A DNA stretch of 56,666 bases. Source: a virus (Duplodnaviria; Caudoviricetes). Below are positions 1 through 56,666 of this stretch, piece by piece. Every line of letters starts with the position of its first letter. Positions within the stretch are counted from its first letter, which is position 1. The stretch is taken from IMG/VR virus record IMGVR_UViG_3300030098_004888, positions 1-56,666 of that record. One strand, given 5' to 3'. The notes below the pieces were generated by a model, which was not told where the DNA came from, did not search any database, and saw only the letters and a program-made list of their open reading frames with translations. The translations under genes were made by a program, and so were the position numbers.

Positions 1-93
1 TTAGAAAAGCCACACGATTGGGACTTATTATCTTTAGAAGAAAAAGAAAGTAGGTTAAATAAAGCACTGGAACAAATAACTAAAACTAAATAA
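1..93 (+). repeat. Exact copy of 56351-56443 (3' end of ORF 56240-56443); circular/bubble overlap
   Basis: 93 bp identical to 56351-56443, after which the two copies diverge. Confidence 0.95.
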
Positions 94-94
94 A

Positions 95-355
95 ATGAAA
101 GTAAAAATTCAACAAAGAAGTGTATATCACAAGTTCGCTGAGGTAGAAATAGATGTACCTAAAGATATTAAAGAGGAAGACATCCAAGATTATCTGGATG
201 ATAATGAACATCTATATGTGGACAAGATAGATAAAGCGATAAGTAAAGCTAAATATGAATATGGGTTTGGATTAGGAGATGGAATGGAAGATGAAAGAGA
301 GGAAAGCGAATGGAGATATGAATGTGAGAAACTAGAGTTAGGTGGACATTTATAA
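95..355 (+). CDS. Small acidic early protein (cassette allele A, gene 1)
   Basis: 86 aa ORF, A-rich leader, packed with neighbours. Confidence 0.8.
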   Translation: MKVKIQQRSVYHKFAEVEIDVPKDIKEEDIQDYLDDNEHLYVDKIDKAISKAKYEYGFGLGDGMEDEREESEWRYECEKLELGGHL

Positions 356-373
356 TAACTAAAAACTAAAACT

Positions 374-529
374 ATGGGTAACTTAATAAAAGAAAAAGGA
401 TTAACACATAAAGAAGTTGTGGAGATTGTAAGATTGTGGTATACCAATGGAATGTATAAAGATATTTTACAAGATGAAGATGGAAAAGATTTAGAAGAAA
501 TATGTGAGGATATTTTATATAACAACTAA
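374..529 (+). CDS. Small early protein MGNLIKEKG...ILYNN (allele A, gene 2; not in ORF track)
   Basis: 51 aa ORF read by hand, preceded by AAAACTAAAACT. Confidence 0.75.
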   Translation: MGNLIKEKGLTHKEVVEIVRLWYTNGMYKDILQDEDGKDLEEICEDILYNN

Positions 530-539
530 AACTAAAACT

Positions 540-707
540 ATGAAAGAAAAAACATTATCAGAACTTCAAAAACTAAAAGATAGGTTAGCTTGGTATGATT
601 TATTTGTGGATTATATTTATGAAATAGATAGTAATAAATATAATGAAGCGTGTGAATATGCAGATAACAAAATCTTTGATGTAATTAAACCAACTAAAAC
701 TAAATAA
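540..707 (+). CDS. Small early protein (start revised to ATG 540)
   Basis: AAAACTAAAACT-ATG start; the second copy at 56600 begins at the same ATG. Confidence 0.8.
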   Translation: MKEKTLSELQKLKDRLAWYDLFVDYIYEIDSNKYNEACEYADNKIFDVIKPTKTK

Positions 708-709
708 CT

Positions 710-940
710 ATGGAAATAAAAAAATTAATTAAAGAATTACAAGAGTGTTTAAAAGAGGGTAAAACTCACCTAACATTATTAGCAAACGCTACAAATGGAG
801 AAGATACAGATTTTGATATGTATATGAATGACCTAGAAGTATGGAAAGATGGAGAAGAAACTGCAACATTATTTATGAGCAATATAACAGAATTAGATGT
901 AAATGGAGAACCAATTAATCATAAACCAAAAAGAAAATAA
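710..940 (+). CDS. Small early hypothetical protein
   Basis: 76 aa, TAAATAACT-ATG junction. Confidence 0.8.
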   Translation: MEIKKLIKELQECLKEGKTHLTLLANATNGEDTDFDMYMNDLEVWKDGEETATLFMSNITELDVNGEPINHKPKRK

Positions 941-942
941 CT

Positions 943-1167
943 ATGGAAGTAAACGAAGCAAAAGAGTTTTTAAAATCAAAAGGTTATTATGTAGATAACC
1001 TATGGCATATAGAAGATGTTAAAGATATTAGACCTAATAACCTAACAGATGAACAAGCATATGAGATATTAGATAAAGCAATGAACAATGAATATCTAAT
1101 GAACGAAACTTGGGAAACAATAGATATTATATATAATGATTTATACAAAACAATTAAAACTAAATAA
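943..1167 (+). CDS. Small early hypothetical protein
   Basis: 74 aa, AAATAACT-ATG junction. Confidence 0.8.
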   Translation: MEVNEAKEFLKSKGYYVDNLWHIEDVKDIRPNNLTDEQAYEILDKAMNNEYLMNETWETIDIIYNDLYKTIKTK

Positions 1168-1169
1168 CT

Positions 1170-1571
1170 ATGGAAAAAGACAAAAGAATACTAGAATTTA
1201 AAATTAATATAGTAGAATTAGCTACTACATTAGCACACAAAAGATTAACAGAAATACTTCCTGATGAGATTATAATAGAAGATGAGCATATGACTAAATA
1301 TACAGAGGAAGGACAAATAAGATTTGATGAGCTATACAACGAGTATTGGGATGAGATTGCTGATGCAATGATATATCCTTGCTATACTGGAGAAAAGTTT
1401 TATACTATATTCCAAAAGACAACTGATAAACTTTATGGTTTACACGAATATGATATAATAGAAAGAGTATGGGATAGCCAAAGCGAAGAAATGTATAGGA
1501 TAGACCCTATGAGAAAAATGTTTAGAACAAGGGGAGAGGCAGAAGAATATGTAAAAGAAATAACAGAATAG
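1170..1571 (+). CDS. Early hypothetical protein
   Basis: 133 aa, TAAATAACT-ATG junction. Confidence 0.8.
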   Translation: MEKDKRILEFKINIVELATTLAHKRLTEILPDEIIIEDEHMTKYTEEGQIRFDELYNEYWDEIADAMIYPCYTGEKFYTIFQKTTDKLYGLHEYDIIERVWDSQSEEMYRIDPMRKMFRTRGEAEEYVKEITE

Positions 1572-1573
1572 CT

Positions 1574-1828
1574 ATGGATAGTATAAAAGATAGGGTATCA
1601 AAGTTTAACCCAAATGCATTAACAGCAGATGGTTTTGATGAAGCTATAATGGGTATGTCTTTAAAGATAGGAAGAAAACCATTAGTAGCATACGACTATG
1701 AAAAATGTATATCTATACTTATTGATAGAGATGATATGACTAGGGAGGAAGCAGAAGAATATATGGATTTCAATGTTCTAGGTGCTTATATGGGGGAAGG
1801 AACTCCTGTATTTATATTAACTATTTAA
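1574..1828 (+). CDS. Conserved phage hypothetical protein
   Basis: ADGFDEAIxG...EA.EY.DFNV.GAY.GE.TP motif, recognised from a widespread phage family. Confidence 0.8.
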   Translation: MDSIKDRVSKFNPNALTADGFDEAIMGMSLKIGRKPLVAYDYEKCISILIDRDDMTREEAEEYMDFNVLGAYMGEGTPVFILTI

Positions 1829-1837
1829 TTTAAAATT

Positions 1838-2077
1838 ATGGAAATAAAATTAGATTCACAAACATACATTGTAGACTATACACACGAAGAGGGTATGAAA
1901 AGTACAGACCCCTATATGATGCCAGATGACCCAGATGAAATAACTATTAATGAGGTTCATTGGGTAAGTGTAGATGAGTATGGTAATGAAACAATTCACG
2001 ACATAACAGATATGTATCACGAAAGGTTTGATGGTGAATTAGAAGACAAACTATGGGAAAAAATAAATAATAACTAA
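1838..2077 (+). CDS. Small early hypothetical protein
   Basis: 79 aa, AAAATT-ATG start. Confidence 0.75.
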   Translation: MEIKLDSQTYIVDYTHEEGMKSTDPYMMPDDPDEITINEVHWVSVDEYGNETIHDITDMYHERFDGELEDKLWEKINNN

Positions 2078-2079
2078 TA

Positions 2080-2097
2080 TTAGGGACAAGTCCCTAA
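2080..2097. promoter_or_regulatory. Palindromic operator-like site TTAGGGAC-AA-GTCCCTAA
   Basis: Perfect 8-bp arms; repeated at 50762, 51532, 51835 and 54938. Confidence 0.75.
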
Positions 2098-2121
2098 ATT
2101 AAAAATCACTATATTTATATT

Positions 2122-2520
2122 ATGAAGAAACACGAAATAAAACTAAAGGTAAGCGAGGAAGAACTAAACGAAATACTTGATGCTAATATGAGTAACAATG
2201 ATATGGTTGAAGCATTGATGTGTCAAGCAACAGGCAGTTTGTCTAGGTTTCTATCTAACAATGGGTTTAAAAAACATTTTCTAAAAAACTTGGGGGAAGT
2301 TATATTAAAACATCTTGTAAAAGATTTTGATAAAAAGAAATCTCTTGGTGCTCAGGATATGAGTGATATTTTTGACTTTGAGGACTTACTAACATTCTAT
2401 GTGTCTATTGACCCAGAAAGAAATACTGAAAAAATAAAGAGTTGCTTCACAGAAAAAAACCCAATAAAGTTTCTAATTGAAGACCTTCAATACTGGTTAA
2501 ACAAGGGGGATTGTGAATAA
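2122..2520 (+). CDS. Hypothetical protein
   Basis: 132 aa; TATATTTA at 2110-2117 lies 4 nt upstream of the ATG. Confidence 0.75.
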   Translation: MKKHEIKLKVSEEELNEILDANMSNNDMVEALMCQATGSLSRFLSNNGFKKHFLKNLGEVILKHLVKDFDKKKSLGAQDMSDIFDFEDLLTFYVSIDPERNTEKIKSCFTEKNPIKFLIEDLQYWLNKGDCE

Positions 2521-2559
2521 CTTTTAATAACTATTTATTAACAATATAATACAATTTAC

Positions 2560-2567
2560 TATATTTG
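2560..2567 (+). promoter_or_regulatory. Bacteroidota sigma-A -7 element (TATATTTG) for the recombination/replication operon
   Basis: Matches TAnnTTTG in an intergenic gap; DnaA-box-like 9-mers at 2512 and 2535. Confidence 0.7.
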
Positions 2568-2603
2568 TATCCACTATAATTTAATTAACTAAAACTTAAA
2601 ACT

Positions 2604-3116
2604 ATGAAAACTATCAAGATTAAAGGGAAGGACTATGTTGAAGTGAATGAGAGAATTAAACACTTCAGAAAAAACTACCCAAACTTTTCACTATCATCAC
2701 GAATCGTTGAAATTGATGCAGAAACTTGCATTATTAAAGCAGAGATTAGAAACGAATCAGGTGATGTTGTAGCTACTGGTCATGCTCACGAAGAGAAGTC
2801 AGCAGGATATATTAACAAAACTTCTTTTGTTGAAAACTGCGAAACATCTGCTTGGGGTAGAGCATTGGGCAACTTTGGTATTGGTATTGATACTTCTATT
2901 GCTTCAGCAGATGAGGTTGATATTGCTATTAAAAAGCAAAACACTAAACCATCAGCAAATGGTGTAGATAAAAAAACAAAGCTAACAAAGAAACAATTTG
3001 ATGGCATGATGCAGTTTATAATTGATGGCAAGAAAGCACAAGTAATGAGTGCTATGAAGAAATATGATATGAGTAGTGAGCAATCTAAAGCAATAAACGA
3101 AGCATTACTTAAATGA
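2604..3116 (+). CDS. Putative single-strand annealing protein (Rad52/Sak-like)
   Basis: GKxYVxVxERI and ENCETSAWGRAL motifs; adjacent to exonuclease and SSB. Confidence 0.65.
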   Translation: MKTIKIKGKDYVEVNERIKHFRKNYPNFSLSSRIVEIDAETCIIKAEIRNESGDVVATGHAHEEKSAGYINKTSFVENCETSAWGRALGNFGIGIDTSIASADEVDIAIKKQNTKPSANGVDKKTKLTKKQFDGMMQFIIDGKKAQVMSAMKKYDMSSEQSKAINEALLK

Positions 3117-3250
3117 AAAAACTAAAACTAAACTTCACAACATACAAAGGATTGGCTATGGGTTTTGTATGGGTAGATAATCACTTTGAAAAAGGAATTT
3201 GTTTTATACTTCCATTTTTCAGTATTGATTTTATGAAGAAGAAAAGATAA
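3113..3250 (+). CDS. Small hypothetical protein (45 aa, not in ORF track)
   Basis: ATGA overlap with upstream stop; fills the gap exactly. Confidence 0.55.
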   Translation: MKKLKLNFTTYKGLAMGFVWVDNHFEKGICFILPFFSIDFMKKKR

Positions 3251-3254
3251 AACT

Positions 3255-4016
3255 ATGGACTTAACAAAATTTATTAACAAGTTTGCTTGTGATGAAGCAT
3301 ACTACGGAGACCACGACTTTATAACTAACAGTCAAATGGGTCACTTAAAAAAGTCTCCACTAGCTTATCAAAAGTATAAAAAACATGGAATGCCTGATAC
3401 TAATGCTCTTATATTTGGTAGAGCATTTCACTGGGCAATACTAGAACCTGAAAAGTTTGAAGAGAAAACACACATATTTACTGGCAAGGTTAGGAGAGGT
3501 AAAGCTTGGGATGAGTTTAAAGAAGAGTATGATAAGGATGCTAATTGCATATTACTACAAAATGAATACGATGATTTAAAGTGTATGCAAGATGTTATAA
3601 TGAGTAATGCAGAATGTCAAGAACTATTATACGGTGGTAAAAACGAAGCAGTAAGTTGTTGGGAGGATGAAGATTCAGGGGTTTTTTGTAAAGGGAAAGC
3701 CGACAAAGTAAAAAAAGATTGTGTTATTGATTTGAAGACAACATCAAGTGGCGAGTTACACTCTTTTAAGGGGTCTGCTTATAAGTATGGTTATAACAGA
3801 CAGAGTGCGTTTTATATGGATGGTTTCAATAAAAACAAGTTTATATTTATTGTTATTGAAAAATCTTCTCCCTACAACTTATATATATATGATTGTAGTG
3901 ACCAGTTTGTAGAAAGTGGCAGAGAAGAATATAAATATCTACTGGATGTTTACAGAGAATATTTTATAGATGAAATTAAAGTACCTAGTCAATATTATTA
4001 CAAAGGATTATTATAA
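3255..4016 (+). CDS. PD-(D/E)XK exonuclease, RecE/exonuclease VIII-like (DUF3799-type)
   Basis: GRAFHxAILEP, KGKAD, IDLKTT, YxRQxAFY and IEK motifs. Confidence 0.85.
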   Translation: MDLTKFINKFACDEAYYGDHDFITNSQMGHLKKSPLAYQKYKKHGMPDTNALIFGRAFHWAILEPEKFEEKTHIFTGKVRRGKAWDEFKEEYDKDANCILLQNEYDDLKCMQDVIMSNAECQELLYGGKNEAVSCWEDEDSGVFCKGKADKVKKDCVIDLKTTSSGELHSFKGSAYKYGYNRQSAFYMDGFNKNKFIFIVIEKSSPYNLYIYDCSDQFVESGREEYKYLLDVYREYFIDEIKVPSQYYYKGLL

Positions 4017-4026
4017 AAACTAAAAC

Positions 4027-4464
4027 ATGAAAAGCTATAGATTATTAGACGAAATATTAGATGCTTGTGCAGAGTATGTTGACATACCTCCTGAAGATTT
4101 AAGAACTAGAAGAAGAGACAGAATATCTGTAGATGCTAGAAGGGTAGCAGTAAATCTATTTAAAAAATTAAGACCACACTCTACCTTATCTACCATTGGA
4201 AGTATGATTGGTAGAGACCATTCTTTAATAGTATACTTGTTAGCTAACCACAATTCTTTAATGGAAACCGATAATACATATAAAGATTTTTATGATTGTA
4301 TGTATATGGTTTTTGAAAACAGAAAAGATGTTAACGAGACTTCCCCTCTTGAGGATTTGCTAAATAAACATAAAAAACTAAAAACAGAGTACGAAAATTT
4401 AAGACAAGAATATTTAACAATGGAATCTAATTACAATAAAATCAAACAATTAACTAATTATTAA
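4027..4464 (+). CDS. DnaA domain IV-like helix-turn-helix protein with C-terminal coiled coil
   Basis: DL.TRRR.R....AR.....L.......TL..IG...GRDHS.I.Y pattern of the DnaA C-terminal domain. Confidence 0.75.
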   Translation: MKSYRLLDEILDACAEYVDIPPEDLRTRRRDRISVDARRVAVNLFKKLRPHSTLSTIGSMIGRDHSLIVYLLANHNSLMETDNTYKDFYDCMYMVFENRKDVNETSPLEDLLNKHKKLKTEYENLRQEYLTMESNYNKIKQLTNY

Positions 4465-4481
4465 CTTTAAAATTAAAAACA

Positions 4482-4754
4482 ATGAGTGAAACAAAAACAA
4501 CAACAGAAAAAATCTATGTAGGTTCAGGTAAGAGAGTTAAAGATTTTGATATGGTAAATATCACAATCAATCTTACTAAATTATCTCAAGAAGGTAAAGA
4601 GTTCTTCTTTGAGTATGATGGTAACAAGTATGCTAAACTAAATGTAGTTGGTAAAAAAGAAACTGATGAGTATGGTAAAACACACTATGTTGCAGTGGAT
4701 ACTTTTAAGCCTGAAGCTAAAGATGAAAAAAGTGGTAACGACCTACCATTCTAA
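4482..4754 (+). CDS. Putative single-stranded DNA-binding protein
   Basis: Small beta-rich protein with SSB-like DLPF C-terminus, in the replication cluster. Confidence 0.6.
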   Translation: MSETKTTTEKIYVGSGKRVKDFDMVNITINLTKLSQEGKEFFFEYDGNKYAKLNVVGKKETDEYGKTHYVAVDTFKPEAKDEKSGNDLPF

Positions 4755-4816
4755 ATTTTAAAAAATAAGTCACAATCTTTTTCATATGCGTAAAAAGTCA
4801 ATGTTAATAATAACTT

Positions 4817-4848
4817 GAGGGGTTGGTGACTTGCCCCTCTTTTTTTTT
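4817..4848 (+). terminator. Intrinsic terminator after SSB
   Basis: GAGGGG...CCCCTC stem followed by T9. Confidence 0.75.
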
Positions 4849-4856
4849 CTAAAACT

Positions 4857-4994
4857 ATGGTAATTAATAACTTTGGTCTATATATTACATACTTTTGTAT
4901 GCTTTTAACTGCACCCATAACAATTTTGTTTATGCTACCTATATTAATACCTTCTTTTATACTTAATGTTTATAAAAAAATATACAGAAAATGA
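4857..4994 (+). CDS. Small hydrophobic protein (45 aa, not in ORF track)
   Basis: AAAACT-ATG start; ATGA overlap with next gene. Confidence 0.55.
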   Translation: MVINNFGLYITYFCMLLTAPITILFMLPILIPSFILNVYKKIYRK

Positions 4995-5212
4995 GACATA
5001 AATTAAAAATAACAGACACAGATGTTGTCAACCTATTTAATATTGATTTTTATGAGGTTGATGGAAGAAAAATAATATTCTATTCAAAAGGGGCTAAATA
5101 TGATTCTATATTTGATTCAGAAAAAGAAGCATTATTGGTATTTGAAAAGATAAATAAATGTACTTCAGTTGAAGACTTAACTAAAGATAGAGCTAGAGTA
5201 AGAGAATGGTAA
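4991..5212 (+). CDS. Hypothetical protein
   Basis: 73 aa, overlaps the dnaB start. Confidence 0.7.
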   Translation: MRHKLKITDTDVVNLFNIDFYEVDGRKIIFYSKGAKYDSIFDSEKEALLVFEKINKCTSVEDLTKDRARVREW

Positions 5213-6525
5213 TCACATTTCCAAATAATAAACTAATTGAAAACACTGTTATTGGTTCATTGATGTCTGATGAAAAGGCATTAGTGAATAATATAAGGTT
5301 TTTAGAGGAGGATTGTTTTTATGACACTATAAATAAAAACATATTCAAATCTATAATAAACTTATTTAAAGATAACAAAAGCGTGGACTTAATGTCTGTG
5401 CATGCTCAATTAAAAAAAGATGGTTGTGATATAGAATATAGAAAGTTGGTTGATTTAGCAACCAGTACAGAAAACTACAGGATAACAGATAAGTGCCTTA
5501 TACTTAAAGAATATGCCATAAGGAGAAATCTTATAATATCCTGCAATGAGATAAGTAAAAAATCATTTGATGAATCAGAAGATGTTTTAGAAACTCTTGA
5601 AGAATCATCAAAAGCTATTGACAATATATCTATGATTGTCAACGTAAACCAATTCAATCCTATTGATAGGGTATTGGTTGAATCTGTAAAAGAAATAGAA
5701 GAAGCTGGCAAAAAAGATGGGGTTGTTCGTGGGGTGACAAGTGGCTTCTATGATATAGATAAGATTACTTCTGGGTGGGGTAAATCTGATTTAATTATAG
5801 TAGCTGCTAGACCTTCTATGGGTAAGTCATCAATGGCTAGGAGCTTTATATTAAATGCTTGCATAAAGCAAGAAGCAAATATTGCATTCTTTTCTTTGGA
5901 GGAGAGTAGAGCACAAATAGGTAAAAAGTTTATATCTGCTGTATCTGAAGTTCCTTATGAAAGAATTAAGCTTGGAAACCTAAGTGATAAGGAGTGGTCA
6001 AAAATACATAGTGCTATTAGAGAATTAGAGAATCTTAATTTAACCATTGACGACACAAGTGGTTTGAGTGTTTTTGAATTAAAAAGCAAATGTAGAATGC
6101 TAAACCACAAAAAGAAACTAGATATGGTTGTTATTGATTATCTACAACTAATGAGGGGTGAGGTTAAAAAGAATGCTAACAGAGAGCAAGAGATTAGTTA
6201 TATATCTAGGAGCCTGAAGGGACTAGCTAAAGATTTAAATATACCAGTAATAGCATTAGCTCAACTATCAAGAGCAGTAGAAATACGTTCAGATAAAAAA
6301 CCAATGCTATCTGATTTAAGGGAATCAGGCTCACTAGAGCAGGATGCAGATATAGTTTCATTTATATACCGACCTGACTACTATGGCATTACAGAAGTTG
6401 ATGGTCAGGATATAACTGGTCAAACTAAATTCATAATTGCTAAACATAGAAGTGGAGAACTTGGAGAACCTAAGTTGCAATTTCAAGCACAAAAAGCTAA
6501 ATTTACAGAAATAAATTTATTTTAA
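5206..6525 (+). CDS. dnaB: Replicative DNA helicase DnaB
   Basis: AARPSMGKS Walker A, FSLE, IDYLQL, AQLSR, DLRESGSLEQDAD, IAKHR. Confidence 0.97.
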   Translation: MVITFPNNKLIENTVIGSLMSDEKALVNNIRFLEEDCFYDTINKNIFKSIINLFKDNKSVDLMSVHAQLKKDGCDIEYRKLVDLATSTENYRITDKCLILKEYAIRRNLIISCNEISKKSFDESEDVLETLEESSKAIDNISMIVNVNQFNPIDRVLVESVKEIEEAGKKDGVVRGVTSGFYDIDKITSGWGKSDLIIVAARPSMGKSSMARSFILNACIKQEANIAFFSLEESRAQIGKKFISAVSEVPYERIKLGNLSDKEWSKIHSAIRELENLNLTIDDTSGLSVFELKSKCRMLNHKKKLDMVVIDYLQLMRGEVKKNANREQEISYISRSLKGLAKDLNIPVIALAQLSRAVEIRSDKKPMLSDLRESGSLEQDADIVSFIYRPDYYGITEVDGQDITGQTKFIIAKHRSGELGEPKLQFQAQKAKFTEINLF

Positions 6526-6543
6526 TAACTAAAATTAAACACA

Positions 6544-6840
6544 ATGGCAAAAAGAAAAACACCAAAAGTTAAAAAAGAAAAACAACAAAAAGTTAATCCA
6601 CAAAAAGCTAGGGAAGATTATATGTCTAAGATGGCAGAAGATGTTCGCAAGCTTAGAGACAGCATAGTAAAAGAAGACAAAGAGCTAGGTATAAAGTTAG
6701 ACCTATACGCTGTCCTTTATAAAAATCTTTTACTAGAACACTACAAAACATTAAACATACACTATAACGATGATGAAGAAACAGAAAGCAAAAAACAATC
6801 TGTTATACTTGACAAGGATGGTAAACCAGCAAAAAAATGA
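6544..6840 (+). CDS. Hypothetical protein
   Basis: 98 aa ORF in operon. Confidence 0.7.
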   Translation: MAKRKTPKVKKEKQQKVNPQKAREDYMSKMAEDVRKLRDSIVKEDKELGIKLDLYAVLYKNLLLEHYKTLNIHYNDDEETESKKQSVILDKDGKPAKK

Positions 6841-6926
6841 AAAGAATAATTTCAAACTTTTTCCCTGATATGGTAATATTGTTTTTAACAATAATGCTTT
6901 TAATTTTAGTTTTAATGTCTTGGTAG
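6837..6926 (+). CDS. Possible 29-aa membrane peptide MKRIISNFFPDMVILFLTIMLLILVLMSW
   Basis: ATGA overlap upstream; stop abuts the next ATG. Confidence 0.45.
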   Translation: MKRIISNFFPDMVILFLTIMLLILVLMSW

Positions 6927-7757
6927 ATGGAAGATTCAATTTATGATTCTGATATAGAATTTCATGTATTTAAATACAAAACTAAAAAGGGTCGCAGATA
7001 TTTATCTAAAAAATTTGAACAGAAAACTATATCAACTACTGTTACAGTTGTAGATATAGATGATGCTCAATCAAATGTCTACCTCCTTAAAAGAATGGCG
7101 AGGTCGGCTGGCTTAAACCCAAATGCATTAAACACCGAATATAAAATAAAGATTGCTAAGTTTACTCTTGGTAAAAAAGTTGGTGTAAAAAGCAGACCAA
7201 ATTTAAAGATGGAAAAAGATTATAGGGATGTAGAAAAGTTGTATGGTATTTTAAACGAACCAAACATACTTGATGAAAGAAACTTTGAGGATGACTTAAA
7301 GCTTGGTGAAGAAAATGAAATGGTTGTTTCTAGGTTTCTAGAAAGCAAAGGTATGAGGTATATATCTAGTTGCACATATAAAGAATATGATTTACTTATG
7401 TGTGACAAAGATGATAACGAGGTGAAGTTTGAAGTAAAAACAGATGTGTTAGTTACTAAAGATAATGATACTGGGAATATAGTAATAGAGATTAGGTATA
7501 AGGGTAATCCTAGTGGTATATCGTCAACAGAAGCCAAATGGTTTGTTTATTATTATGCAAACCTAGACAAAGAAAATTTATGGATGATAAAGGTTGACGA
7601 CCTTAAAAAATTAATTAAGGATAATAAATTTAAAATAGTTATGGGTGGTGACAACAATGACTCCGAACTTGTTTTAATAAAAAGATATGATTACATTAGC
7701 AAGTTCAAAGTATATAATCTATGCCAAAAAGAAAATACAAAAGGAAAAAACCTATAA
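6927..7757 (+). CDS. Protein with C-terminal PD-(D/E)XK nuclease domain
   Basis: LxLGEENE...YDLL...FEVKTD...GNIVIE motif. Confidence 0.7.
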   Translation: MEDSIYDSDIEFHVFKYKTKKGRRYLSKKFEQKTISTTVTVVDIDDAQSNVYLLKRMARSAGLNPNALNTEYKIKIAKFTLGKKVGVKSRPNLKMEKDYRDVEKLYGILNEPNILDERNFEDDLKLGEENEMVVSRFLESKGMRYISSCTYKEYDLLMCDKDDNEVKFEVKTDVLVTKDNDTGNIVIEIRYKGNPSGISSTEAKWFVYYYANLDKENLWMIKVDDLKKLIKDNKFKIVMGGDNNDSELVLIKRYDYISKFKVYNLCQKENTKGKNL

Positions 7758-8194
7758 ATAAAAAGGTTAGAAATGCAACTGTTTGCAGAAAAGATGGTAT
7801 AGAATTTAAATCTAAACTAGAACTATATACTTATACTAAGCTGAAACAGAGTAACTTAGGAGGGGAATATGAGAAACACAGATTTGATTTACTTGAAAAG
7901 TTTGAGTTTAAAGGAGAAAGTGTGGAAAAGCACAAGAAAAGAGGAGAGTATATATATGATAAAATTAGTAATAAGATTAGGGCAATAACATATACACCAG
8001 ATTTTGTTAACATAGATGATAGATGGATAATAGAGTGCAAAGGATATGCAAATGAACAGTTCCCATTAAGGTGGAAGTTGTTTAAAAAAATGATAAATGA
8101 CAATGGATTGGATTTTGATTTATACTTACCAACAAACCAAACACAAGTAGAAGAAACAATAAAATTAATTAATATTAAGAAACATGGTTCTTGA
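7721..8194 (+). CDS. DUF1064/endonuclease I-like nuclease (possible resolvase)
   Basis: DGIEFKSKLE...YTPDF...IIECKG. Confidence 0.8.
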   Translation: MPKRKYKRKKPINKKVRNATVCRKDGIEFKSKLELYTYTKLKQSNLGGEYEKHRFDLLEKFEFKGESVEKHKKRGEYIYDKISNKIRAITYTPDFVNIDDRWIIECKGYANEQFPLRWKLFKKMINDNGLDFDLYLPTNQTQVEETIKLINIKKHGS

Positions 8195-8209
8195 TAATAT
8201 AACTGTAGT

Positions 8210-8626
8210 TTGGCCTTAAAAACCAAAAATAAAAAGTGTACTACATGCAAGAAAGTAAAGGAAGAAAAAGATTTTCCTAGGGGTACTCGTGGGGCTGTTT
8301 GTAAAGACTGTAAAAATAAATATGCCAGAAGAGTATATGACCCTGAAAAGCAAAGAGAAAAATTATATATAAGGAGATATGGTATTACCATTAAAGATTA
8401 TAACGAAATGTATATATCACAAGATGGAAAGTGTGCTATATGCAGAAAGGGAAAAACAATAAAAAATAATTTTTATGTTGACCATTGCCACAAAACAAAA
8501 AAGGTTAGGGGTTTGTTGTGTATGAGATGTAATTCTGGTATAGGTTATTTTAAAGATGATGAATCTTTAATGAAAAAAGCTATAGTGTATTTAAAAAACT
8601 CAACTAAAAATATAATTGTAAATTAG
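8210..8626 (+). CDS. Recombination endonuclease VII-family (His-Me) nuclease
   Basis: CxxC pairs, Q.GKCAIC, VDHCH, VRGLLCxxCN. Confidence 0.9.
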   Translation: MALKTKNKKCTTCKKVKEEKDFPRGTRGAVCKDCKNKYARRVYDPEKQREKLYIRRYGITIKDYNEMYISQDGKCAICRKGKTIKNNFYVDHCHKTKKVRGLLCMRCNSGIGYFKDDESLMKKAIVYLKNSTKNIIVN

Positions 8627-8994
8627 TTTATCTTATCTAAAAGAATAGCAGAGCCTATTATTGAGCCTGCACCTATGAAAAACCACAACCCCTTTTTATC
8701 ATACCACTTTGGTTTTATTTCTTTATTTAGTTTCATATACAAATCAACTCTATCATTCAATAGGGATAACTCCTGGTTTGTATAAAATAAAAGTGTTGAG
8801 TCTAGTCTTGCTTGTTGCTTGTATAGGTCTACTTGTTTGTCTAATAAAGAAATGGTGTGACCTTGAATAGAATCATTCTGCTCGTACCAAGTCATAATAG
8901 AATCTAGCTTAACAACCTCTTCATCTGTTAATGTAGTTTGTGCAAGGGAGTGGCTTGACAACATAATTAATATAGCGAGTATTCGCTTAATCAT
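8623..8994 (-). CDS. Signal-peptide coiled-coil protein with C-terminal TM (spanin-like candidate)
   Basis: N-terminal signal, coiled coil, KWY...hydrophobic tail; next to holin candidate. Confidence 0.55.
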   Translation of the reverse strand: MIKRILAILIMLSSHSLAQTTLTDEEVVKLDSIMTWYEQNDSIQGHTISLLDKQVDLYKQQARLDSTLLFYTNQELSLLNDRVDLYMKLNKEIKPKWYDKKGLWFFIGAGSIIGSAILLDKIN

Positions 8995-9245
8995 TTTCTT
9001 TTGGAACCTTTTAGTCTTGACTTTTCTTTCTTGCCCCTGTTTTTAGAAGCTGTTATTATGGTTACAGTTTTAGAGTAAACCCCTTTTGGGTGATGAACAT
9101 CCATACCATCTCCCTTTTTAACCAATCCACCTTTCATGGCTTTTCTTCTTGATTTGTTTCTAGCAACTCTATCCTTCTTAGATTTCTTTGAGCTTTGAAA
9201 CTTGCCATACTCTTTTTTATAATTTCTTTTTACTGCTTTAGCCAT
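8991..9245 (-). CDS. Small basic HNH-like protein
   Basis: RNYKKEY...RN..RR...GDG.DVHH...NR motif. Confidence 0.6.
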   Translation of the reverse strand: MAKAVKRNYKKEYGKFQSSKKSKKDRVARNKSRRKAMKGGLVKKGDGMDVHHPKGVYSKTVTIITASKNRGKKEKSRLKGSKRK

Positions 9246-9543
9246 TTAATCTTTTCTTTAATGATTCTTTTGCTTTGCTAACTGATTTCTTTTTAACAAC
9301 TGGTTTCTTTTTCTTTGCCTCCTCTATTTCAGATAAGCCTTTTGTTATTTCTTCTGTCACTTCTTTTTTGTCTTCCTTAACTTCTTTCTTTTCTTCACGA
9401 ACAGAATCTAAGTCCTTCTTGTTTTGTTTAAGGTCGTTTTTAAGCTGTTTCTCACGCTTTCTGCTACTCTTTGATGAAAGACCTACAATCAGGGCAAGAA
9501 CCCCAAAAACACCTAATATTATTTTGGCAAGCTTTTTTAGCAT
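9238..9543 (-). CDS. Membrane-anchored basic coiled-coil protein (spanin-like candidate; start revised to 9543)
   Basis: MLKKLAK + one TM + Lys/Glu coil; TATATTTG 4 nt upstream. Confidence 0.65.
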   Translation of the reverse strand: MLKKLAKIILGVFGVLALIVGLSSKSSRKREKQLKNDLKQNKKDLDSVREEKKEVKEDKKEVTEEITKGLSEIEEAKKKKPVVKKKSVSKAKESLKKRLNG

Positions 9544-9556
9544 AATACAAATATAC

Positions 9557-9593
9557 AAAAAACCCAGCAAAAGCCTGGGCATGATGCTGGGTT
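9557..9593 (-). terminator. Intrinsic terminator (AACCCAGCA/TGCTGGGTT)
   Basis: 9-bp perfect stem followed by U-run on the - strand. Confidence 0.8.
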
Positions 9594-9627
9594 CAAAACT
9601 AAAACTATGTGCACTAATGTGCGAAGT
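9557..9627 (-). ncRNA. Candidate small RNA antisense to early-gene start motif
   Basis: TACCTTTG promoter (9632-9639), GCAC/GUGC hairpin, unpaired CAUAGUUUUAGUUUUG, 9-bp terminator stem plus U-run. Confidence 0.7.
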
Positions 9628-9631
9628 ATTA

Positions 9632-9639
9632 CAAAGGTA
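9632..9639 (-). promoter_or_regulatory. -7 promoter element TACCTTTG driving the sRNA
   Basis: TAnnTTTG consensus; no ORF between it and the terminator. Confidence 0.7.
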
Positions 9640-9678
9640 GTAAATATTTATACACCTTTAATTAATATTTATTCACAG

Positions 9679-9903
9679 TTATTTCCTGTTTGCAAACTTC
9701 TCAAGTCCTGCAATACCAAAGCAACCTAATACAACCATTACAAACGAATTATATATAGCTTCATTGATAACCAGGTCTTTACCAATCCAACCTGTAATTA
9801 CATCAGCTAGCATCACTATCACCATAATCAAAAAAGCAAGAAATCCTATTATGCTTTTCTCATTATACTTGTTATCATCTTTAAATATTTCTTTCCAGCT
9901 CAT
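9679..9903 (-). CDS. Holin-like protein, 2 TM helices (start revised to MSWKE)
   Basis: 74 aa, two hydrophobic segments, basic C-terminus. Confidence 0.6.
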   Translation of the reverse strand: MSWKEIFKDDNKYNEKSIIGFLAFLIMVIVMLADVITGWIGKDLVINEAIYNSFVMVVLGCFGIAGLEKFANRK

Positions 9904-9910
9904 ATTGTTT

Positions 9911-12900
9911 TTATTTTTTTTGTTTTTGTTCTTTTGTTTCTTGTTCTTTTCTGTCATCTTTTTTAGGTTTAAAAAACCTATTGTAAGTTCGTTCTATTAC
10001 TGTTGTTGGAAGAGGTAGGGGTCGTATCATATCAAAGAAATTTCCCATAAATTCATCCGTAGTATATTCATCTAGATTTAAAATTGCTTTTATAAATTCT
10101 GCTCCTCCTTTTACTGATTTTGCTAAGGTGCCTGTAACTGGGTCTATTTCAAAATCATATTGTTGTCCAAAAAATTGTTGGTAAAAATAAGTAATCAAAT
10201 CACCTACTATTGGGTAAAAAGCATAAGCACCAGTAGCTGTTGTTAATAAATGATTACCTATAACACTATCCCAAAGTTCATCTCTTTCATCTTCAGGGGT
10301 AAATGCATATTTTATAAGGCTTCCTGCCACTGTAAAAAGTTGAGGCAATACAAACCAAAACATTACCATTCCTTTTAGTGCTTGTCTTTGGCTACCCTTA
10401 CCAGTTTTAAAATTGTTGCTGTGGACATTAAAATTTCTAGCTAAAGCTAATGGGGAATTTAACAGTGTTGTAAAAAAACTATACGGACCTTTTTGCATTG
10501 CACCTAAAAATTCTGAGGCACCTGATTGCTGAGTCATTTCCCCTACAAACTCAACCTTTTTTAAAGCTTTTTCTGGACTAAGCTTTTCAACATTAATTAA
10601 ATAATTGTAATAAGGAATACCACCAAACATAAACCCTCCCATGTCTCCATATTTTGTTAAAAAGAATGCGTTGTTTCTCCATTTGCTCAGATTCCTTTTT
10701 AACCCTGTTAGGTCTTTTTCTAATTCAAGATAAAGCTCTTCGTTTATATTAAAGTTTGCAAACCTATCCTGAAGAATAGGACTCCTAGAAATTAAATCTT
10801 TTAACTGAGAAACAGTTTTTTTAGGGGTTGCTAACATTGTGCCAAAGTTTTTCAACCATTTACCAGCACCCATATATGAAGCATATCCTGCTGCTGATGT
10901 TAACTGCTTAATACCAGGATGCCAGTTAAATGCCAAAACAGAAGTTAAAAAATATCGCCTTGCACTCATTAATCCTGCTATATATCCATCTAGTGGTTCA
11001 GGTGTATTAAAAATAGTTTGAAAATGAAATGTTAATAAATTTATCATTTCAGCACCATCGGTTTTTTTCCCCTCAACTACTTTCTCACCTTTAAGTCCTT
11101 TTTTTCTTATTATTGTGTTAAATATTTTATTCCTTGTTTCTGGATATCTTTTTATTAATGCATTTTTAACCTTGTCAGAAAGTATAGTATTTTGCAGATA
11201 AAAACCTGTTGGCCCATATGCTATAAACCGAGACATATCATTTAAATAACTAACAGAATTTAGTATAAAGTCATCAGGTGATAATACTTTTTTAGCTTGA
11301 GGAACTCTGTCTATAAGACTTTTACTAAATACAGTTTTCAATACATCTGACGTTGGGTTTAAAAAATTAAAAGGAATATCTTCAGGTTTTTTATTTTGTT
11401 CTTTTTCTTCGCCAGTAAGAGTTACTTTACCAGAATATCCTTCTTGAAAAGTAGCAGGAATTTTAAACATTTCCATGCTTGTGTTATTTATTTCCTCTCT
11501 AAAAGATGGAAAAAACTCTACTATCATTCTATCTACAAACTCTTTTTGACCTGGTGTTAATATTTCATTAATAATCCTATCCCCTTCTTTTGTTAGTATT
11601 GCTTCTCCTTCTTCGTTTCTTTCTTTAATTATCCCATCTCTTATCAGGTATAGGTCGTTTTGTTTATTTTTAGTAAAAGCATACAAGCTCATTAATTGAG
11701 CAGAATTAAAATCAGGCTTACCTCCTGCATATTCAATTACAAATCTTTTGTTTGATAATTTATCTCTTTTGTTGTCTATTGTTTCTTTAGATATTTTTCT
11801 AATTAAATCTGTACCTCGTTTTTTTCTAGCAATAAAAATGTTTCTTCCTTCTTGTATTTTTTCCCTAACTAATGTAACCAAGTTTCCTTCAAATGTTTTA
11901 TTTGCAGGGTCTGTGTCTAAAAATTCAAGAAGAGTGTATAGATTTTCATTTTGACGTTCATATACACCCCTAAGGCCAGGAACAATATTAGATAGTTTAA
12001 ATCCACCAGTTTTTCTTTTACCCTTTTTTTCTATTCCTCCTTCTATGTCTCTAAGCATAAGGTCTATATCCTTTTTCCATTCTTTTCTTTGTTCTTTTTC
12101 TGATTCCTTTCTTTGCTCTTTTGCTGTTTTAATAAACCTATTTAAAAAATCTAATCTTTCTTTAACATATTCTAATGGGGTTTCAGGTAGTGTTATATCA
12201 TGAAAAGATAAAGCCATTAATCTATCCATTAAATTTTCAGGTATTTCATGTAAGCCTCTAACCTCTTCTAGTATATTTAAAGCCTCTTGTTTTATTTTCT
12301 CTGTATCTTTTTCTTTAATAGCTCTTGTAACATCTTTAAGAAATCCAATACCATCTACGGACAGTGATTTGTTTTGCCCTACAAAAGCTCCTGCTTGATT
12401 TTTTATATACCCCTTTGGATTTGATATTTTTTTTATTTCATTAACCAACTCTACTTTTTCAGCATGATTAACATCATCAAGTAATTTGTTTACTTTATTT
12501 ACAATATTTTTTATGTCCTTAGGGGATTTGCTTGTTTTTATTAGACTTAAAAGCCTATTAACATACTTTGAGTTTATTGTTCGTTCTGGGAATAAATTTA
12601 AAGTTTCTTTTACAAAATTTAAAACCTCTTCTCTACCTTCTTTTTTTGACAGGTCACTTACTTTTTGTAATTCTTTTAACTTTCTTTTAAGCTCAACTCT
12701 TTCAGTTACTTTTATAGTTATTCTTTTGTCTCTTGCTTTAAGACCCAAATCTTTTAAAGATGGTGGTTTTGGTTTTTTATATTGTATACCTAAAAATTTT
12801 CGGCTTTGAGTAATAGATGGCTGGGTAATAATTTTATCATATACTTTTTGTTTAGATATTGTTTCCCAATCAGAAATTTGTTTTTTTGTCCATATTTTAT

Positions 12901-15900
12901 ACCTTTCTGGATTAGAGTTAGTGTTTTCATTTCCACTTACTTCAAGATATTGTGTTGCTACAGGAACGCCAACTTCAAACCCCTCTGATTTTAATTCAGT
13001 TAAAGCAGCTAACCTATGTTGCCCTTCATTTATTATACCAGATTCAGCATCTCCCATTAACCTAAATATAGGAATTGCATCACCAAAGTTTAAGTCCATT
13101 TCTCCAACTTCTTGTGCTAACTTTGTGTCGTATCCTTTTTCTTTAATAGATTTTTTTAGTAGTTCGTAGTTAGCCCTAGTTAATCCAAACAGTTCAATAA
13201 CAGCACCATCTGGAAGACTTAATAAAAAATTTTCTTTATCTTGTTTGTGTGAGCCATCTTCATTATATTCTTTAGCTGATTGCGATAATTTATCAAACTC
13301 GCTTCTACTTGTATAATAATTAGAACTTAATTTAATAGCTTGAGAAGGGTCAACTAAAAGCTCCCCACCAACAGCAGCAGTTTTATTTTCTACATTATAA
13401 TTTTTTATATCCCCTCTTTCAATTTGGTTTTTAACATTATAATAATTAGGGTTTTCAATATATTGCTGAGGTAATAAATTTCCTTCTATTCTTTTTTCAG
13501 CTAATTCTTGTTCAGGTGTCTTTTCTGGTTTAGGTGTCTTTTCTGGTTTAGGTAATTTAGATTCTAATAAGTCCTGGGTTGGTTGGTCGTTTACTATTTC
13601 CACTTTAGATACCCCAGTTTCAACTTCGTTTATAAAATTATTATCTTTTATATTTTCTAAAACCTGCTCTCTGGTAACATCCTTATTATTTATTTTGTAG
13701 CTTGGTGCTGGAGTTCCATCTAAGTTAACTTCTCTTCTTTCTATTGTAATTTTATTTCCAGAACCTTGCGAATCATAAGTTCCTTTTAATGTTTCTATTT
13801 CTGTTTTTGCTTGTTCTGGATTAGTGTATTCTTTTGACTCTAAAAGTATTTCATTACCTGCTTCATCTTTAGAAAAAGATTCAGAGCTAACAACCACCCC
13901 CTTATTAGTATTAATGATTATTTTTTCTGGTGCAGAAAATACAGTTTTAGGTCTGTATCCAAACAAAGAAAGTATTTTATTTTTTATAGTTACAGGTATT
14001 CTTGGGTTGCCTAAACTTTCTATAGATTTTCTATTTAAAAGAATATCAAAAAGTGCTTTTTTCCTTTCTATTGGTAGCCTGTTCCAGTTAGCAAAAGCTA
14101 ATTGCATATTTTCAAGGCTAGTATTATAAATTGTTTCAAGACCTTTTTTTCTTAATTCTGCTCGTATTTTTGGAAGGGTTGCCCCTGATTCAAATAGAGC
14201 ACCAAGAAAACCAGATTGCTCTAATGTTTTAACTTCTTTGTTTGTAAGTTTTACTGAAAAGGGTTCTGCTGATGTTATTTTAACATAAGCTTCTGGTATT
14301 TTTGCAATACCTTTTAAGCCTATAAGATAAGCAAGTGCCATACCATAATCTTCGCTAGTAGGCATTCTTTTTTCTAATAGAGCTGGTACATGTGCAAAAG
14401 CAGCAAACTCTCCTGCAAACTCACCGACACCAGGTCTTCCAAACTTATTACCTATACTTTTCCCTAACCTACCACCTAAATATATAGAAGCACCTGTAAT
14501 ATAACCAAGAGAACCTTCTTTTAAAGAGTGAAAATAATTAATATCATCTATAACAGAGCCAATATTATCTCCATATCTATTTTTTAATTGTACTGCTTGA
14601 TTTAAAATATCTCTTTGAAATTCATAACCAGCAAAAGATGTAGCCACTGTATTTAATGGAATAAGTGTTTTATTTATGTTTATAGACAATCCCCTTTCAA
14701 GAATGTTTCTTTTAACATTAGGGCTTCTTAATGCCATTCTATCTATTGTTCCTTTAAACATAGTTGAATATAGTGTTCTAGCTTTAGAGCTACTAAGAAC
14801 AGCTCTACCAGAAGTAGAACCAACTTTACCCCAACCTGCAAAAAAAGGAAGGTCTAACAACAAGCCTAAAAAACCAGAAGCAAACTCCCCCTTGCCCCCA
14901 TATGAATCTAAGTATTGATTATAAGCTTCATCACTTATTAAATATGCATCTGTTCCTCTAGCTACATCAAAAGCTCTACCTAAACCAAATATGCTATTTT
15001 TATGATAAGCCATTTTAATGTTTCTACCAAAAGAACCACCCCATGCATTATAAAAAGCTTTATCTTCTTTTAATGAGTATTTATTTTTTATTGTATTATA
15101 CTCACCTGTAATATTATCATATTCATCTAAAAGATTAAAATAACCAGATTCTTTTAGTTTTTTTTCAAATTCATCTAATTGTCCCCAAGTATTAGTAAGC
15201 TCTTGGTAAGCTTTATGTTCATCGGTATCTAATAAGTCTTCATAATTAGAATATAAATTATTCCTTTTATCTACAAGACCATAATAATATTTTGTATCAG
15301 CACCTTGTTTTAACACTGTTTCAGGGACAATACCAAGAGATGTTCTTATTGTTTGTGTATTTTCTTTTTCAAATAAACTTATTTCGTTATCTAAAGAACT
15401 TATTTGGTCAGATAAATTAAAAATACTTTTTATTGTTTCATTTTGAAAAGAAACTTCTCCATTTTCTTCATTAACTAAAACCCCCAGTAAAGATGAAAGG
15501 TCATCTGATTTTTGAATTAATTGGTCGTAATCATCAAATTGATTTTCTTCTTCTACTTTAGTTATCTGTGATGACAGGTCATCTATCTTAACTTTAAGTG
15601 GGCCATCTGCATATTCGTTTTGTTCTTTAGAATAGTCAAACCACTTTTTCCTTAGGTCTTTTGGCAAGTCATCAACATCGTTAAGATTTAGCCCACCAGT
15701 TTTTATTATACTTTCAAATGCTACTGGATTTTCTGTAGCCCAAGCACCAAAGTCTTCCCAGTTTACTTCAACCCCAGCAGCAGTTTCTATAGCAGAAATT
15801 CTTTTATCTTCTTTCTTTCTCCTTTCAATAGCTTCTTCTCTTTTTGGTTGCATATATGAAGATTCAGCAGTAGCAGAATCTGTTCTTGCTAAAAAAATAC

Positions 15901-16243
15901 CTGGACCTGTAAAAGCAGAATCAGGAGTTCCTGACGTAACGCCAAAGTTGGGTGCTTGATTATTTACTTTATCAATTTCTTTATTTAATATTTCGTTGTG
16001 CTCTATGTTATTAAAAGTAGAAAAGGTTTGTGTAGGTTCTGGTGTTTCTTCTTCTTTTGAAAAAGCAGAGCTAAAAGTTTCAATATTTGTGTTTGGGCTT
16101 ACTACTTTATTATCTACCCCTATTTGATATAAAGATTCTATAGTGTTTTGGTCAGCCTCAGAAAACTTTCCAAAAGTTGTTTCGGAGCTAATTAATCCAT
16201 TTTCAACATAAGTGTTATAAAGTAACTCTAATTTATCATCCAT
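9911..16243 (-). CDS. Giant internal virion/DNA-ejection protein with ParB-like insert
   Basis: 2110 aa, last of three genes after the muzzle; Gly-rich hydrophobic segments; INEGQHRLAAL motif. Confidence 0.7.
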   Translation of the reverse strand: MDDKLELLYNTYVENGLISSETTFGKFSEADQNTIESLYQIGVDNKVVSPNTNIETFSSAFSKEEETPEPTQTFSTFNNIEHNEILNKEIDKVNNQAPNFGVTSGTPDSAFTGPGIFLARTDSATAESSYMQPKREEAIERRKKEDKRISAIETAAGVEVNWEDFGAWATENPVAFESIIKTGGLNLNDVDDLPKDLRKKWFDYSKEQNEYADGPLKVKIDDLSSQITKVEEENQFDDYDQLIQKSDDLSSLLGVLVNEENGEVSFQNETIKSIFNLSDQISSLDNEISLFEKENTQTIRTSLGIVPETVLKQGADTKYYYGLVDKRNNLYSNYEDLLDTDEHKAYQELTNTWGQLDEFEKKLKESGYFNLLDEYDNITGEYNTIKNKYSLKEDKAFYNAWGGSFGRNIKMAYHKNSIFGLGRAFDVARGTDAYLISDEAYNQYLDSYGGKGEFASGFLGLLLDLPFFAGWGKVGSTSGRAVLSSSKARTLYSTMFKGTIDRMALRSPNVKRNILERGLSININKTLIPLNTVATSFAGYEFQRDILNQAVQLKNRYGDNIGSVIDDINYFHSLKEGSLGYITGASIYLGGRLGKSIGNKFGRPGVGEFAGEFAAFAHVPALLEKRMPTSEDYGMALAYLIGLKGIAKIPEAYVKITSAEPFSVKLTNKEVKTLEQSGFLGALFESGATLPKIRAELRKKGLETIYNTSLENMQLAFANWNRLPIERKKALFDILLNRKSIESLGNPRIPVTIKNKILSLFGYRPKTVFSAPEKIIINTNKGVVVSSESFSKDEAGNEILLESKEYTNPEQAKTEIETLKGTYDSQGSGNKITIERREVNLDGTPAPSYKINNKDVTREQVLENIKDNNFINEVETGVSKVEIVNDQPTQDLLESKLPKPEKTPKPEKTPEQELAEKRIEGNLLPQQYIENPNYYNVKNQIERGDIKNYNVENKTAAVGGELLVDPSQAIKLSSNYYTSRSEFDKLSQSAKEYNEDGSHKQDKENFLLSLPDGAVIELFGLTRANYELLKKSIKEKGYDTKLAQEVGEMDLNFGDAIPIFRLMGDAESGIINEGQHRLAALTELKSEGFEVGVPVATQYLEVSGNENTNSNPERYKIWTKKQISDWETISKQKVYDKIITQPSITQSRKFLGIQYKKPKPPSLKDLGLKARDKRITIKVTERVELKRKLKELQKVSDLSKKEGREEVLNFVKETLNLFPERTINSKYVNRLLSLIKTSKSPKDIKNIVNKVNKLLDDVNHAEKVELVNEIKKISNPKGYIKNQAGAFVGQNKSLSVDGIGFLKDVTRAIKEKDTEKIKQEALNILEEVRGLHEIPENLMDRLMALSFHDITLPETPLEYVKERLDFLNRFIKTAKEQRKESEKEQRKEWKKDIDLMLRDIEGGIEKKGKRKTGGFKLSNIVPGLRGVYERQNENLYTLLEFLDTDPANKTFEGNLVTLVREKIQEGRNIFIARKKRGTDLIRKISKETIDNKRDKLSNKRFVIEYAGGKPDFNSAQLMSLYAFTKNKQNDLYLIRDGIIKERNEEGEAILTKEGDRIINEILTPGQKEFVDRMIVEFFPSFREEINNTSMEMFKIPATFQEGYSGKVTLTGEEKEQNKKPEDIPFNFLNPTSDVLKTVFSKSLIDRVPQAKKVLSPDDFILNSVSYLNDMSRFIAYGPTGFYLQNTILSDKVKNALIKRYPETRNKIFNTIIRKKGLKGEKVVEGKKTDGAEMINLLTFHFQTIFNTPEPLDGYIAGLMSARRYFLTSVLAFNWHPGIKQLTSAAGYASYMGAGKWLKNFGTMLATPKKTVSQLKDLISRSPILQDRFANFNINEELYLELEKDLTGLKRNLSKWRNNAFFLTKYGDMGGFMFGGIPYYNYLINVEKLSPEKALKKVEFVGEMTQQSGASEFLGAMQKGPYSFFTTLLNSPLALARNFNVHSNNFKTGKGSQRQALKGMVMFWFVLPQLFTVAGSLIKYAFTPEDERDELWDSVIGNHLLTTATGAYAFYPIVGDLITYFYQQFFGQQYDFEIDPVTGTLAKSVKGGAEFIKAILNLDEYTTDEFMGNFFDMIRPLPLPTTVIERTYNRFFKPKKDDRKEQETKEQKQKK
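13514..13553. repeat. 18-bp tandem repeat encoding (KPEKTP)2 linker
   Basis: AGGTGTCTTTTCTGGTTT x2. Confidence 0.85.
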
Positions 16244-16251
16244 AGCTTAAA

Positions 16252-17886
16252 TTAAAGTGGATTACCAAAAATATCTGTTTTAGGGCTTTCAACATTAAAG
16301 TTAAAATTATCTTCTTCCCACTTTTCTAAATCAAAATTATACTTACTACCTTTAAGGCTTTCTTTTAAAATATTTTCTATAGAACTATATGGAGTTAAAT
16401 AGTTGATGTTGTTATTAACAAAAACAACCCATTTTTCATCAGTAAATAAACCCTGTTTATCTTCATCTGGTATTAAGTCATAAAACTCCACAGGTATAAC
16501 ATCACCCTTTTTGAAATCTATCTTTTTATCTCTAGGAATCACTCTACTCTTTTCCCTAACTGTTATGGTATAATCTTTTGTTAGTGTAGGTAAAATATAT
16601 GTGCTAAGTATATCAGAGTTTTCAAATGAAGTTCCCCTGTCTTTTAATACAAAATCTTCGTCTTTTGTAAAATAGCTTCCAGTTATAGCTGCTTCGTGTG
16701 CAAGAACTTTTACTGGTATTTGTGGAATATTAACACCACTAACACTTACAAAATCATAACCAGCTTTTACCTCATAATTAATATCTCTTTCTTTGTCTCT
16801 ATTAGGGAACCCTAATATATTTTCATCATATAACTCATCTCCTTCTGGAAGTCTATACCAACTTTCTTTAAATTTCATTTTACCAAGAATAGGTTTTATG
16901 TTGTCATCAGAAATTATAGATGCACTTGATTTTGTTACAGTTCCGCCACCAGGAGTAAAATATAAATTAGAAGAAGTTTTTGGTTCATCTAAAAGTTTTT
17001 TTACACCCATTCTGTTTAACATAAAGTCTTGAAAATCAATCGTTAGCTTATCTTTTATTGCACTGTAGTTGGGTAAAAGCTTACCTTCTTCTATATTTTT
17101 TTGAATGGTTTGTAAAACATCTTCATCAATATCATCATCACCCATATAATACTTTAAAAAATTAGGGTTTATATCACTCATCTTTGAAAAATCCTGAAGA
17201 TATTGTTCAATAAAGTATTTTTTTTGCTCCTTGTCTTTAGGATTAAAATCCACAAAGAAAGAAACTTGGTCTTTCATTTTTTGTTCACTTGCCTCTGTCT
17301 TAGTTATATCATCAATTTCTTCAACATTAAAAACTTCTTTTGTTTTTTCTAAAAGGTCTTTTATAAAATCATAATCAACTGAACTGGCTAGTGAAGGTAA
17401 TTCAGAAAATAAAGGATTAGTTAGTATTGGAACACCATCATAATAAAACTGGTTGTCAACAAATGTTATTAAGTTGTCATCAAGAGAACTAACATTACCA
17501 TAATCTAAAAAATTAGTCCAACTTTCGTCAGTTGCTTCTTTTTGACCTGATTTAAATATGTTATCATAAACAGCACCTTGTGTGCTTGAGCCATCTGCAA
17601 AAAGATTTATTATGTTTTCTGCATTATCTATAGCAGATTGGTCTCCAGAAGGAATTATATTGTTTTTATAGATGTCTATCATTTTTAAAAAAACACCTCT
17701 ATCTCTATTCCAAACTTGAGTAGGAATTGAAAATGGGTCTTCTGTTCCTTTTGCTTTAGCGTATGATTGTAATGCTTTTAACCTTCTGTTGTGGTAATTA
17801 GAAAAATCTATTCCTTTGTGTGTAAAAACTTGTGCGGCACCTGTACCGATACCACTCGTTAGTGTTGAAGCTGATAGTTTAGCCAT
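16252..17886 (-). CDS. Putative internal virion/ejection protein
   Basis: 544 aa; lies between pilot-like and giant proteins. Confidence 0.55.
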   Translation of the reverse strand: MAKLSASTLTSGIGTGAAQVFTHKGIDFSNYHNRRLKALQSYAKAKGTEDPFSIPTQVWNRDRGVFLKMIDIYKNNIIPSGDQSAIDNAENIINLFADGSSTQGAVYDNIFKSGQKEATDESWTNFLDYGNVSSLDDNLITFVDNQFYYDGVPILTNPLFSELPSLASSVDYDFIKDLLEKTKEVFNVEEIDDITKTEASEQKMKDQVSFFVDFNPKDKEQKKYFIEQYLQDFSKMSDINPNFLKYYMGDDDIDEDVLQTIQKNIEEGKLLPNYSAIKDKLTIDFQDFMLNRMGVKKLLDEPKTSSNLYFTPGGGTVTKSSASIISDDNIKPILGKMKFKESWYRLPEGDELYDENILGFPNRDKERDINYEVKAGYDFVSVSGVNIPQIPVKVLAHEAAITGSYFTKDEDFVLKDRGTSFENSDILSTYILPTLTKDYTITVREKSRVIPRDKKIDFKKGDVIPVEFYDLIPDEDKQGLFTDEKWVVFVNNNINYLTPYSSIENILKESLKGSKYNFDLEKWEEDNFNFNVESPKTDIFGNPL

Positions 17887-17888
17887 TT

Positions 17889-19076
17889 TTATTGAATATA
17901 ATCAATTTTAGTATACTTTCCTTTTTTATTACCAGGAAGTTTTCCTCCATCCTCAAAACCACCACCTGAGGCAGCAGAACCAATAGCACCACCTGCTGCT
18001 TCACCTAACATACCTGCAACATCTTTATCTGCTCCACCACCACTACCACCAATAGAACCAAACAAGTCAGCAGAGCTTGATTTTTTATCTTTATCTTTAT
18101 CTTCTTCCTCTTCTCCATCTTCTTCTACCTCTTCACCAGCAGCAGCTTTACCAAATTTTTTATAGTGGTCAGATTCCTCTTCACTTCCATCAAACAAAAC
18201 AACTGGTGCCCCCATAAGAGCATTTTTCATAGAGTTTTTATGTATTTTTACCATCAACTCTTTCATATATTGTCTTAACTCTTCTGCATCTCCACTATCT
18301 ATTATTTCTAGTAATTTTTCTGAATCTGGTTTGTTTATAATCAACTCACCTCCTGTAGCTTCCCCAATCTTTTCATCACCATCCATTATGTCTATTGGGT
18401 TTGTGTCATGGTCAAATTCACCTGGTGTAACAATGCTTTTTGCTTTATTTTCTTCAACTGGCTGAGGAGTTCCAATATTTATATTAATCATGGGTGCTGG
18501 GTTTATTTCAGATGCAACCTTATACATTGCTCCAGGAACTATGTTTCCATGTTTAGCCCCCATAAAACTAGCAGCAGTTTTTTCTAGTCCTTGTAGTCCA
18601 CCCATAATGTTTTGTAGCCCTGCACCTGTCATGGCTTGAGCAGCTTCTTGCTCTTGCATAAGATTAGCCCTACCAACAGCTTGTGCTTTTTGTTTTTCTG
18701 CCATAAGTGCCTGTTCTCCTTGTCTTCTAGCTGCTTCTTCTTGCATAGCTACATTTTGAGCAGCTTGAGTTCCTTGACGAACCATACCTGGCATAGCACC
18801 CATCATTGCTCTGGCATCTCCACTAGCAGCTAAAGCACCCATTCCTTGTGCTTGTTGTAATGCAGCTTGCTCTTGCATTGCTTTTTCGGTATCAGCAGAC
18901 AAACCTTCAGCAGCTTTTTCTGCTTCCCCCATAACATTGTATTGAAGGCCACCAGCATCTATTTGCTTTTGAACACCCTTCATAGCTCTCTTGCCTCTTA
19001 CGGTTTGAGCTATACCAGTACCCAAACCCATTAAAGCAGAAACTACATACTTAGGATAGTAAGTTTTTTTAGCCAT
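17889..19076 (-). CDS. Putative DNA pilot/cargo protein
   Basis: Ala/Gln/Gly-rich amphipathic N-half; TPGEFDH..NP...GEATGGE motif. Confidence 0.6.
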   Translation of the reverse strand: MAKKTYYPKYVVSALMGLGTGIAQTVRGKRAMKGVQKQIDAGGLQYNVMGEAEKAAEGLSADTEKAMQEQAALQQAQGMGALAASGDARAMMGAMPGMVRQGTQAAQNVAMQEEAARRQGEQALMAEKQKAQAVGRANLMQEQEAAQAMTGAGLQNIMGGLQGLEKTAASFMGAKHGNIVPGAMYKVASEINPAPMININIGTPQPVEENKAKSIVTPGEFDHDTNPIDIMDGDEKIGEATGGELIINKPDSEKLLEIIDSGDAEELRQYMKELMVKIHKNSMKNALMGAPVVLFDGSEEESDHYKKFGKAAAGEEVEEDGEEEEDKDKDKKSSSADLFGSIGGSGGGADKDVAGMLGEAAGGAIGSAASGGGFEDGGKLPGNKKGKYTKIDYIQ

Positions 19077-19099
19077 TTTTTAGTTATTTAAGAATTATA

Positions 19100-19107
19100 C
19101 AAATATA
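19100..19107 (-). promoter_or_regulatory. -7 element TATATTTG for ejection-protein operon
   Basis: TAnnTTTG in intergenic gap. Confidence 0.65.
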
Positions 19108-19115
19108 GTGAATTT

Positions 19116-22100
19116 TTATCTATTGGACAATTCACTTGGAGAGAAGCGATAATTAGTAGCAAAAAGCTCTACTTTGCTTCTTTCATCACACCTAAGATTA
19201 GTTCTTAGATAATATCCTTTAAAGGTATCTCCTTCTATAATAGGGTTTTCATCAACGTAAGCAAATTGGTTATTTAATGTTGGCCCAGTATATGCTAACT
19301 CTAACACTGCTGTAGTAGCATTTGTAACAGCAGTAATTGTTCCTATTAAAGCTGCACCATCCCCATATCTAACTACATCCCCTACCTTTAAATTAATATC
19401 AAAATTAATACCAGTCAATGCTGTTTGCCCATTAGTTACAGAAACATTACCCAATCCAAATAAATTAGTACCCTTGTTTCCGCTACCAGTAGTTTCCTCT
19501 ACATTAGCATATTTAAATGCAGCATAAAACATTCCTTCTTTTTCTGCAAGCTCCCCAAAATCTGATTGCGAATAACAATAAATATTTGCTAGTGCTACTG
19601 TAGCATTTTGAGTCAACTCTAAAGAAGTGTCATTTGTTATAGCTGCAACCTCACCAAGCTCTGTATTTTCATATCTTAATTTATCCCCAACAACTAAGCT
19701 GGTTGTAAACTCAGTATTAGTTCCAGTAACAGTAGCATCACCTACAGCAGTTGATATTGTTCCAACACCTTTTATGTTTTCCCCAAAACTTCCATTAGAT
19801 TCTGTTATAGCCATTTGACCAAGTATAGAAGCAGTCGTAGAAACCAAATTAGTATTTAATGATTCTACATCCCATGGATGACTACCCTCAAGACCAATAC
19901 CATAATATGTTTTATTGTTTGATGGTGCACTATTTGAAACAACATGTAACCTAGAAACAGATTGCTCACCATAAAAATTATTTCTAGGTATTTGGTATCC
20001 ATCAAAATCTATTGATTGATGATGCCTATATAACTTTCCTTTCTTAAATGTTAAAAAAGAAGAGTTTAAGTACTCCATATAATCAGGTTTGTAAGAATAA
20101 AAACTAGACCATTTGTTTGTTTTTTCTGAAAAAGCTAATGTTTCCCCTAATGTTATTTGAAGTTCTTTTCTTCTTTTGTCTGGGAAAACATAACCCCCAG
20201 ATGTTCCATCATAATCATTATCATCTTCATCAAAACCAAGCAGTGGGGCATTAAGTAATGGAGCTCGTCCAGAATATTCTTCTGCTGTTTTATCCCAGTT
20301 AGTCCCAGACCTTAATTTATTATTTATTTCTGTAATATTTCCTCTATCTACAATTCTTTTAGCACTAACCTCAGTTGTTCCACAACCAACAGGGTTTAAC
20401 TCTAGTGTAGATGCAGTAGGATTTATAAGGCCAGTTAATGTAGTAGCACCACTTGTAGGTGTTATTTTTAAATCTATAGGTATTTTTACGTCAAGTTGTT
20501 TTGCTCTTTTTAAAGTTTGTTCAGGCACAGAAATTTCACCATCTTTTATAACTCTTTCAAAATCATATCTTTGGTCAACACTAACTCCTTTTGATGTTGC
20601 TGCATATAAATCTTCTTCTTTTAAAGCTACAACATTTGTACCAGATAAGTTTTCTGAAGTAGGGCTTGTGTAATTAGCTGCTAAAGTTATACCAGTATTA
20701 CTGCCTATAGCACTTACTTTCCCTACGAAGTCAGCAGAATCCTGAACATATAAATAATCTCCAACTTCTACTTGCTCGGTAAAAGTTGTCCCAGAGCCAG
20801 TAACAGCAGTGTTCCCATTATTAACAGCTATTGTGCCAGCAGGCTTTGTTAATCTTCCATTACCCCTTTCTGTAGAAACTAATCTAACAGGTATATCAAT
20901 CTGGCCACCTGGTTTTTCTGGGTCTCCAAATCCTTCTTCATCTGTTAGCACATTAATTAACTGTCTTTCCCCATCAGAGTTTTCTACAAAAGAACCACCA
21001 TGAATACTTAACTCAACAAGGTTTAGTGTTTGAAAATTAATAATATACTCATTGTAAGCTGGGTCGTAACCACCAATTATATGAAGGTTGTTAACAAGCT
21101 CACTATAAGCATTAGATTTATCTCTAAAATAATCTACCATATTGTAGTCAGATATTTTAGTTATACCATCCATGCTTAATCTAATAGCAGCCCCTCTTTT
21201 AATATCAATAAAATAATCTCTAAATCCAAAGTTTGCATGAGATTCTGGATTTAAGCATATGCCATAATCTCCAGAATAAGTTTGCTGTTCTGATAATATA
21301 TCTCTAGTTAATCCTATTGAAGTTCCACCATCTGCTGAATTTATTATAGATTTATTTACAAGAACTTTAGAAACTTTGTTTTCTTGAAATAAAGTAATAA
21401 AACCTTCTTTGCCATGAATTTTTTGTATGCTACCAAACTCTATATTATAATCTCTAAAGTTTGCTGTAGAAACATTAAAGTTTGACAACCCATTTACATT
21501 TGTGTTTGGTGTATATGGGAAAGAATAAGTTATACTAGCTTCTCTTCTTTTTTGTTCTGCAAAATTAATGTAAGTGTGAGGCCTTCCTTTATCATAAGCA
21601 TTTGAAGTAAAAAAATCATTTACATTATAATCTTCTACATAGTGCTTTCTTTTTTGTTGTCTATATCTTTTTTCATCAGGGTTTAAATTTAAATGAACAC
21701 CATAATCATATAAAAAACTGGGGTCTGCGTATTTATGTCTAGGTGCAACTTGTTGAATTCCCCCCATTAATTGATTTCTTGGCTTAAAATATACATCACC
21801 TTTTGAAAATCTACCACTAGCTTGCCTTGGTCTTATAACAGTACCTGCACCACTGCTAATTGTTGTAAAGTTTTCCCCAACCCAAGTATATGTAACAAAT
21901 CTATCATGCCCTCCACCATCTAATGTTTGGCAAGCTATAACATGGTTGCCTTCAAGATAATCATTATCAGTTCCTGATATTCCACTAATAGTAACCAAGT
22001 CACCAACCTTTAAAGTAATATCATTATTTGTAGTTTCAATCATTAAATAACCACCTGGTAAATCTGTTTGTAAATCAAGTTTACTTAATGCTTGTATGGT

Positions 22101-24989
22101 TACAGAGCCAGTTCCTGCATCTGATTGGTCTCTAAAGTTTGCATCTCCTTTATGCAAACCAAATCCAGTGCCAGGATTTTCAATTTCTATTACATCACTA
22201 AACTCATAAAAAATACCAGCTTCTTCTGAGGCTACAATATCTTTTTTAGGTCTATATATTTCAACAAGAGAGTTAAGATAAACATCTGCTGTTTTTCTGT
22301 TGTGTTGATGTCCAGCAAAACCATCATCATCTACATTAGGGGCTGTAGTTGAGCCTGTGTCTACAGAAGAAAAAGGTATTACATTGTCACTTCCACCAGA
22401 AATATTACCATGGTCCCTAAAAATATACCTAGAATCAAAAAACTTAATTCCTTCAGGGTCTGATATTTTAATATACCAACCAGCCAAAGTAGTTGTTTTT
22501 TCAGAAGCTTCGTTATCGTCATCTTCTCTTTTTATCATTGTTATGGTAGGGTTTGCTACATATTCAGCTATTTCAAAATCATAATATTTTTTAAAATATC
22601 TTCTATCTCTTTCATCTTGACCCCTATTAGTTCCTATTGGAGCATAAGCCCCTGTTGCATCTGCTGTATGTGGATTATCATTTGGGTTGTTAGGTGTTGC
22701 ATTTGGTTGCAAATTAGATAGAGCCTGGTCATCTATAGAGCTAGGAATTAAGTTTCCATCATCATCAAAAAATCTACCAGGTGAAATAAAACTAATAAAC
22801 CTAACTCTATCTCCTTTTGTAGCTTCAAAATCTATTATAGAGCCCTCGCTATCCGAATAAGACTTATGTTGAGATTCCTCATAAGTTGACTTCATGCTTC
22901 TTAATCCCAAATATATGTTTCCATTTGAATCTTTATATCTTCTAGATAATATGATTTGTACAAACTCCCCAACTGATGTATTTCCAGAATAAACCCATTG
23001 ATAATGAGTAGCCCAAGTTGGTGGATTGTGCATAATATGCCAGTACATACTTGCCTTACCTAAGTTATTGTTGCTATCTAAAGTAGTGCTTGAAGCAGCA
23101 GTTGTAGATGTGCTAGTTCTTTGTGTAGCTTCTCTATTAGAAGGAAACTCTACATAAGCAGATGAGTCTTTGCTTTTGTTAACTGTTGAAACTCTACCTG
23201 CTTTATCATAATATATTATTCCAAAATCATGGTAAGCTCCTGACTTAAAAGAACTTTGATGATAAGAGTCAGTGCTTTGAAACCACATTGAATTATTATA
23301 CATAAGAGAATGACCACTAAAAACCCCTGTTCCTGTTGGTGCAAAAATTATAGTAACATCATTAGCTGATGTTCCAGATGTAACAGTCCATGTGTCACTT
23401 TGAGCATTTAAAAGAGTAGCTAATGATGCTGCAACCTCAGCCAAAGTATCAAATGTTCCACCATCATGATTTTCTTTTGTTATATCTAGCTCTGCATGAA
23501 AAGCACAGTAATTAGTTCCATTACTTTCAGATATAGCTAAATCTATAACAACATAACCATATGATTTATGACTAACATTAATATTACTATTAGAAAAATA
23601 TGCTTCGTCACCACTTCCTGTTGCCCCCAATATAACAGAATTACTATTATGTTTAGGATTATGAATACCTGCTTTAAAAATAAGTCTTGTATCTCCTGCT
23701 GGGAAACTACCAAAAATAAAATTATTATTTATAGTTGCAAAATTTATAAAAGTATCATCGTGTACAGTAATTATAGGTAAATCTGATATTCCATCATAAA
23801 TAAAGTTTTCATAGTATGGCTGTAAGTTAACATTAAAATTATCTCCATCTGTAGAAGCTGGTGTTTCTGTTAGTGTTGGTATTAAGTCATACCCTTCAAC
23901 ATAATTACCAAACATTAACCTTTTGTTTATAATGTCCATTGATTGTGCTTTCAAAGGAACAGCATCAAATAACTTATCCCCATCTACAGGGTCTATAGCA
24001 GAATATAAACCAGAGCCATAAAACTCAATCGTTTGTGTTGATGGTGTTGCACCACTAGAGCTAAACCAAGATGATACATTTGGTATAACATCAATAAGTA
24101 AAAAAACTCCTTCATTCCTATCTCTAGCAGCTATTTCTATTTTTTTTACAGTATCTATTCCATTTGTAACAACAATATCTATTCTATTTTCAAATCTTGG
24201 GTCTCTAGCAGTTCCAAAAATTTTATGGTATCTATCATAGTTTGTAATAACAACATTACTTATTGGAGACCAAGCAGACCTTTCGTTATCGTCATATATG
24301 TAGCGATATTTAAATTGATAAAGCTTACCTCGTATATTATTACTATCTCTAGATTTATCGGTTTCAACAGAAGCTGTAGGCTTTGTTCTAGGTGCATGTT
24401 TTATAACATCTATATATATATCTCTTTCTGCTATAAGGTTGGTTGTATTAATGCCAATAGTTCCATCATTTAATCTTTCACTATAGCCATTAACATAATC
24501 ACCAGCAGAATGCAATATAGCTTTCTGAATATTTATTTTTCTTGGCTCGTTTAAATTATCTGTAAAATATAAAAGCTTTTGAGATTCAGTTAAATCTATT
24601 GAGTCTACATCTTTACTTGCTAGCTTTATAACCTTTGAGTGGGTTATTAAATTTTCTCTTGAAAATCCAAGAATTTCATTTTCTAAAACTTTTGTTATAG
24701 CATGAGTCATTCCATTATATTCAAGTATGGAGTGTTTTGCTTGGCTATTCCATACAAAATAATAAACAGTGCTATCTGAACTATGATGACAAGAGCCTAT
24801 AACTCTATTTGTTCCTGTAGGTAAAGTATAAGAAACAAGTAAATTACCTTCTGAATTTTGAATAGTCCCAACATCATCTGAATCACTAGACGTATTTCTT
24901 ATGTTAAGAGCATATCTATAATCTCCATTCTGTATAATTCTTTCATCTGAATCTCTATCTAAGCCTCCAGTAAATATTCTCTTATCCAT
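19116..24989 (-). CDS. Tail muzzle / stabilization protein (P22 gp10-like, crAss-like)
   Basis: N-terminal F.GG.D.D.DER....G.Y..ALNIR; FGNYVEGYD; YGI..NPES; FSE....W.SFYSY.P motifs; follows ring genes. Confidence 0.8.
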   Translation of the reverse strand: MDKRIFTGGLDRDSDERIIQNGDYRYALNIRNTSSDSDDVGTIQNSEGNLLVSYTLPTGTNRVIGSCHHSSDSTVYYFVWNSQAKHSILEYNGMTHAITKVLENEILGFSRENLITHSKVIKLASKDVDSIDLTESQKLLYFTDNLNEPRKINIQKAILHSAGDYVNGYSERLNDGTIGINTTNLIAERDIYIDVIKHAPRTKPTASVETDKSRDSNNIRGKLYQFKYRYIYDDNERSAWSPISNVVITNYDRYHKIFGTARDPRFENRIDIVVTNGIDTVKKIEIAARDRNEGVFLLIDVIPNVSSWFSSSGATPSTQTIEFYGSGLYSAIDPVDGDKLFDAVPLKAQSMDIINKRLMFGNYVEGYDLIPTLTETPASTDGDNFNVNLQPYYENFIYDGISDLPIITVHDDTFINFATINNNFIFGSFPAGDTRLIFKAGIHNPKHNSNSVILGATGSGDEAYFSNSNINVSHKSYGYVVIDLAISESNGTNYCAFHAELDITKENHDGGTFDTLAEVAASLATLLNAQSDTWTVTSGTSANDVTIIFAPTGTGVFSGHSLMYNNSMWFQSTDSYHQSSFKSGAYHDFGIIYYDKAGRVSTVNKSKDSSAYVEFPSNREATQRTSTSTTAASSTTLDSNNNLGKASMYWHIMHNPPTWATHYQWVYSGNTSVGEFVQIILSRRYKDSNGNIYLGLRSMKSTYEESQHKSYSDSEGSIIDFEATKGDRVRFISFISPGRFFDDDGNLIPSSIDDQALSNLQPNATPNNPNDNPHTADATGAYAPIGTNRGQDERDRRYFKKYYDFEIAEYVANPTITMIKREDDDNEASEKTTTLAGWYIKISDPEGIKFFDSRYIFRDHGNISGGSDNVIPFSSVDTGSTTAPNVDDDGFAGHQHNRKTADVYLNSLVEIYRPKKDIVASEEAGIFYEFSDVIEIENPGTGFGLHKGDANFRDQSDAGTGSVTIQALSKLDLQTDLPGGYLMIETTNNDITLKVGDLVTISGISGTDNDYLEGNHVIACQTLDGGGHDRFVTYTWVGENFTTISSGAGTVIRPRQASGRFSKGDVYFKPRNQLMGGIQQVAPRHKYADPSFLYDYGVHLNLNPDEKRYRQQKRKHYVEDYNVNDFFTSNAYDKGRPHTYINFAEQKRREASITYSFPYTPNTNVNGLSNFNVSTANFRDYNIEFGSIQKIHGKEGFITLFQENKVSKVLVNKSIINSADGGTSIGLTRDILSEQQTYSGDYGICLNPESHANFGFRDYFIDIKRGAAIRLSMDGITKISDYNMVDYFRDKSNAYSELVNNLHIIGGYDPAYNEYIINFQTLNLVELSIHGGSFVENSDGERQLINVLTDEEGFGDPEKPGGQIDIPVRLVSTERGNGRLTKPAGTIAVNNGNTAVTGSGTTFTEQVEVGDYLYVQDSADFVGKVSAIGSNTGITLAANYTSPTSENLSGTNVVALKEEDLYAATSKGVSVDQRYDFERVIKDGEISVPEQTLKRAKQLDVKIPIDLKITPTSGATTLTGLINPTASTLELNPVGCGTTEVSAKRIVDRGNITEINNKLRSGTNWDKTAEEYSGRAPLLNAPLLGFDEDDNDYDGTSGGYVFPDKRRKELQITLGETLAFSEKTNKWSSFYSYKPDYMEYLNSSFLTFKKGKLYRHHQSIDFDGYQIPRNNFYGEQSVSRLHVVSNSAPSNNKTYYGIGLEGSHPWDVESLNTNLVSTTASILGQMAITESNGSFGENIKGVGTISTAVGDATVTGTNTEFTTSLVVGDKLRYENTELGEVAAITNDTSLELTQNATVALANIYCYSQSDFGELAEKEGMFYAAFKYANVEETTGSGNKGTNLFGLGNVSVTNGQTALTGINFDINLKVGDVVRYGDGAALIGTITAVTNATTAVLELAYTGPTLNNQFAYVDENPIIEGDTFKGYYLRTNLRCDERSKVELFATNYRFSPSELSNR

Positions 24990-24997
24990 AATTATAA

Positions 24998-25738
24998 TTA
25001 AAGTTTAGGAGATTGTTTAAATGCCTTTCTTGTTGTTTGAAGTGCTTCTTCTTTAGTAAATTTATTTAATCTAGCAACAGCTAATCTTTTTTCATTATAG
25101 TATTCTCTTCTAGCTGATTCTTTTTCATATTGAGGTATACCTCTTTTTCTTTGTATGCTTCTCCAATATATAAAAGACATTAAAGCTTCTTCTAAATATG
25201 GGTCAACATTTATTTCAGAATTTATTTCATCACTAGAGCCATCTGATATATATTCCAAAACAATAACAGAGCCTTTTGAGTCTCCATGAAATAAAAATCT
25301 ATTATTTTTTCTATCTTCTGTATAATATCCATTAGAATTATTTCCACCACCAATACCATAAATACTACCTAAGCTACCATCTAAAAGATAATTTCTAAAT
25401 ACAAAATAATCATCAGAATCTTGTAAACTATCTCCAAAAGAATTAGTAAACTCTGTATTTCTTACTCTTCTTCTATCTACCCCTAAAACATGAACTCTTC
25501 CATCAGAATCTACTTTGCCAATTTTTGTGTAGCCAATATAGTCTAAGGGAAAATCAACAGAACCATTAGAACCAACAGTTAACTCAATAGATTTAATATC
25601 TTTACCAGCATCCATATTAAGTTCTTTTAAACCTCTAAGGCCTATGTTTAAGTATCTTAAATATTCTGCTTCTGAGTTTTTACCTTCATCTATAAGAAGA
25701 TTTTGTATTATTTCGTCTAATGTTTTGCTTGTACCCAT
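24998..25738 (-). CDS. Tail ring / head-tail connector protein
   Basis: P.DY..Y.KI, I.LEYISDG motifs; position. Confidence 0.65.
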   Translation of the reverse strand: MGTSKTLDEIIQNLLIDEGKNSEAEYLRYLNIGLRGLKELNMDAGKDIKSIELTVGSNGSVDFPLDYIGYTKIGKVDSDGRVHVLGVDRRRVRNTEFTNSFGDSLQDSDDYFVFRNYLLDGSLGSIYGIGGGNNSNGYYTEDRKNNRFLFHGDSKGSVIVLEYISDGSSDEINSEINVDPYLEEALMSFIYWRSIQRKRGIPQYEKESARREYYNEKRLAVARLNKFTKEEALQTTRKAFKQSPKL

Positions 25739-26322
25739 TATTGTTTATTATCTTTTCTATCGTTAATATTATCTTCATTTGCTTGTCTCATTAAACCATA
25801 TAACTGAACAACACTTTTTACTATTTGTGATTCTAAATCTGCTGGTATTGGAAAGTTATCATTTTCTCCAAGGTCTTTAGATGAAACAATTAGTTTTACT
25901 GTAAACTCTGTTGAATCTAAAACAGTTGGAAAAAAAGTTAAAGTATTCCCAACTACATCATAAAACTTTCTAGTAGACTTACTTAAAGCATTAGAATACA
26001 TATTTGAAGAAGGTCTCCTTAAATAAAACTCTAATCCACTTGATATGCTATATATACCAACATTATTAGGTAAGTTAATAGGGCTGTATTTTAATACTAT
26101 CTGATTGTTACTAGAGGTCACAGTAAAAGAAGATAAAAAATCTCCTGTTATTTCATGCTCCCCCATTCCAGCATACCCCAGAATCATTTGCTTTATTAAA
26201 GCATCCCTTTCTTGTTCCACAAAAAGAATTACTTCTCTTATGTTTATATCAACATCGTCTGATATGTTTCCTCCTTGGATAACTCTTAAAGCTTGTTCTG
26301 CTATTGATTTTTTTGTTGCCAT
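25738..26322 (-). CDS. Tail ring / connector protein
   Basis: FPIP..L...IV C-terminal pattern; position. Confidence 0.6.
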   Translation of the reverse strand: MATKKSIAEQALRVIQGGNISDDVDINIREVILFVEQERDALIKQMILGYAGMGEHEITGDFLSSFTVTSSNNQIVLKYSPINLPNNVGIYSISSGLEFYLRRPSSNMYSNALSKSTRKFYDVVGNTLTFFPTVLDSTEFTVKLIVSSKDLGENDNFPIPADLESQIVKSVVQLYGLMRQANEDNINDRKDNKQ

Positions 26323-26323
26323 G

Positions 26324-27010
26324 TTATACTCCTGATTGTTCTTTTCCTATTGCGTAAGAAGATAGCTGACCTTCTCTTATGTGTATACCTAAATAGCTTA
26401 ATATTTTCATTGTTAACTCATTATGAGTTTGTTCTGGAAATTCAAAATCTGTGCTATTAGATGGGTTGTATATAGGGTTCCCATTTATTTCCTCAAAAGC
26501 CCATTGAGGTCTTGTGGGTCTTATTAAATATGTTGAATTAACAACTCCCTGTGTTGCTGGGCTTGTAACATCTCCTCCATCCCCATTATATATAACAAAG
26601 CCATTTCTTTGTTGTATCCCTATTGGATACTCTAAAGAAGGTGCTAGTATTGAACTATTTATTCTTTTTAATAATTTATCTTCATTTAAAAGCTCAACCT
26701 CTACACCATCAATACTTAGTGCTAATATATGAATATAATCATTTGGATACCCCCAAGCATTATTGTTTGCATTATAAGCTAAAGCTATATCATGAGCAAC
26801 AAAAGCCCTTAGGTCATCACTAGATTTTTGATTAATAGAAAAAGCATTTATTGGGGTTATTTGAGCTTGTTTTATATTATTATACCTTTGGGTAAACATT
26901 TCCATTTGTGCCCTATCAGCTAACAAATTAAACTCTGATGGCTTCAAAAAACCTCTTTGCTCTTTGTTCGCAACAACCCTTACCGTTCTATATATTTCGT
27001 CTATTGTCAT
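26324..27010 (-). CDS. Tail ring / head-tail adaptor protein
   Basis: NKEQRG...P.EFN..A..AQ and Y...P..P.W motifs. Confidence 0.7.
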   Translation of the reverse strand: MTIDEIYRTVRVVANKEQRGFLKPSEFNLLADRAQMEMFTQRYNNIKQAQITPINAFSINQKSSDDLRAFVAHDIALAYNANNNAWGYPNDYIHILALSIDGVEVELLNEDKLLKRINSSILAPSLEYPIGIQQRNGFVIYNGDGGDVTSPATQGVVNSTYLIRPTRPQWAFEEINGNPIYNPSNSTDFEFPEQTHNELTMKILSYLGIHIREGQLSSYAIGKEQSGV

Positions 27011-27026
27011 AACAAATAATTATATT

Positions 27027-27034
27027 CAAAGATA
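27027..27034 (-). promoter_or_regulatory. -7 element TATCTTTG for tail operon
   Basis: Consensus match directly after a terminator. Confidence 0.6.
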
Positions 27035-27036
27035 CG

Positions 27037-27076
27037 AAAAAAAATAAAACCCCTACTTTAAAAGCAGAGGTTTTAT
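27037..27076 (-). terminator. Intrinsic terminator
   Basis: ATAAAACC/GGTTTTAT stem plus U8 on the - strand. Confidence 0.6.
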
Positions 27077-27096
27077 CTAGTGAGGGGTGTTATATA

Positions 27097-27978
27097 TTAT
27101 GCTAATCTAGATAATCTTGACTTTATTTCTTCATATACAACTTTTCCATCTTGTGTTAAACAAAAGTCTACCATTTTATCCATAGGTTTAATCCCTATAG
27201 GAACATGAGTAATTCTGTTTTTAGAATCTCCTACAATCCAGGATATTTGGTTATTAGATATATCTAATATTTTATATTCTTTTGCTTTTAGCAATACTTC
27301 TCTCATTTCTCTTGTTGGGTCATTTAATCCAGCAATAAATGAACTAGGGTCTTTTTGTGCTATAAGCTTCATGTCCCATCTAATTTCATCAATACTGTTA
27401 TCTGTATTTACACCTAAAACTTTAGCATATCCAACTAATTGTTCCATAGGCATGTTTAAAGCTAATTGAAGTGCATTAATTTCTGCTTTTGCTTTACTAA
27501 CATCTTTTTTAGCATTAACTTCCATATCTTCTTTAAAGAAAGAAGGAACTCTTTCTGTTCTTCTGTTTGGATTAGAACTATTAGCATTACACATATCTAA
27601 AAACCTTTTTAATGTTGGGTTTGTTTTTGCAACAGTTAAAACACCATTGCTAAACATAATTGGCTCCCTTAATTTAGAATCTTTAGATTGTTCGTCTTTA
27701 TATATAGATGTTTCTCCAGGAACATATCTAATAGCTCTTTCTACATTAGTTTCTGGGTCATAAATTACATCTTCTGCTTTAATCATATAAGTTACAGGGT
27801 AAGTTGGCTTACCTGTTTTTTTATTTATACCATGTTTAATTAATTTATAAACAGATGGTTTTTCTATTTTATTACTAAAGCCAGGAATATTAAATGATTT
27901 TTTTTGCTCTGAAGTAGAGACTTTTGGTTGTAATTTAGGCTCAACCTTAACCTTTTGGGTTTTTGTTTTTGTTGTCAT
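27097..27978 (-). CDS. Conserved capsid-module hypothetical protein
   Basis: 293 aa; R.IRY......I..DEQ...I.F.NG.L.V motif; downstream of MCP. Confidence 0.7.
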   Translation of the reverse strand: MTTKTKTQKVKVEPKLQPKVSTSEQKKSFNIPGFSNKIEKPSVYKLIKHGINKKTGKPTYPVTYMIKAEDVIYDPETNVERAIRYVPGETSIYKDEQSKDSKLREPIMFSNGVLTVAKTNPTLKRFLDMCNANSSNPNRRTERVPSFFKEDMEVNAKKDVSKAKAEINALQLALNMPMEQLVGYAKVLGVNTDNSIDEIRWDMKLIAQKDPSSFIAGLNDPTREMREVLLKAKEYKILDISNNQISWIVGDSKNRITHVPIGIKPMDKMVDFCLTQDGKVVYEEIKSRLSRLA

Positions 27979-28007
27979 TTTATTAAATATTAAATTAAAT
28001 TAAAAAT

Positions 28008-28040
28008 AAAAAAAGGGGATGGGGTTAACCACCCCCTTTA
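28008..28040 (-). terminator. Terminator after capsid genes
   Basis: AAAGGGG/CCCCTTT stem plus U-run on the - strand. Confidence 0.7.
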
Positions 28041-28090
28041 AAGTTTATACTATCTATATATCATTTCAAGATAGTTGATAATTAGACTGA

Positions 28091-28474
28091 TTACGCTTGT
28101 GCTGGAGATATTGAAACCGAAGCTCCAGAAATTCCTGTAACATCAGTAGTACCATTAACAGCATCAAACAAATTAATAAAGTTTGGTGCACCAGCAATCT
28201 GTGGAGTTGCTATAATAGCGCATAACGCTTCTATAACAGCCTTTTGATTGTTGGTAGCAACTGTTAAAGTAACAGAATCTGTCTTATAATCAGTATTAGC
28301 ACCTTCACCACCACTAAAAGCATTTATACGAGGTTGAAATCGTAAAGCTAATCCAGTGTTGCCAGAAGCACCCATACTTAATAAGCGAGAAACAGGAAAT
28401 ACTGTTGAGCCATTTGTTTCATCATCATCATTGCCTATGGTAGAATCTTGTCTAACATACAAATATTTTTCCAT
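28091..28474 (-). CDS. Putative auxiliary capsid/structural protein
   Basis: 127 aa, directly after MCP and inside the same terminator unit. Confidence 0.5.
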   Translation of the reverse strand: MEKYLYVRQDSTIGNDDDETNGSTVFPVSRLLSMGASGNTGLALRFQPRINAFSGGEGANTDYKTDSVTLTVATNNQKAVIEALCAIIATPQIAGAPNFINLFDAVNGTTDVTGISGASVSISPAQA

Positions 28475-28500
28475 TTTTTCTATTTTTTAAAAGTTAATAA

Positions 28501-29940
28501 TTATGATTTCTTAATTAACATGTATCTGTTAGCTGCGAAACCTTCAAATCCTCGTTCTGTTCTATAGTGAGATAGTAACTTATCTGTTGTATTTGTTTTG
28601 TTTTTCAATACAGCAGAACCAGTCAACCAGTGCTCCATTTCACGAGAATATCCAGGAACAGCTTTATATCTAATTCTCAAAGAAGGAATAGACTCTCCAG
28701 ACTTAGCATCTCTACGAGTATCCATAGGAATAATCATTCCATATCCTGGAAAATTAAATGAAGTAGCTCCTAGCAATTTAGGATGATTAAATAAATCATA
28801 AGTTTTCTTATGGAAAGTATAACCTCCACGAGTAAACGAATTAAATCCTAATTGAACAGCTACATCTTTACTGTTATTAAATGTTCCATAATTAGCACCA
28901 CCTGCTGATACAGCAGTTTGAGAAGCTAATAAATCATCAACATCTAAAGATAAATCAATACCAGCATAAAGAGCATTTTCTTTAGCACCACGATGCTTAT
29001 CTAAAGATTTAACTATTGCATCAAAATCAGCCATTGTGATTGAAGCAGCACCTAAATCCATTGACTGTCCTTTATTTTCAATAAAAGGTAATAGACCTTC
29101 TGTACCATTAAAAGTTGAATTTAAAGCTGCTGCATTACCATAAGAGTCAGTAACTGAAGTGTCATTTGTAACAGCTTCACCTACAACCATCATAATCTCA
29201 GCATAGTCTAAGAAACGCTTATAAGTATCTTGCTCACCTTTTAAATACCAAAGGAATCCAGAACCCATGTTTTCATTTTCTACTTTAAAGTACACTACGT
29301 TAGTAGCTTCAGAACCAGTAACTTCAAATGATTCTTTTAAAATCATTACAGTATTACTGTATTCATGTAAATCAGGAGAAATACCAGTTGGCTGAACACT
29401 ACCTTCAGCAAACATATTACCTACAATAGATGCTTCGTAATTTGTACTTGTAGAAAATGCTGTTTTAAATGTAGTTAAAGGATGAATAGAAATCTGATTA
29501 GCAGATAAAGATACACCACCTTCGTTTGCATTAATCCCAGCTACATAAACTAAAGTACCATCTTGAAGCATTAAAATATCACCATTTCTTACTGGGTGAG
29601 CTTCTGCTGTACCTCCTGATAAAGAACCAGATTGAACTGTTAAAATTTCATCAGTTTTAGCACCTGCTGCCGCAGCACTAGCAAATTGCACCGTAAGACT
29701 ATTGTGATAAAAAGCCTCTTCAAAGTGTTCAAAAGTTGTTTGAGTTGTTTCTTTTTTGTTTCCAAGCAATTCTAAGAGACCTGTAATACCTTGCTCTCCA
29801 TATCGCTTAATTAGCCTTTCGTCAACGTCTCTTACATGAATACTATTCGTAGTAAGGGAGCTAACGTAGCTATCTGTTGTTGCTTCACGAGTTGCTGTTG
29901 GTTTTAACACCATCCCAGAAGCTAAACTTACTGTTGCCAT
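28501..29940 (-). CDS. Major capsid protein
   Basis: 479 aa after scaffold; F.EGS.QP, ..VTGS.A, G.LWY, TEGL, LGF.SF.RGGY.F motifs. Confidence 0.85.
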   Translation of the reverse strand: MATVSLASGMVLKPTATREATTDSYVSSLTTNSIHVRDVDERLIKRYGEQGITGLLELLGNKKETTQTTFEHFEEAFYHNSLTVQFASAAAAGAKTDEILTVQSGSLSGGTAEAHPVRNGDILMLQDGTLVYVAGINANEGGVSLSANQISIHPLTTFKTAFSTSTNYEASIVGNMFAEGSVQPTGISPDLHEYSNTVMILKESFEVTGSEATNVVYFKVENENMGSGFLWYLKGEQDTYKRFLDYAEIMMVVGEAVTNDTSVTDSYGNAAALNSTFNGTEGLLPFIENKGQSMDLGAASITMADFDAIVKSLDKHRGAKENALYAGIDLSLDVDDLLASQTAVSAGGANYGTFNNSKDVAVQLGFNSFTRGGYTFHKKTYDLFNHPKLLGATSFNFPGYGMIIPMDTRRDAKSGESIPSLRIRYKAVPGYSREMEHWLTGSAVLKNKTNTTDKLLSHYRTERGFEGFAANRYMLIKKS

Positions 29941-29969
29941 TTTATTATTGTTTTAAAATTAATAATTGT

Positions 29970-31070
29970 TTAAATTAGTCCAGATGTTCGGTCTTTAGAA
30001 AGCTCACCTTCAATTTGGTCTAAAATAGATTTAGAACTTCTTTCGGTTGTTTTCTGTTGGGGAGTAAATGAAGGATTTTTAATATCCTTAATTATTTCCT
30101 CTCTACCTACACCTTTGTTTTGAGATGCTACACTCCTAACAATTCTATCAAAATTGTTAAGTATAAACATCTCCATATTTAGTTTTTCCATATCCCAATT
30201 TCCTGAGTTATCAGTATATCGGTTAAAAAAACCTTCAAGGTTTGAATTATTATTATAGAGACTATCTCTATCGTCATCATTTAACTGAAACGTAAATTCA
30301 TTACCCTTGTCATCCAATTCAAATGCAATTCCTTCTAGTTGTTCAACTTCTTCATCTAGTTTATCAAGCCAATCTTCTCTTATATTACCCATTTCTTCTT
30401 GGGATAAATAATTTTCAGATGGCTTTTTAACAGACTCTTGTAGCTTTTTTAGCTCTTCTCGTGCTTTAGCTGCGTCTTTTTTTAAGTTTATATTACCTAA
30501 AGTAACATCATCTTCATTGTATTTTTCTGAATCAGTCTTATATGTACTTCTAAAATAAAGGTCTATTTCTTTATCAGATAAATTAGGATTATTCATTTTT
30601 AAATTTTCCCTCATTATTTGCTCATCAGAAACCTCATCATAATTAGTACCATAAGCTTTGTAAAAATCAGAAACATTTCTTCCTGTTTTAGAAACAAAAT
30701 CATTAAGTCTTTGTAATTCTTCATTAGCAAATTCTTGTTTTTGATTGTTTTGCATTAAGGTAGAAACATCATCAAGTGAAGAATAGTTGGTGTTAAACTT
30801 CTCGTTAAAAGCACCTAACAAATCTTCATTTGTTAATTCATACTCATAATCATCAGATTCAGATTGATTATTATTTTCATTATTTAAAGAACTATTTTGC
30901 TCTACTTGTGGAGCTTGCTGTTCAACTTGTTGTTCAACTTGTTGTTCAACTTGTTGTTCAGATTGTTGTTCACTTTGTTCTTCAGCTTGGGGTTGTTGTG
31001 TTTGTTCTTGAGATTCATCAACTATTTTTACCCCTGTTGCTGCTGCAAAAGCATCTTCTATTCCAGCCAT
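29970..31070 (-). CDS. Capsid scaffolding protein
   Basis: Acidic, EQQV repeats, between portal and MCP. Confidence 0.7.
   Translation of the reverse strand: MAGIEDAFAAATGVKIVDESQEQTQQPQAEEQSEQQSEQQVEQQVEQQVEQQAPQVEQNSSLNNENNNQSESDDYEYELTNEDLLGAFNEKFNTNYSSLDDVSTLMQNNQKQEFANEELQRLNDFVSKTGRNVSDFYKAYGTNYDEVSDEQIMRENLKMNNPNLSDKEIDLYFRSTYKTDSEKYNEDDVTLGNINLKKDAAKAREELKKLQESVKKPSENYLSQEEMGNIREDWLDKLDEEVEQLEGIAFELDDKGNEFTFQLNDDDRDSLYNNNSNLEGFFNRYTDNSGNWDMEKLNMEMFILNNFDRIVRSVASQNKGVGREEIIKDIKNPSFTPQQKTTERSSKSILDQIEGELSKDRTSGLI
30918..30975. repeat. 12-bp tandem repeat (EQQV/EQQS)n
   Basis: TTCAACTTGTTG units. Confidence 0.85.
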
Positions 31071-31105
31071 AATATTTATTTTTTTAAATTAAATTAAACT
31101 AAATG

Positions 31106-31113
31106 CAAATATA
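31106..31113 (-). promoter_or_regulatory. -7 element TATATTTG for scaffold/MCP
   Basis: Consensus match in gap. Confidence 0.65.
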
Positions 31114-31132
31114 ATGATTATTTTTTTAATAT

Positions 31133-33544
31133 TTATATATTAGGTAACAAAGACTGTTGCTCTGGATTTTCTAAAGGTGCTTGTCTTTCTTTCCTTTGCT
31201 CTATCATTAAAGATTGATTATAATCACTTTTTTCATTTCTTTTATCTTTTCTATCTTCTTTTTCAGAATCTATTGATTGCTTTATTTGCAACTGCAACTG
31301 AAGTTGCTCCATCTTTCTTTGGTGTGCTGCTTGCTCTAGTTGTTCTTTTAACTGGTATTCTAGTTGCATTTTTTGAGCATCTGCTTGAGCCTGAACCGAA
31401 ACTTTTGCTTGGTCTAGCTGTGCAGATATTTGAGCTTCTTCTTGTTTTGCTTTAGAAGCAACCATTGCAGATTGTTGCTGAACTTGTGCATTCATATCTG
31501 ATTGTTGTTGAGATATTTTCATTTGTTCTTCTTGATATTTTTTTCTTCTAAAAACAAGCATTTGATTTGCTGCTTTAACATTTTTTATTGAACGAATCAT
31601 TATAGCATCCTCTATTCTTAGTTCTTTTTGAGCTAAGGACACTTGTATGTTTTGTTCTAATAATGCTTTTTGTTCTTCATCTGGAGCAACATCTATAAAT
31701 ATTCCAAAATGATGTAAAGACAAATCTTTTGTTAACCTTATAGATTCTAATTTATTATTCCCTAAAGAACTAGCATAAATATCTAAAGATTTTTTATGGT
31801 CTAAAACATCTTGTAATCTTAAAGAAATATTTTCACCTGTTCTTTTTGTTATGCTTAAAAAACCACTATTTATATTTTTAGTAGCATTGTTTGAAGCTAA
31901 CAAAGCTAATTTTTGAACACCAACTAAAGATTCTTTATCTGGTGTAGAAGCATCTCTTATTTCATTTACCCCAGTTACATCACGAATCATTTGAAGGTTA
32001 TATTGATATATTTGTATAAGATTTGAAATATCCCTTCCTATTCCGTTTTCTAACTCTACCACAGGAACTGCATTAGTCATAGAGCCATCATCTGCTTGCC
32101 TTCTATAATATATATTACCAGTTTGGTCGTATATTTCTTGAAGTTCTAATGGACTAAAGTTTGTTCCATCTCCTTTTGATACATTTTCCATAGAGCCTAA
32201 TTCAAAAGCAGCACCTTTTGGTCTGGCTTTAGCTAATAGTTGCTGTATTTTTAAATGTGCTAATTGTATTTGGTCTGCAAAAGGAATCATTCTATCTACC
32301 AAAGATTTATTTATCATTCTATAAACATTTGGTTGATATATTATATAAGATAAACTTGTTTCGGTTAAAGTTGATTTTGGCCTGGTCATATTTTTTGCTA
32401 AACCATAATCAAACATATAATCTGTGTTAACTATATATTTTCCTGTGTAAACAACTTTTACATTTAAATTTAGAGAACTTCTTTTGTTTTTTGATTTTTT
32501 TGGTTTTTTATATTTGGCTGATTTTTTATTTACAGAAAATCCACCAAAATTATTTTCTTTCTTTTCATATTTTAGCTCATTAACTGACATAAACTCAGCA
32601 TCTAGTATGCTTACACTAAAATCATCATATTCATAAGAATAAGAACCAAGTTTTGAATCATAATAACTATTATCTGAAAAACTATCTGGATTGTTATTTT
32701 TCCCTGTATAAGATTTTGCAATCTCTTTATATTCTTCTTCAGAAAATTGTTCTCCAGCCATTTGCTTTAAATCACTTATGGTAACATTATAAATTTCACC
32801 AGCATGTTGTATGTTGCTAAAATCTGGTTTTGTTGAATGAGATGTAACTAAATTAATTGGGTCTACATATCTTAATTTAATAGCACCGTCATTATTTGTA
32901 AATGTTTTTACAGAGCCAATACCTAAAACTATTAAATCCCTTATAACTCTATTTTTTACATCTTCAAAATCATTATTTTTAAAAACAAATTCTATTCCTT
33001 GCTCCATAGCTATTTCAATAGATTGTTTATAATTAAGATTCATATGTATATCAAGTTCTTCTTCTGATTCTGGAACAAAACCTTTTGGTCTTAAATCCAT
33101 TCCTGTTTTTTCACTTAACTTTGAAAGAAATTTATCAGCAATCATTTTATCGCTAAGTTTTTTTCTATCTTTCATTTTTTTATCTTGGGCTACTGGGTCT
33201 AATGCTGAACATAAAACATCGTAATCTTGATTTGAAATACTGCTATTTATAACATCAACAAATTTTGGAACAATAGAAACAGGAGACCAATCTAAGTTTA
33301 AATAAGATGTATCTCCTTCTACATCTAAAAGGTCTTTATATTTAGAAACATCTTGCATCCCTTGAGCATAACTTCTATTTTTTTCAAATCTTCTTTTTCT
33401 TTCGTTATCATTATTTTCTCTTCCATTCCAATCAGAATACATTTTTTTAAAATATTCTAATCCATATTCTTTTTTTTCTTTTTCTTCTGGAGAAACAAAA
33501 GGACTTGGATAACCACCTATTTTTTTAGTTTTATTATTTAGCAT
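31133..33544 (-). CDS. Portal protein
   Basis: SYLNLDW.PV.I.PKFVD, YVDP.NLV, IRDVTG.NE.RD.S.P motifs; Gln-rich coil; follows TerL. Confidence 0.9.
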   Translation of the reverse strand: MLNNKTKKIGGYPSPFVSPEEKEKKEYGLEYFKKMYSDWNGRENNDNERKRRFEKNRSYAQGMQDVSKYKDLLDVEGDTSYLNLDWSPVSIVPKFVDVINSSISNQDYDVLCSALDPVAQDKKMKDRKKLSDKMIADKFLSKLSEKTGMDLRPKGFVPESEEELDIHMNLNYKQSIEIAMEQGIEFVFKNNDFEDVKNRVIRDLIVLGIGSVKTFTNNDGAIKLRYVDPINLVTSHSTKPDFSNIQHAGEIYNVTISDLKQMAGEQFSEEEYKEIAKSYTGKNNNPDSFSDNSYYDSKLGSYSYEYDDFSVSILDAEFMSVNELKYEKKENNFGGFSVNKKSAKYKKPKKSKNKRSSLNLNVKVVYTGKYIVNTDYMFDYGLAKNMTRPKSTLTETSLSYIIYQPNVYRMINKSLVDRMIPFADQIQLAHLKIQQLLAKARPKGAAFELGSMENVSKGDGTNFSPLELQEIYDQTGNIYYRRQADDGSMTNAVPVVELENGIGRDISNLIQIYQYNLQMIRDVTGVNEIRDASTPDKESLVGVQKLALLASNNATKNINSGFLSITKRTGENISLRLQDVLDHKKSLDIYASSLGNNKLESIRLTKDLSLHHFGIFIDVAPDEEQKALLEQNIQVSLAQKELRIEDAIMIRSIKNVKAANQMLVFRRKKYQEEQMKISQQQSDMNAQVQQQSAMVASKAKQEEAQISAQLDQAKVSVQAQADAQKMQLEYQLKEQLEQAAHQRKMEQLQLQLQIKQSIDSEKEDRKDKRNEKSDYNQSLMIEQRKERQAPLENPEQQSLLPNI

Positions 33545-35552
33545 AATTATAATTTATTTTTTTTGAAACATTTCCTTTATTGTTAAATTTTTTAATAAAA
33601 GGAGAAAATTTTATTTTTGTTTTTTGTTTAATTATTTTTTGGGAAGCAAGCAGGGCTAAAGATGAAGATATACTTGCATCATATTTTGTTCTGTTTGTTA
33701 TATCAAATTCTGCCCAATCTTCTAAAAGCTTGTTAAAATAACAAGTTCCCATTTTTTCTTTTTCATAGTTATATCCTACATGGTCGTATATATAAGCTTG
33801 TGTTATTTCTGCTTGTGCATTTATAACAGCTTCGCCACTGCCAGGTATTCCTTTTGTTTTTTGACTTCTAGTATTAGATGTATGAGTTGATTCTGGTCTT
33901 TCCATTAAATAATCATAATACCCTCTTCTTTCAAAATATTTAATTATTCCAACTTTATTATTTTCAACTAATATTTGACAACCATAAAAAACACATTGCT
34001 TAATCATATCTTCATAAAATATTTCAGCTTTTGGTGGTCTATTTATATATTCACAAACAAAAGTTTCAGAAAAATCAAAAGACATATTAAATTTTACATA
34101 CACATGAGAAGCTGCATTAGACCTTCTTCCATCTGTTGTTGTATCATGGTCATATGGGTCACAACCAGAAACTATAGTTACATCATTACCTGGAAACTTG
34201 CGACCATTTTTTATAGATATTTTATTTTGTTGTTGCTTATCTGGTATCCAGCTTATTTCCCACTTTCCTTTATTATCAGGCATCCAAACAACTTTAGAAT
34301 CCTTAACCCCACCTTTCCATATAAAATTACCTTTAGTTGTTAAGTTTTCACAGCTATTGTTATAATCTATTTGTTCAAATATTTTTTCTACATCAAAAAT
34401 AGATTTATTAACATCACTTCTAAATGCTTCATCAACCGTATAGGGTCTTTGTCTTTTTTCTTCAGATAATTTTATAGTATCTTTTTTTAATGCTTCTCTT
34501 CTATTGTCTAAATATTTTTTAGCTTTTTCAATTTGGCTATTTCCATAGTCATCTATAAAACCCTCATAGCCATCATAAGCTGGTGTAAAATATGCATATA
34601 ACCCTGATACTGTTTCTCCATTTCCGTCTCTACCTTCAGTTAAAGAATCATAAAATATTTTTTTAAAGTTTTCTCCACCCCCCTTTGTTAATTCATTAAC
34701 AGTAGATGGCATAAAACACTTACCTATAACTTTACTACCTTGCGTTAAACAAGGTTTTACAACTTGCCAATTTTTTTCTATGTTTGCTTCTAGCCATTTC
34801 CCAGCTTCATCTGATACAAAAAATTTTAATTTAGCTGAATCATAACTATTTTCTTTTGTGTTTCTCCAATCTATTTTAGAGTTAAGTGCTTCTGACTTAA
34901 CTACCTTTTGATAGTTTTTGCTAATTTTTTGACCTGGTGCGGAAAAAGATAATTTAGACTTTGGGTTATCGGAACCATCAATAATGGGTTGAAAAAAATT
35001 AGGTAAACCACGAAACATATAAACAACCTTTTCAAAAAGGTCTTTAGCATCTTGACCAGTTTTTGAAAGCAATCCACCATGAGAATTATAAGAACTTGTT
35101 ATTTCATAAAGAGCCATGCAAGCTGCTTTCCAAGATGCTCCCTCTCGCCTGTGCTTAACCATAACCATTCCAAAACTTTTAGGGTCTTTTCTACAAGCAT
35201 CCCAAAAAGTAAAAAATCTTCTATCCCTATCTCTGTAATCTGGATAACCTATATCTATTTTGCACCATTGCAAATAATAATAATGATTTCCAGTAATATA
35301 AGTTGGTACTCCGTTATTCATAAACCAAACACCATTAACTCTTCTTTCAAACTCTTGGTTAATAAATTTTTCTTTTTTTTTAGCTGTTAAAAACTCAAAA
35401 TCTACATCATCTCTTTCCCACTTTTGGTTTTTCTTGGCTTTTTTTGAAAATAGTATATGTTTGCTGCTTGGCTTTTTAGGAAAGCCAATAGATAAATTAT
35501 TAATAGTTATTTTATCCCCTTTTGAAGAGTTGTTTAGGTAAACAGTTGACAT
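33534..35552 (-). CDS. terL: Terminase large subunit
   Basis: K.RR.G.S Walker A, DEAGKW Walker B, GCDPYD and ENNK nuclease motifs. Confidence 0.92.
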   Translation of the reverse strand: MSTVYLNNSSKGDKITINNLSIGFPKKPSSKHILFSKKAKKNQKWERDDVDFEFLTAKKKEKFINQEFERRVNGVWFMNNGVPTYITGNHYYYLQWCKIDIGYPDYRDRDRRFFTFWDACRKDPKSFGMVMVKHRREGASWKAACMALYEITSSYNSHGGLLSKTGQDAKDLFEKVVYMFRGLPNFFQPIIDGSDNPKSKLSFSAPGQKISKNYQKVVKSEALNSKIDWRNTKENSYDSAKLKFFVSDEAGKWLEANIEKNWQVVKPCLTQGSKVIGKCFMPSTVNELTKGGGENFKKIFYDSLTEGRDGNGETVSGLYAYFTPAYDGYEGFIDDYGNSQIEKAKKYLDNRREALKKDTIKLSEEKRQRPYTVDEAFRSDVNKSIFDVEKIFEQIDYNNSCENLTTKGNFIWKGGVKDSKVVWMPDNKGKWEISWIPDKQQQNKISIKNGRKFPGNDVTIVSGCDPYDHDTTTDGRRSNAASHVYVKFNMSFDFSETFVCEYINRPPKAEIFYEDMIKQCVFYGCQILVENNKVGIIKYFERRGYYDYLMERPESTHTSNTRSQKTKGIPGSGEAVINAQAEITQAYIYDHVGYNYEKEKMGTCYFNKLLEDWAEFDITNRTKYDASISSSLALLASQKIIKQKTKIKFSPFIKKFNNKGNVSKKINYNYAK

Positions 35553-35576
35553 TTTTATACAGCATGCATTAATCTA

Positions 35577-35584
35577 CAAATATA
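35577..35584 (-). promoter_or_regulatory. -7 element TATATTTG upstream of terL
   Basis: Consensus match in gap. Confidence 0.55.
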
Positions 35585-35591
35585 GCAAATA

Positions 35592-35885
35592 TTATTTATT
35601 TGGCTTCTTGGCAAACCTTTCAATAGCCCCAGCTTTAAAGTCTTTTTCATTATCTTCTAAAGTTTCTTCAACTTCCCCATTTATCATTGCTTCTATTTTT
35701 TCAATTTCTAGTATTAATTCTTTAGCATCCATAAAGCATTCTTTTTTAGCTTTAAAAGCATTTCTTGCTTTATCGTCTTGCAGCTCATCATCAATAGGTT
35801 TGCTAACTTCTTCAGTTAAAAGTTTTACTGCATCTTTAGCAGAATTAATTAATTCTAGTAATCTATTCTCTGTATTTTTATCCAT
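35592..35885 (-). CDS. Possible terminase small subunit
   Basis: 97 aa helical protein immediately upstream of terL. Confidence 0.45.
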   Translation of the reverse strand: MDKNTENRLLELINSAKDAVKLLTEEVSKPIDDELQDDKARNAFKAKKECFMDAKELILEIEKIEAMINGEVEETLEDNEKDFKAGAIERFAKKPNK

Positions 35886-36453
35886 TATAAACAGCTAAAA
35901 CATCTTCATTCCTCATTCTCATTAACTCTTTTCCTTCTATATCCATTTTATATTCTGAGTTTTCACTAAATATAATTCTATCCCCTATTTTTGCTCCTTG
36001 TTCAATAAGCTCATTATTAGAATATCTTAATATGCCATGAAGCTCTTCGTCTTCTTGGTCTGGTTTTACCCATATGCCAGAATCTGTTTTGCATTTAGAT
36101 TCATCTTCTAAAACCTGCTCTACAAAAACCCAGTTATTTAACATAATTATTTTATTATTCCTTACAACTGCATATGCCATATTTTCTTGTATCCTGTATA
36201 TTAACTTATCTTCAATAAAGGTAAACCTATTTTCTTTTGTTGTTAAAAAATGATGGCAATATATTTTATCCCCAACTTTAACATTTTTAACATTTTTACT
36301 TACAGCATAAACTATTCCATGCTGCCTGGCATTTAATTCAGGATTGTATGTTGGATTTAAATAAATTTCTTTTCCATTTAAAAAAACAGTATCCTCATGT
36401 GTTTTTTCTACTTCTACTAAAATGTAATTAGATAGTGGCTGCATATTCTTCAA
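35878..36453 (-). CDS. GroES-like co-chaperonin (two GroES-type domains)
   Basis: MQPL.N.ILV, VKVGD.I, T.SGI, GD.IIF...SEY...IEG.EL..M. Confidence 0.7.
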   Translation of the reverse strand: MKNMQPLSNYILVEVEKTHEDTVFLNGKEIYLNPTYNPELNARQHGIVYAVSKNVKNVKVGDKIYCHHFLTTKENRFTFIEDKLIYRIQENMAYAVVRNNKIIMLNNWVFVEQVLEDESKCKTDSGIWVKPDQEDEELHGILRYSNNELIEQGAKIGDRIIFSENSEYKMDIEGKELMRMRNEDVLAVYNG

Positions 36454-36709
36454 AATTTAAATTATATTCTATTGCTACTGGTTGATTTTTAAAATCTTTC
36501 CAAAGGTAAGTAAAGCCATCGTCAAATCTTTTAACGTAAACATTATACCTTATTAAATTATATTCTCTAAAATAAGCTTCATCTTCTATTATATTGGTAA
36601 TTTTTGCACTACCACCCATAACAGTTTGCCCAACTAAATAGTTCATTCCATTTTTTAAATCACCTATAGTTAGTTTTCTTATTAATCCTTTTGTTATATG
36701 TTCTTTCAT
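36428..36709 (-). CDS. Conserved hypothetical protein
   Basis: IRK..IG......M.Y.VGQ...W..F...P..IEY. Confidence 0.7.
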   Translation of the reverse strand: MKEHITKGLIRKLTIGDLKNGMNYLVGQTVMGGSAKITNIIEDEAYFREYNLIRYNVYVKRFDDGFTYLWKDFKNQPVAIEYNLNFEEYAATI

Positions 36710-36975
36710 GCTTCTCCTATTTTACCATAATAATTAGACAAATCTATTTTTCCTTTTTCTTCACCAACCTGTTCAAGTATAGAATGAATGCACTCAATCA
36801 TATCTTCAGCTTCTATTAAATCAAAAACAGAAGCCGAAACACTAATTGCATTTTCTCCAGCAGATTCATCTATATAAGCAAAAACAAAAGAAATATCAGA
36901 GTCTTCGTTAATTTGGTATATTAATGTTTTTAGTAAATTTATTTTTTCTATTGTAGATTCTTTCATAACTCCCAC
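36706..36975 (-). CDS. Hypothetical protein
   Basis: 89 aa ORF in operon. Confidence 0.65.
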   Translation of the reverse strand: MGVMKESTIEKINLLKTLIYQINEDSDISFVFAYIDESAGENAISVSASVFDLIEAEDMIECIHSILEQVGEEKGKIDLSNYYGKIGEA

Positions 36976-37328
36976 CCAGTTAGATTTGTGTAATCTTCAT
37001 TCCATCCATTATCTTTTCCGTTCTTATCATAAAATTTATTTTTAAATTCTGGGTAAGTCATATTACTACCTTGTTTTTTTATTGCTACTTTTAAAAGAAT
37101 AAGGTAGCCAATTAAGTCAGTAACAGTGTCTTCTGTTTCGTCATTAATACCTTTATTAGCAATACGAGCTAGTTTATCATCAATACGAGCACATAAAGAA
37201 TCTACTGCACTTCCTTTTGAAAAAATATTTCTTGGATTGGTAGCTGAATCACCATAGTTTTGGTTTTTTTCTATTAGCAAGTCCCTAACAGAATCAGCGA
37301 CCTCTTTTATTAGGTCGGTGGTTTTCAT
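36963..37328 (-). CDS. DUF1599/Nmad1-like protein (MazG-related helical family)
   Basis: KN..YGDS...RI.DKL.RI...DT..DL.GY.IL. Confidence 0.75.
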   Translation of the reverse strand: MKTTDLIKEVADSVRDLLIEKNQNYGDSATNPRNIFSKGSAVDSLCARIDDKLARIANKGINDETEDTVTDLIGYLILLKVAIKKQGSNMTYPEFKNKFYDKNGKDNGWNEDYTNLTGWEL

Positions 37329-37351
37329 TAAATTTAATTTTAATTATTTGA

Positions 37352-37359
37352 CAAATATA
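37352..37359 (-). promoter_or_regulatory. -7 element TATATTTG
   Basis: Consensus match in gap. Confidence 0.6.
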
Positions 37360-37388
37360 CAATTATATTGTATTAAACGCAAATATTA

Positions 37389-38090
37389 TTAATATTCAAC
37401 CCCAATCATTAATTTAATAGGTTGTAGTATATGTATTTTATCTTCATCAGCTAAAGCTTGTGGAGTAATTAAAGAATTTTGTAAAGTTATTTGAGTTGCA
37501 CTATCTACAGATTCTACTTTCCCAATAACAGCATCATCTTCAGCATGTAAAACATCTCCAGGAGCTATTATTTCTCTTGCGTCAACACCTTTTACTGTTA
37601 GTGTAGCACTCGTGTCAGTATGAGCACCATCCACAAGAAAAGAAGACCTTAAATCTGGCTCATTACCTGTTCTTGTAAGCCCAGCAACATATATAGACCT
37701 TTCTGTAGACTTAGGTTCTAATATTAAGCCAACAAGAGCATCTGGGTTAGCTGATGCTATACTTACAAAATCTAATCCAGCATCATAATCTCCTGTTACT
37801 ATTGAAGTAACACCTATTAGGTCGTCATTTGGAACCATGGATGCTGTAGAATTTATAGTTCCTAAAGTAAAATCATTTGATTTTGAAAAAAATAATTCCA
37901 AAGCAACATCTGCTGCTTTAGCTGCTGCATGGTCTCTGTTTATTACAGAAACACTTATTACTCTACAAGGCCCATTTACTGGTAAAGGAACTTCAGTCCA
38001 ATCAAAAACAACATCTTGTGTTGAAAACAAAGCAGCCTGAAGGCTAGCATTTATTATTGGTTTTACTTCTATATTTTTATACTTTGGCAT
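37389..38090 (-). CDS. Putative structural protein
   Basis: Beta-rich; carries a GD.L....IG.V..V...T.ITL domain like the muzzle inserts. Confidence 0.55.
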   Translation of the reverse strand: MPKYKNIEVKPIINASLQAALFSTQDVVFDWTEVPLPVNGPCRVISVSVINRDHAAAKAADVALELFFSKSNDFTLGTINSTASMVPNDDLIGVTSIVTGDYDAGLDFVSIASANPDALVGLILEPKSTERSIYVAGLTRTGNEPDLRSSFLVDGAHTDTSATLTVKGVDAREIIAPGDVLHAEDDAVIGKVESVDSATQITLQNSLITPQALADEDKIHILQPIKLMIGVEY

Positions 38091-38124
38091 TTTTTAATAT
38101 TTTATATTTGTAATATTGCAACAA

Positions 38125-38153
38125 CAAAGATAATAATTTTTTTTGTATCTTTG
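38125..38153. promoter_or_regulatory. Back-to-back divergent promoters (TATCTTTG on both strands)
   Basis: CAAAGATA 38125-38132 and TATCTTTG 38146-38153 at the strand switch. Confidence 0.7.
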
Positions 38154-38183
38154 TTTCAAATAATTAATTTAAAACATTAAACA

Positions 38184-38681
38184 ATGGCAAGTACAGTTTC
38201 AGCCTCAACTTTAAAAGTAACTATTACAGAGTCTATAACTTTAAATGGCTCTAATCAAGGTGCTACTAATACAGTATCAATATCTAATGTTGATGAGGTA
38301 TTTAAAAGAATAATAACATGCCCAGCAAATAACGAAACTAGAATAGCTGACTTTCATAGTTCTGTTGCTGATGCAACAATTACTCCTTTTGATGTTCAAG
38401 ATGTTGTATATATGAGATTAACTAATCTAGATGATACAAATAATATAACAATCAGCTTACATATAGATGTTGGTGAAGATGATACAACAGCAGATGAAAC
38501 AGCTAGTATTTTAATACAGCCTGGTAAAAGTTTTATGATGGGAACACCTCATGATGGAATTGCAGTAGATGATACCAATGCTAACTTTGTTACAGACCTT
38601 GTAGACCTTGAAGCTATTGTAGTTCAACCAGGAGCAAATGCAGTAGATGTAGAGCTTTTTGTAGCAAGTGCATCTGCATAA
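38184..38681 (+). CDS. Structural protein, paralog 1
   Basis: TLKVTITESITLNG...Y.R.TNLDDTN...DVE.FVAS. Confidence 0.7.
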   Translation: MASTVSASTLKVTITESITLNGSNQGATNTVSISNVDEVFKRIITCPANNETRIADFHSSVADATITPFDVQDVVYMRLTNLDDTNNITISLHIDVGEDDTTADETASILIQPGKSFMMGTPHDGIAVDDTNANFVTDLVDLEAIVVQPGANAVDVELFVASASA

Positions 38682-38692
38682 AATAAAACAAT

Positions 38693-39178
38693 ATGGCAAC
38701 AACAGTAGCAACAGCAACATTAACTGTAACTCTTACAGAATCTATAACTTTAAATGGTTCTCCACAAGGTTCAACAAACACATTAAGTATTGGCTCTATT
38801 AAGGAAATATATAAAAGAATAGTTAGATGTATAGATGATAACGATTGTACAATAGCTACATTTCAAACTGCAACACATACAGCAGATAATGCTATAGATT
38901 TAGAAAATGTCAGATACATAAGGGTAACTAATTTAGATGATACAAACCCAATGAATCTTTCTTTACAAATAGCTGGAGGAGAAGATGGTTCCCCTAATAT
39001 GTCTGCAACAGTTCTTGTTAGTGCAGGAGAAAGTTTTGTATTATATAAAGTACATGATGGAATTGCAGTAAGCGATGCTAATGCTACCATAGTAACAGCA
39101 CTAACTGATTTAGAAAGTTTACTTGTTGACCCATTATCAGAAGATATAGATGTAGAGGTATTTGTAGCAAGCGTTTAA
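38693..39178 (+). CDS. Structural protein, paralog 2
   Basis: Collinear with 38184-38681 over its whole length. Confidence 0.7.
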   Translation: MATTVATATLTVTLTESITLNGSPQGSTNTLSIGSIKEIYKRIVRCIDDNDCTIATFQTATHTADNAIDLENVRYIRVTNLDDTNPMNLSLQIAGGEDGSPNMSATVLVSAGESFVLYKVHDGIAVSDANATIVTALTDLESLLVDPLSEDIDVEVFVASV

Positions 39179-39187
39179 ATATATATT

Positions 39188-39883
39188 ATGCCTGAAAAAA
39201 ACTTAATAAAACAGTTTTTAAAAAATAAAGAAACATCTTATCAAGATAGTCAAAAACTTAATCCAGAGCAACGTAAATTTGTAAATAAATTTTTTAATAA
39301 AAACAAAAAAGAAAAAGATTCTTCAAATCTAATAGAAAAATTTACAAACAAAAAAGCAACAGTTGCAGAAGACCCAAATGTTATAAACTTTGAAAAACTA
39401 AAAAAAGGTATTTCTGCTGTTGAATCCTTAGATGGTAAATTAATGATAAATCCACAAAGCACTGCTACAGGATTATATGGACAAAGATTTTCAGAACTAG
39501 AAAATTTAAATTTAACAAAGGGTCTTTCAAGGGAAGATTTTTCTAAAGATATTGATTATCAAAATAAAATTTTTGAAATGAGATATAACGACCAATTAAA
39601 AGACATCCCAGGTTTAAAGAAATCTGCTTACGATTTAACTGAAGAATATGAGTCTCAATTAAATGTACCAGATAAAAATGTTTGGAATTATAGTTTAGAT
39701 GAAGTAGCTGCTTTAGTTAATTTCTTAGGGAGAGGAGGAGCAAGAAAATATTTTGGCAATGTTTTAAGGGATAGAAGAACATTAGAAGATGTATTTCCAA
39801 CAAAATATGGTGAAGAAGCTGAACAAGACAATAAAACACCTGAAGAGTATTTAAGACTATACAGAGAGGGTAGAGATAAGTAA
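39188..39883 (+). CDS. Lysozyme/transglycosylase-like protein
   Basis: I.AVES..G......S.A.G.Y.Q pattern. Confidence 0.55.
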   Translation: MPEKNLIKQFLKNKETSYQDSQKLNPEQRKFVNKFFNKNKKEKDSSNLIEKFTNKKATVAEDPNVINFEKLKKGISAVESLDGKLMINPQSTATGLYGQRFSELENLNLTKGLSREDFSKDIDYQNKIFEMRYNDQLKDIPGLKKSAYDLTEEYESQLNVPDKNVWNYSLDEVAALVNFLGRGGARKYFGNVLRDRRTLEDVFPTKYGEEAEQDNKTPEEYLRLYREGRDK

Positions 39884-39894
39884 AATAAATTATT

Positions 39895-40029
39895 ATGCCT
39901 AGAGGAATTTCTTTTAAATACACTAAAAATAAAAAAACAAAAAGACCTGGGGTTCATGCAAAAAGTAAAACAAGCAAAAACAAAAGTTCAAAAAATTACA
40001 GTAAAAAATATAATGGTCAAGGTAAATGA
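39895..40029 (+). CDS. Small basic protein (44 aa, not in ORF track)
   Basis: MPRGISF...KRPGVHAKSKTSK...YNGQGK; ATGA overlap with next gene. Confidence 0.7.
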   Translation: MPRGISFKYTKNKKTKRPGVHAKSKTSKNKSSKNYSKKYNGQGK

Positions 40030-41900
40030 TAAAAAGCGCAATAGAAAAAATAAGGGGACTTTATCAGTTAACAATAAAAGACGAATCAGTATCTGGTTTT
40101 AGAGGACTGTTTACACCATTTAAATTCGTAGCTGGAAAAATAGGAATAAATTTATTAGAAGGAGCAGGTCCAAAAGAAAAAATTCATTTAGGTTCTTCTA
40201 CTAGAATAGATGGTGGATTAAAAGTAAATAAAGGCTCTACTGGAGAATTTAGAATTAATGGTGCTTCTGACAATACATTATTTATAGAAGAATCTACAGA
40301 TTTTATTGGAATAGGAACTAACGAGCCAAGCACAAAACTAACTATTAAAGACGGTGAATTAGATATATTTGATACTACATCTAACCTTGGTGCAGAATCT
40401 TTAAATGATGGAGATTTTGATGCTACAACTTATTGGGAGTTTCAAGGTGGATTTAGTTTAAATACAACTGGAAAATATGCAGAATTTACAGCTCCATCAG
40501 ATACAACTTATTTTGAAAAAATAAATGAAGGTAATTTAGAATTACTAAGAGATAATAATTTTATAGCAGGTGTTATAGCAAATGCATCAACTTCTGCTGG
40601 GGCAGCAGCTTCCTCTGCTGATGATGCAGGTGTATATAGATGGTATGAATCAAATGACTGGACTGTTGAACAAAACAAAGCAACATTTGAACATTCTACA
40701 GGTAACGAATCTTTATTACAACAAAAAATTAGAGCAAAAGCACAAACTGCAACACCAGGAATAACAAGAAGATTTTTAAAGCTTGTATATACAATAACAG
40801 AATCTACTATAGCTGATGAATCTGGTAAATTTGCTATTGTTTTGCCAGGTGGGTCAGCACAAGAACTAAAACAAACATCTGTTGGAACTCACACTCATTA
40901 TATATATACAGCAACATCTTTACCAACAACAAACAGCAATGGTCATATAGTTCCAGTTCAACTATATTTTAATTATACTGGAACAACATCTACATCTAGT
41001 GGAGATAAAATAACTATATCTAATATTTCTTTAAGAGAGGTTCCAGGAGTTTTATTTCAAAGAACAATGGCAATAGACCCTGTTGCCAATGAATATTATT
41101 CTCTTACATATGATATATCAAATAGGTCTGGAAGTCCTAGTTGTACAGTAGGAACTATATTTTTAAATGGAGGAAGATTTAGAACATCAAAAACAATGAC
41201 ACTAAATTCTTCTAACTCTTTAATTATAAAACAACATCCTACTCTTTCTGGTGACTTTGCAATATTTGTAGATTTTGCTTCACCTGGAGAAACTTTTAGA
41301 ATAACCAACTTGGTTTATAAAAAAATACAAAGTAGGGTTACTACTTCTGCTGGGGCATTATCTATTGGTGGAAATCTGCAAATAGGTGCTGGTGCAGCAG
41401 CCACCGATTACACATTAACCTTTGATGGGGAAACTAATGATGGTGTAATTACCTGGTTAGAAGATGAAGATTATTTTAAGTTTAGCAAAGATGTTTCTGC
41501 TGGGTGGCATGGTGATGCTAGCACTATTAAGGTGCTTCCAAGAGATTTCGTAGGAAATGAAGATTCGGCTGGAGCTGCTATTCATTTTGATGATACAGGT
41601 ACAATAGGCATTATACCTAGTGATGCTGCTATGGAGTTATATGCATTTGTTCCAATACCTGTTGGGAAAAAAGCTACTCATGTTAGTGTTTTTGGTAACA
41701 ATACTAGACCTGTAACTGTATTTGAAAGCAATGTTAACAGTGGGACACATACATCTAAAGGCAGTGGTAATGTAGGTACAGAAATAGATATAACAGACTT
41801 TAACCATTCTGCAACCAATTATTTAACAATAAAAATAAATACCAATGCTACTACAAATGTTATTTATGGTGCTACAGTAACAATAGCAGATATTGTTTAA
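40026..41900 (+). CDS. Tail fibre / virion appendage protein
   Basis: IGIGT..P..KL repeats, carbohydrate-binding-like modules, Thr/Ser-rich. Confidence 0.65.
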   Translation: MIKSAIEKIRGLYQLTIKDESVSGFRGLFTPFKFVAGKIGINLLEGAGPKEKIHLGSSTRIDGGLKVNKGSTGEFRINGASDNTLFIEESTDFIGIGTNEPSTKLTIKDGELDIFDTTSNLGAESLNDGDFDATTYWEFQGGFSLNTTGKYAEFTAPSDTTYFEKINEGNLELLRDNNFIAGVIANASTSAGAAASSADDAGVYRWYESNDWTVEQNKATFEHSTGNESLLQQKIRAKAQTATPGITRRFLKLVYTITESTIADESGKFAIVLPGGSAQELKQTSVGTHTHYIYTATSLPTTNSNGHIVPVQLYFNYTGTTSTSSGDKITISNISLREVPGVLFQRTMAIDPVANEYYSLTYDISNRSGSPSCTVGTIFLNGGRFRTSKTMTLNSSNSLIIKQHPTLSGDFAIFVDFASPGETFRITNLVYKKIQSRVTTSAGALSIGGNLQIGAGAAATDYTLTFDGETNDGVITWLEDEDYFKFSKDVSAGWHGDASTIKVLPRDFVGNEDSAGAAIHFDDTGTIGIIPSDAAMELYAFVPIPVGKKATHVSVFGNNTRPVTVFESNVNSGTHTSKGSGNVGTEIDITDFNHSATNYLTIKINTNATTNVIYGATVTIADIV

Positions 41901-41915
41901 TTTTATTATCTTTGC

Positions 41916-42392
41916 ATGATGGAACTAGAAGTGCTTAGAATCTCATCTGAAGAAGACTCAACATCAGGTTTGTTATTTGATGTAACAAACAAAAGAAAAT
42001 TTTTATGTTATACATTGGAAGATGAATATAGGGAAGAAAAAATTATGGGGGAGACTCGTATTCCTAGTGGGACTTACGAAGTGGTGCTTAGGAAATCTGG
42101 TGGATTCCACAATAAGTATGTTAAGCGATATGGTGAAATGCATCGTGGTATGCTGCATATTATTAATGTACCTGGTTTTGAGTATATTCTTATTCATACT
42201 GGTAACACTGATGAGCACACTGCTGGGTGTTTACTATTGGGGGATACGCAGACGAACAACCAGATTGCTAAAGATGGATTCATCGGTAGCTCAGGACAAG
42301 CCTATAAGCGAGTTTATCCGAAGATAGCAAAAGCTTTAGAAAAAGGTGATTGTGTAAAAATAACTTATATAGACTACGATGCAGTTAAATAA
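41916..42392 (+). CDS. DUF5675-family putative endolysin (probable start 41919)
   Basis: CYTLED, TRIP.G.Y, ILIH.GN....T.GC.L.G. Confidence 0.8.
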   Translation: MMELEVLRISSEEDSTSGLLFDVTNKRKFLCYTLEDEYREEKIMGETRIPSGTYEVVLRKSGGFHNKYVKRYGEMHRGMLHIINVPGFEYILIHTGNTDEHTAGCLLLGDTQTNNQIAKDGFIGSSGQAYKRVYPKIAKALEKGDCVKITYIDYDAVK

Positions 42393-43467
42393 AAACAAAG
42401 CAAAAAACACAATTTTTAAAGCAATACAAGATTTAGTATTTTTATTTATTATTGTATTTCTTATTATTCTTAGTTCTTTTAACTCACAAGCACAAGTTAA
42501 AAATCTTTTTAAATATTCTACATTTTATGCTAGTGCATCTATGGCTTCACCATTTGCTGTTAGTCAACAGTTTTATGTTGATGGTATAGCAGGTTCAGGT
42601 CAGCTAGTGGAAATAACAGAACAAATAGAGTCTAATTATATATTTAGTATTGGGTTAAGGAAAGTTGCTAGATTTGATTATCAAGTTAAAAAAGGAAGAT
42701 TTTACGATGGTTCTGAAAATGAAATATCAGATTATGCTACCATATCTAACGCACCAGGTTTAGAATACTTATTTGAATATAGTGCTGTTAGAAACAGAGG
42801 TGATGTATTTACCCAGCAAGAATATAAAGTTCGTTACATACATAATAGATTTGCTATAAAAGCAGCGTATGTAAACGATGGTCTTATTAATCTTAAATAT
42901 ACTTTAGGGGAAATAAGATATAGACAGAAGTTAGGTAATTTAGATTTAACAGCAGGTATAGCACATAGGTCACATCCTGTGTATGGATATAGCCCAGTAG
43001 ATGCTTGGTTTGCGATACCAGCTAATAAACATTGGTGGCAGTTAGCAAATGAGTTTGGATACTTTAGTGACCCTAACCAACACTGGACTAAAGATGGTGA
43101 GCTTATTGCAAAAACAGATAGAGAGTTTTATACTTATCATTTTGGCAAAGCAGTAACTGAATATAATAACAGAGAGCTAGAAGCATTAGGGTTAGTTCAA
43201 GAATTATCTGCTGTATTTGGTTTTGATTACTATTATAATAAAGAAAACTTTTGGATTCATGGATGGAGTTCTTTCTATCCTATTCATAAAGGTCTCAATG
43301 ATTTTTCGTATATTTACCCAGATAAAAAGTTTGAATGGGATGCTGGTTTAATCTTAGGCTCTAAGATAAATAAACATCTTGGTCTTTTTATAGAAGGTAG
43401 GCACCTTAAATTCTGGGATATTAAATCATATCAAATGAAAGCAGGTGTAAACTATTTAATATTTTAA
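42379..43467 (+). CDS. Outer-membrane beta-barrel protein
   Basis: Signal peptide, alternating aromatic strands, C-terminal G.NY.IF (BAM signal). Confidence 0.7.
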   Translation: MQLNKNKAKNTIFKAIQDLVFLFIIVFLIILSSFNSQAQVKNLFKYSTFYASASMASPFAVSQQFYVDGIAGSGQLVEITEQIESNYIFSIGLRKVARFDYQVKKGRFYDGSENEISDYATISNAPGLEYLFEYSAVRNRGDVFTQQEYKVRYIHNRFAIKAAYVNDGLINLKYTLGEIRYRQKLGNLDLTAGIAHRSHPVYGYSPVDAWFAIPANKHWWQLANEFGYFSDPNQHWTKDGELIAKTDREFYTYHFGKAVTEYNNRELEALGLVQELSAVFGFDYYYNKENFWIHGWSSFYPIHKGLNDFSYIYPDKKFEWDAGLILGSKINKHLGLFIEGRHLKFWDIKSYQMKAGVNYLIF

Positions 43468-43469
43468 AA

Positions 43470-43763
43470 ATGAAAGAACTATCCGAAGAAAGTAAATTTA
43501 ATATCAGTGTTAAAACATTAATAAGCATTGGAGTTGGTTTGTCGGTAGTAATAGGAATGTATTTTACTTTACAAGCAGATATAGCAGAAGCAAAAGAATT
43601 ACCTATCCCAGAAGTTTCTAGAACAGAGTATGATTTAAAAGACCAGCTTATTAGAGAAACTATTATGAACACCCAATCGGATGTTGAAGAAATTAAAGAA
43701 GACATTGAAGGAATGGATGAAAAGCTTGATGAGCTTCAAGAAATGATATTTGAATTAAAGTAA
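43470..43763 (+). CDS. Single-TM coiled-coil protein
   Basis: One TM then acidic heptads. Confidence 0.7.
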   Translation: MKELSEESKFNISVKTLISIGVGLSVVIGMYFTLQADIAEAKELPIPEVSRTEYDLKDQLIRETIMNTQSDVEEIKEDIEGMDEKLDELQEMIFELK

Positions 43764-44137
43764 TGAAAAAATTATTATTCATATTGTTATTTATTTGTCT
43801 ATCTGCCTATGGCAGCGTAGAGTTTTTAAATAATGGTAATTTTAATAATAAAATATCTAAAGGTATTGTTGTTGTAGAATATTGGGCAGAATGGAATAAT
43901 ACTAATAAATTTAAGGAACTAAAAGATTTAAAAGATTGTACAGTTTATAGAGCTTGTATATCAAAATGTAGTGATGCAGCTAATGAATATGGAATAAAAG
44001 CTGTCCCTACAGTAATCATATATGATAATGGAGAGGAAATAGACAGATTCACTCCCAACATTATGTTGCAATTACAGGCAAGCAAATCAGATGTTCAATC
44101 AGCTATTGATGAAATAGTATTAAATAAGTTTCAATAA
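43763..44137 (+). CDS. Exported thioredoxin-fold protein lacking CxxC
   Basis: Signal peptide; VVEYWAEWN; YGI.AVPT.II..NG. Confidence 0.7.
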   Translation: MKKLLFILLFICLSAYGSVEFLNNGNFNNKISKGIVVVEYWAEWNNTNKFKELKDLKDCTVYRACISKCSDAANEYGIKAVPTVIIYDNGEEIDRFTPNIMLQLQASKSDVQSAIDEIVLNKFQ

Positions 44138-44676
44138 TGAAAAAAATAAAATTACTTATAGCTTTATTAGCTTTTTGTGTTGGTGTATCAGCACAAATAC
44201 CTATACCTAAATTTATTTATTGTACGGAAGGAATATACCCAGATGAAATATCTTGGAATATAAAAAATTGTAGTGGTACAGAGTTAATTAGTGGTTATGC
44301 TGGCGACTCAACTGCTGCATTAATACCAGATGTATTTACTATATGCATGGAAGATAATTATGGAGATGGGTGGAATGGTGCTTATTTATATATTGTAACA
44401 GACCCATTCTTACCAACAGAACAAGTAGATTCTTTTGGTTTTTTATCTGATATTGATTGGATAGATTCTATAGGTGATTGGCCACAAATATATACAGATA
44501 CTGTTGTAGATGTAGGTTGTGCTTTTATTAGTATAAATGAAAGCAACACTGATAATTTATTTACACCAACAGAATATTATAATTTAGCAGGACAAAGTAT
44601 TAAACCTAATTTAACAGGCATATATATTGCTTCTGATGGATATATTAGAAAATTAATTTACATAACTAAAAAATAA
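44137..44676 (+). CDS. Secreted protein with T9SS-like C-terminal sorting tail
   Basis: Signal peptide; YP.E.SW and D.YGDGW.G; YYNL.GQ...G.YI....K tail. Confidence 0.6.
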   Translation: MKKIKLLIALLAFCVGVSAQIPIPKFIYCTEGIYPDEISWNIKNCSGTELISGYAGDSTAALIPDVFTICMEDNYGDGWNGAYLYIVTDPFLPTEQVDSFGFLSDIDWIDSIGDWPQIYTDTVVDVGCAFISINESNTDNLFTPTEYYNLAGQSIKPNLTGIYIASDGYIRKLIYITKK

Positions 44677-44680
44677 AAAA

Positions 44681-44974
44681 ATGGCAGACAATTTATTAAA
44701 ACAATACATGGATGGAGGCAAAATGAAAAAGTACCCTGGTGGGGGTATGATGCCTGAAGCACCTAAAGACAAAAAAGTTGTAATTATGCAAGAGGGTAAT
44801 ATGATGCCTTCTGAAGCACCAGAAAAAGAAATGAATAAAGAAGTAGAAGGAGTTCTTATGCAATTAGTAGAAATACTAAAATCATGGCAAGATGGAGAAT
44901 ATGAATCTGATGCTCAAAAAGCTGACATGTTAGCTCAAAGTGTAGCTGAACTTATTCAGTCTTACGTAGAATAA
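44681..44974 (+). CDS. Hypothetical protein with xxxGG motifs
   Basis: 97 aa ORF. Confidence 0.7.
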   Translation: MADNLLKQYMDGGKMKKYPGGGMMPEAPKDKKVVIMQEGNMMPSEAPEKEMNKEVEGVLMQLVEILKSWQDGEYESDAQKADMLAQSVAELIQSYVE

Positions 44975-44992
44975 TAATTTTAAAAACATATT

Positions 44993-45163
44993 ATGAAAGA
45001 AAAACTTTTATCATTTGGAAAAAAAGTATTAGCTCGTTTAATAGCTCATGCACATTGTGCATTATTAATACTTGCTGGTACGTTATTATGTGGTGCTAAT
45101 TTTTTTAAGTTTGCATTAGTAATACTTGTTTGGCTTTTTGTTGACTTCTATAGAAACGACTAA
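44993..45163 (+). CDS. Small membrane protein (56 aa, not in ORF track)
   Basis: Hand-read ORF, two hydrophobic segments, TAATG overlap. Confidence 0.6.
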   Translation: MKEKLLSFGKKVLARLIAHAHCALLILAGTLLCGANFFKFALVILVWLFVDFYRND

Positions 45164-45330
45164 TGTCAAAAATTTGGGAAGAATATAAACATATAAAATG
45201 TGGAGACTTCCTAAAATGGTGGAGTAAAAAAACAACACAAGAAAAACAAGAGTGGGAAAAGAAAAAAGAACAACTAGATTTAGAATTAGAAAATCATTTG
45301 TGGGATAGAGAATCTAGAAGAAAATTTTAA
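45163..45330 (+). CDS. Small hypothetical protein (55 aa, not in ORF track)
   Basis: Hand-read ORF filling the gap exactly. Confidence 0.6.
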   Translation: MSKIWEEYKHIKCGDFLKWWSKKTTQEKQEWEKKKEQLDLELENHLWDRESRRKF

Positions 45331-45331
45331 T

Positions 45332-45703
45332 ATGTATACCTATAAAGCAATATTAGACAGAGTAGTGGATGGAGATACTATTGATGTAAATATAGATTTA
45401 GGTTTTGATGTATCTATAAAAAAAAGAGTTCGTTTTGCTGGTATTAATGCACCAGAAAGTAGAACAAGAGATTTAAAGGAAAAAGCAAGGGGTTTGGCAG
45501 CAAAGGATAGGGTGAAAGCTATACTAGCTGAAAATCCCAGCTTTACTCTTGAATCAACAGAGATAGGAAAGTATGGTAGAGTTTTAGGTAGGATACATAT
45601 TAATATATTAGATGGTTGTGAGGGTCTAACACAAATATGTTTAAATGACCAGCTAGTAAAAGAAAAGCACGCAGTAGAATACTGGGGAGGCAAAAGAAAA
45701 TAA
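45332..45703 (+). CDS. Thermonuclease (SNase-like)
   Basis: RVVDGDT, RVR..GI.APE, KYGR.LG. Confidence 0.9.
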   Translation: MYTYKAILDRVVDGDTIDVNIDLGFDVSIKKRVRFAGINAPESRTRDLKEKARGLAAKDRVKAILAENPSFTLESTEIGKYGRVLGRIHINILDGCEGLTQICLNDQLVKEKHAVEYWGGKRK

Positions 45704-45721
45704 ATCATTATATTTGTAGTT

Positions 45722-47677
45722 ATGAAAGCAATGAAAAAATATCAAGATGGTGGCAGCCCAAAAAGAAGAACAGTTAAGTTTACGAAAGAAACTTTAGAAA
45801 CTGGTAAAAAAGGGAAACCAACCAAACAAAGAGTAACTAAAACTGTTACCAAACAAACCAAAAAAGGTACAAAAACTAAAACTAAAGAATTTACCTTAGA
45901 TAAAGGAGCTAGGAGAGATAAAATAAAAAAAGCATTAAGTGTTTTAGGTATGGCAGCAGGAATTGCACCTTTAGCTGTTACTCCAGCTTTTGCTCCATTG
46001 TCTGCTGGTGCAATAGCAGCAGGTAGAGCAGGAATAAAAGGAAAAGGAAAAGGTAAAGTAAGAACAGAAAAAGGTAAGACTATAAAATTTGAGCCAGCTC
46101 CAACCATGATGGAACAAGCAAAAGATGTTTTGTTCCCAAGTATGCAAGAAGGGGGTATGGTAGAGGAAGCAGAAACTAAAGGCCAAGCTAGAAGAAGAAT
46201 TAGGAGAGAAGATAGAGATTTTAAAAGAGCTACAAAAAGAGCTAACAGAGAACAAGAACAAGTTATGTCTCCAAGTATGGATGCTGAAATAGAAGCTCAA
46301 GACCCAGTAACACCAACAAGAGATAATACACCAAGTAATTTTCCTAAAACATATACTGCTTTTAAACAAATGTGGAGGTCTTCTGATGCTGGAAGACAAG
46401 GGGTTCCTGCTCCATCTAGAAGTGAGTTTAGGAAAATGAAAACAAAAAACCAAATAAAAGCAATAGAAGAAGCTAAGGAGGCACCAAAGCCAACTAGAAA
46501 AGATAGAGTTCTTGATAGAAAAATGAAAAGAGCACTTAAAGAAGGTGAAAAAATGATGGAAGCAAGTCCTATTATAGAGGCTGACGAACCAGATGCTGAT
46601 GATTTTTCTAGAAAACCTATTGAATTACCTAAAAAAGATTTAAGTAAAATAGAATCTCCTGCTTTATTAGATGACGAAACTAAAAATATTCCTGTTCCTG
46701 GAAAAGAAGAAGAGGAATATAAAGCATTATTAGAGCAAGCTATAAAAGACGGTGAATTAGGAATGCTAGATGCAGATGACCAAAAAGCAGCTAGGAAAAT
46801 GGGTCTTGCTTCACGAAGAGATATTAGAAAAGCTAACAAGGGAGAATCGTATTTGCCAGAAAAAAAAGAAACACCTACAGAACTATCTGCTGTAGATAAA
46901 AAAGAATTAGAGGAAATTATTCCAGATAGTCCTTTTGTAAAAAGTGACCAAGATGCTGTAGATGAAAAAGAAAATGAAATAGTTGTAGAAACTCCTGAAA
47001 CTGATAAAGCACCTATTAGTACAATTACTACAAGTGAGGATAAAAAACCTAAAAAAAGAATTTTTCAAAACTTCCTTCAAGAGTTTAAAGATGCTAGAAA
47101 AAGAGCAATGAAAACATCGGAAGAGCAAGGCTTAAGAACTAAAAGAGATATTAGAAAGTTTGGAAGATTTTCTAGACGAGGGCAAGAATATGATGAAGGA
47201 AAAGATATAAATATAGATAAAACAGGAATGAGGGGAAGGAAAGCTATAAGGCTAGAAGGAGCTAGAGTAAGACAACAAGACAAAACAGCTAGACAAGAAA
47301 AGTTTAATCAACCAGGAGAAGGTAGACCAAAAGTATTTAAAAATATATTTAAAGGTATGGTTGGTGCTGCTTTTCCTATAATGTCAGCTATTGTTGATAG
47401 GTCTAGAGCTCAAGAAGGAATCTACAAACCAGGAACAGAAATATATGATGCTGAAGGAAATGTTGTAGGAGGTAAGCTTAAAAATTTATTATTTTCTGGT
47501 CCAAATCCTTTATTTAATTTTTTACCATCTAGCTTACAAAAACAAGGTAGTGCTGGTAATGTTGAATTTGATAGTCAAGAATTTAGTGCATGGTATGAAA
47601 CTAATAAAGATGTTATGGGGTTAGAAGCAATGGACCCTAAAGAAGTTTTGGCTAGATATTTATTATTTAAACAATAA
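45722..47677 (+). CDS. Large low-complexity charged protein (possible internal head protein)
   Basis: 651 aa, Lys/Arg/Glu-rich; YQDGG and MQEGG motifs; TATATTTG 5 nt upstream. Confidence 0.7.
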   Translation: MKAMKKYQDGGSPKRRTVKFTKETLETGKKGKPTKQRVTKTVTKQTKKGTKTKTKEFTLDKGARRDKIKKALSVLGMAAGIAPLAVTPAFAPLSAGAIAAGRAGIKGKGKGKVRTEKGKTIKFEPAPTMMEQAKDVLFPSMQEGGMVEEAETKGQARRRIRREDRDFKRATKRANREQEQVMSPSMDAEIEAQDPVTPTRDNTPSNFPKTYTAFKQMWRSSDAGRQGVPAPSRSEFRKMKTKNQIKAIEEAKEAPKPTRKDRVLDRKMKRALKEGEKMMEASPIIEADEPDADDFSRKPIELPKKDLSKIESPALLDDETKNIPVPGKEEEEYKALLEQAIKDGELGMLDADDQKAARKMGLASRRDIRKANKGESYLPEKKETPTELSAVDKKELEEIIPDSPFVKSDQDAVDEKENEIVVETPETDKAPISTITTSEDKKPKKRIFQNFLQEFKDARKRAMKTSEEQGLRTKRDIRKFGRFSRRGQEYDEGKDINIDKTGMRGRKAIRLEGARVRQQDKTARQEKFNQPGEGRPKVFKNIFKGMVGAAFPIMSAIVDRSRAQEGIYKPGTEIYDAEGNVVGGKLKNLLFSGPNPLFNFLPSSLQKQGSAGNVEFDSQEFSAWYETNKDVMGLEAMDPKEVLARYLLFKQ

Positions 47678-47681
47678 TAAA

Positions 47682-48098
47682 ATGGCAAGAGCACTAAAAA
47701 AAACAGATAAAGAAAAAAACCCAGGTTTAGCTAAACTACCAAAAGAAGTTCGCAATAAAATGGGTTATATGTCTGAGGGTGCAGAAATGCCAGCACCAGT
47801 TGATAAATATTCAAGACAAAGAAGAAAAAGAGCTAGGAGAGCAAGAAAAGGTAAAAGACAAAAAGGTTCTAAGGGTTGTTATAAAGGTAAGTATGGAATG
47901 ATGTGCCCTGGAGATGTAGGTTATGATGCAACTATAGTTGTTGCTGAAGAGGGTGCTATGATGCCAGGAACAGATAGAAAAACTAGAAAGCGTTCAAGGG
48001 CATTAAAGAAACAAAGAAAAAGAAGAATAAAAGGTAGATGCAGAGGAGGTAGCTGCTCTTTTGAACATGGAGGTAAAATGGGTAGTTGCGGTTGCTAG
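47682..48098 (+). CDS. Small basic protein
   Basis: NPGLAKLP.EVRNKMGY motif; Arg/Lys-rich. Confidence 0.7.
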   Translation: MARALKKTDKEKNPGLAKLPKEVRNKMGYMSEGAEMPAPVDKYSRQRRKRARRARKGKRQKGSKGCYKGKYGMMCPGDVGYDATIVVAEEGAMMPGTDRKTRKRSRALKKQRKRRIKGRCRGGSCSFEHGGKMGSCGC

Positions 48099-48103
48099 AA
48101 TAA

Positions 48104-48481
48104 ATGAAATATATAATTATACACCCAGGTAGTTCTGTTCCACTTCAAATGGACATTTTAAAGAATAGGGGTTTTAGTTATATATTTAATAGGGATGGCT
48201 CGGTAACAAAATTGGATAAACCAGATTTTGATTCCGCATACTCCTTAGATACATTAGCAGGACCATCTATGCATGTTATATACGATGGGGATGGATATGC
48301 TGATGACAGGACATATAAACAATATGATGCTATGGAAATATTTATGAAGTATCATGTGTTAATATATCCAAAAGTAAAAATAGCTGGTATTTATCAGGTT
48401 GAAGAAACAAATGAACCTGGGTTTGAAGTTCCAGCATGGTTAAAAGAAATTAGTTTGATTAAGAACTCATACGATGGCTAG
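48104..48481 (+). CDS. T7-lysozyme-like amidase fold, apparently inactive
   Basis: YIIIH, .Y.F..DG.V, D.RT..Q, I.G, PGF.V..WL; distal His/Cys ligands absent. Confidence 0.55.
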   Translation: MKYIIIHPGSSVPLQMDILKNRGFSYIFNRDGSVTKLDKPDFDSAYSLDTLAGPSMHVIYDGDGYADDRTYKQYDAMEIFMKYHVLIYPKVKIAGIYQVEETNEPGFEVPAWLKEISLIKNSYDG

Positions 48482-49121
48482 AATAGATAAAAAAAATATG
48501 CCTTGCAATAGGCCAAGAAAATCTCCCAAACCAGGAAAGAAAAAGGTAGTTAAAGCTTGTAGTGGTGGTAAAGAAAAAATCATACACTATGGAGCTACTG
48601 GTTATGGGCATAATTATTCTAGGGCTGCTAGAAAGTCATTTAGAGCTAGGCATAAGTGCTCTGAAGCTAAAGATAAATTAACAGCTCGTTACTGGGCATG
48701 TAAAGATTTATGGGCTGGGCCAGGTGGTTCTAAAAAATCATCACCAAAAAACAGAAAAGGTAAATATGTTTTAGGTGGTGTGTTAAAAAAGCAAACAGAT
48801 AAAGAAATGAAAATGTCTCCAATGTTATCAGGTGGTGCAAAAAGCATAATGAAAAAAGGTGGTACTGTACCAAAAGCAGGTATTGGTTTAATTATACCTC
48901 AAAAAGTAATACGAAAAAAAGGGGAAAAGAATTTTGAAAAAGGTAAAGAGTTGCTAGGGCCTTTATTAGGAATGATGAAAAAAGGTGGGACTATAAAAGA
49001 TGCATGTTACTATAAAGTAGTATCAAGGTATGGCCCTAAGACTTCAGCTTATAGAAGTGGTGCTATGGCTAAATGCAGAAAAATGGGAGTTAAAAACTGG
49101 GGAAATAAATCTAAAAAATAA
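48474..49121 (+). CDS. Basic multi-module phage protein
   Basis: SFRARHKC...KLTARYWAC..LW and KDACY.KV..RY....SAY.SGA..KCRK modules. Confidence 0.75.
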   Translation: MARIDKKNMPCNRPRKSPKPGKKKVVKACSGGKEKIIHYGATGYGHNYSRAARKSFRARHKCSEAKDKLTARYWACKDLWAGPGGSKKSSPKNRKGKYVLGGVLKKQTDKEMKMSPMLSGGAKSIMKKGGTVPKAGIGLIIPQKVIRKKGEKNFEKGKELLGPLLGMMKKGGTIKDACYYKVVSRYGPKTSAYRSGAMAKCRKMGVKNWGNKSKK

Positions 49122-49134
49122 TAAACAAAAAATC

Positions 49135-49326
49135 ATGGCAAAAGTAATTAAAAAATCAATTAAAGGTGTTTCGTTGGAGGGATTAACAGACAGACAAAAA
49201 GTAACAATGTCTAAACACTCTGTTCATCATACAAAAAAACATATGCAAGTTATGGCTAATGCAATGAGGAAAGGTAAAACTTTTACTGAAGCTCATAAAA
49301 TGGCAATGAAAAAAGTCGGAAAATAA
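49135..49326 (+). CDS. Small basic His-rich protein (start revised to 49135)
   Basis: LT.RQ..TM..HS.HH..KHM...M..G.TF..AH. Confidence 0.7.
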   Translation: MAKVIKKSIKGVSLEGLTDRQKVTMSKHSVHHTKKHMQVMANAMRKGKTFTEAHKMAMKKVGK

Positions 49327-49623
49327 ATGGCTAGGGTTGTTAAAAAAGACCCTGTAGTTGGGACTGGTAAAAAGCCAAAAGGCTCTGGTCGTAGATTATA
49401 TACTGATGAAAATCCAAAAGATACTGTAAGTATTAAGTTTGCTACTCCAGCAGATGCAAAGGCTACTGTAGCAAAAGTTAAAAGAATAAATAAACCATTT
49501 GCAAGGAAGATACAAATACTAACTGTATTGGAGCAAAGGGCAAAGGTAGCAGGCAAGCCACAGCAAGCTGCTATCGCTAAAAAAGGTAAAGAAGCAATAA
49601 GGAAACAACATGGCAAGGGTTAG
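49327..49623 (+). CDS. Small basic conserved phage protein
   Basis: GTGKKPKGSGRRLYTDENPKDTV motif. Confidence 0.75.
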   Translation: MARVVKKDPVVGTGKKPKGSGRRLYTDENPKDTVSIKFATPADAKATVAKVKRINKPFARKIQILTVLEQRAKVAGKPQQAAIAKKGKEAIRKQHGKG

Positions 49624-49975
49624 GAAAACAAAAAAAGGTTTAGCACTTAAACGATGGTTTAAGGAAGACTGGAGAACACCTCGTGGTAAGAAAGATTACT
49701 CTGGGGGTGAAAGTACATTCCGACCCACTAAGCGTGTTACCAAAGACACACCAGTAACTTGGAGTGAATTAACACCAGCAGAAAAAGCAAGGGCTGCAAA
49801 AGAGAAAAAGGAAAAGGGTAGAGTATCTAGATACAAAAAGAAAACAAAAAAAGCTGAAGTTGGTACTGTTATAAAAAGAAAAGTAAAAACTTACGCAAAG
49901 AAAAAATTTCCTAGGGATAAGAAAAAACAAAATCAATATTTCTACGGAACAATAAATAAAATAGAAAAACAATAA
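49610..49975 (+). CDS. Small basic protein (DUF5872-like)
   Basis: LKRWFKE.W...RP..RV...TP.T..E. Confidence 0.65.
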   Translation: MARVRKTKKGLALKRWFKEDWRTPRGKKDYSGGESTFRPTKRVTKDTPVTWSELTPAEKARAAKEKKEKGRVSRYKKKTKKAEVGTVIKRKVKTYAKKKFPRDKKKQNQYFYGTINKIEKQ

Positions 49976-49984
49976 TTTAATTTA

Positions 49985-50347
49985 ATGTATACACCCTTGG
50001 AAAGGGATTATCTTACACTGTATAGAAAGATAATAATATCCCTATCACATTTAAATGATATTAATCGCACACAGCTAGAATTTCTAATATTCCTATACAA
50101 TAAAGACTTTATTACTTGGAAAGAGGCATTTAAAGACTTCTACGCCTCTAATAAGTTCCTACATATACGAATACCTAGTTTAGAAAAGAAAGGGCTTCTA
50201 ACAAGCTATAAACCGTATTCTAAGCGGAAAGGGGAATCAAGAACATACTGTCTTACACAAAAGAGTAGACTGCTTGTAGCAAAAGTATACCGCATGATTG
50301 AGGGTAATGAGGACATACCTGATATTTATAAAAGGGGTGATATATGA
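49985..50347 (+). CDS. Winged-helix (MarR-like) DNA-binding protein
   Basis: LEFLIFLY...L..KG........Y.LT.K pattern. Confidence 0.6.
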   Translation: MYTPLERDYLTLYRKIIISLSHLNDINRTQLEFLIFLYNKDFITWKEAFKDFYASNKFLHIRIPSLEKKGLLTSYKPYSKRKGESRTYCLTQKSRLLVAKVYRMIEGNEDIPDIYKRGDI

Positions 50348-50560
50348 GTAGGAGTGGGGTTATGTATGTATTTATATTTTTTTTTGTGTTTACCTAAGTG
50401 TTTTTTTTCTTGGGGGTGGGTTTGGTTTATTCCGTTTTGCTTTTGTTGATTTTGGCAAAATCTATTTTTATTTTTTTGGGTTTCTAGTAACTATTAAAAC
50501 AACATTTTGAAAAATTCAAACTATTTTTTTTAGGGTTTTTAGTATTTTAGTTTTTGAAAC
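50348..50560. other. G/T-skewed non-coding tract at late-to-early boundary (possible genome end/packaging region)
   Basis: Long T runs, GGGGGTGGG, few C, no ORF. Confidence 0.4.
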
Positions 50561-50683
50561 CAAAGAAAAGGAACGAAGTAACACACGCCAAAAAATAAAC
50601 CTTTACAAATTAGCACAATTAAATTGTTGATAACTTTGTTAATAACTAGAGTAGATTTATTTTCTATTAACAACAAATTAACG

Positions 50684-50691
50684 TATATTTA
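50684..50691 (+). promoter_or_regulatory. Early promoter variant TATATTTA (CGTATATTTACAAT)
   Basis: Same 14-mer recurs at 51477-51490; DnaA-box-like 9-mers upstream. Confidence 0.6.
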
Positions 50692-50725
50692 CAATATTAT
50701 TAATATTAATTAAATTTATACAATT

Positions 50726-51229
50726 ATGAACACAAAAACACAAATTAAAAAAAGCAAAAAATTAGGGACAGTCCCTAAAAAACTTACTCCAAAAATGTCG
50801 CATTTTGTAAAAATGTTTGATGACATTTTAACGGGTAAAATGTCCAACGGCAAATTATCGGAGCAAGTAAGCGACATTATATTAAAAAATTCTAATGACG
50901 TTTTTTTGTTAGATGTTGCAAAGCATTTTTATCTAGATAGTGGTTATAATAGCCAAGCCGAAAAATTAAAAACTTTACGCAGAACAATAAACAGGGAATC
51001 AAAAAAATTATTTAACGATGATAAAATAAAAAATGCGATTTCGTTTAAATTGGTAAAGGGTGAAAATTTCAAAGAAAATAAAAACGATTTTTCCTTTAGC
51101 TATTCAAGTTTAGAAGTTAAAGAATCGGTTGTAAATCTTAATAAGTTAATCCAAAAAATTAGAGATAATAAATTAGATTTAACTGATGAGAATAAAAAAG
51201 AACTTTACGAATTGAGCAAAGGACTTTAA
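50726..51229 (+). CDS. First early gene, hypothetical
   Basis: 167 aa with own promoter and terminator; contains palindrome at 50762-50778. Confidence 0.75.
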   Translation: MNTKTQIKKSKKLGTVPKKLTPKMSHFVKMFDDILTGKMSNGKLSEQVSDIILKNSNDVFLLDVAKHFYLDSGYNSQAEKLKTLRRTINRESKKLFNDDKIKNAISFKLVKGENFKENKNDFSFSYSSLEVKESVVNLNKLIQKIRDNKLDLTDENKKELYELSKGL

Positions 51230-51248
51230 AAACTCAATCAAACATTTT

Positions 51249-51278
51249 AAAGGGGTGCAAATTGTACCCCTTTTTTTT
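51249..51278 (+). terminator. Intrinsic terminator
   Basis: GGGGTGCA/TGTACCCC stem plus T8. Confidence 0.85.
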
Positions 51279-51305
51279 GCCCTCGTCCTAGCCCAAAAAT
51301 TCAAA

Positions 51306-51441
51306 ATGATAGTGATATGATAGTGAACCAATGATAGTGAATATCCCTGCGTTCTAAAATTTTATCCCAATAATTTTGTTAGAAAATTCCCTGCATTTTA
51401 AAATTTTATCCCAATAATTTTGTTAATAACTTCCCTGCATT
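51306..51441. repeat. 3x ATGATAGTGA followed by a 44-bp tandem repeat (two units plus start of a third)
   Basis: 10-mers at 51306, 51317, 51331; TCCCTGC at 51344, 51388, 51432. Confidence 0.85.
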
Positions 51442-51531
51442 TCATTTGGGTTAATGTTAATTTGTTGTTAATTCTTCGTATATTTACAATATCATTAAAG
51501 CAAAAGCTATTTAATGATAGAAACAAAAAAA

Positions 51532-51549
51532 TTAGGGACTTGTCCCTAA
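51532..51549. promoter_or_regulatory. Palindrome TTAGGGAC-TT-GTCCCTAA
   Basis: Perfect arms, downstream of promoter 51479. Confidence 0.75.
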
Positions 51550-51577
51550 ACTATTAGAAACTAAAAACTAAAATAAA

Positions 51578-51838
51578 ATGTCTAAAATAGATTGGAGTAA
51601 ATTCAAAAATATTCAAGAGTTCTACGAATGGGAACGAGAGCAACAAAGAATTAAAAATAGTAAGCCAATAAATAGAGCTAAAAAAACTAGCGATGGTTGG
51701 TTTATTCCTGCGATGAATAGCAAAAGATATTCTTGTGAGATAAATAGACAATCATATAAAAAGATGACTACTCCAAGAATAAAAATGATGCAGAAAAAAG
51801 ATAGAATGCAAGAACGAAATATTAAAGTAAATTTCTAG
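51578..51838 (+). CDS. Small early protein
   Basis: 86 aa ORF. Confidence 0.65.
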   Translation: MSKIDWSKFKNIQEFYEWEREQQRIKNSKPINRAKKTSDGWFIPAMNSKRYSCEINRQSYKKMTTPRIKMMQKKDRMQERNIKVNF

Positions 51839-51883
51839 GGACTAATCCCTAAAATATATATTGTTTAACTTAAATTTAAAACT

Positions 51884-52039
51884 ATGAGCAGATTACAAAA
51901 AAGTTTATTTAACATCTTATGCCCAAGAGCAATACAACTATTTCAAATGTTGCATGAATTTGAATATATGAGATTATCTTCAAGTGGTAGAGAAACGCTT
52001 GACGAACTAGCAGAATTATTAACTAAACCAAATAGCTAA
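51884..52039 (+). CDS. Small early protein (51 aa, not in ORF track)
   Basis: AAAACT-ATG start. Confidence 0.7.
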   Translation: MSRLQKSLFNILCPRAIQLFQMLHEFEYMRLSSSGRETLDELAELLTKPNS

Positions 52040-52051
52040 AATTATATAACT

Positions 52052-52258
52052 ATGAAAAAATTACTTTTATTAAATATAGTATTTAATATACCTATGAGCA
52101 AACCTAAAAGAGTAACTAACTATGTATGGATAAAATACAAGAGTTATCAGAATTTCTTAAAAGGAAAAGCAATAGTATCAAAAAAAAGCATAGAGGATAT
52201 ATACTACAACAACTTTAAAGAAAATATGCCCAAAAACACATACTATAAAATTAACTAA
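52052..52258 (+). CDS. Small early protein
   Basis: 68 aa, AACT-ATG start. Confidence 0.65.
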   Translation: MKKLLLLNIVFNIPMSKPKRVTNYVWIKYKSYQNFLKGKAIVSKKSIEDIYYNNFKENMPKNTYYKIN

Positions 52259-52281
52259 TTATTAACTAAAACTAAAACAAA

Positions 52282-52902
52282 GTGGAAACAAAACAATTAA
52301 TTTATGAAATGCTAACTGAAAACACTGGTAAACACTTTTTAGATAGTGGTGGCGATGATAACAGATGGTGGCAGAGAAACCAAAAGAAAACACTACAAGA
52401 TTTTGAAGATGAAGAAGAAGAAACTATGCACAAAGATGGGGACTACTATTATAGAAATGTAAGTGTATTTCATTATTTAAGTCAGCTAGAATTAGATAAT
52501 ATATGTCGTGACTTCAACGAGCTAAACACAAATACAAAAGATTGGGAGGGTGAAGCTTATGGAGTATGTAAAACAGCTTGGAAATTCCTTAAAGTAGGTG
52601 GTAGAGGGTTTAGTTGTACCTCAGATTTCTTTGAGATTGAAGAAGGCAGAACATTTAACACGTACAACGGAGAAAGTGATTTAAGTCAAATACTACAAGG
52701 TACTTGGCTAACAATTAACGATGAAGAATATCTATTACTACAAATACACAATGGTTGTGATGCAAGAGGAGGATATACAGATGCAAAACTATTTAAAACA
52801 AGAGATGGATATGGTTTGATACACGAATACTTGCAAGAGTTTATGTATCAAGAAGAAATAGAAGAAGAATTAAAATATAGAGAAGAAACAATAACTAAAT
52901 AA
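52282..52902 (+). CDS. Conserved phage early protein
   Basis: ENTG.HFLDSGG, NTYN.E, QIH.G.D.RGGYT motifs. Confidence 0.8.
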   Translation: METKQLIYEMLTENTGKHFLDSGGDDNRWWQRNQKKTLQDFEDEEEETMHKDGDYYYRNVSVFHYLSQLELDNICRDFNELNTNTKDWEGEAYGVCKTAWKFLKVGGRGFSCTSDFFEIEEGRTFNTYNGESDLSQILQGTWLTINDEEYLLLQIHNGCDARGGYTDAKLFKTRDGYGLIHEYLQEFMYQEEIEEELKYREETITK

Positions 52903-52910
52903 TTAAAACT

Positions 52911-53138
52911 ATGAAGAAAATTTATCTACCATTACTCAAAGAACAAAAAGAACGTAAAGTTTTATTCTCATCTACTTTATCAAAGTATAAGTTTGAAACT
53001 GAAGAAGATAATAGGCACGAACTAGATGAGGAATTGTTCTTTAAAGATTGTGCAGAGTTCAGAAGAAGAAAAGAACTATTAAAAGATGACTCATTCTTTG
53101 ATGCATCTCACTTTAAATATAATATAATAAGGAGCTAA
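52911..53138 (+). CDS. Small early protein
   Basis: 75 aa, AAAACT-ATG. Confidence 0.75.
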   Translation: MKKIYLPLLKEQKERKVLFSSTLSKYKFETEEDNRHELDEELFFKDCAEFRRRKELLKDDSFFDASHFKYNIIRS

Positions 53139-53154
53139 TTAAAATTAAATCAAA

Positions 53155-53430
53155 ATGAAAGTAAATGAAAAGCAATTAGAAGTTATTAGGATATGTAGAA
53201 AATACATACCTAATTTTTATGTCAATAAGAAATTTGATATAATAGAATTAATTTTATCTAATCCCTCGTTCGTTGAAGATGCACTTGGCTTTACGCAGTT
53301 CGCACAAGAAAACAAAATGAGTGAAGAAGATATTGTACAAACTATTATACACGATATAGCAGGAATGATTAAAGATGATGAACATTTTTTACCAAGAGTA
53401 AATGGATATTCAAATCTAACTAAAGCATAG
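53155..53430 (+). CDS. Small early protein
   Basis: 91 aa ORF. Confidence 0.75.
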   Translation: MKVNEKQLEVIRICRKYIPNFYVNKKFDIIELILSNPSFVEDALGFTQFAQENKMSEEDIVQTIIHDIAGMIKDDEHFLPRVNGYSNLTKA

Positions 53431-53440
53431 CAAAAAAAAA

Positions 53441-53569
53441 ATGAGAGTAGAAGTAAAACCACAATTCATTTTAATAACTGACGTTATAAATGGATACCTA
53501 GTAAAAGAAAGATACATTGGCTACACTATTAATGAAGCCAAGAAAAGATTCAAGTATAAATACAAATAA
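53441..53569 (+). CDS. Small early protein (42 aa, not in ORF track)
   Basis: Hand-read MRVEVK...YIGYTINEAKKRF. Confidence 0.6.
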   Translation: MRVEVKPQFILITDVINGYLVKERYIGYTINEAKKRFKYKYK

Positions 53570-53711
53570 AGAGGTTAAAACCTTTACAAAGTAAGCGAAA
53601 TATAAGGGAGTTAATTATTTAAATAATTAAACACTTTGTAAGGGGGTTAATAGAGTGCCGAGAAAAAGACAACAAGGCAAATTGTCTACTGAATTTAACC
53701 ACCTCTTTTTT
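53568..53711 (+). ncRNA. Candidate structured RNA with possible pseudoknot
   Basis: Nested helices 53568-75/53701-08, 53581-92/53633-44, 53645-50/53695-700. Confidence 0.5.
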
Positions 53712-53716
53712 AAAAC

Positions 53717-53856
53717 AAAAAAAAGCATAATATGGGCTTGATACATTACGTTCCTTTCTGTGAGTTTGCTATTTCACTTCTTTGTGTAGCTGTTATGACG
53801 AACGAACGATTTTTTTTGAGGGGGGTTAAATAAACTATGTGTTATTTAATCCTAAC
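53717..53856 (-). ncRNA. Candidate antisense small RNA carrying CACAUAGUUUAUUUAA
   Basis: TACCTTTG at 53861-53868; G-U-containing stem plus U8 at 53717-53750. Confidence 0.5.
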
Positions 53857-53916
53857 AAGGCAAAGGTACACAAAATATTTTAATAAGTCAAGTGTTTAAC
53901 TAAAAAAACTAAAATT

Positions 53917-54114
53917 ATGGAAAATATTATTAAAGATTATGTTTTATACGATAGGGCAAACGATAGTTTGTTAAAATTTGATAATGGGGAGATAGTATTA
54001 TATGGGGATAAAAATGAGGCAATGGAAGATTGTTATGGTAACGAAGAAGTAATACAATTTGAAAATTTACCTAAAGACAAACAAAAAGAAATTATTAATC
54101 AATTAAATAAATAA
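53917..54114 (+). CDS. Small early protein
   Basis: 65 aa, AAAACTAAAATT-ATG. Confidence 0.75.
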   Translation: MENIIKDYVLYDRANDSLLKFDNGEIVLYGDKNEAMEDCYGNEEVIQFENLPKDKQKEIINQLNK

Positions 54115-54118
54115 AATT

Positions 54119-54382
54119 ATGGAAGTAAAAAACAAACAAGCAAGAGAAAACTTTATAAAATGGTATTTTAAAAGTTATTCAAAATCTATTATGGAAGATA
54201 TGATAGAAGAATTAGTTAATGAGGGAACAAGTAATTGGAGTTTTGAAGGACTATTAGAAATTGCACAAGATATACCAGATAATATAGCAAATGAATTAAA
54301 ATACTCTGATTATTTAGATGATGAAATGAGGGCAGATTTAGAGGCACAAGATTATGATGTGTTTGGAGAAAATAAAATATAA
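54119..54382 (+). CDS. Small acidic early protein
   Basis: 87 aa. Confidence 0.75.
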   Translation: MEVKNKQARENFIKWYFKSYSKSIMEDMIEELVNEGTSNWSFEGLLEIAQDIPDNIANELKYSDYLDDEMRADLEAQDYDVFGENKI

Positions 54383-54400
54383 ACTTAAATAAATAAAATT

Positions 54401-54865
54401 ATGGAAACAAAAACTTATGTATGGGAAACTTATTATGATGTGTATGCTTATATTCAAAATGAAATAGATTTTTTCAAAAGAGATAAACAAGAATTTCTTG
54501 TGAGTATATTAGGAGATGAAGAAAGAGAAACTGAAAGTGTAACAGATAAGGAAATAGAAGAACACTTTAACAATGACTATTATATAGGGGAATATCATTG
54601 GGAATATTTTATAGAGGATTTAGAGGAAGAGTTTAGACAACATATTGGTAAAACAATATATGTAGAGGGAAGAAATATAGGATGGAGAAATAGAAGTGGG
54701 CATAAAGAGTTTGAACTAAAGAGTGGAGAAGATATATTTAGAGAGATAGCCCCTGAATGTGATTTAACATATTACATAACAAAAGAAAAAGAGGGGGAGT
54801 ATGAAGTGAGAATAAGCCACCACGATAGCCCAATGGGAGAGTATTATAACATTAAAATTAAATAA
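54401..54865 (+). CDS. Early protein
   Basis: 154 aa; GWRNRSG and SHHD.P.GE motifs. Confidence 0.8.
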   Translation: METKTYVWETYYDVYAYIQNEIDFFKRDKQEFLVSILGDEERETESVTDKEIEEHFNNDYYIGEYHWEYFIEDLEEEFRQHIGKTIYVEGRNIGWRNRSGHKEFELKSGEDIFREIAPECDLTYYITKEKEGEYEVRISHHDSPMGEYYNIKIK

Positions 54866-54920
54866 AATGAAATTGTTGATAACTTTTTTGGGCTATTGAT
54901 AATTATATATGTAATATTAT

Positions 54921-54955
54921 TAACTTTGTATAAACAATTAGGGACTCGTCCCTAA
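54921..54955 (+). promoter_or_regulatory. Promoter TAACTTTG followed by palindrome TTAGGGAC-TC-GTCCCTAA (54938-54955)
   Basis: Consensus -7 element; palindrome 9 nt downstream. Confidence 0.75.
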
Positions 54956-54972
54956 AACTAAAAACTAAAACT

Positions 54973-55209
54973 ATGGAAGCAAATGAATTTAAAAGTGCAA
55001 TGGCTTTTGACAGATTAGAAACAAACGATTCTTATGATGTCTATTGGCTACATTCAGAAGATAATAATAGGATAGAACCAGATGACTTATATCATTGTGA
55101 GTATAACTTTGAAGATGCTTGTAAAGAGATAGTTCAGAATGGAGAACCTTATGTTAACTACCACTTTGATGATGAAACTATTGAAGAGTGGTTAGAGGAA
55201 GAAAACTAA
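54973..55209 (+). CDS. Small acidic early protein
   Basis: 78 aa, AAAACTAAAACT-ATG. Confidence 0.8.
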   Translation: MEANEFKSAMAFDRLETNDSYDVYWLHSEDNNRIEPDDLYHCEYNFEDACKEIVQNGEPYVNYHFDDETIEEWLEEEN

Positions 55210-55308
55210 CGATAGTCAGGTTGAGGTTAGGCTAAACCAACTTTGTAAAACTATACTATTTGGCGTGTATAGTTCCCTGCTTTTTATTAATTATTAAAAA
55301 CTAAAACT

Positions 55309-55458
55309 ATGAAAGAACTAAAATTAGATGAACAAGAATTAGATTATCTAACAATGGTGGTTGAACAAAATTTAGATGATGAACCAGAAGAATATGGAGA
55401 AAACCACAAACAAATGTTAGAGGACTTATATAGTAAACTAATAATCTTAAATAAATAA
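55309..55458 (+). CDS. Small early protein (49 aa, not in ORF track)
   Basis: AAAACTAAAACT-ATG. Confidence 0.75.
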   Translation: MKELKLDEQELDYLTMVVEQNLDDEPEEYGENHKQMLEDLYSKLIILNK

Positions 55459-55462
55459 AACT

Positions 55463-55594
55463 ATGGAAACAATCAAAGAGCTAAAAGAATTAGTATCTCT
55501 TTTTAAACACAGAAAACTATTTACCAACGATAGTATAATAATGGTTGGAGATTTAGAAAAATTAGAAGAATTAATAAATAAAATTAAAAACTAA
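55463..55594 (+). CDS. Small early protein (43 aa, not in ORF track)
   Basis: AAAACT-ATG. Confidence 0.7.
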   Translation: METIKELKELVSLFKHRKLFTNDSIIMVGDLEKLEELINKIKN

Positions 55595-55598
55595 AACT

Positions 55599-55760
55599 AT
55601 GGAAACAAAAAACAACAAACAAGAACATTCTTTATTTATAGAAGGAAGAATAGTAAAAGTAAAATGTACAAAAGAAGAATTAACAAAGTATATGCAAAAG
55701 ATAAAAGACAAATGTAAAGAATTAGAATCTTTACAAAGCTTTAAAGGAGAATTAATTTAA
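55599..55760 (+). CDS. Small early protein (53 aa, not in ORF track)
   Basis: AAAACTAAAACT-ATG. Confidence 0.7.
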   Translation: METKNNKQEHSLFIEGRIVKVKCTKEELTKYMQKIKDKCKELESLQSFKGELI

Positions 55761-55786
55761 CCTAATAATCTTAAATAAATAAAACT

Positions 55787-55975
55787 ATGGAAAAGAAAAT
55801 AACTTATGATGACACAAGAGATATAGCTATCAGATGTGTTGACAAACTAATAGAATTAGATATTTTATCCGAAGAAGAACACAACTTTGAATTACAAGAT
55901 TTAATACAAGATGAAATAAATAATGTATTAGGATTAGATATAGATGATAACTTTGAAATAACTATTAAAAAATAA
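55787..55975 (+). CDS. Small acidic early protein
   Basis: 62 aa, AAAACT-ATG. Confidence 0.75.
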   Translation: MEKKITYDDTRDIAIRCVDKLIELDILSEEEHNFELQDLIQDEINNVLGLDIDDNFEITIKK

Positions 55976-55979
55976 AACT

Positions 55980-56222
55980 ATGAGAATTAAAATAGAAGAT
56001 TACTTTGGTAATGAAATAATAGAATTAAATGTTAAAAAATTACATAACAACAAATATGAGGAAAACATTTTTCATAGAGAAGGGATTGATATAAAAGAAA
56101 CAGATGAATATAATATAGCAGATGTAGATGAGGATGAGAATGGTGAATATGTAAGAGTACAATTAACCACTCGTGGCTTTTCATCCCCTCTATCAACAGC
56201 AATATATAAACTAAATAAATAA
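55980..56222 (+). CDS. Small early protein
   Basis: 80 aa, AAAACT-ATG. Confidence 0.75.
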   Translation: MRIKIEDYFGNEIIELNVKKLHNNKYEENIFHREGIDIKETDEYNIADVDEDENGEYVRVQLTTRGFSSPLSTAIYKLNK

Positions 56223-56239
56223 ACTTAAAAAATAAAACT

Positions 56240-56443
56240 ATGGACTTAAAATCTTTATCAATGATTGCCCAAATGGGTAATGTAATGTTTGCTGACAACA
56301 GAAAAGACAGAACATCGTGGAAAGAACGCTTTGTATTTATGGCTAGTGGATTAGAAAAGCCACACGATTGGGACTTATTATCTTTAGAAGAAAAAGAAAG
56401 TAGGTTAAATAAAGCACTGGAACAAATAACTAAAACTAAATAA
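56240..56443 (+). CDS. Small early protein
   Basis: 67 aa; GL.KP.DW..LS.EEK..RL motif. Confidence 0.8.
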   Translation: MDLKSLSMIAQMGNVMFADNRKDRTSWKERFVFMASGLEKPHDWDLLSLEEKESRLNKALEQITKTK

Positions 56444-56445
56444 CT

Positions 56446-56595
56446 ATGGAAAGAAAAGAATTAATAGACAAAATTTTAAGTTTAGCAGGAGATGAATTTG
56501 AAACTAAAGAAGATTATATAAAATTAGCAAAAGAAACAACTGATGAGTTAGTTAAAAGATTAATTTACATTAACCAACAATTATTAAACAACTAA
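56446..56595 (+). CDS. Small early protein MERKELID...LLNN (cassette allele B; not in ORF track)
   Basis: 49 aa, TAAATAACT-ATG start. Confidence 0.75.
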   Translation: MERKELIDKILSLAGDEFETKEDYIKLAKETTDELVKRLIYINQQLLNN

Positions 56596-56666
56596 AACTA
56601 TGAAAGAAAAAACATTATCAGAACTTCAAAAACTAAAAGATAGGTTAGCTTGGTATGATTTATTTG
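56590..56666 (+). repeat. Exact copy of 530-606 (start of ORF 540-707)
   Basis: 77 bp identity reaching the contig end. Confidence 0.95.

What the first reader, a model, noticed from the sequence alone, without database searches (positions are those of the whole stretch)
9557..9639. Small RNA that is the exact antisense of the shared early-gene start motif: a candidate early-gene off switch
Seen: between two lysis-type genes on the - strand is a self-contained unit. It has a TACCTTTG promoter element, then ~70 nt reading ACUUC-GCAC-AUUA-GUGC-A-CAUAGUUUUAGUUUU-G-AACCCAGCA...UGCUGGGUU-UUUU: a 5' hairpin, an unpaired seed and a terminator, with no ORF. The 15-nt seed is the perfect reverse complement of AAAACTAAAACTATG. 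That motif is the leader plus start codon at 362-376, 528-542, 54961-54975, 55297-55311 and 55587-55601. The 9-nt core AAAACTATG precedes about ten more genes (2604, 3255, 4857, 51884, 52911, 55463, 55787, 55980, 56240, 56600), and AAAATTATG starts would pair through G-U. The structural gene starts I inspected (terL, portal, scaffold, MCP, 38184, 38693) lack the core. Known: Bacteroidota initiate translation from A-rich leaders without an SD, and trans sRNAs repress by occluding start codons. Inference: one phage sRNA silences a whole class of early genes, and perhaps host mRNAs, through a common address.
Basis: partly seen in the sequence, partly recalled or inferred. Interest (0 to 1): 0.92.

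Follow-up and report, generated by a model that had tools for sequence, protein, structure and literature searches.

The report
Phage RNA complementary to early-gene starts
A marine Flavobacteriia-type phage carries a promoter-to-terminator unit of about 70 bases whose unpaired stretch is the exact mirror of the leader-plus-start-codon shared by its early genes, and related phages carry matching units, so it is probably a small RNA that masks a whole class of start sites.

Summary
Window 9557-9639 (- strand) holds a TAnnTTTG-type -7 box, a small 5' hairpin, an unpaired 16-nt stretch and a strong hairpin plus U-run. The stretch is the exact complement of a 15-mer that is leader plus ATG of five early genes (6 exact copies, 0 in 100 shuffles). 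By duplex energy it matches 20 of 32 early-array starts and 0 of 23 late, 0 of 21 middle-block and 0 of 6 other early-strand starts. Shuffled seeds average 0.42.

The opposite-strand ORF is not conserved (1-40 aa), so it is not a gene. Units of the same build sit at the end of the late block in related phages (terL 55-70% identical). Hairpins and flanks differ, but the CAU-plus-U-rich stretch persists. In G022, G020, G037, G033 and G034 the unit's own seed matches start regions on the early strand and, apart from 5 of 41 in G022, not on its own strand. One seed carries U5 where its best target has A5.

Against this: no RNA data; four relatives have units with almost no matching phage targets; one complete array-bearing genome has no unit.

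Best reading (about 0.55): a trans-acting RNA, stand-alone or 3'-UTR-borne, that masks start regions. It is a new variant of a known kind.

The parts
9632..9639 (-). -7 promoter box TACCTTTG (Bacteroidota TAnnTTTG type)
   Evidence: The 54 nt around and upstream of it are 74% identical to the promoter region of the + strand gene at 2604. The consensus is taken from passages of PMC7366714.
9557..9626 (-). predicted RNA of about 70 nt, from about 5-6 nt after the box to the end of the U-run
   Evidence: fold, -23.6 kcal/mol; z = -3.8. The start site is inferred from three leaderless-type starts in this window, where TAnnTTTG lies 1-5 nt before an ATG. No transcript was observed.
9611..9622 (-). 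5' hairpin GCAC-AUUA-GUGC
   Evidence: Absent from most relatives, so it is probably not essential.
9594..9609 (-). unpaired 16-nt seed CAUAGUUUUAGUUUUG, complement of leader plus AUG
   Evidence: Identical 15-16 nt occur in the units of G020 and G022, whose flanks and hairpins are unrelated.
9557..9593 (-). intrinsic terminator: 9-10 bp G+C-rich stem and a U6 run
9548..9555 (-). second -7 box TATATTTG, 4 nt before the ATG at 9543 (leaderless-type start of the next gene)
   Evidence: L349 and L279 have the same arrangement.
9238..9543 (-). downstream gene, 101 aa, Rz-like spanin
   Evidence: phrog_1026, E 1.5e-4.
9679..9957 (-). upstream gene, 92 aa, two-helix membrane protein (holin-like by context only)
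362..376 (+). exact 15-nt target: leader plus ATG of the gene at 374
   Evidence: -17.9 kcal/mol.
528..542 (+). exact 15-nt target (gene at 540)
   Evidence: -17.4.
54961..54975 (+). exact 15-nt target (gene at 54973)
   Evidence: -17.9; -19.6 with the full 5' part.
55297..55311 (+). exact 15-nt target (gene at 55309). Its weak homologue in G005 is one of that phage's two best seed matches.
55587..55601 (+). exact 15-nt target (gene at 55599)
50726..56666 (+). right part of the early array of small genes. With 1-4464 it forms the class in which 20 of 32 starts pair at -10 kcal/mol or better.
1..4464 (+). left part of the same early array

Best explanation
The unit encodes a short non-coding RNA. 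It is made from its own TAnnTTTG promoter, or is also carried as the 3' end of the late-operon transcript that stops at the same terminator. Its unpaired CAU-plus-U-rich stretch base-pairs with the A-rich leader and AUG of mRNAs that carry the (AAAACU)2-AUG start region. In this phage that is a class of about 20 small early genes. Pairing covers positions -12 to +3, which are the start codon and the adenines at -3, -6 and -12 that promote initiation in Flavobacterium, so the 30S subunit cannot load and the class is repressed together. What is shown: the anatomy, the complementarity and its restriction to one gene class, and the conservation and partial co-variation of such units in relatives. 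What is inferred: that the RNA is made, when it is made, and that pairing represses translation.
For: (1) Complementarity is exact and far beyond chance: 6 exact 15-mers against 0 in 100 shuffles. (2) It is specific to one class. At -10 kcal/mol or better the counts are 20 of 32 early-array starts, 0 of 6 other early-strand, 0 of 23 late and 0 of 21 middle-block starts. 300 composition-preserving shuffles of the seed gave a mean of 0.42 and a maximum of 11. (3) There is no gene on the other strand. The ORF after the mirrored ATG is 1 aa in G022, G005 and L307, 5 aa in L304, 12 aa in G002, 19 aa in G004 and 40 aa here. (4) Units of the same build (box, unpaired seed, hairpin, U-run) lie at the end of the late block in relatives with terL 55-70% identical. 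Eleven of these units, plus three from unrelated contexts, fold with the seed unpaired. In 8 G005-type units, 14 of 16 seed columns are invariant, while the hairpin varies and 3 of 13 pairs show compensatory changes. (5) The seed is conserved without its flanks. The window, G020 and G022 share 15-16 identical seed bases, but their hairpins and 5' parts do not align, and their coding DNA is only about 65-75% identical. (6) Seeds match their own early side. G020: 27 of 45 against 0 of 8 on the unit's strand, shuffles mean 1.85, max 9. G037: 8 of 23 against 0 of 4. G033: 6 of 17 against 0 of 12. G034: 4 of 12 against 0 of 13. For the last three, 0 of 150 shuffles reached the observed count, and all three were found through a protein, not through the seed. 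Counting starts at least 80% identical to the anti-seed gives 35 of 224 early-side and 0 of 169 late-side starts over seven genomes. (7) There is co-variation of form. The G033/G034 seed has GG and U5 where the window has AG and U4, and the best G034 target has A5. CATAG-type seeds occur in the three array-bearing genomes, and CATAAT-type seeds in four genomes where ATTATG starts outnumber ACTATG starts in three of the four. (8) The mechanism has precedent in the phylum. GibS uses an unstructured 5' seed to pair with start regions and represses them without Hfq or ProQ (passages of PMC7366714). A at -3, -6, -12 and -13 promotes initiation in F. johnsoniae (passages of PMC6847099). (9) In G022, G020 and G037 no gene follows the unit on its strand, so there it cannot be a leader.
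Against: There is no RNA evidence of any kind; see Tried and rejected. G005, G002, G004 and G006 carry well-conserved units, yet their own seeds reach -10 kcal/mol on only 2 of 61, 3 of 46, 1 of 42 and 0 of 40 starts, and the counts are not clearly above shuffles. G035 has 3 of 36, matched by 28% of shuffles. G019, a complete 36-kb genome with a 7-copy AAAACTATG array, has no such unit. For G022 the control was not clean: with its 28-nt seed the observed 27 starts equalled the maximum of 200 shuffles (mean 6.9), and 5 of 41 starts on the unit's own strand also passed. The window, G020, G022 and G037 share early genes, so seed and array may have been inherited together, and the number of independent events is small. 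The duplexes are almost pure A-U (best -17.9 to -19.6 kcal/mol). The -7 boxes of many relatives end in A, C or GA instead of G. The window's promoter resembles an early/middle promoter, which sits poorly with a late-acting off switch. All gene starts come from my own crude ORF caller (longest ATG ORF of at least 40 aa, greedy removal of overlaps), not a trained gene finder.
Confidence: 0.55

Rival explanations
1. The RNA is made as described, but its main targets are host mRNAs with the generic strong Bacteroidota start region. Its role would be host shut-off or ribosome re-allocation, and the match to the phage's own early genes would be secondary because those genes copy the host's optimal leader.
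For: The G005-type seed is highly conserved yet has almost no targets in its own phage. Its complement, CAAAACTAAAYATTATG, is a common real gene start. Most of the 62 viral hits are starts of long ORFs. The row-capped scan of species genomes returned 120 stretches, many of them Flavobacteriia, Chitinophagia or Bacteroidia by record title (I did not count them), upstream of diverse genes.
Against: No single host gene family recurs among those hits. The host is unknown. In the window, G020, G037, G033 and G034 the phage's own early starts are matched well above shuffles.
Confidence: 0.15
2. The stretch is a protein-binding or stabilising element at the 3' end of the late mRNA, or simply part of the late-operon terminator region. 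Its complementarity to start regions has no function.
For: The unit always sits at the end of a late block. U-rich single strands bind many RNA-binding proteins (general knowledge). Four relatives lack matching targets.
Against: This reading does not explain the invariant CAU, the exact 15-16 nt match in three genomes, the restriction to the early side (35 of 224 against 0 of 169), or the U5/A5 change.
Confidence: 0.12
3. It is a cis-acting control unit for the genes that follow. It would be either an attenuator whose terminator is read through, or a promoter plus sigma-dependent pause (the seed contains TAGTTTTG, itself a TAnnTTTG) plus terminator, like lambda PR'-6S-tR' with Q.
For: In G005-type relatives the small basic gene follows the terminator with no promoter of its own. 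TAGTTTTG is present in the window, G005, G002, G004 and G020.
Against: In the window, L349 and L279 a separate TAnnTTTG box 4 nt before the ATG follows the terminator. In G022, G020 and G037 nothing follows on that strand. The final G of the internal box is lost in G022, L209, L349, L091, L070 and L054. The spacing between the two boxes runs from 14 to 30 nt.
Confidence: 0.08
4. The 15-mer works as double-stranded DNA, as a binding or recombination site that also marks the junctions of the early gene cassettes. The copy at 9595-9609 would be one more site that happens to be inverted.
For: The linker lies at the breakpoints of the differing record ends (first-stage note e1-6325170). The motif is a tandem AAAACT repeat.
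Against: An inverted copy placed exactly between a promoter box and a terminator recurs in many unrelated contigs: 9 of 120 loci from the 15-mer scan passed my crude filter. The seed varies in step with the leader.
Confidence: 0.05
5. The + strand ATG at 9607 starts a real 40-aa gene with the usual early leader.
For: A perfect leader and an open frame of 40 codons.
Against: There is no TAnnTTTG box within about 100 nt upstream on the + strand. The frame overlaps the - strand promoter and the end of the 92-aa gene. The equivalent frames in relatives are 1-19 aa and unrelated.
Confidence: 0.02

Closest known systems
GibS of Bacteroides thetaiotaomicron (trans-encoded sRNA)
   Same: Same phylum. 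Both have an unstructured A/U-rich 5' seed, pair across the start codon and Kozak-like adenines, repress without Hfq or ProQ, and have an extended seed (passages of PMC7366714).
   Different: GibS is chromosomal, longer, and has two known metabolic targets. The unit here is phage-borne, about 70 nt, and addresses a shared leader of about 20 genes. There is no sequence similarity and no Rfam match.
T4 RegA translational repressor
   Same: Both are a single phage-encoded factor that competes with the ribosome at the A/U-rich start regions of many (about 30) mostly early mRNAs (passages of PMC3014915).
   Different: RegA is a 122-aa protein that recognises degenerate sites. Here the recogniser would be an RNA reading its targets by Watson-Crick pairing.
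Classical phage antisense RNAs (lambda OOP and aQ, P22 sas; also P22 sar and P1 c4, which I recall from memory and did not check)
   Same: Short phage RNAs with promoter and terminator that pair with phage mRNAs, several of them at ribosome-binding sites (passages of the review PMC12197685).
   Different: Those RNAs are encoded opposite or next to a single target gene. Here the targets lie 5-46 kb away, number about 20, and are unrelated proteins that share only the leader.
Lambda PR'-6S RNA-tR' unit
   Same: A promoter, a short terminated transcript and a position next to lysis genes (recalled; 6S is named only in passing).
   Different: No Q-like gene was identified. The unit lies at the end of the late block, not its start, and in three relatives no gene follows it.

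Membership tests
trans-acting base-pairing sRNA that blocks translation initiation | own promoter and intrinsic terminator bounding a short region with no ORF | tested here: met
   TAnnTTTG box, hairpin plus U6, and no conserved ORF on either strand.
trans-acting base-pairing sRNA that blocks translation initiation | single-stranded seed conserved more strongly than the rest of the RNA | tested here: met
   The seed is unpaired in the window, in 11 of 12 syntenic units (all but L349) and in the 3 units from unrelated contexts (L279, L284, L325). 14 of 16 seed columns are invariant in 8 units while the hairpin varies. The seed is identical in the window, G020 and G022, whose flanks are unrelated.
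trans-acting base-pairing sRNA that blocks translation initiation | complementarity to target start regions above chance | tested here: met
   Window: 20 of 32 against a shuffle mean of 0.42. G020, G037, G033 and G034 are above all or nearly all shuffles. Not met in G005, G004, G006 and G035.
trans-acting base-pairing sRNA that blocks translation initiation | a discrete transcript exists and represses its targets | not testable with these tools
   No RNA run holds the phage. No cultured close relative was found in the phage collection.
cis-encoded antisense RNA (OOP/sar type) | encoded on the strand opposite its target gene and overlapping it | tested here: not met
   The opposite strand has no conserved gene. 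The exact targets lie at 362-542 and 54961-55601.
promoter-pause-terminator antitermination unit (lambda PR'/Q type) | genes downstream on the same strand whose expression needs read-through | tested here: not met
   The window has a separate promoter after the terminator. G022, G020 and G037 have no downstream gene on that strand.
promoter-pause-terminator antitermination unit (lambda PR'/Q type) | conserved promoter-like pause element in the initial transcribed region | tested here: inconclusive
   TAGTTTTG is present in the window and five relatives. Its last G is lost in others, and the spacing varies from 14 to 30 nt.
any Rfam family | covariance-model match at the gathering score | tested here: not met
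   0 matches in the whole window. Only chance-level hits up to E = 10 in 9500-9700.

The most novel reading that the evidence does not exclude
Flavobacteriia-type phages carry a family of 'anti-Kozak' RNAs. Each is a 50-75-nt RNA at the end of the late block whose 5' stretch mirrors the optimal SD-less start region. Leader and seed co-evolve as an address system, so that one RNA switches off an entire exchangeable array of early genes, and possibly the best-translated host mRNAs, at the level of ribosome loading. It would be an RNA counterpart of T4 RegA in a phylum that initiates translation without Shine-Dalgarno pairing.
Probability: 0.4. Interest if true: 0.88.

Novelty: new variant of a known kind. 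Interest (0 to 1): 0.8.

Why it matters
Sets of phage early genes are usually shut off by proteins such as T4 RegA or by changes in transcription. A single small RNA that reads a shared start-region address would be a new and very economical form of temporal control. It would explain why unrelated, freely exchanged early genes in these phages keep a stereotyped leader. It would also be a natural tool for probing how Bacteroidota ribosomes choose start codons without Shine-Dalgarno pairing. I found no such RNA class in three full-text searches, in the passages I read of a 2025 review of phage sRNAs, or in Rfam. The units are frequent enough in marine viral contigs to be surveyed systematically.

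Tried and rejected
RNA evidence: no RNA holder was listed for the stretch. The four DNA runs I laid only show that contigs from three other runs bridge the unit (X14 8731-9744, X17 9122-9864, X9 9389-9839). The table of differing letters was cut before this region, so I could not read natural variation in the seed.

Close relatives: blastn of 8600-16300 against cultured phages found nothing. The C-terminal part of the 2110-aa protein has no close relative in viral contigs, in the protein collection or in 17 related records.

L349 is the closest syntenic relative (upstream gene 84% identical), and its seed differs. It would have been the best co-variation test, but only 6.3 kb of its 55-kb contig could be read. 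The four early-side starts inside that piece match neither seed. A scan for its seed in viral contigs gave four unrelated hits.

Host targets: the scan of species genomes for the complement of the G005-type seed gave diverse genes and no promoter-seed-terminator unit among the 20 loci I checked.

A leader peptide on the unit's own strand was rejected. The AUG inside the G005-type seed is absent from G004, L209 and the window, and the frames differ (read by eye). Pairing in cis with the downstream gene's own start was checked by eye only and rejected.

The second candidate at 53868-53825 reaches -10 kcal/mol on only 2 of 32 early starts.

p84 and DUF5675 have no close homologue in a cultured Bacteroidota phage in the collection searched, so no laboratory model could be named. 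I built no covariance model, because the hairpins are not homologous. Supplementary files of papers were not opened, and target lists or promoter tables in them might bear on the comparison with GibS and F. johnsoniae.

Full report
WHAT THE WINDOW IS. The window is a whole IMG/VR virus record of 56,666 bp, estimated 93% complete. Its two ends overlap: the stretch after 534 repeats after 56594. The capsid-type protein is 29% identical to proteins of Flavobacterium and Cellulophaga phages, and the gene starts have the A-rich, SD-less look of Bacteroidota. Small + strand genes fill 1-8626 and 38184-56666. A - strand block (8623-38090) holds terminase, portal, capsid and two giant proteins.

On the - strand the 92-aa gene stops at 9679. 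After it come TACCTTTG (9639-9632), a 4-bp hairpin (9622-9611), CATAGTTTTAGTTTTG (9609-9594), a 9-10-bp G+C-rich hairpin and T6 (to 9557). Then come TATATTTG (9555-9548) and, 4 nt later, the ATG of a 101-aa Rz-like spanin. The 70-nt RNA predicted from about 9626 folds with the 16-mer unpaired. An 80-nt version has z = -3.8 against shuffles. The mirrored 15-mer occurs six times exactly, always on the + strand. Five copies are leader plus ATG of small genes and one is this site; 100 shuffles gave none. The 9-mer core occurs 17 times against 2 expected. Rfam and ARAGORN find nothing.

CLASS SPECIFICITY. I called genes with a crude ORF rule and scored RNAduplex energies between the seed and each start region (-25 to +9). 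At -10 kcal/mol or better the counts are 20 of 32 starts in the early arrays (50.7-56.7 kb and 0-4.5 kb), 0 of 6 other early-strand genes, 0 of 23 late genes and 0 of 21 genes of the 38-50 kb block. 300 shuffled seeds averaged 0.42 (maximum 11) on the early class, and seeds of other relatives scored 0-5. The leader has A at -3, -6 and -12, and often at -13. These are the positions that promote initiation in Flavobacterium johnsoniae (passages of PMC6847099).

NOT A GENE ON THE OTHER STRAND. The 40-aa + strand frame overlaps the - strand promoter. No TAnnTTTG box lies within about 100 nt upstream of it. In relatives the frame after the mirrored ATG is 1 to 19 aa and unrelated.

RELATIVES CARRY THE UNIT. 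Terminase searches gave 51 related loci (55-70% identity), and I fetched seven records whole. In G005, G004, G002 and G006, and in fragments L205, L209, L217, L304 and L307, an intergenic unit follows a DUF5675 cell-wall-enzyme-like gene and precedes a small basic gene homologous to window 8991-9245. The unit is a TAT(A/C)TTT(A/G) box, 4-22 nt, CATAAT(G/A)TTTAGTTTTG, a long hairpin and a T-run. Eight of these units align with 14 of 16 seed columns invariant, while the hairpin shows 3 of 13 pairs with compensatory change. Among 80 metagenome loci with the 92-aa gene, only two copies of the window itself and L349 have a unit after it. L349 has the same synteny and the same second promoter, but its seed is CATAATATGAAGTTTTG.

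THE SEED IN ARRAY-BEARING RELATIVES. A scan for the 15-mer in viral contigs led to records with arrays of AAAACTATG starts. G022 is a complete 64-kb genome whose terL, portal and capsid are 57-69% identical to the window's. It has 16 copies. One of them, at 25237, is the mirrored form of a unit lying right after its DUF5675 gene at the end of the late block: a box, 23 nt, CATAGTTTTAGTTTTAAGTTTT, an unrelated hairpin and a U-rich tail. The opposite frame is 1 codon, and no gene follows on that strand. G020 (33% complete, 9 copies) has CATAGTTTTAGTTTTG followed by yet another hairpin. So 15-16 seed bases are identical in three phages whose flanks do not align and whose coding DNA is about 65-75% identical.

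SEED AGAINST OWN STARTS, GENOME BY GENOME. With 16-17-nt seeds, starts at -10 kcal/mol or better number 19 of 84 (window), 14 of 80 (G022) and 12 of 53 (G020). For G005, G004, G002 and G006 with their own seeds the counts are 2 of 61, 1 of 42, 2 of 46 and 0 of 40. ACTATG and ATTATG starts number 18/12, 16/16 and 17/17 in the first three, and 0/13, 1/7, 4/12 and 4/1 in the last four. G020 has 27 of 45 early-side against 0 of 8 late-side starts (shuffles mean 1.85, maximum 9). G022, with its full 28-nt seed, has 22 of 39 against 5 of 41, but the observed total of 27 only equals the shuffle maximum, so that control is weak. Counting starts at least 80% identical to the anti-seed gives 35 of 224 early-side and 0 of 169 late-side starts over seven genomes.

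A SAMPLE NOT CHOSEN BY THE SEED. I searched for DUF5675 homologues (80 loci). By eye, units follow the gene in 8 of the 80: L602/L613 (G006 type), L572 (G022-like, seed beginning TAT), L576/L579 (seed CATGG-T5-AGTTTG) and L596/L598/L599 (seed CATTGTTTTGTTTG). The other 72 have a gene or something else there. I fetched their records and scored each seed against its own genome. G034 has 4 of 12 early-side against 0 of 13, G033 has 6 of 17 against 0 of 12, and G037 has 8 of 23 against 0 of 4; in each case 0 of 150 shuffles reached the observed count. G035 has 3 of 36 against 0 of 10, which is not significant (28% of shuffles). The best G034 target reads AAAACT-A5-CTATG, against A4 in the window. 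This matches the seed's U5 against U4, and the seed's extra G pairs with U as a wobble.

WIDER OCCURRENCE. Of the 120 loci from the 15-mer scan, 9 pass a crude filter: opposite frame under 35 aa, and a hairpin of -8 kcal/mol or better plus a T-run within 85 nt. These are L091, L030, L070 and L054 (one family: TATATTAG, 5-6 nt, seed, hairpin, T7) and L092, L116, L106, L034 and L008. This set was ascertained by the seed itself, so it shows recurrence of the architecture, not conservation. L279, L284 and L325, found with the G005-type seed, have the same build in other contexts. L284 could also be read as a 15-aa ORF on the other strand.

WHAT SPEAKS AGAINST. No RNA run holds the phage. Four unit-bearing relatives and G035 lack convincing phage targets. 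G019, complete and with a 7-copy array, has no unit. The array-bearing genomes share early genes, so independence is limited. The promoter region here is 74% identical over 54 nt to that of the early/middle gene at 2604, so late timing would have to come from the RNA being carried on late transcripts. Gene starts are from my own caller.

MECHANISM AND RIVALS. The most economical reading is a trans-acting RNA, stand-alone or as the 3' end of late mRNAs, that masks leader plus AUG. GibS does this in Bacteroides without Hfq (passages of PMC7366714). In outcome it resembles T4 RegA, which blocks about 30 start regions (passages of PMC3014915). A cis leader or antitermination unit is contradicted where a promoter follows the terminator or where nothing follows at all. 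A dsDNA site does not predict the promoter-terminator frame. A host-directed role is compatible with everything seen, and it may be the main role in the G005-type phages, whose seed mirrors a start region common in Bacteroidota genomes.

VERDICT. The feature is real and conserved in architecture, and its sequence is tied to early start regions in six records in all, the window included. Function is inferred, not shown. I rate confidence in the pairing-RNA reading at 0.55, interest at 0.8, and novelty as a new variant of a known kind.

Noticed in passing
window 9548-9543, 45709-45724, 41907-41918: Three genes have a TAnnTTTG box only 1-5 nt before their ATG (TATATTTG-tatt-ATG, TATATTTG-tagtt-ATG, TATCTTTG-c-ATG). 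This suggests leaderless mRNAs. The same arrangement follows the unit in L349 and L279.
   Followed up: partly
window 53868-53825 (- strand): A second TACCTTTG box points against the early genes and is followed 19 nt later by CACATAGTTTATTTAAC (first-stage note e1-6325171). This seed reaches -10 kcal/mol on only 2 of 32 early starts. Its terminator, about 140 nt on, is weak.
   Followed up: partly
window 1-606 and 56351-56666: The record's ends overlap but are not identical throughout (the sequence after 534 repeats after 56594). The record is probably a circularly permuted or terminally redundant genome assembled from more than one variant.
   Followed up: no
window 9679-9957; loci L334-L413: The 92-aa two-helix membrane gene is a widely shared cassette in marine metagenomes (80 loci at 79-100% identity). 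It has many different downstream partners, often a gene beginning MKYTREQI..., which looks like a holin-endolysin pairing.
   Followed up: partly
window 8991-9245; L175:9407-9724: The small, very basic protein after the unit has an invariant GDG..HH core. It has no Pfam family, and its only cultured-phage homologues are in Vibrio phages of the ICP2 type.
   Followed up: partly
window 41916-42392: The DUF5675 protein that precedes the unit in relatives sits on the other strand block in this phage, so the genome has been rearranged. In crAss-like records the family is annotated as L,D-carboxypeptidase/transpeptidase.
   Followed up: partly
G018 (record behind L094): It has 13 AAAACTATG copies on one strand, but many are followed by frames of only 1-30 codons under table 11. 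This may mean another genetic code or a different use of the motif.
   Followed up: no
G021 (record behind L060): All 6 AAAACTATG copies are followed by TTATAAT or ATATAAT and a 2-codon frame. Here the motif looks like part of a promoter rather than a start region.
   Followed up: no
window 4027-4464: A stand-alone DnaA C-terminal helix-turn-helix protein (Pfam Bac_DnaA_C, E 1.3e-12). Its own start pairs with the seed at -12.3 kcal/mol.
   Followed up: no

Follow-up and report, generated by a model that had tools for sequence, protein, structure and literature searches.

Two co-existing gene alleles between W and X in a closed marine podophage genome and their probable exchange at a short repeated linker

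The window analysed here, 56,666 nt in length and with a G+C content of 31%, is an entire IMG/VR phage record, which the database classes as 'linear' without end repeats and which CheckV rates as 93% complete. The two ends of the record carry the same flanks of a slot between two small genes, here called W and X, and each end holds a different insert in that slot. The genes and flanks, found by ORF calling and flank comparison, are:

56240..56443, + strand: gene W, left neighbour of the slot, an ORF of 67 aa
1..93, + strand: left flank again, formed by the 3' end of W, identical to 56351-56443
94..529, + strand: allele A of the slot, consisting of A1 and A2 joined by a linker at 356-373
95-355, + strand: A1, an ORF of 86 aa
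374-529, + strand: A2, an ORF of 51 aa
56444..56589, + strand: allele B of the slot, one gene of 49 aa (ORF 56446-56595)
56590..56666, + strand: right flank, contig-end copy, made up of the linker AACTAAAACT and the first 22 codons of X, identical to 530-606
530..707, + strand: right flank (530-606) with the complete gene X (540-707, 55 aa), which borders the slot on its right

A preliminary description of this DNA, made from its letters, reported identical flanks around differing inserts, and this was confirmed base for base. Positions 56351-56443 equal 1-93 (93/93, 100%) and 56590-56666 equal 530-606 (77/77, 100%), with 94-529 (436 bp, A) between the flanks at the start of the record versus 56444-56589 (146 bp, B) at its end. 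Exact matches of 93 and 77 bases at both ends are not due to chance, and within the record the flank and slot stretches show no long self-match other than these end repeats, the remaining matches being short and confined to linkers. The left flank corresponds to the last 31 codons and the stop codon of W, and the break follows directly 3' of this TAA stop (56441-56443), in ...AACTAAAACTAAATAA, just as had been described. The two alleles do share their ending, AACAACTAA, and before AACTATG allele A has one AACTAA unit more than B. The ORF listing agrees that A holds two genes (86 and 51 aa) and B a single gene of 49 aa, whose last codon and stop lie inside the right flank. The B protein, which had been called unrelated to those of A, gave no BLASTP alignment with A1 or A2 at E <= 100. 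Searches of PHROGs returned no family for W, A1, A2, B or X and their Pfam matches were sub-threshold only; of 20 early-region proteins scanned against PHROGs, 11 had no family and most others fell into unnamed families. In a collection of 5.8 billion protein clusters, A2 was found in 12 clusters and B in only 7.

The junctions of the slot carry copies of a short linker, which read as follows:

56428..56448, + strand: left linker AACTAAAACTAAATAACTATG, containing the W stop and B start codons
78-97, + strand: left linker, A-end copy, AACTAAAACTAAATAAAATG
521..542, + strand: right linker, A end, AACAACTAAAACTAAAACTATG
56587-56602, + strand: right linker, B end, AACAACTAAAACTATG, one AACTAA unit shorter

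The linker measures about 20-25 nt, is composed of AACTAA(A) units and AACT-ATG, and partly codes for protein ends. Its stop codon is used in either of two registers, the upstream protein ending in ...TKTK or ...NN, and the codons after the linker ATG are A-rich. Because the linker spans both a stop and a start codon, a crossover within it would stay in frame and swap whole genes without a scar. Further copies of the linker at 56428 are located at 692-729 (95% over 38 nt) and 1148-1176 (93%), with copy lengths of 29-38 nt; the 38-nt copies at 56428 and 692 enclose B together with X. Both AACTAAAACT and TAAAACTATG occur 16 times, all on the + strand and never on the - strand, and apart from one or two strays they cluster in two stretches, 51.8-56.6 kb and 1-4.9 kb. 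AACT immediately precedes the start codon in 19 of the 33 small early genes, compared with 0/26 other + strand genes and 0/23 - strand genes, and AACT-ATG is therefore not the general start context of this phage.

The linker also occurs beyond this genome. An exact 23-mer, ACTAAAACTAAATAACTATGGAA, was found in eight other IMG/VR contigs, always at a stop/start junction of unrelated genes; three of the eight have 38-40% G+C and only one has early genes in common with the window. The same 23-mer had no occurrence in 596 Gb of bacterial and archaeal genomes. Going by titles and abstract openings, none of the papers found on hypervariability, early genes or indels in Cellulophaga or Flavobacterium phages describes it. 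Sigma-70-like promoters were not enriched in the linker-bearing regions, with 28 in 50300-56666 (38.3 +/- 5.8 expected) and 28 in 1-5300 (32.0 +/- 6.4 expected), and no promoter-like site was detected at the W/A, W/B, A/X or B/X junctions with the sigma-70 consensus, which would miss a promoter of the Bacteroidota type. The junction linkers are A-rich and form no inverted repeat or hairpin at the slot. The palindrome TAGGGAC-N-GTCCCTA is present in five copies in the region (0.02 expected), all of them away from the swapped slot.

The second copy of the left flank at 1-93 arises because the contig circles the genome once and overlaps itself. Logan contigs, which are assembled sequences and not raw reads, of four public marine runs were aligned to 55700-56666; X1 and X2 are possible source samples of the record, and X5 and X8 come from another study. 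Past 56666, contigs in all four runs add 85 letters and then a linker copy, and 85 is the length of window positions 607-691, after which a linker follows at 692. A single contig of X8 (record 28, 1563 nt) spans 56225-56666 and 1121 nt further, and one of X5 (record 21, 920 nt) covers 56414-56666 and then runs on. An independent JGI contig, L020, aligns unbroken from 56202 across the junction to window position 364. Therefore, the genome closes on itself, as a circle or a permuted concatemer, which bears out the circular contig proposed in the preliminary description. From flank arithmetic, the form with allele A measures about 56,350 bp and the form with allele B about 56,060 bp.

Both alleles were present in the possible source samples. 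In X1, a flank contig (55764-56443, depth 26.9, 0 differences) stops exactly at 56443, a 206-nt contig (56414-56619, depth 27.1) contains B and 30 nt of each flank, a further contig links 56443 to 56590 at depth 7.34, and the downstream contig has depth 30. The corresponding depths in X2 were 27.0 upstream, 31.1 for B, 6.96 for the second joining contig and 30.2 downstream. Of 419 words sampled from window 1-4000, the share found was 0.99 in X1, 0.98 in X2 and 0.88 in X8; allele A makes up 11% of this stretch and X8 lacks about 11% of its words. With shares this high, A must be present in both X1 and X2, and on the basis of these word shares the second joining contig (depth ~7) is most likely A. 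A and B thus co-exist in the same samples between identical flanks, B as the majority and A as the minority. X8 has no branch on either side of the slot and carries B alone, at contig level, and X5 branches at 56443 and not at 56590; contigs of X1, X2, X5 and X8 all cover B.

The earlier suggestion of co-existing variants forming a bubble is thereby matched in X1 and X2, where B and a second path lie between single, identical flanks. The flank coverage, which was expected to equal that of A and B together, is additive only roughly, since the sums of 34.4 and 38.1 compare with 27-30 for the flanks. The short B contig shares flank and linker words with many contigs, and the bin 56426-56458 sums to 115-132. 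Upstream of the slot, minority bases differ at two positions in X2 (55948 and 56132) and a divergent contig is present there at depth 5, and in these contig-level data A and B may reside on strains that also differ elsewhere.

When JGI metagenome contigs were scanned for a 22-base word taken from the left flank, two short contigs were retrieved, L020 and L021, in both of which W is 98.5% identical at the amino acid level. L021 contains a homologue of the gene at 55787, W, B (98.4% over 56217-56600; protein 100% identical), the linker and then the start of a different gene, of which 33 bases match window 1148-1180 at 97%. In L020 the 55787 homologue is followed by a cysteine-rich gene that is not in the window and then by W; next come a divergent version of A1, some 110 additional bases, A2 (100% aa identity), the linker and yet another gene. 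With W next to A in one contig and W next to B in the other, both alleles are natural and also occur beside different neighbours. Within IMG/VR, near relatives numbered 0 by exact flank words and 0 by the W protein, and a search with the exonuclease protein described below returned one distant locus only.

Downstream of the slot, the genome encodes predicted proteins for homologous recombination and replication, and further along for structure:

2604..3116, + strand: probable single-strand annealing protein of the Rad52 superfamily, 170 aa (structure comparison, neighbourhood)
3255..4016, + strand: PDDEXK exonuclease, 253 aa (PF12684, E 1.4e-25; phrog_412 'exonuclease VIII', E 7.9e-52)
5206-6525: DnaB helicase
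8210..8626, + strand: endonuclease VII-type junction resolvase, 138 aa (PF02945, E 9.7e-24)
28501-29940, - strand: SU10-type capsid protein

The 2604-3116 protein has 5256 relatives and a precomputed Pfam assignment, PF27148. Sequence comparison with PDB chains gave nothing meaningful (E 0.4). Its AF2 model has a mean pLDDT of 79, and the top Foldseek matches are Mgm101, RAD52 and 80alpha Sak (E 6e-4 to 1e-3, probability >=0.99, TM 0.3-0.4). VIA gave Z 8.6 for RAD52 over 80 residues and 7.7-8.0 over 92-94 residues, and Z 7-8 for dsRNA-binding domains, tied within 1 Z. Among cultured phages, it matches those of Lactobacillus, Pelagibacter and Bacillus (18 records), with no more than 74% of its length covered. 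The exonuclease gene lies 139 nt downstream, and the structural match together with this neighbour suggests that the protein is probably Rad52-like. The annealing protein and exonuclease pair named in the preliminary description thus stands firmly for the exonuclease (PF12684) and with moderate support for the annealing protein, given the TM values and the tied Z scores. Together with endonuclease VII, the two would form the phage's own predicted homologous-recombination kit. A Pfam scan of 66 proteins, with many of the small early genes outside it, detected no integrase, resolvase or transposase family.

Another product, 1957 aa long, carries crAss-type muzzle domains (E 1.2e-18), and the genome also encodes a DnaA-C helix-turn-helix protein and a Cpn10 domain. 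The capsid protein finds its best cultured matches in podophages of Flavobacterium and Cellulophaga (29% identity, 85 records). The runs that contain the record's DNA are marine, and the muzzle domains and capsid matches point to a host that is probably a marine member of the Bacteroidota. A search for prophages or hosts with the capsid protein against genome contigs gave 0 relatives, and DNA from 1-8000 matched cultured phages only in short DnaB stretches (6 records). Rfam families and tRNA genes were both 0.

The 170-aa protein was used as the marker for a wider comparison, in which an alignment of 34 of its 5256 relatives yielded 587 IMG/VR stretches and the best 80 loci were kept; the marker gene is thus carried by at least 587 IMG/VR contigs. 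Among the best 80 of the 587 loci, an exonuclease homologue occurs in 65, and in most of the loci listed it closely follows the marker. In the same 80, homologues of W (36-50% identity) occur in 7, of A1 in 11 and of X in 13, the last at varying positions among other small genes, and homologues of A2 and B in none. Over their 651,202 nt, AACTATG is present 224 times on the gene strand versus 27 times on the other. The orders of the small genes are permuted, with g710-g943-X in L033, g943-g710-X in L035, g710-g943-g1170-X in L044 and g55980-X-g1170 in L098, and the distance from W to A1 ranges from 0 in the window and L020 to ~200 nt in L025, ~1 kb in L047 and L051 and ~2.1 kb in L107. Related loci share single-gene DNA blocks at 82-89% identity that end near linkers, for example gene 710 (85% in L094), gene 55980 (85% in L067) and gene 55463 (89% in L069 and L070), and in the loci with these similar genes identity is 52-61% for the annealing protein and 43-51% for the exonuclease. 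Two loci found via X, L018 and L019, have a common block of 97.5% identity between replaced genes, with breaks at ...AAACTATG, and the A1 homologue of L018 is replaced by an unrelated 37-codon gene in L019.

Break points were also counted across the family. For 64 loci whose sequence extends over 800 nt upstream of the marker, 351 distinct internal block ends (>=88% identity, >=150 nt) were compared with 300 randomisations; gene calls followed a simple ORF rule, and because the loci are related, their block ends do not count as independent. Within 10 nt of a gene start there were 115 of the 351 ends (expected 24.7 +/- 5.0, maximum 39), within 20 nt 215 (expected 48.0 +/- 6.6, maximum 66) and within 30 nt 239 (expected 71.0 +/- 7.6, maximum 96). 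A cruder test on whole loci placed 24 of 337 ends within 30 nt of an exact AACTATG (expected 9.7 +/- 3.1, maximum 20, 200 randomisations). Mosaic break points are thus concentrated at gene junctions across the family. The gene exchange at linkers that had been proposed from the window is supported by L020 and L021, by the L018/L019 pair, by the permuted orders and by the block ends. Most block ends in the whole-locus test lie away from the exact AACTATG word. An enrichment of block ends at junctions is also expected from selection for intact genes.

We propose, with a probability of roughly 0.7, that the record represents a closed podophage genome with a polymorphic W-X slot whose alleles are swapped by recombination at linkers. 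The record would comprise one turn plus 316 bases of an uncultured marine podophage's genome, which is circular or circularly permuted, and the assembler, going once round, would have crossed the slot twice, taking the minority haplotype A at the first crossing and the majority haplotype B at the second. The slot belongs to a run of about 33 small early genes joined by a region-specific linker, in which AACTAA(A) units supply the stop codon and are followed by AACT and then by ATG and A-rich codons. Since the linker reaches back into the final codons of one gene and forward into the opening codons of the next, a crossover in it would exchange complete genes in frame and scarlessly. The swap itself may take place by homologous recombination over 20-40-nt linkers between co-infecting relatives, with the phage's Rad52-like annealing protein, PDDEXK exonuclease and endonuclease VII as candidate agents. 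We infer that the position of the break points is set by homology of the linkers and not by selection alone.

This last point is where the main competing explanation differs, namely that the alleles are real and arose by illegitimate joining at random sites, that selection kept the joins at gene boundaries and that the linker serves as a translation signal only. The linker does suit a stop/restart context, with its tight stop-start spacing and an A at -3 and -6, and most block ends are near gene starts, though few of those in the whole-locus test stand at the exact AACTATG word. However, both A/B breaks lie inside the common linker and the similarity extends 16-19 nt into the genes (95%, 1-109 versus 56351-56462), AACT-ATG is missing from 49 other genes of the phage, and the 23-mer joins unrelated genes in eight viral contigs and is absent from the cellular genomes. 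Block ends also peak within 10 nt of gene starts at several times the expected number. Random joining with selection therefore seems unlikely, with a small but real probability. Far less probable is a dedicated site-specific system, integron-like or shufflon-like, that recognises the linker and moves cassettes. The linker is short, repeated, oriented and specific to the region, and genes are permuted among relatives, as such a system would produce, but the 66 Pfam-scanned proteins, which leave out many small early genes, include no recombinase family of this kind, and the linker lacks an attC-like inverted repeat, extends over a stop and a start codon and does not keep a constant register.

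The remaining explanations concern the record itself. An assembly chimera, in which one end derives from a more distant phage that has linker words alone in common and the circle is false, could be favoured by linker words of at least 31 nt that are common to many contigs and can mislead assemblers, as illustrated by the many contig ends left loose in 56431-56466 and by depths that sum to 115-132 in that bin. The shared flanks of 93 and 77 nt, however, include coding sequence beyond the linker, the X1 contig 55764-56443 matches at 100%, the X8 contig continues through 56225-56666 for another 1121 nt, and L021 (W-B) and L020 (W-A) carry the alleles independently, which makes a chimera very improbable. 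Alternatively, both blocks might be in one molecule, as internally differing terminal repeats of a linear genome or as a tandem W..X duplication. IMG/VR does call the record linear without end repeats, and the contig itself has both blocks. Terminal repeats are copied from each other during replication or packaging and should be identical, which counts against this reading. Moreover, the contig ends exactly at the end of identity, as in a self-overlap, X8 has B unbranched and misses the share of 1-4000 words that A accounts for, and a second path at depth ~7 beside B at 27-31 in X1 and X2 is unexpected for one molecule. We consider the one-molecule reading barely credible.

A stronger version of recombination at linkers is that the early-region linker does more than join translation units and is a site set aside for exchange, in a gene-cassette system that works without an integrase in a very abundant marine phage family and in which the Rad52-like protein and the exonuclease recombine 20-40-nt sites at a high rate. 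This is speculative and on balance rather improbable. If true, excised single-gene circles might exist as intermediates, single genes would circulate among phages with ~50% core-protein identity and across groups of different G+C, and the A/B polymorphism would be one cassette exchange seen in progress within a natural population.

Phage gene shuffling at linkers is already known in other forms. In the reports on PeSLs, the promoter-early stem-loops of T4-type phages (Arbiol et al., 2010, PMC2839356; Comeau et al., 2014, PMC4122927), the hyperplastic regions have short motifs that recur between early genes which are small and mostly orphans; these motifs extend from the upstream stop to the downstream start and hold the break points of insertions, deletions and replacements between close relatives, and the exchange is ascribed to homologous recombination between motif copies. 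PeSLs are defined there by a strong sigma-70-like promoter and a stem-loop terminator. The linker resembles PeSLs in lying between small orphan genes of a hyperplastic early region and in holding break points (the A/B swap, L020/L021, L018 versus L019 and the block ends). Unlike PeSLs, the swap junctions are without a sigma-70-like promoter, in a scan for sigma-70 only, and without a stem-loop, and we therefore do not file the linker as a PeSL. It also differs in being only ~20-25 nt long and partly protein-coding, and the T4-type myoviruses contrast with a ~56-kb podophage that has a crAss-type muzzle protein. The linker would work like a PeSL, and it represents a promoter-less stop-to-start variant of known linker-mediated shuffling.

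Rad52-like phage recombinases have been reported to promote exchange over short or diverged homology and to give rise to mosaicism (De Paepe et al., 2014, PMC3945230). The present phage is similar in having a predicted annealing protein and an exonuclease beside the shuffled region and traces of homology at the borders of the pieces. That system concerns temperate coliphages, prophage remnants and longer diverged homologies, in contrast to the very short linker with dozens of copies per genome here. Integron cassettes depend on a tyrosine-recombinase integrase and attC-like repeats, neither of which was found among the 66 proteins scanned and the linkers inspected. In the modular theory of lambdoid phages, associated with Susskind and Botstein and, for HK620, with Clark et al. 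in 2001, short conserved intergenic sequences are reportedly the crossover points between modules; these modules are said to be usually multi-gene and the phages temperate. In contrast to them, the exchange units here are single genes of 40-90 codons. New in the present case are the linker sequence, the finding that it is confined to early genes and occurs throughout a large family of marine phages, and a swap caught as a within-sample polymorphism.

The slot offers a concrete, PCR-testable case of gene-cassette turnover within a natural phage population, and the early orphan genes that bear the linker are thought to serve host takeover and defence. It also makes testable the long-standing question of whether linkers guide recombination or selection tidies random joins. 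Furthermore, polymorphic slots conceal circular genomes from end-repeat tests, as in this record, which was called linear and 93% complete and yet is closed. The idea in the preliminary description that the 77-base overlap resembles an assembler k-mer leaves the 93-base left overlap unaccounted for. A single-base difference was considered as the cause of the latter and rejected, as the X1 contig is unbranched across 56351; L020 does differ from the window at the base corresponding to 56351.

Besides the slot that holds alleles A and B, a second polymorphic slot lies one gene further upstream, at the site of the window gene 55980-56222: the window and the metagenome contigs L020 (a close relative) and L021 differ here between the same neighbours. 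In contig L020 (232-444), which has the same neighbouring genes as the window, a small cysteine-rich gene takes the place of the window gene, and in contig L021 there is no gene between the neighbours that flank 55980-56222 in the window. Upstream of the early genes, at ~370-420, L021 also has a stretch with the T-loop motif GGTTCGATTCC that resembles a tRNA 3' half; no tRNA genes were found in the window.

A single assembler word length was considered as the cause of both overlaps that flank the A/B slot, but the overlaps differ in length (left, 93 bases; right, 77 bases), and one word length is therefore inadequate for both. At the first base of the overlap (window 1 / 56351), L020 has a mismatch to the window (its position ~591), but no branch was found at this base in the assembled contigs of the public marine run X1.

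The exact 23-base linker of the window phage (31% G+C), which contains the stop-AACT-ATG junction between small early genes, is also present in the IMG/VR contigs L023, L029 and L030, where it lies at the junction of two genes (position 2001 of each oriented locus). These contigs have almost no detectable homology to the window and their G+C content of 38-40% is clearly above that of the window phage.

The palindrome TAGGGAC-N(1-4)-GTCCCTA occurs five times in the window, against a chance expectation of 0.02:

2081-2096, palindrome copy
50763-50777, palindrome copy
51533-51548, palindrome copy
51836-51851, palindrome copy
54939-54954, palindrome copy

All five copies are located in the early region and most are embedded in TTAGGGAC..GTCCCTAA. 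Four of the five lie in intergenic gaps with a linker directly downstream. One possibility is that the palindromes form hairpins or serve as operator sites and in this way partition the early genes into units.

Three further genes were compared with Pfam:

19116-24989, minus strand, giant gene (1957 aa) with domains of the crAss-type muzzle protein, PF25731 (E 1.2e-18) and PF25729
9911-16243, minus strand, giant gene (2110 aa) without Pfam match
35878-36453, minus strand, gene for a 191-aa protein whose C-terminal domain is Cpn10 (GroES-like; E 2.2e-14)

Through its muzzle domains, the 1957-aa protein connects this marine phage with the crAss-like podophages of Bacteroidota. The Cpn10-domain gene has structural genes as neighbours, and its product may be a phage co-chaperonin.
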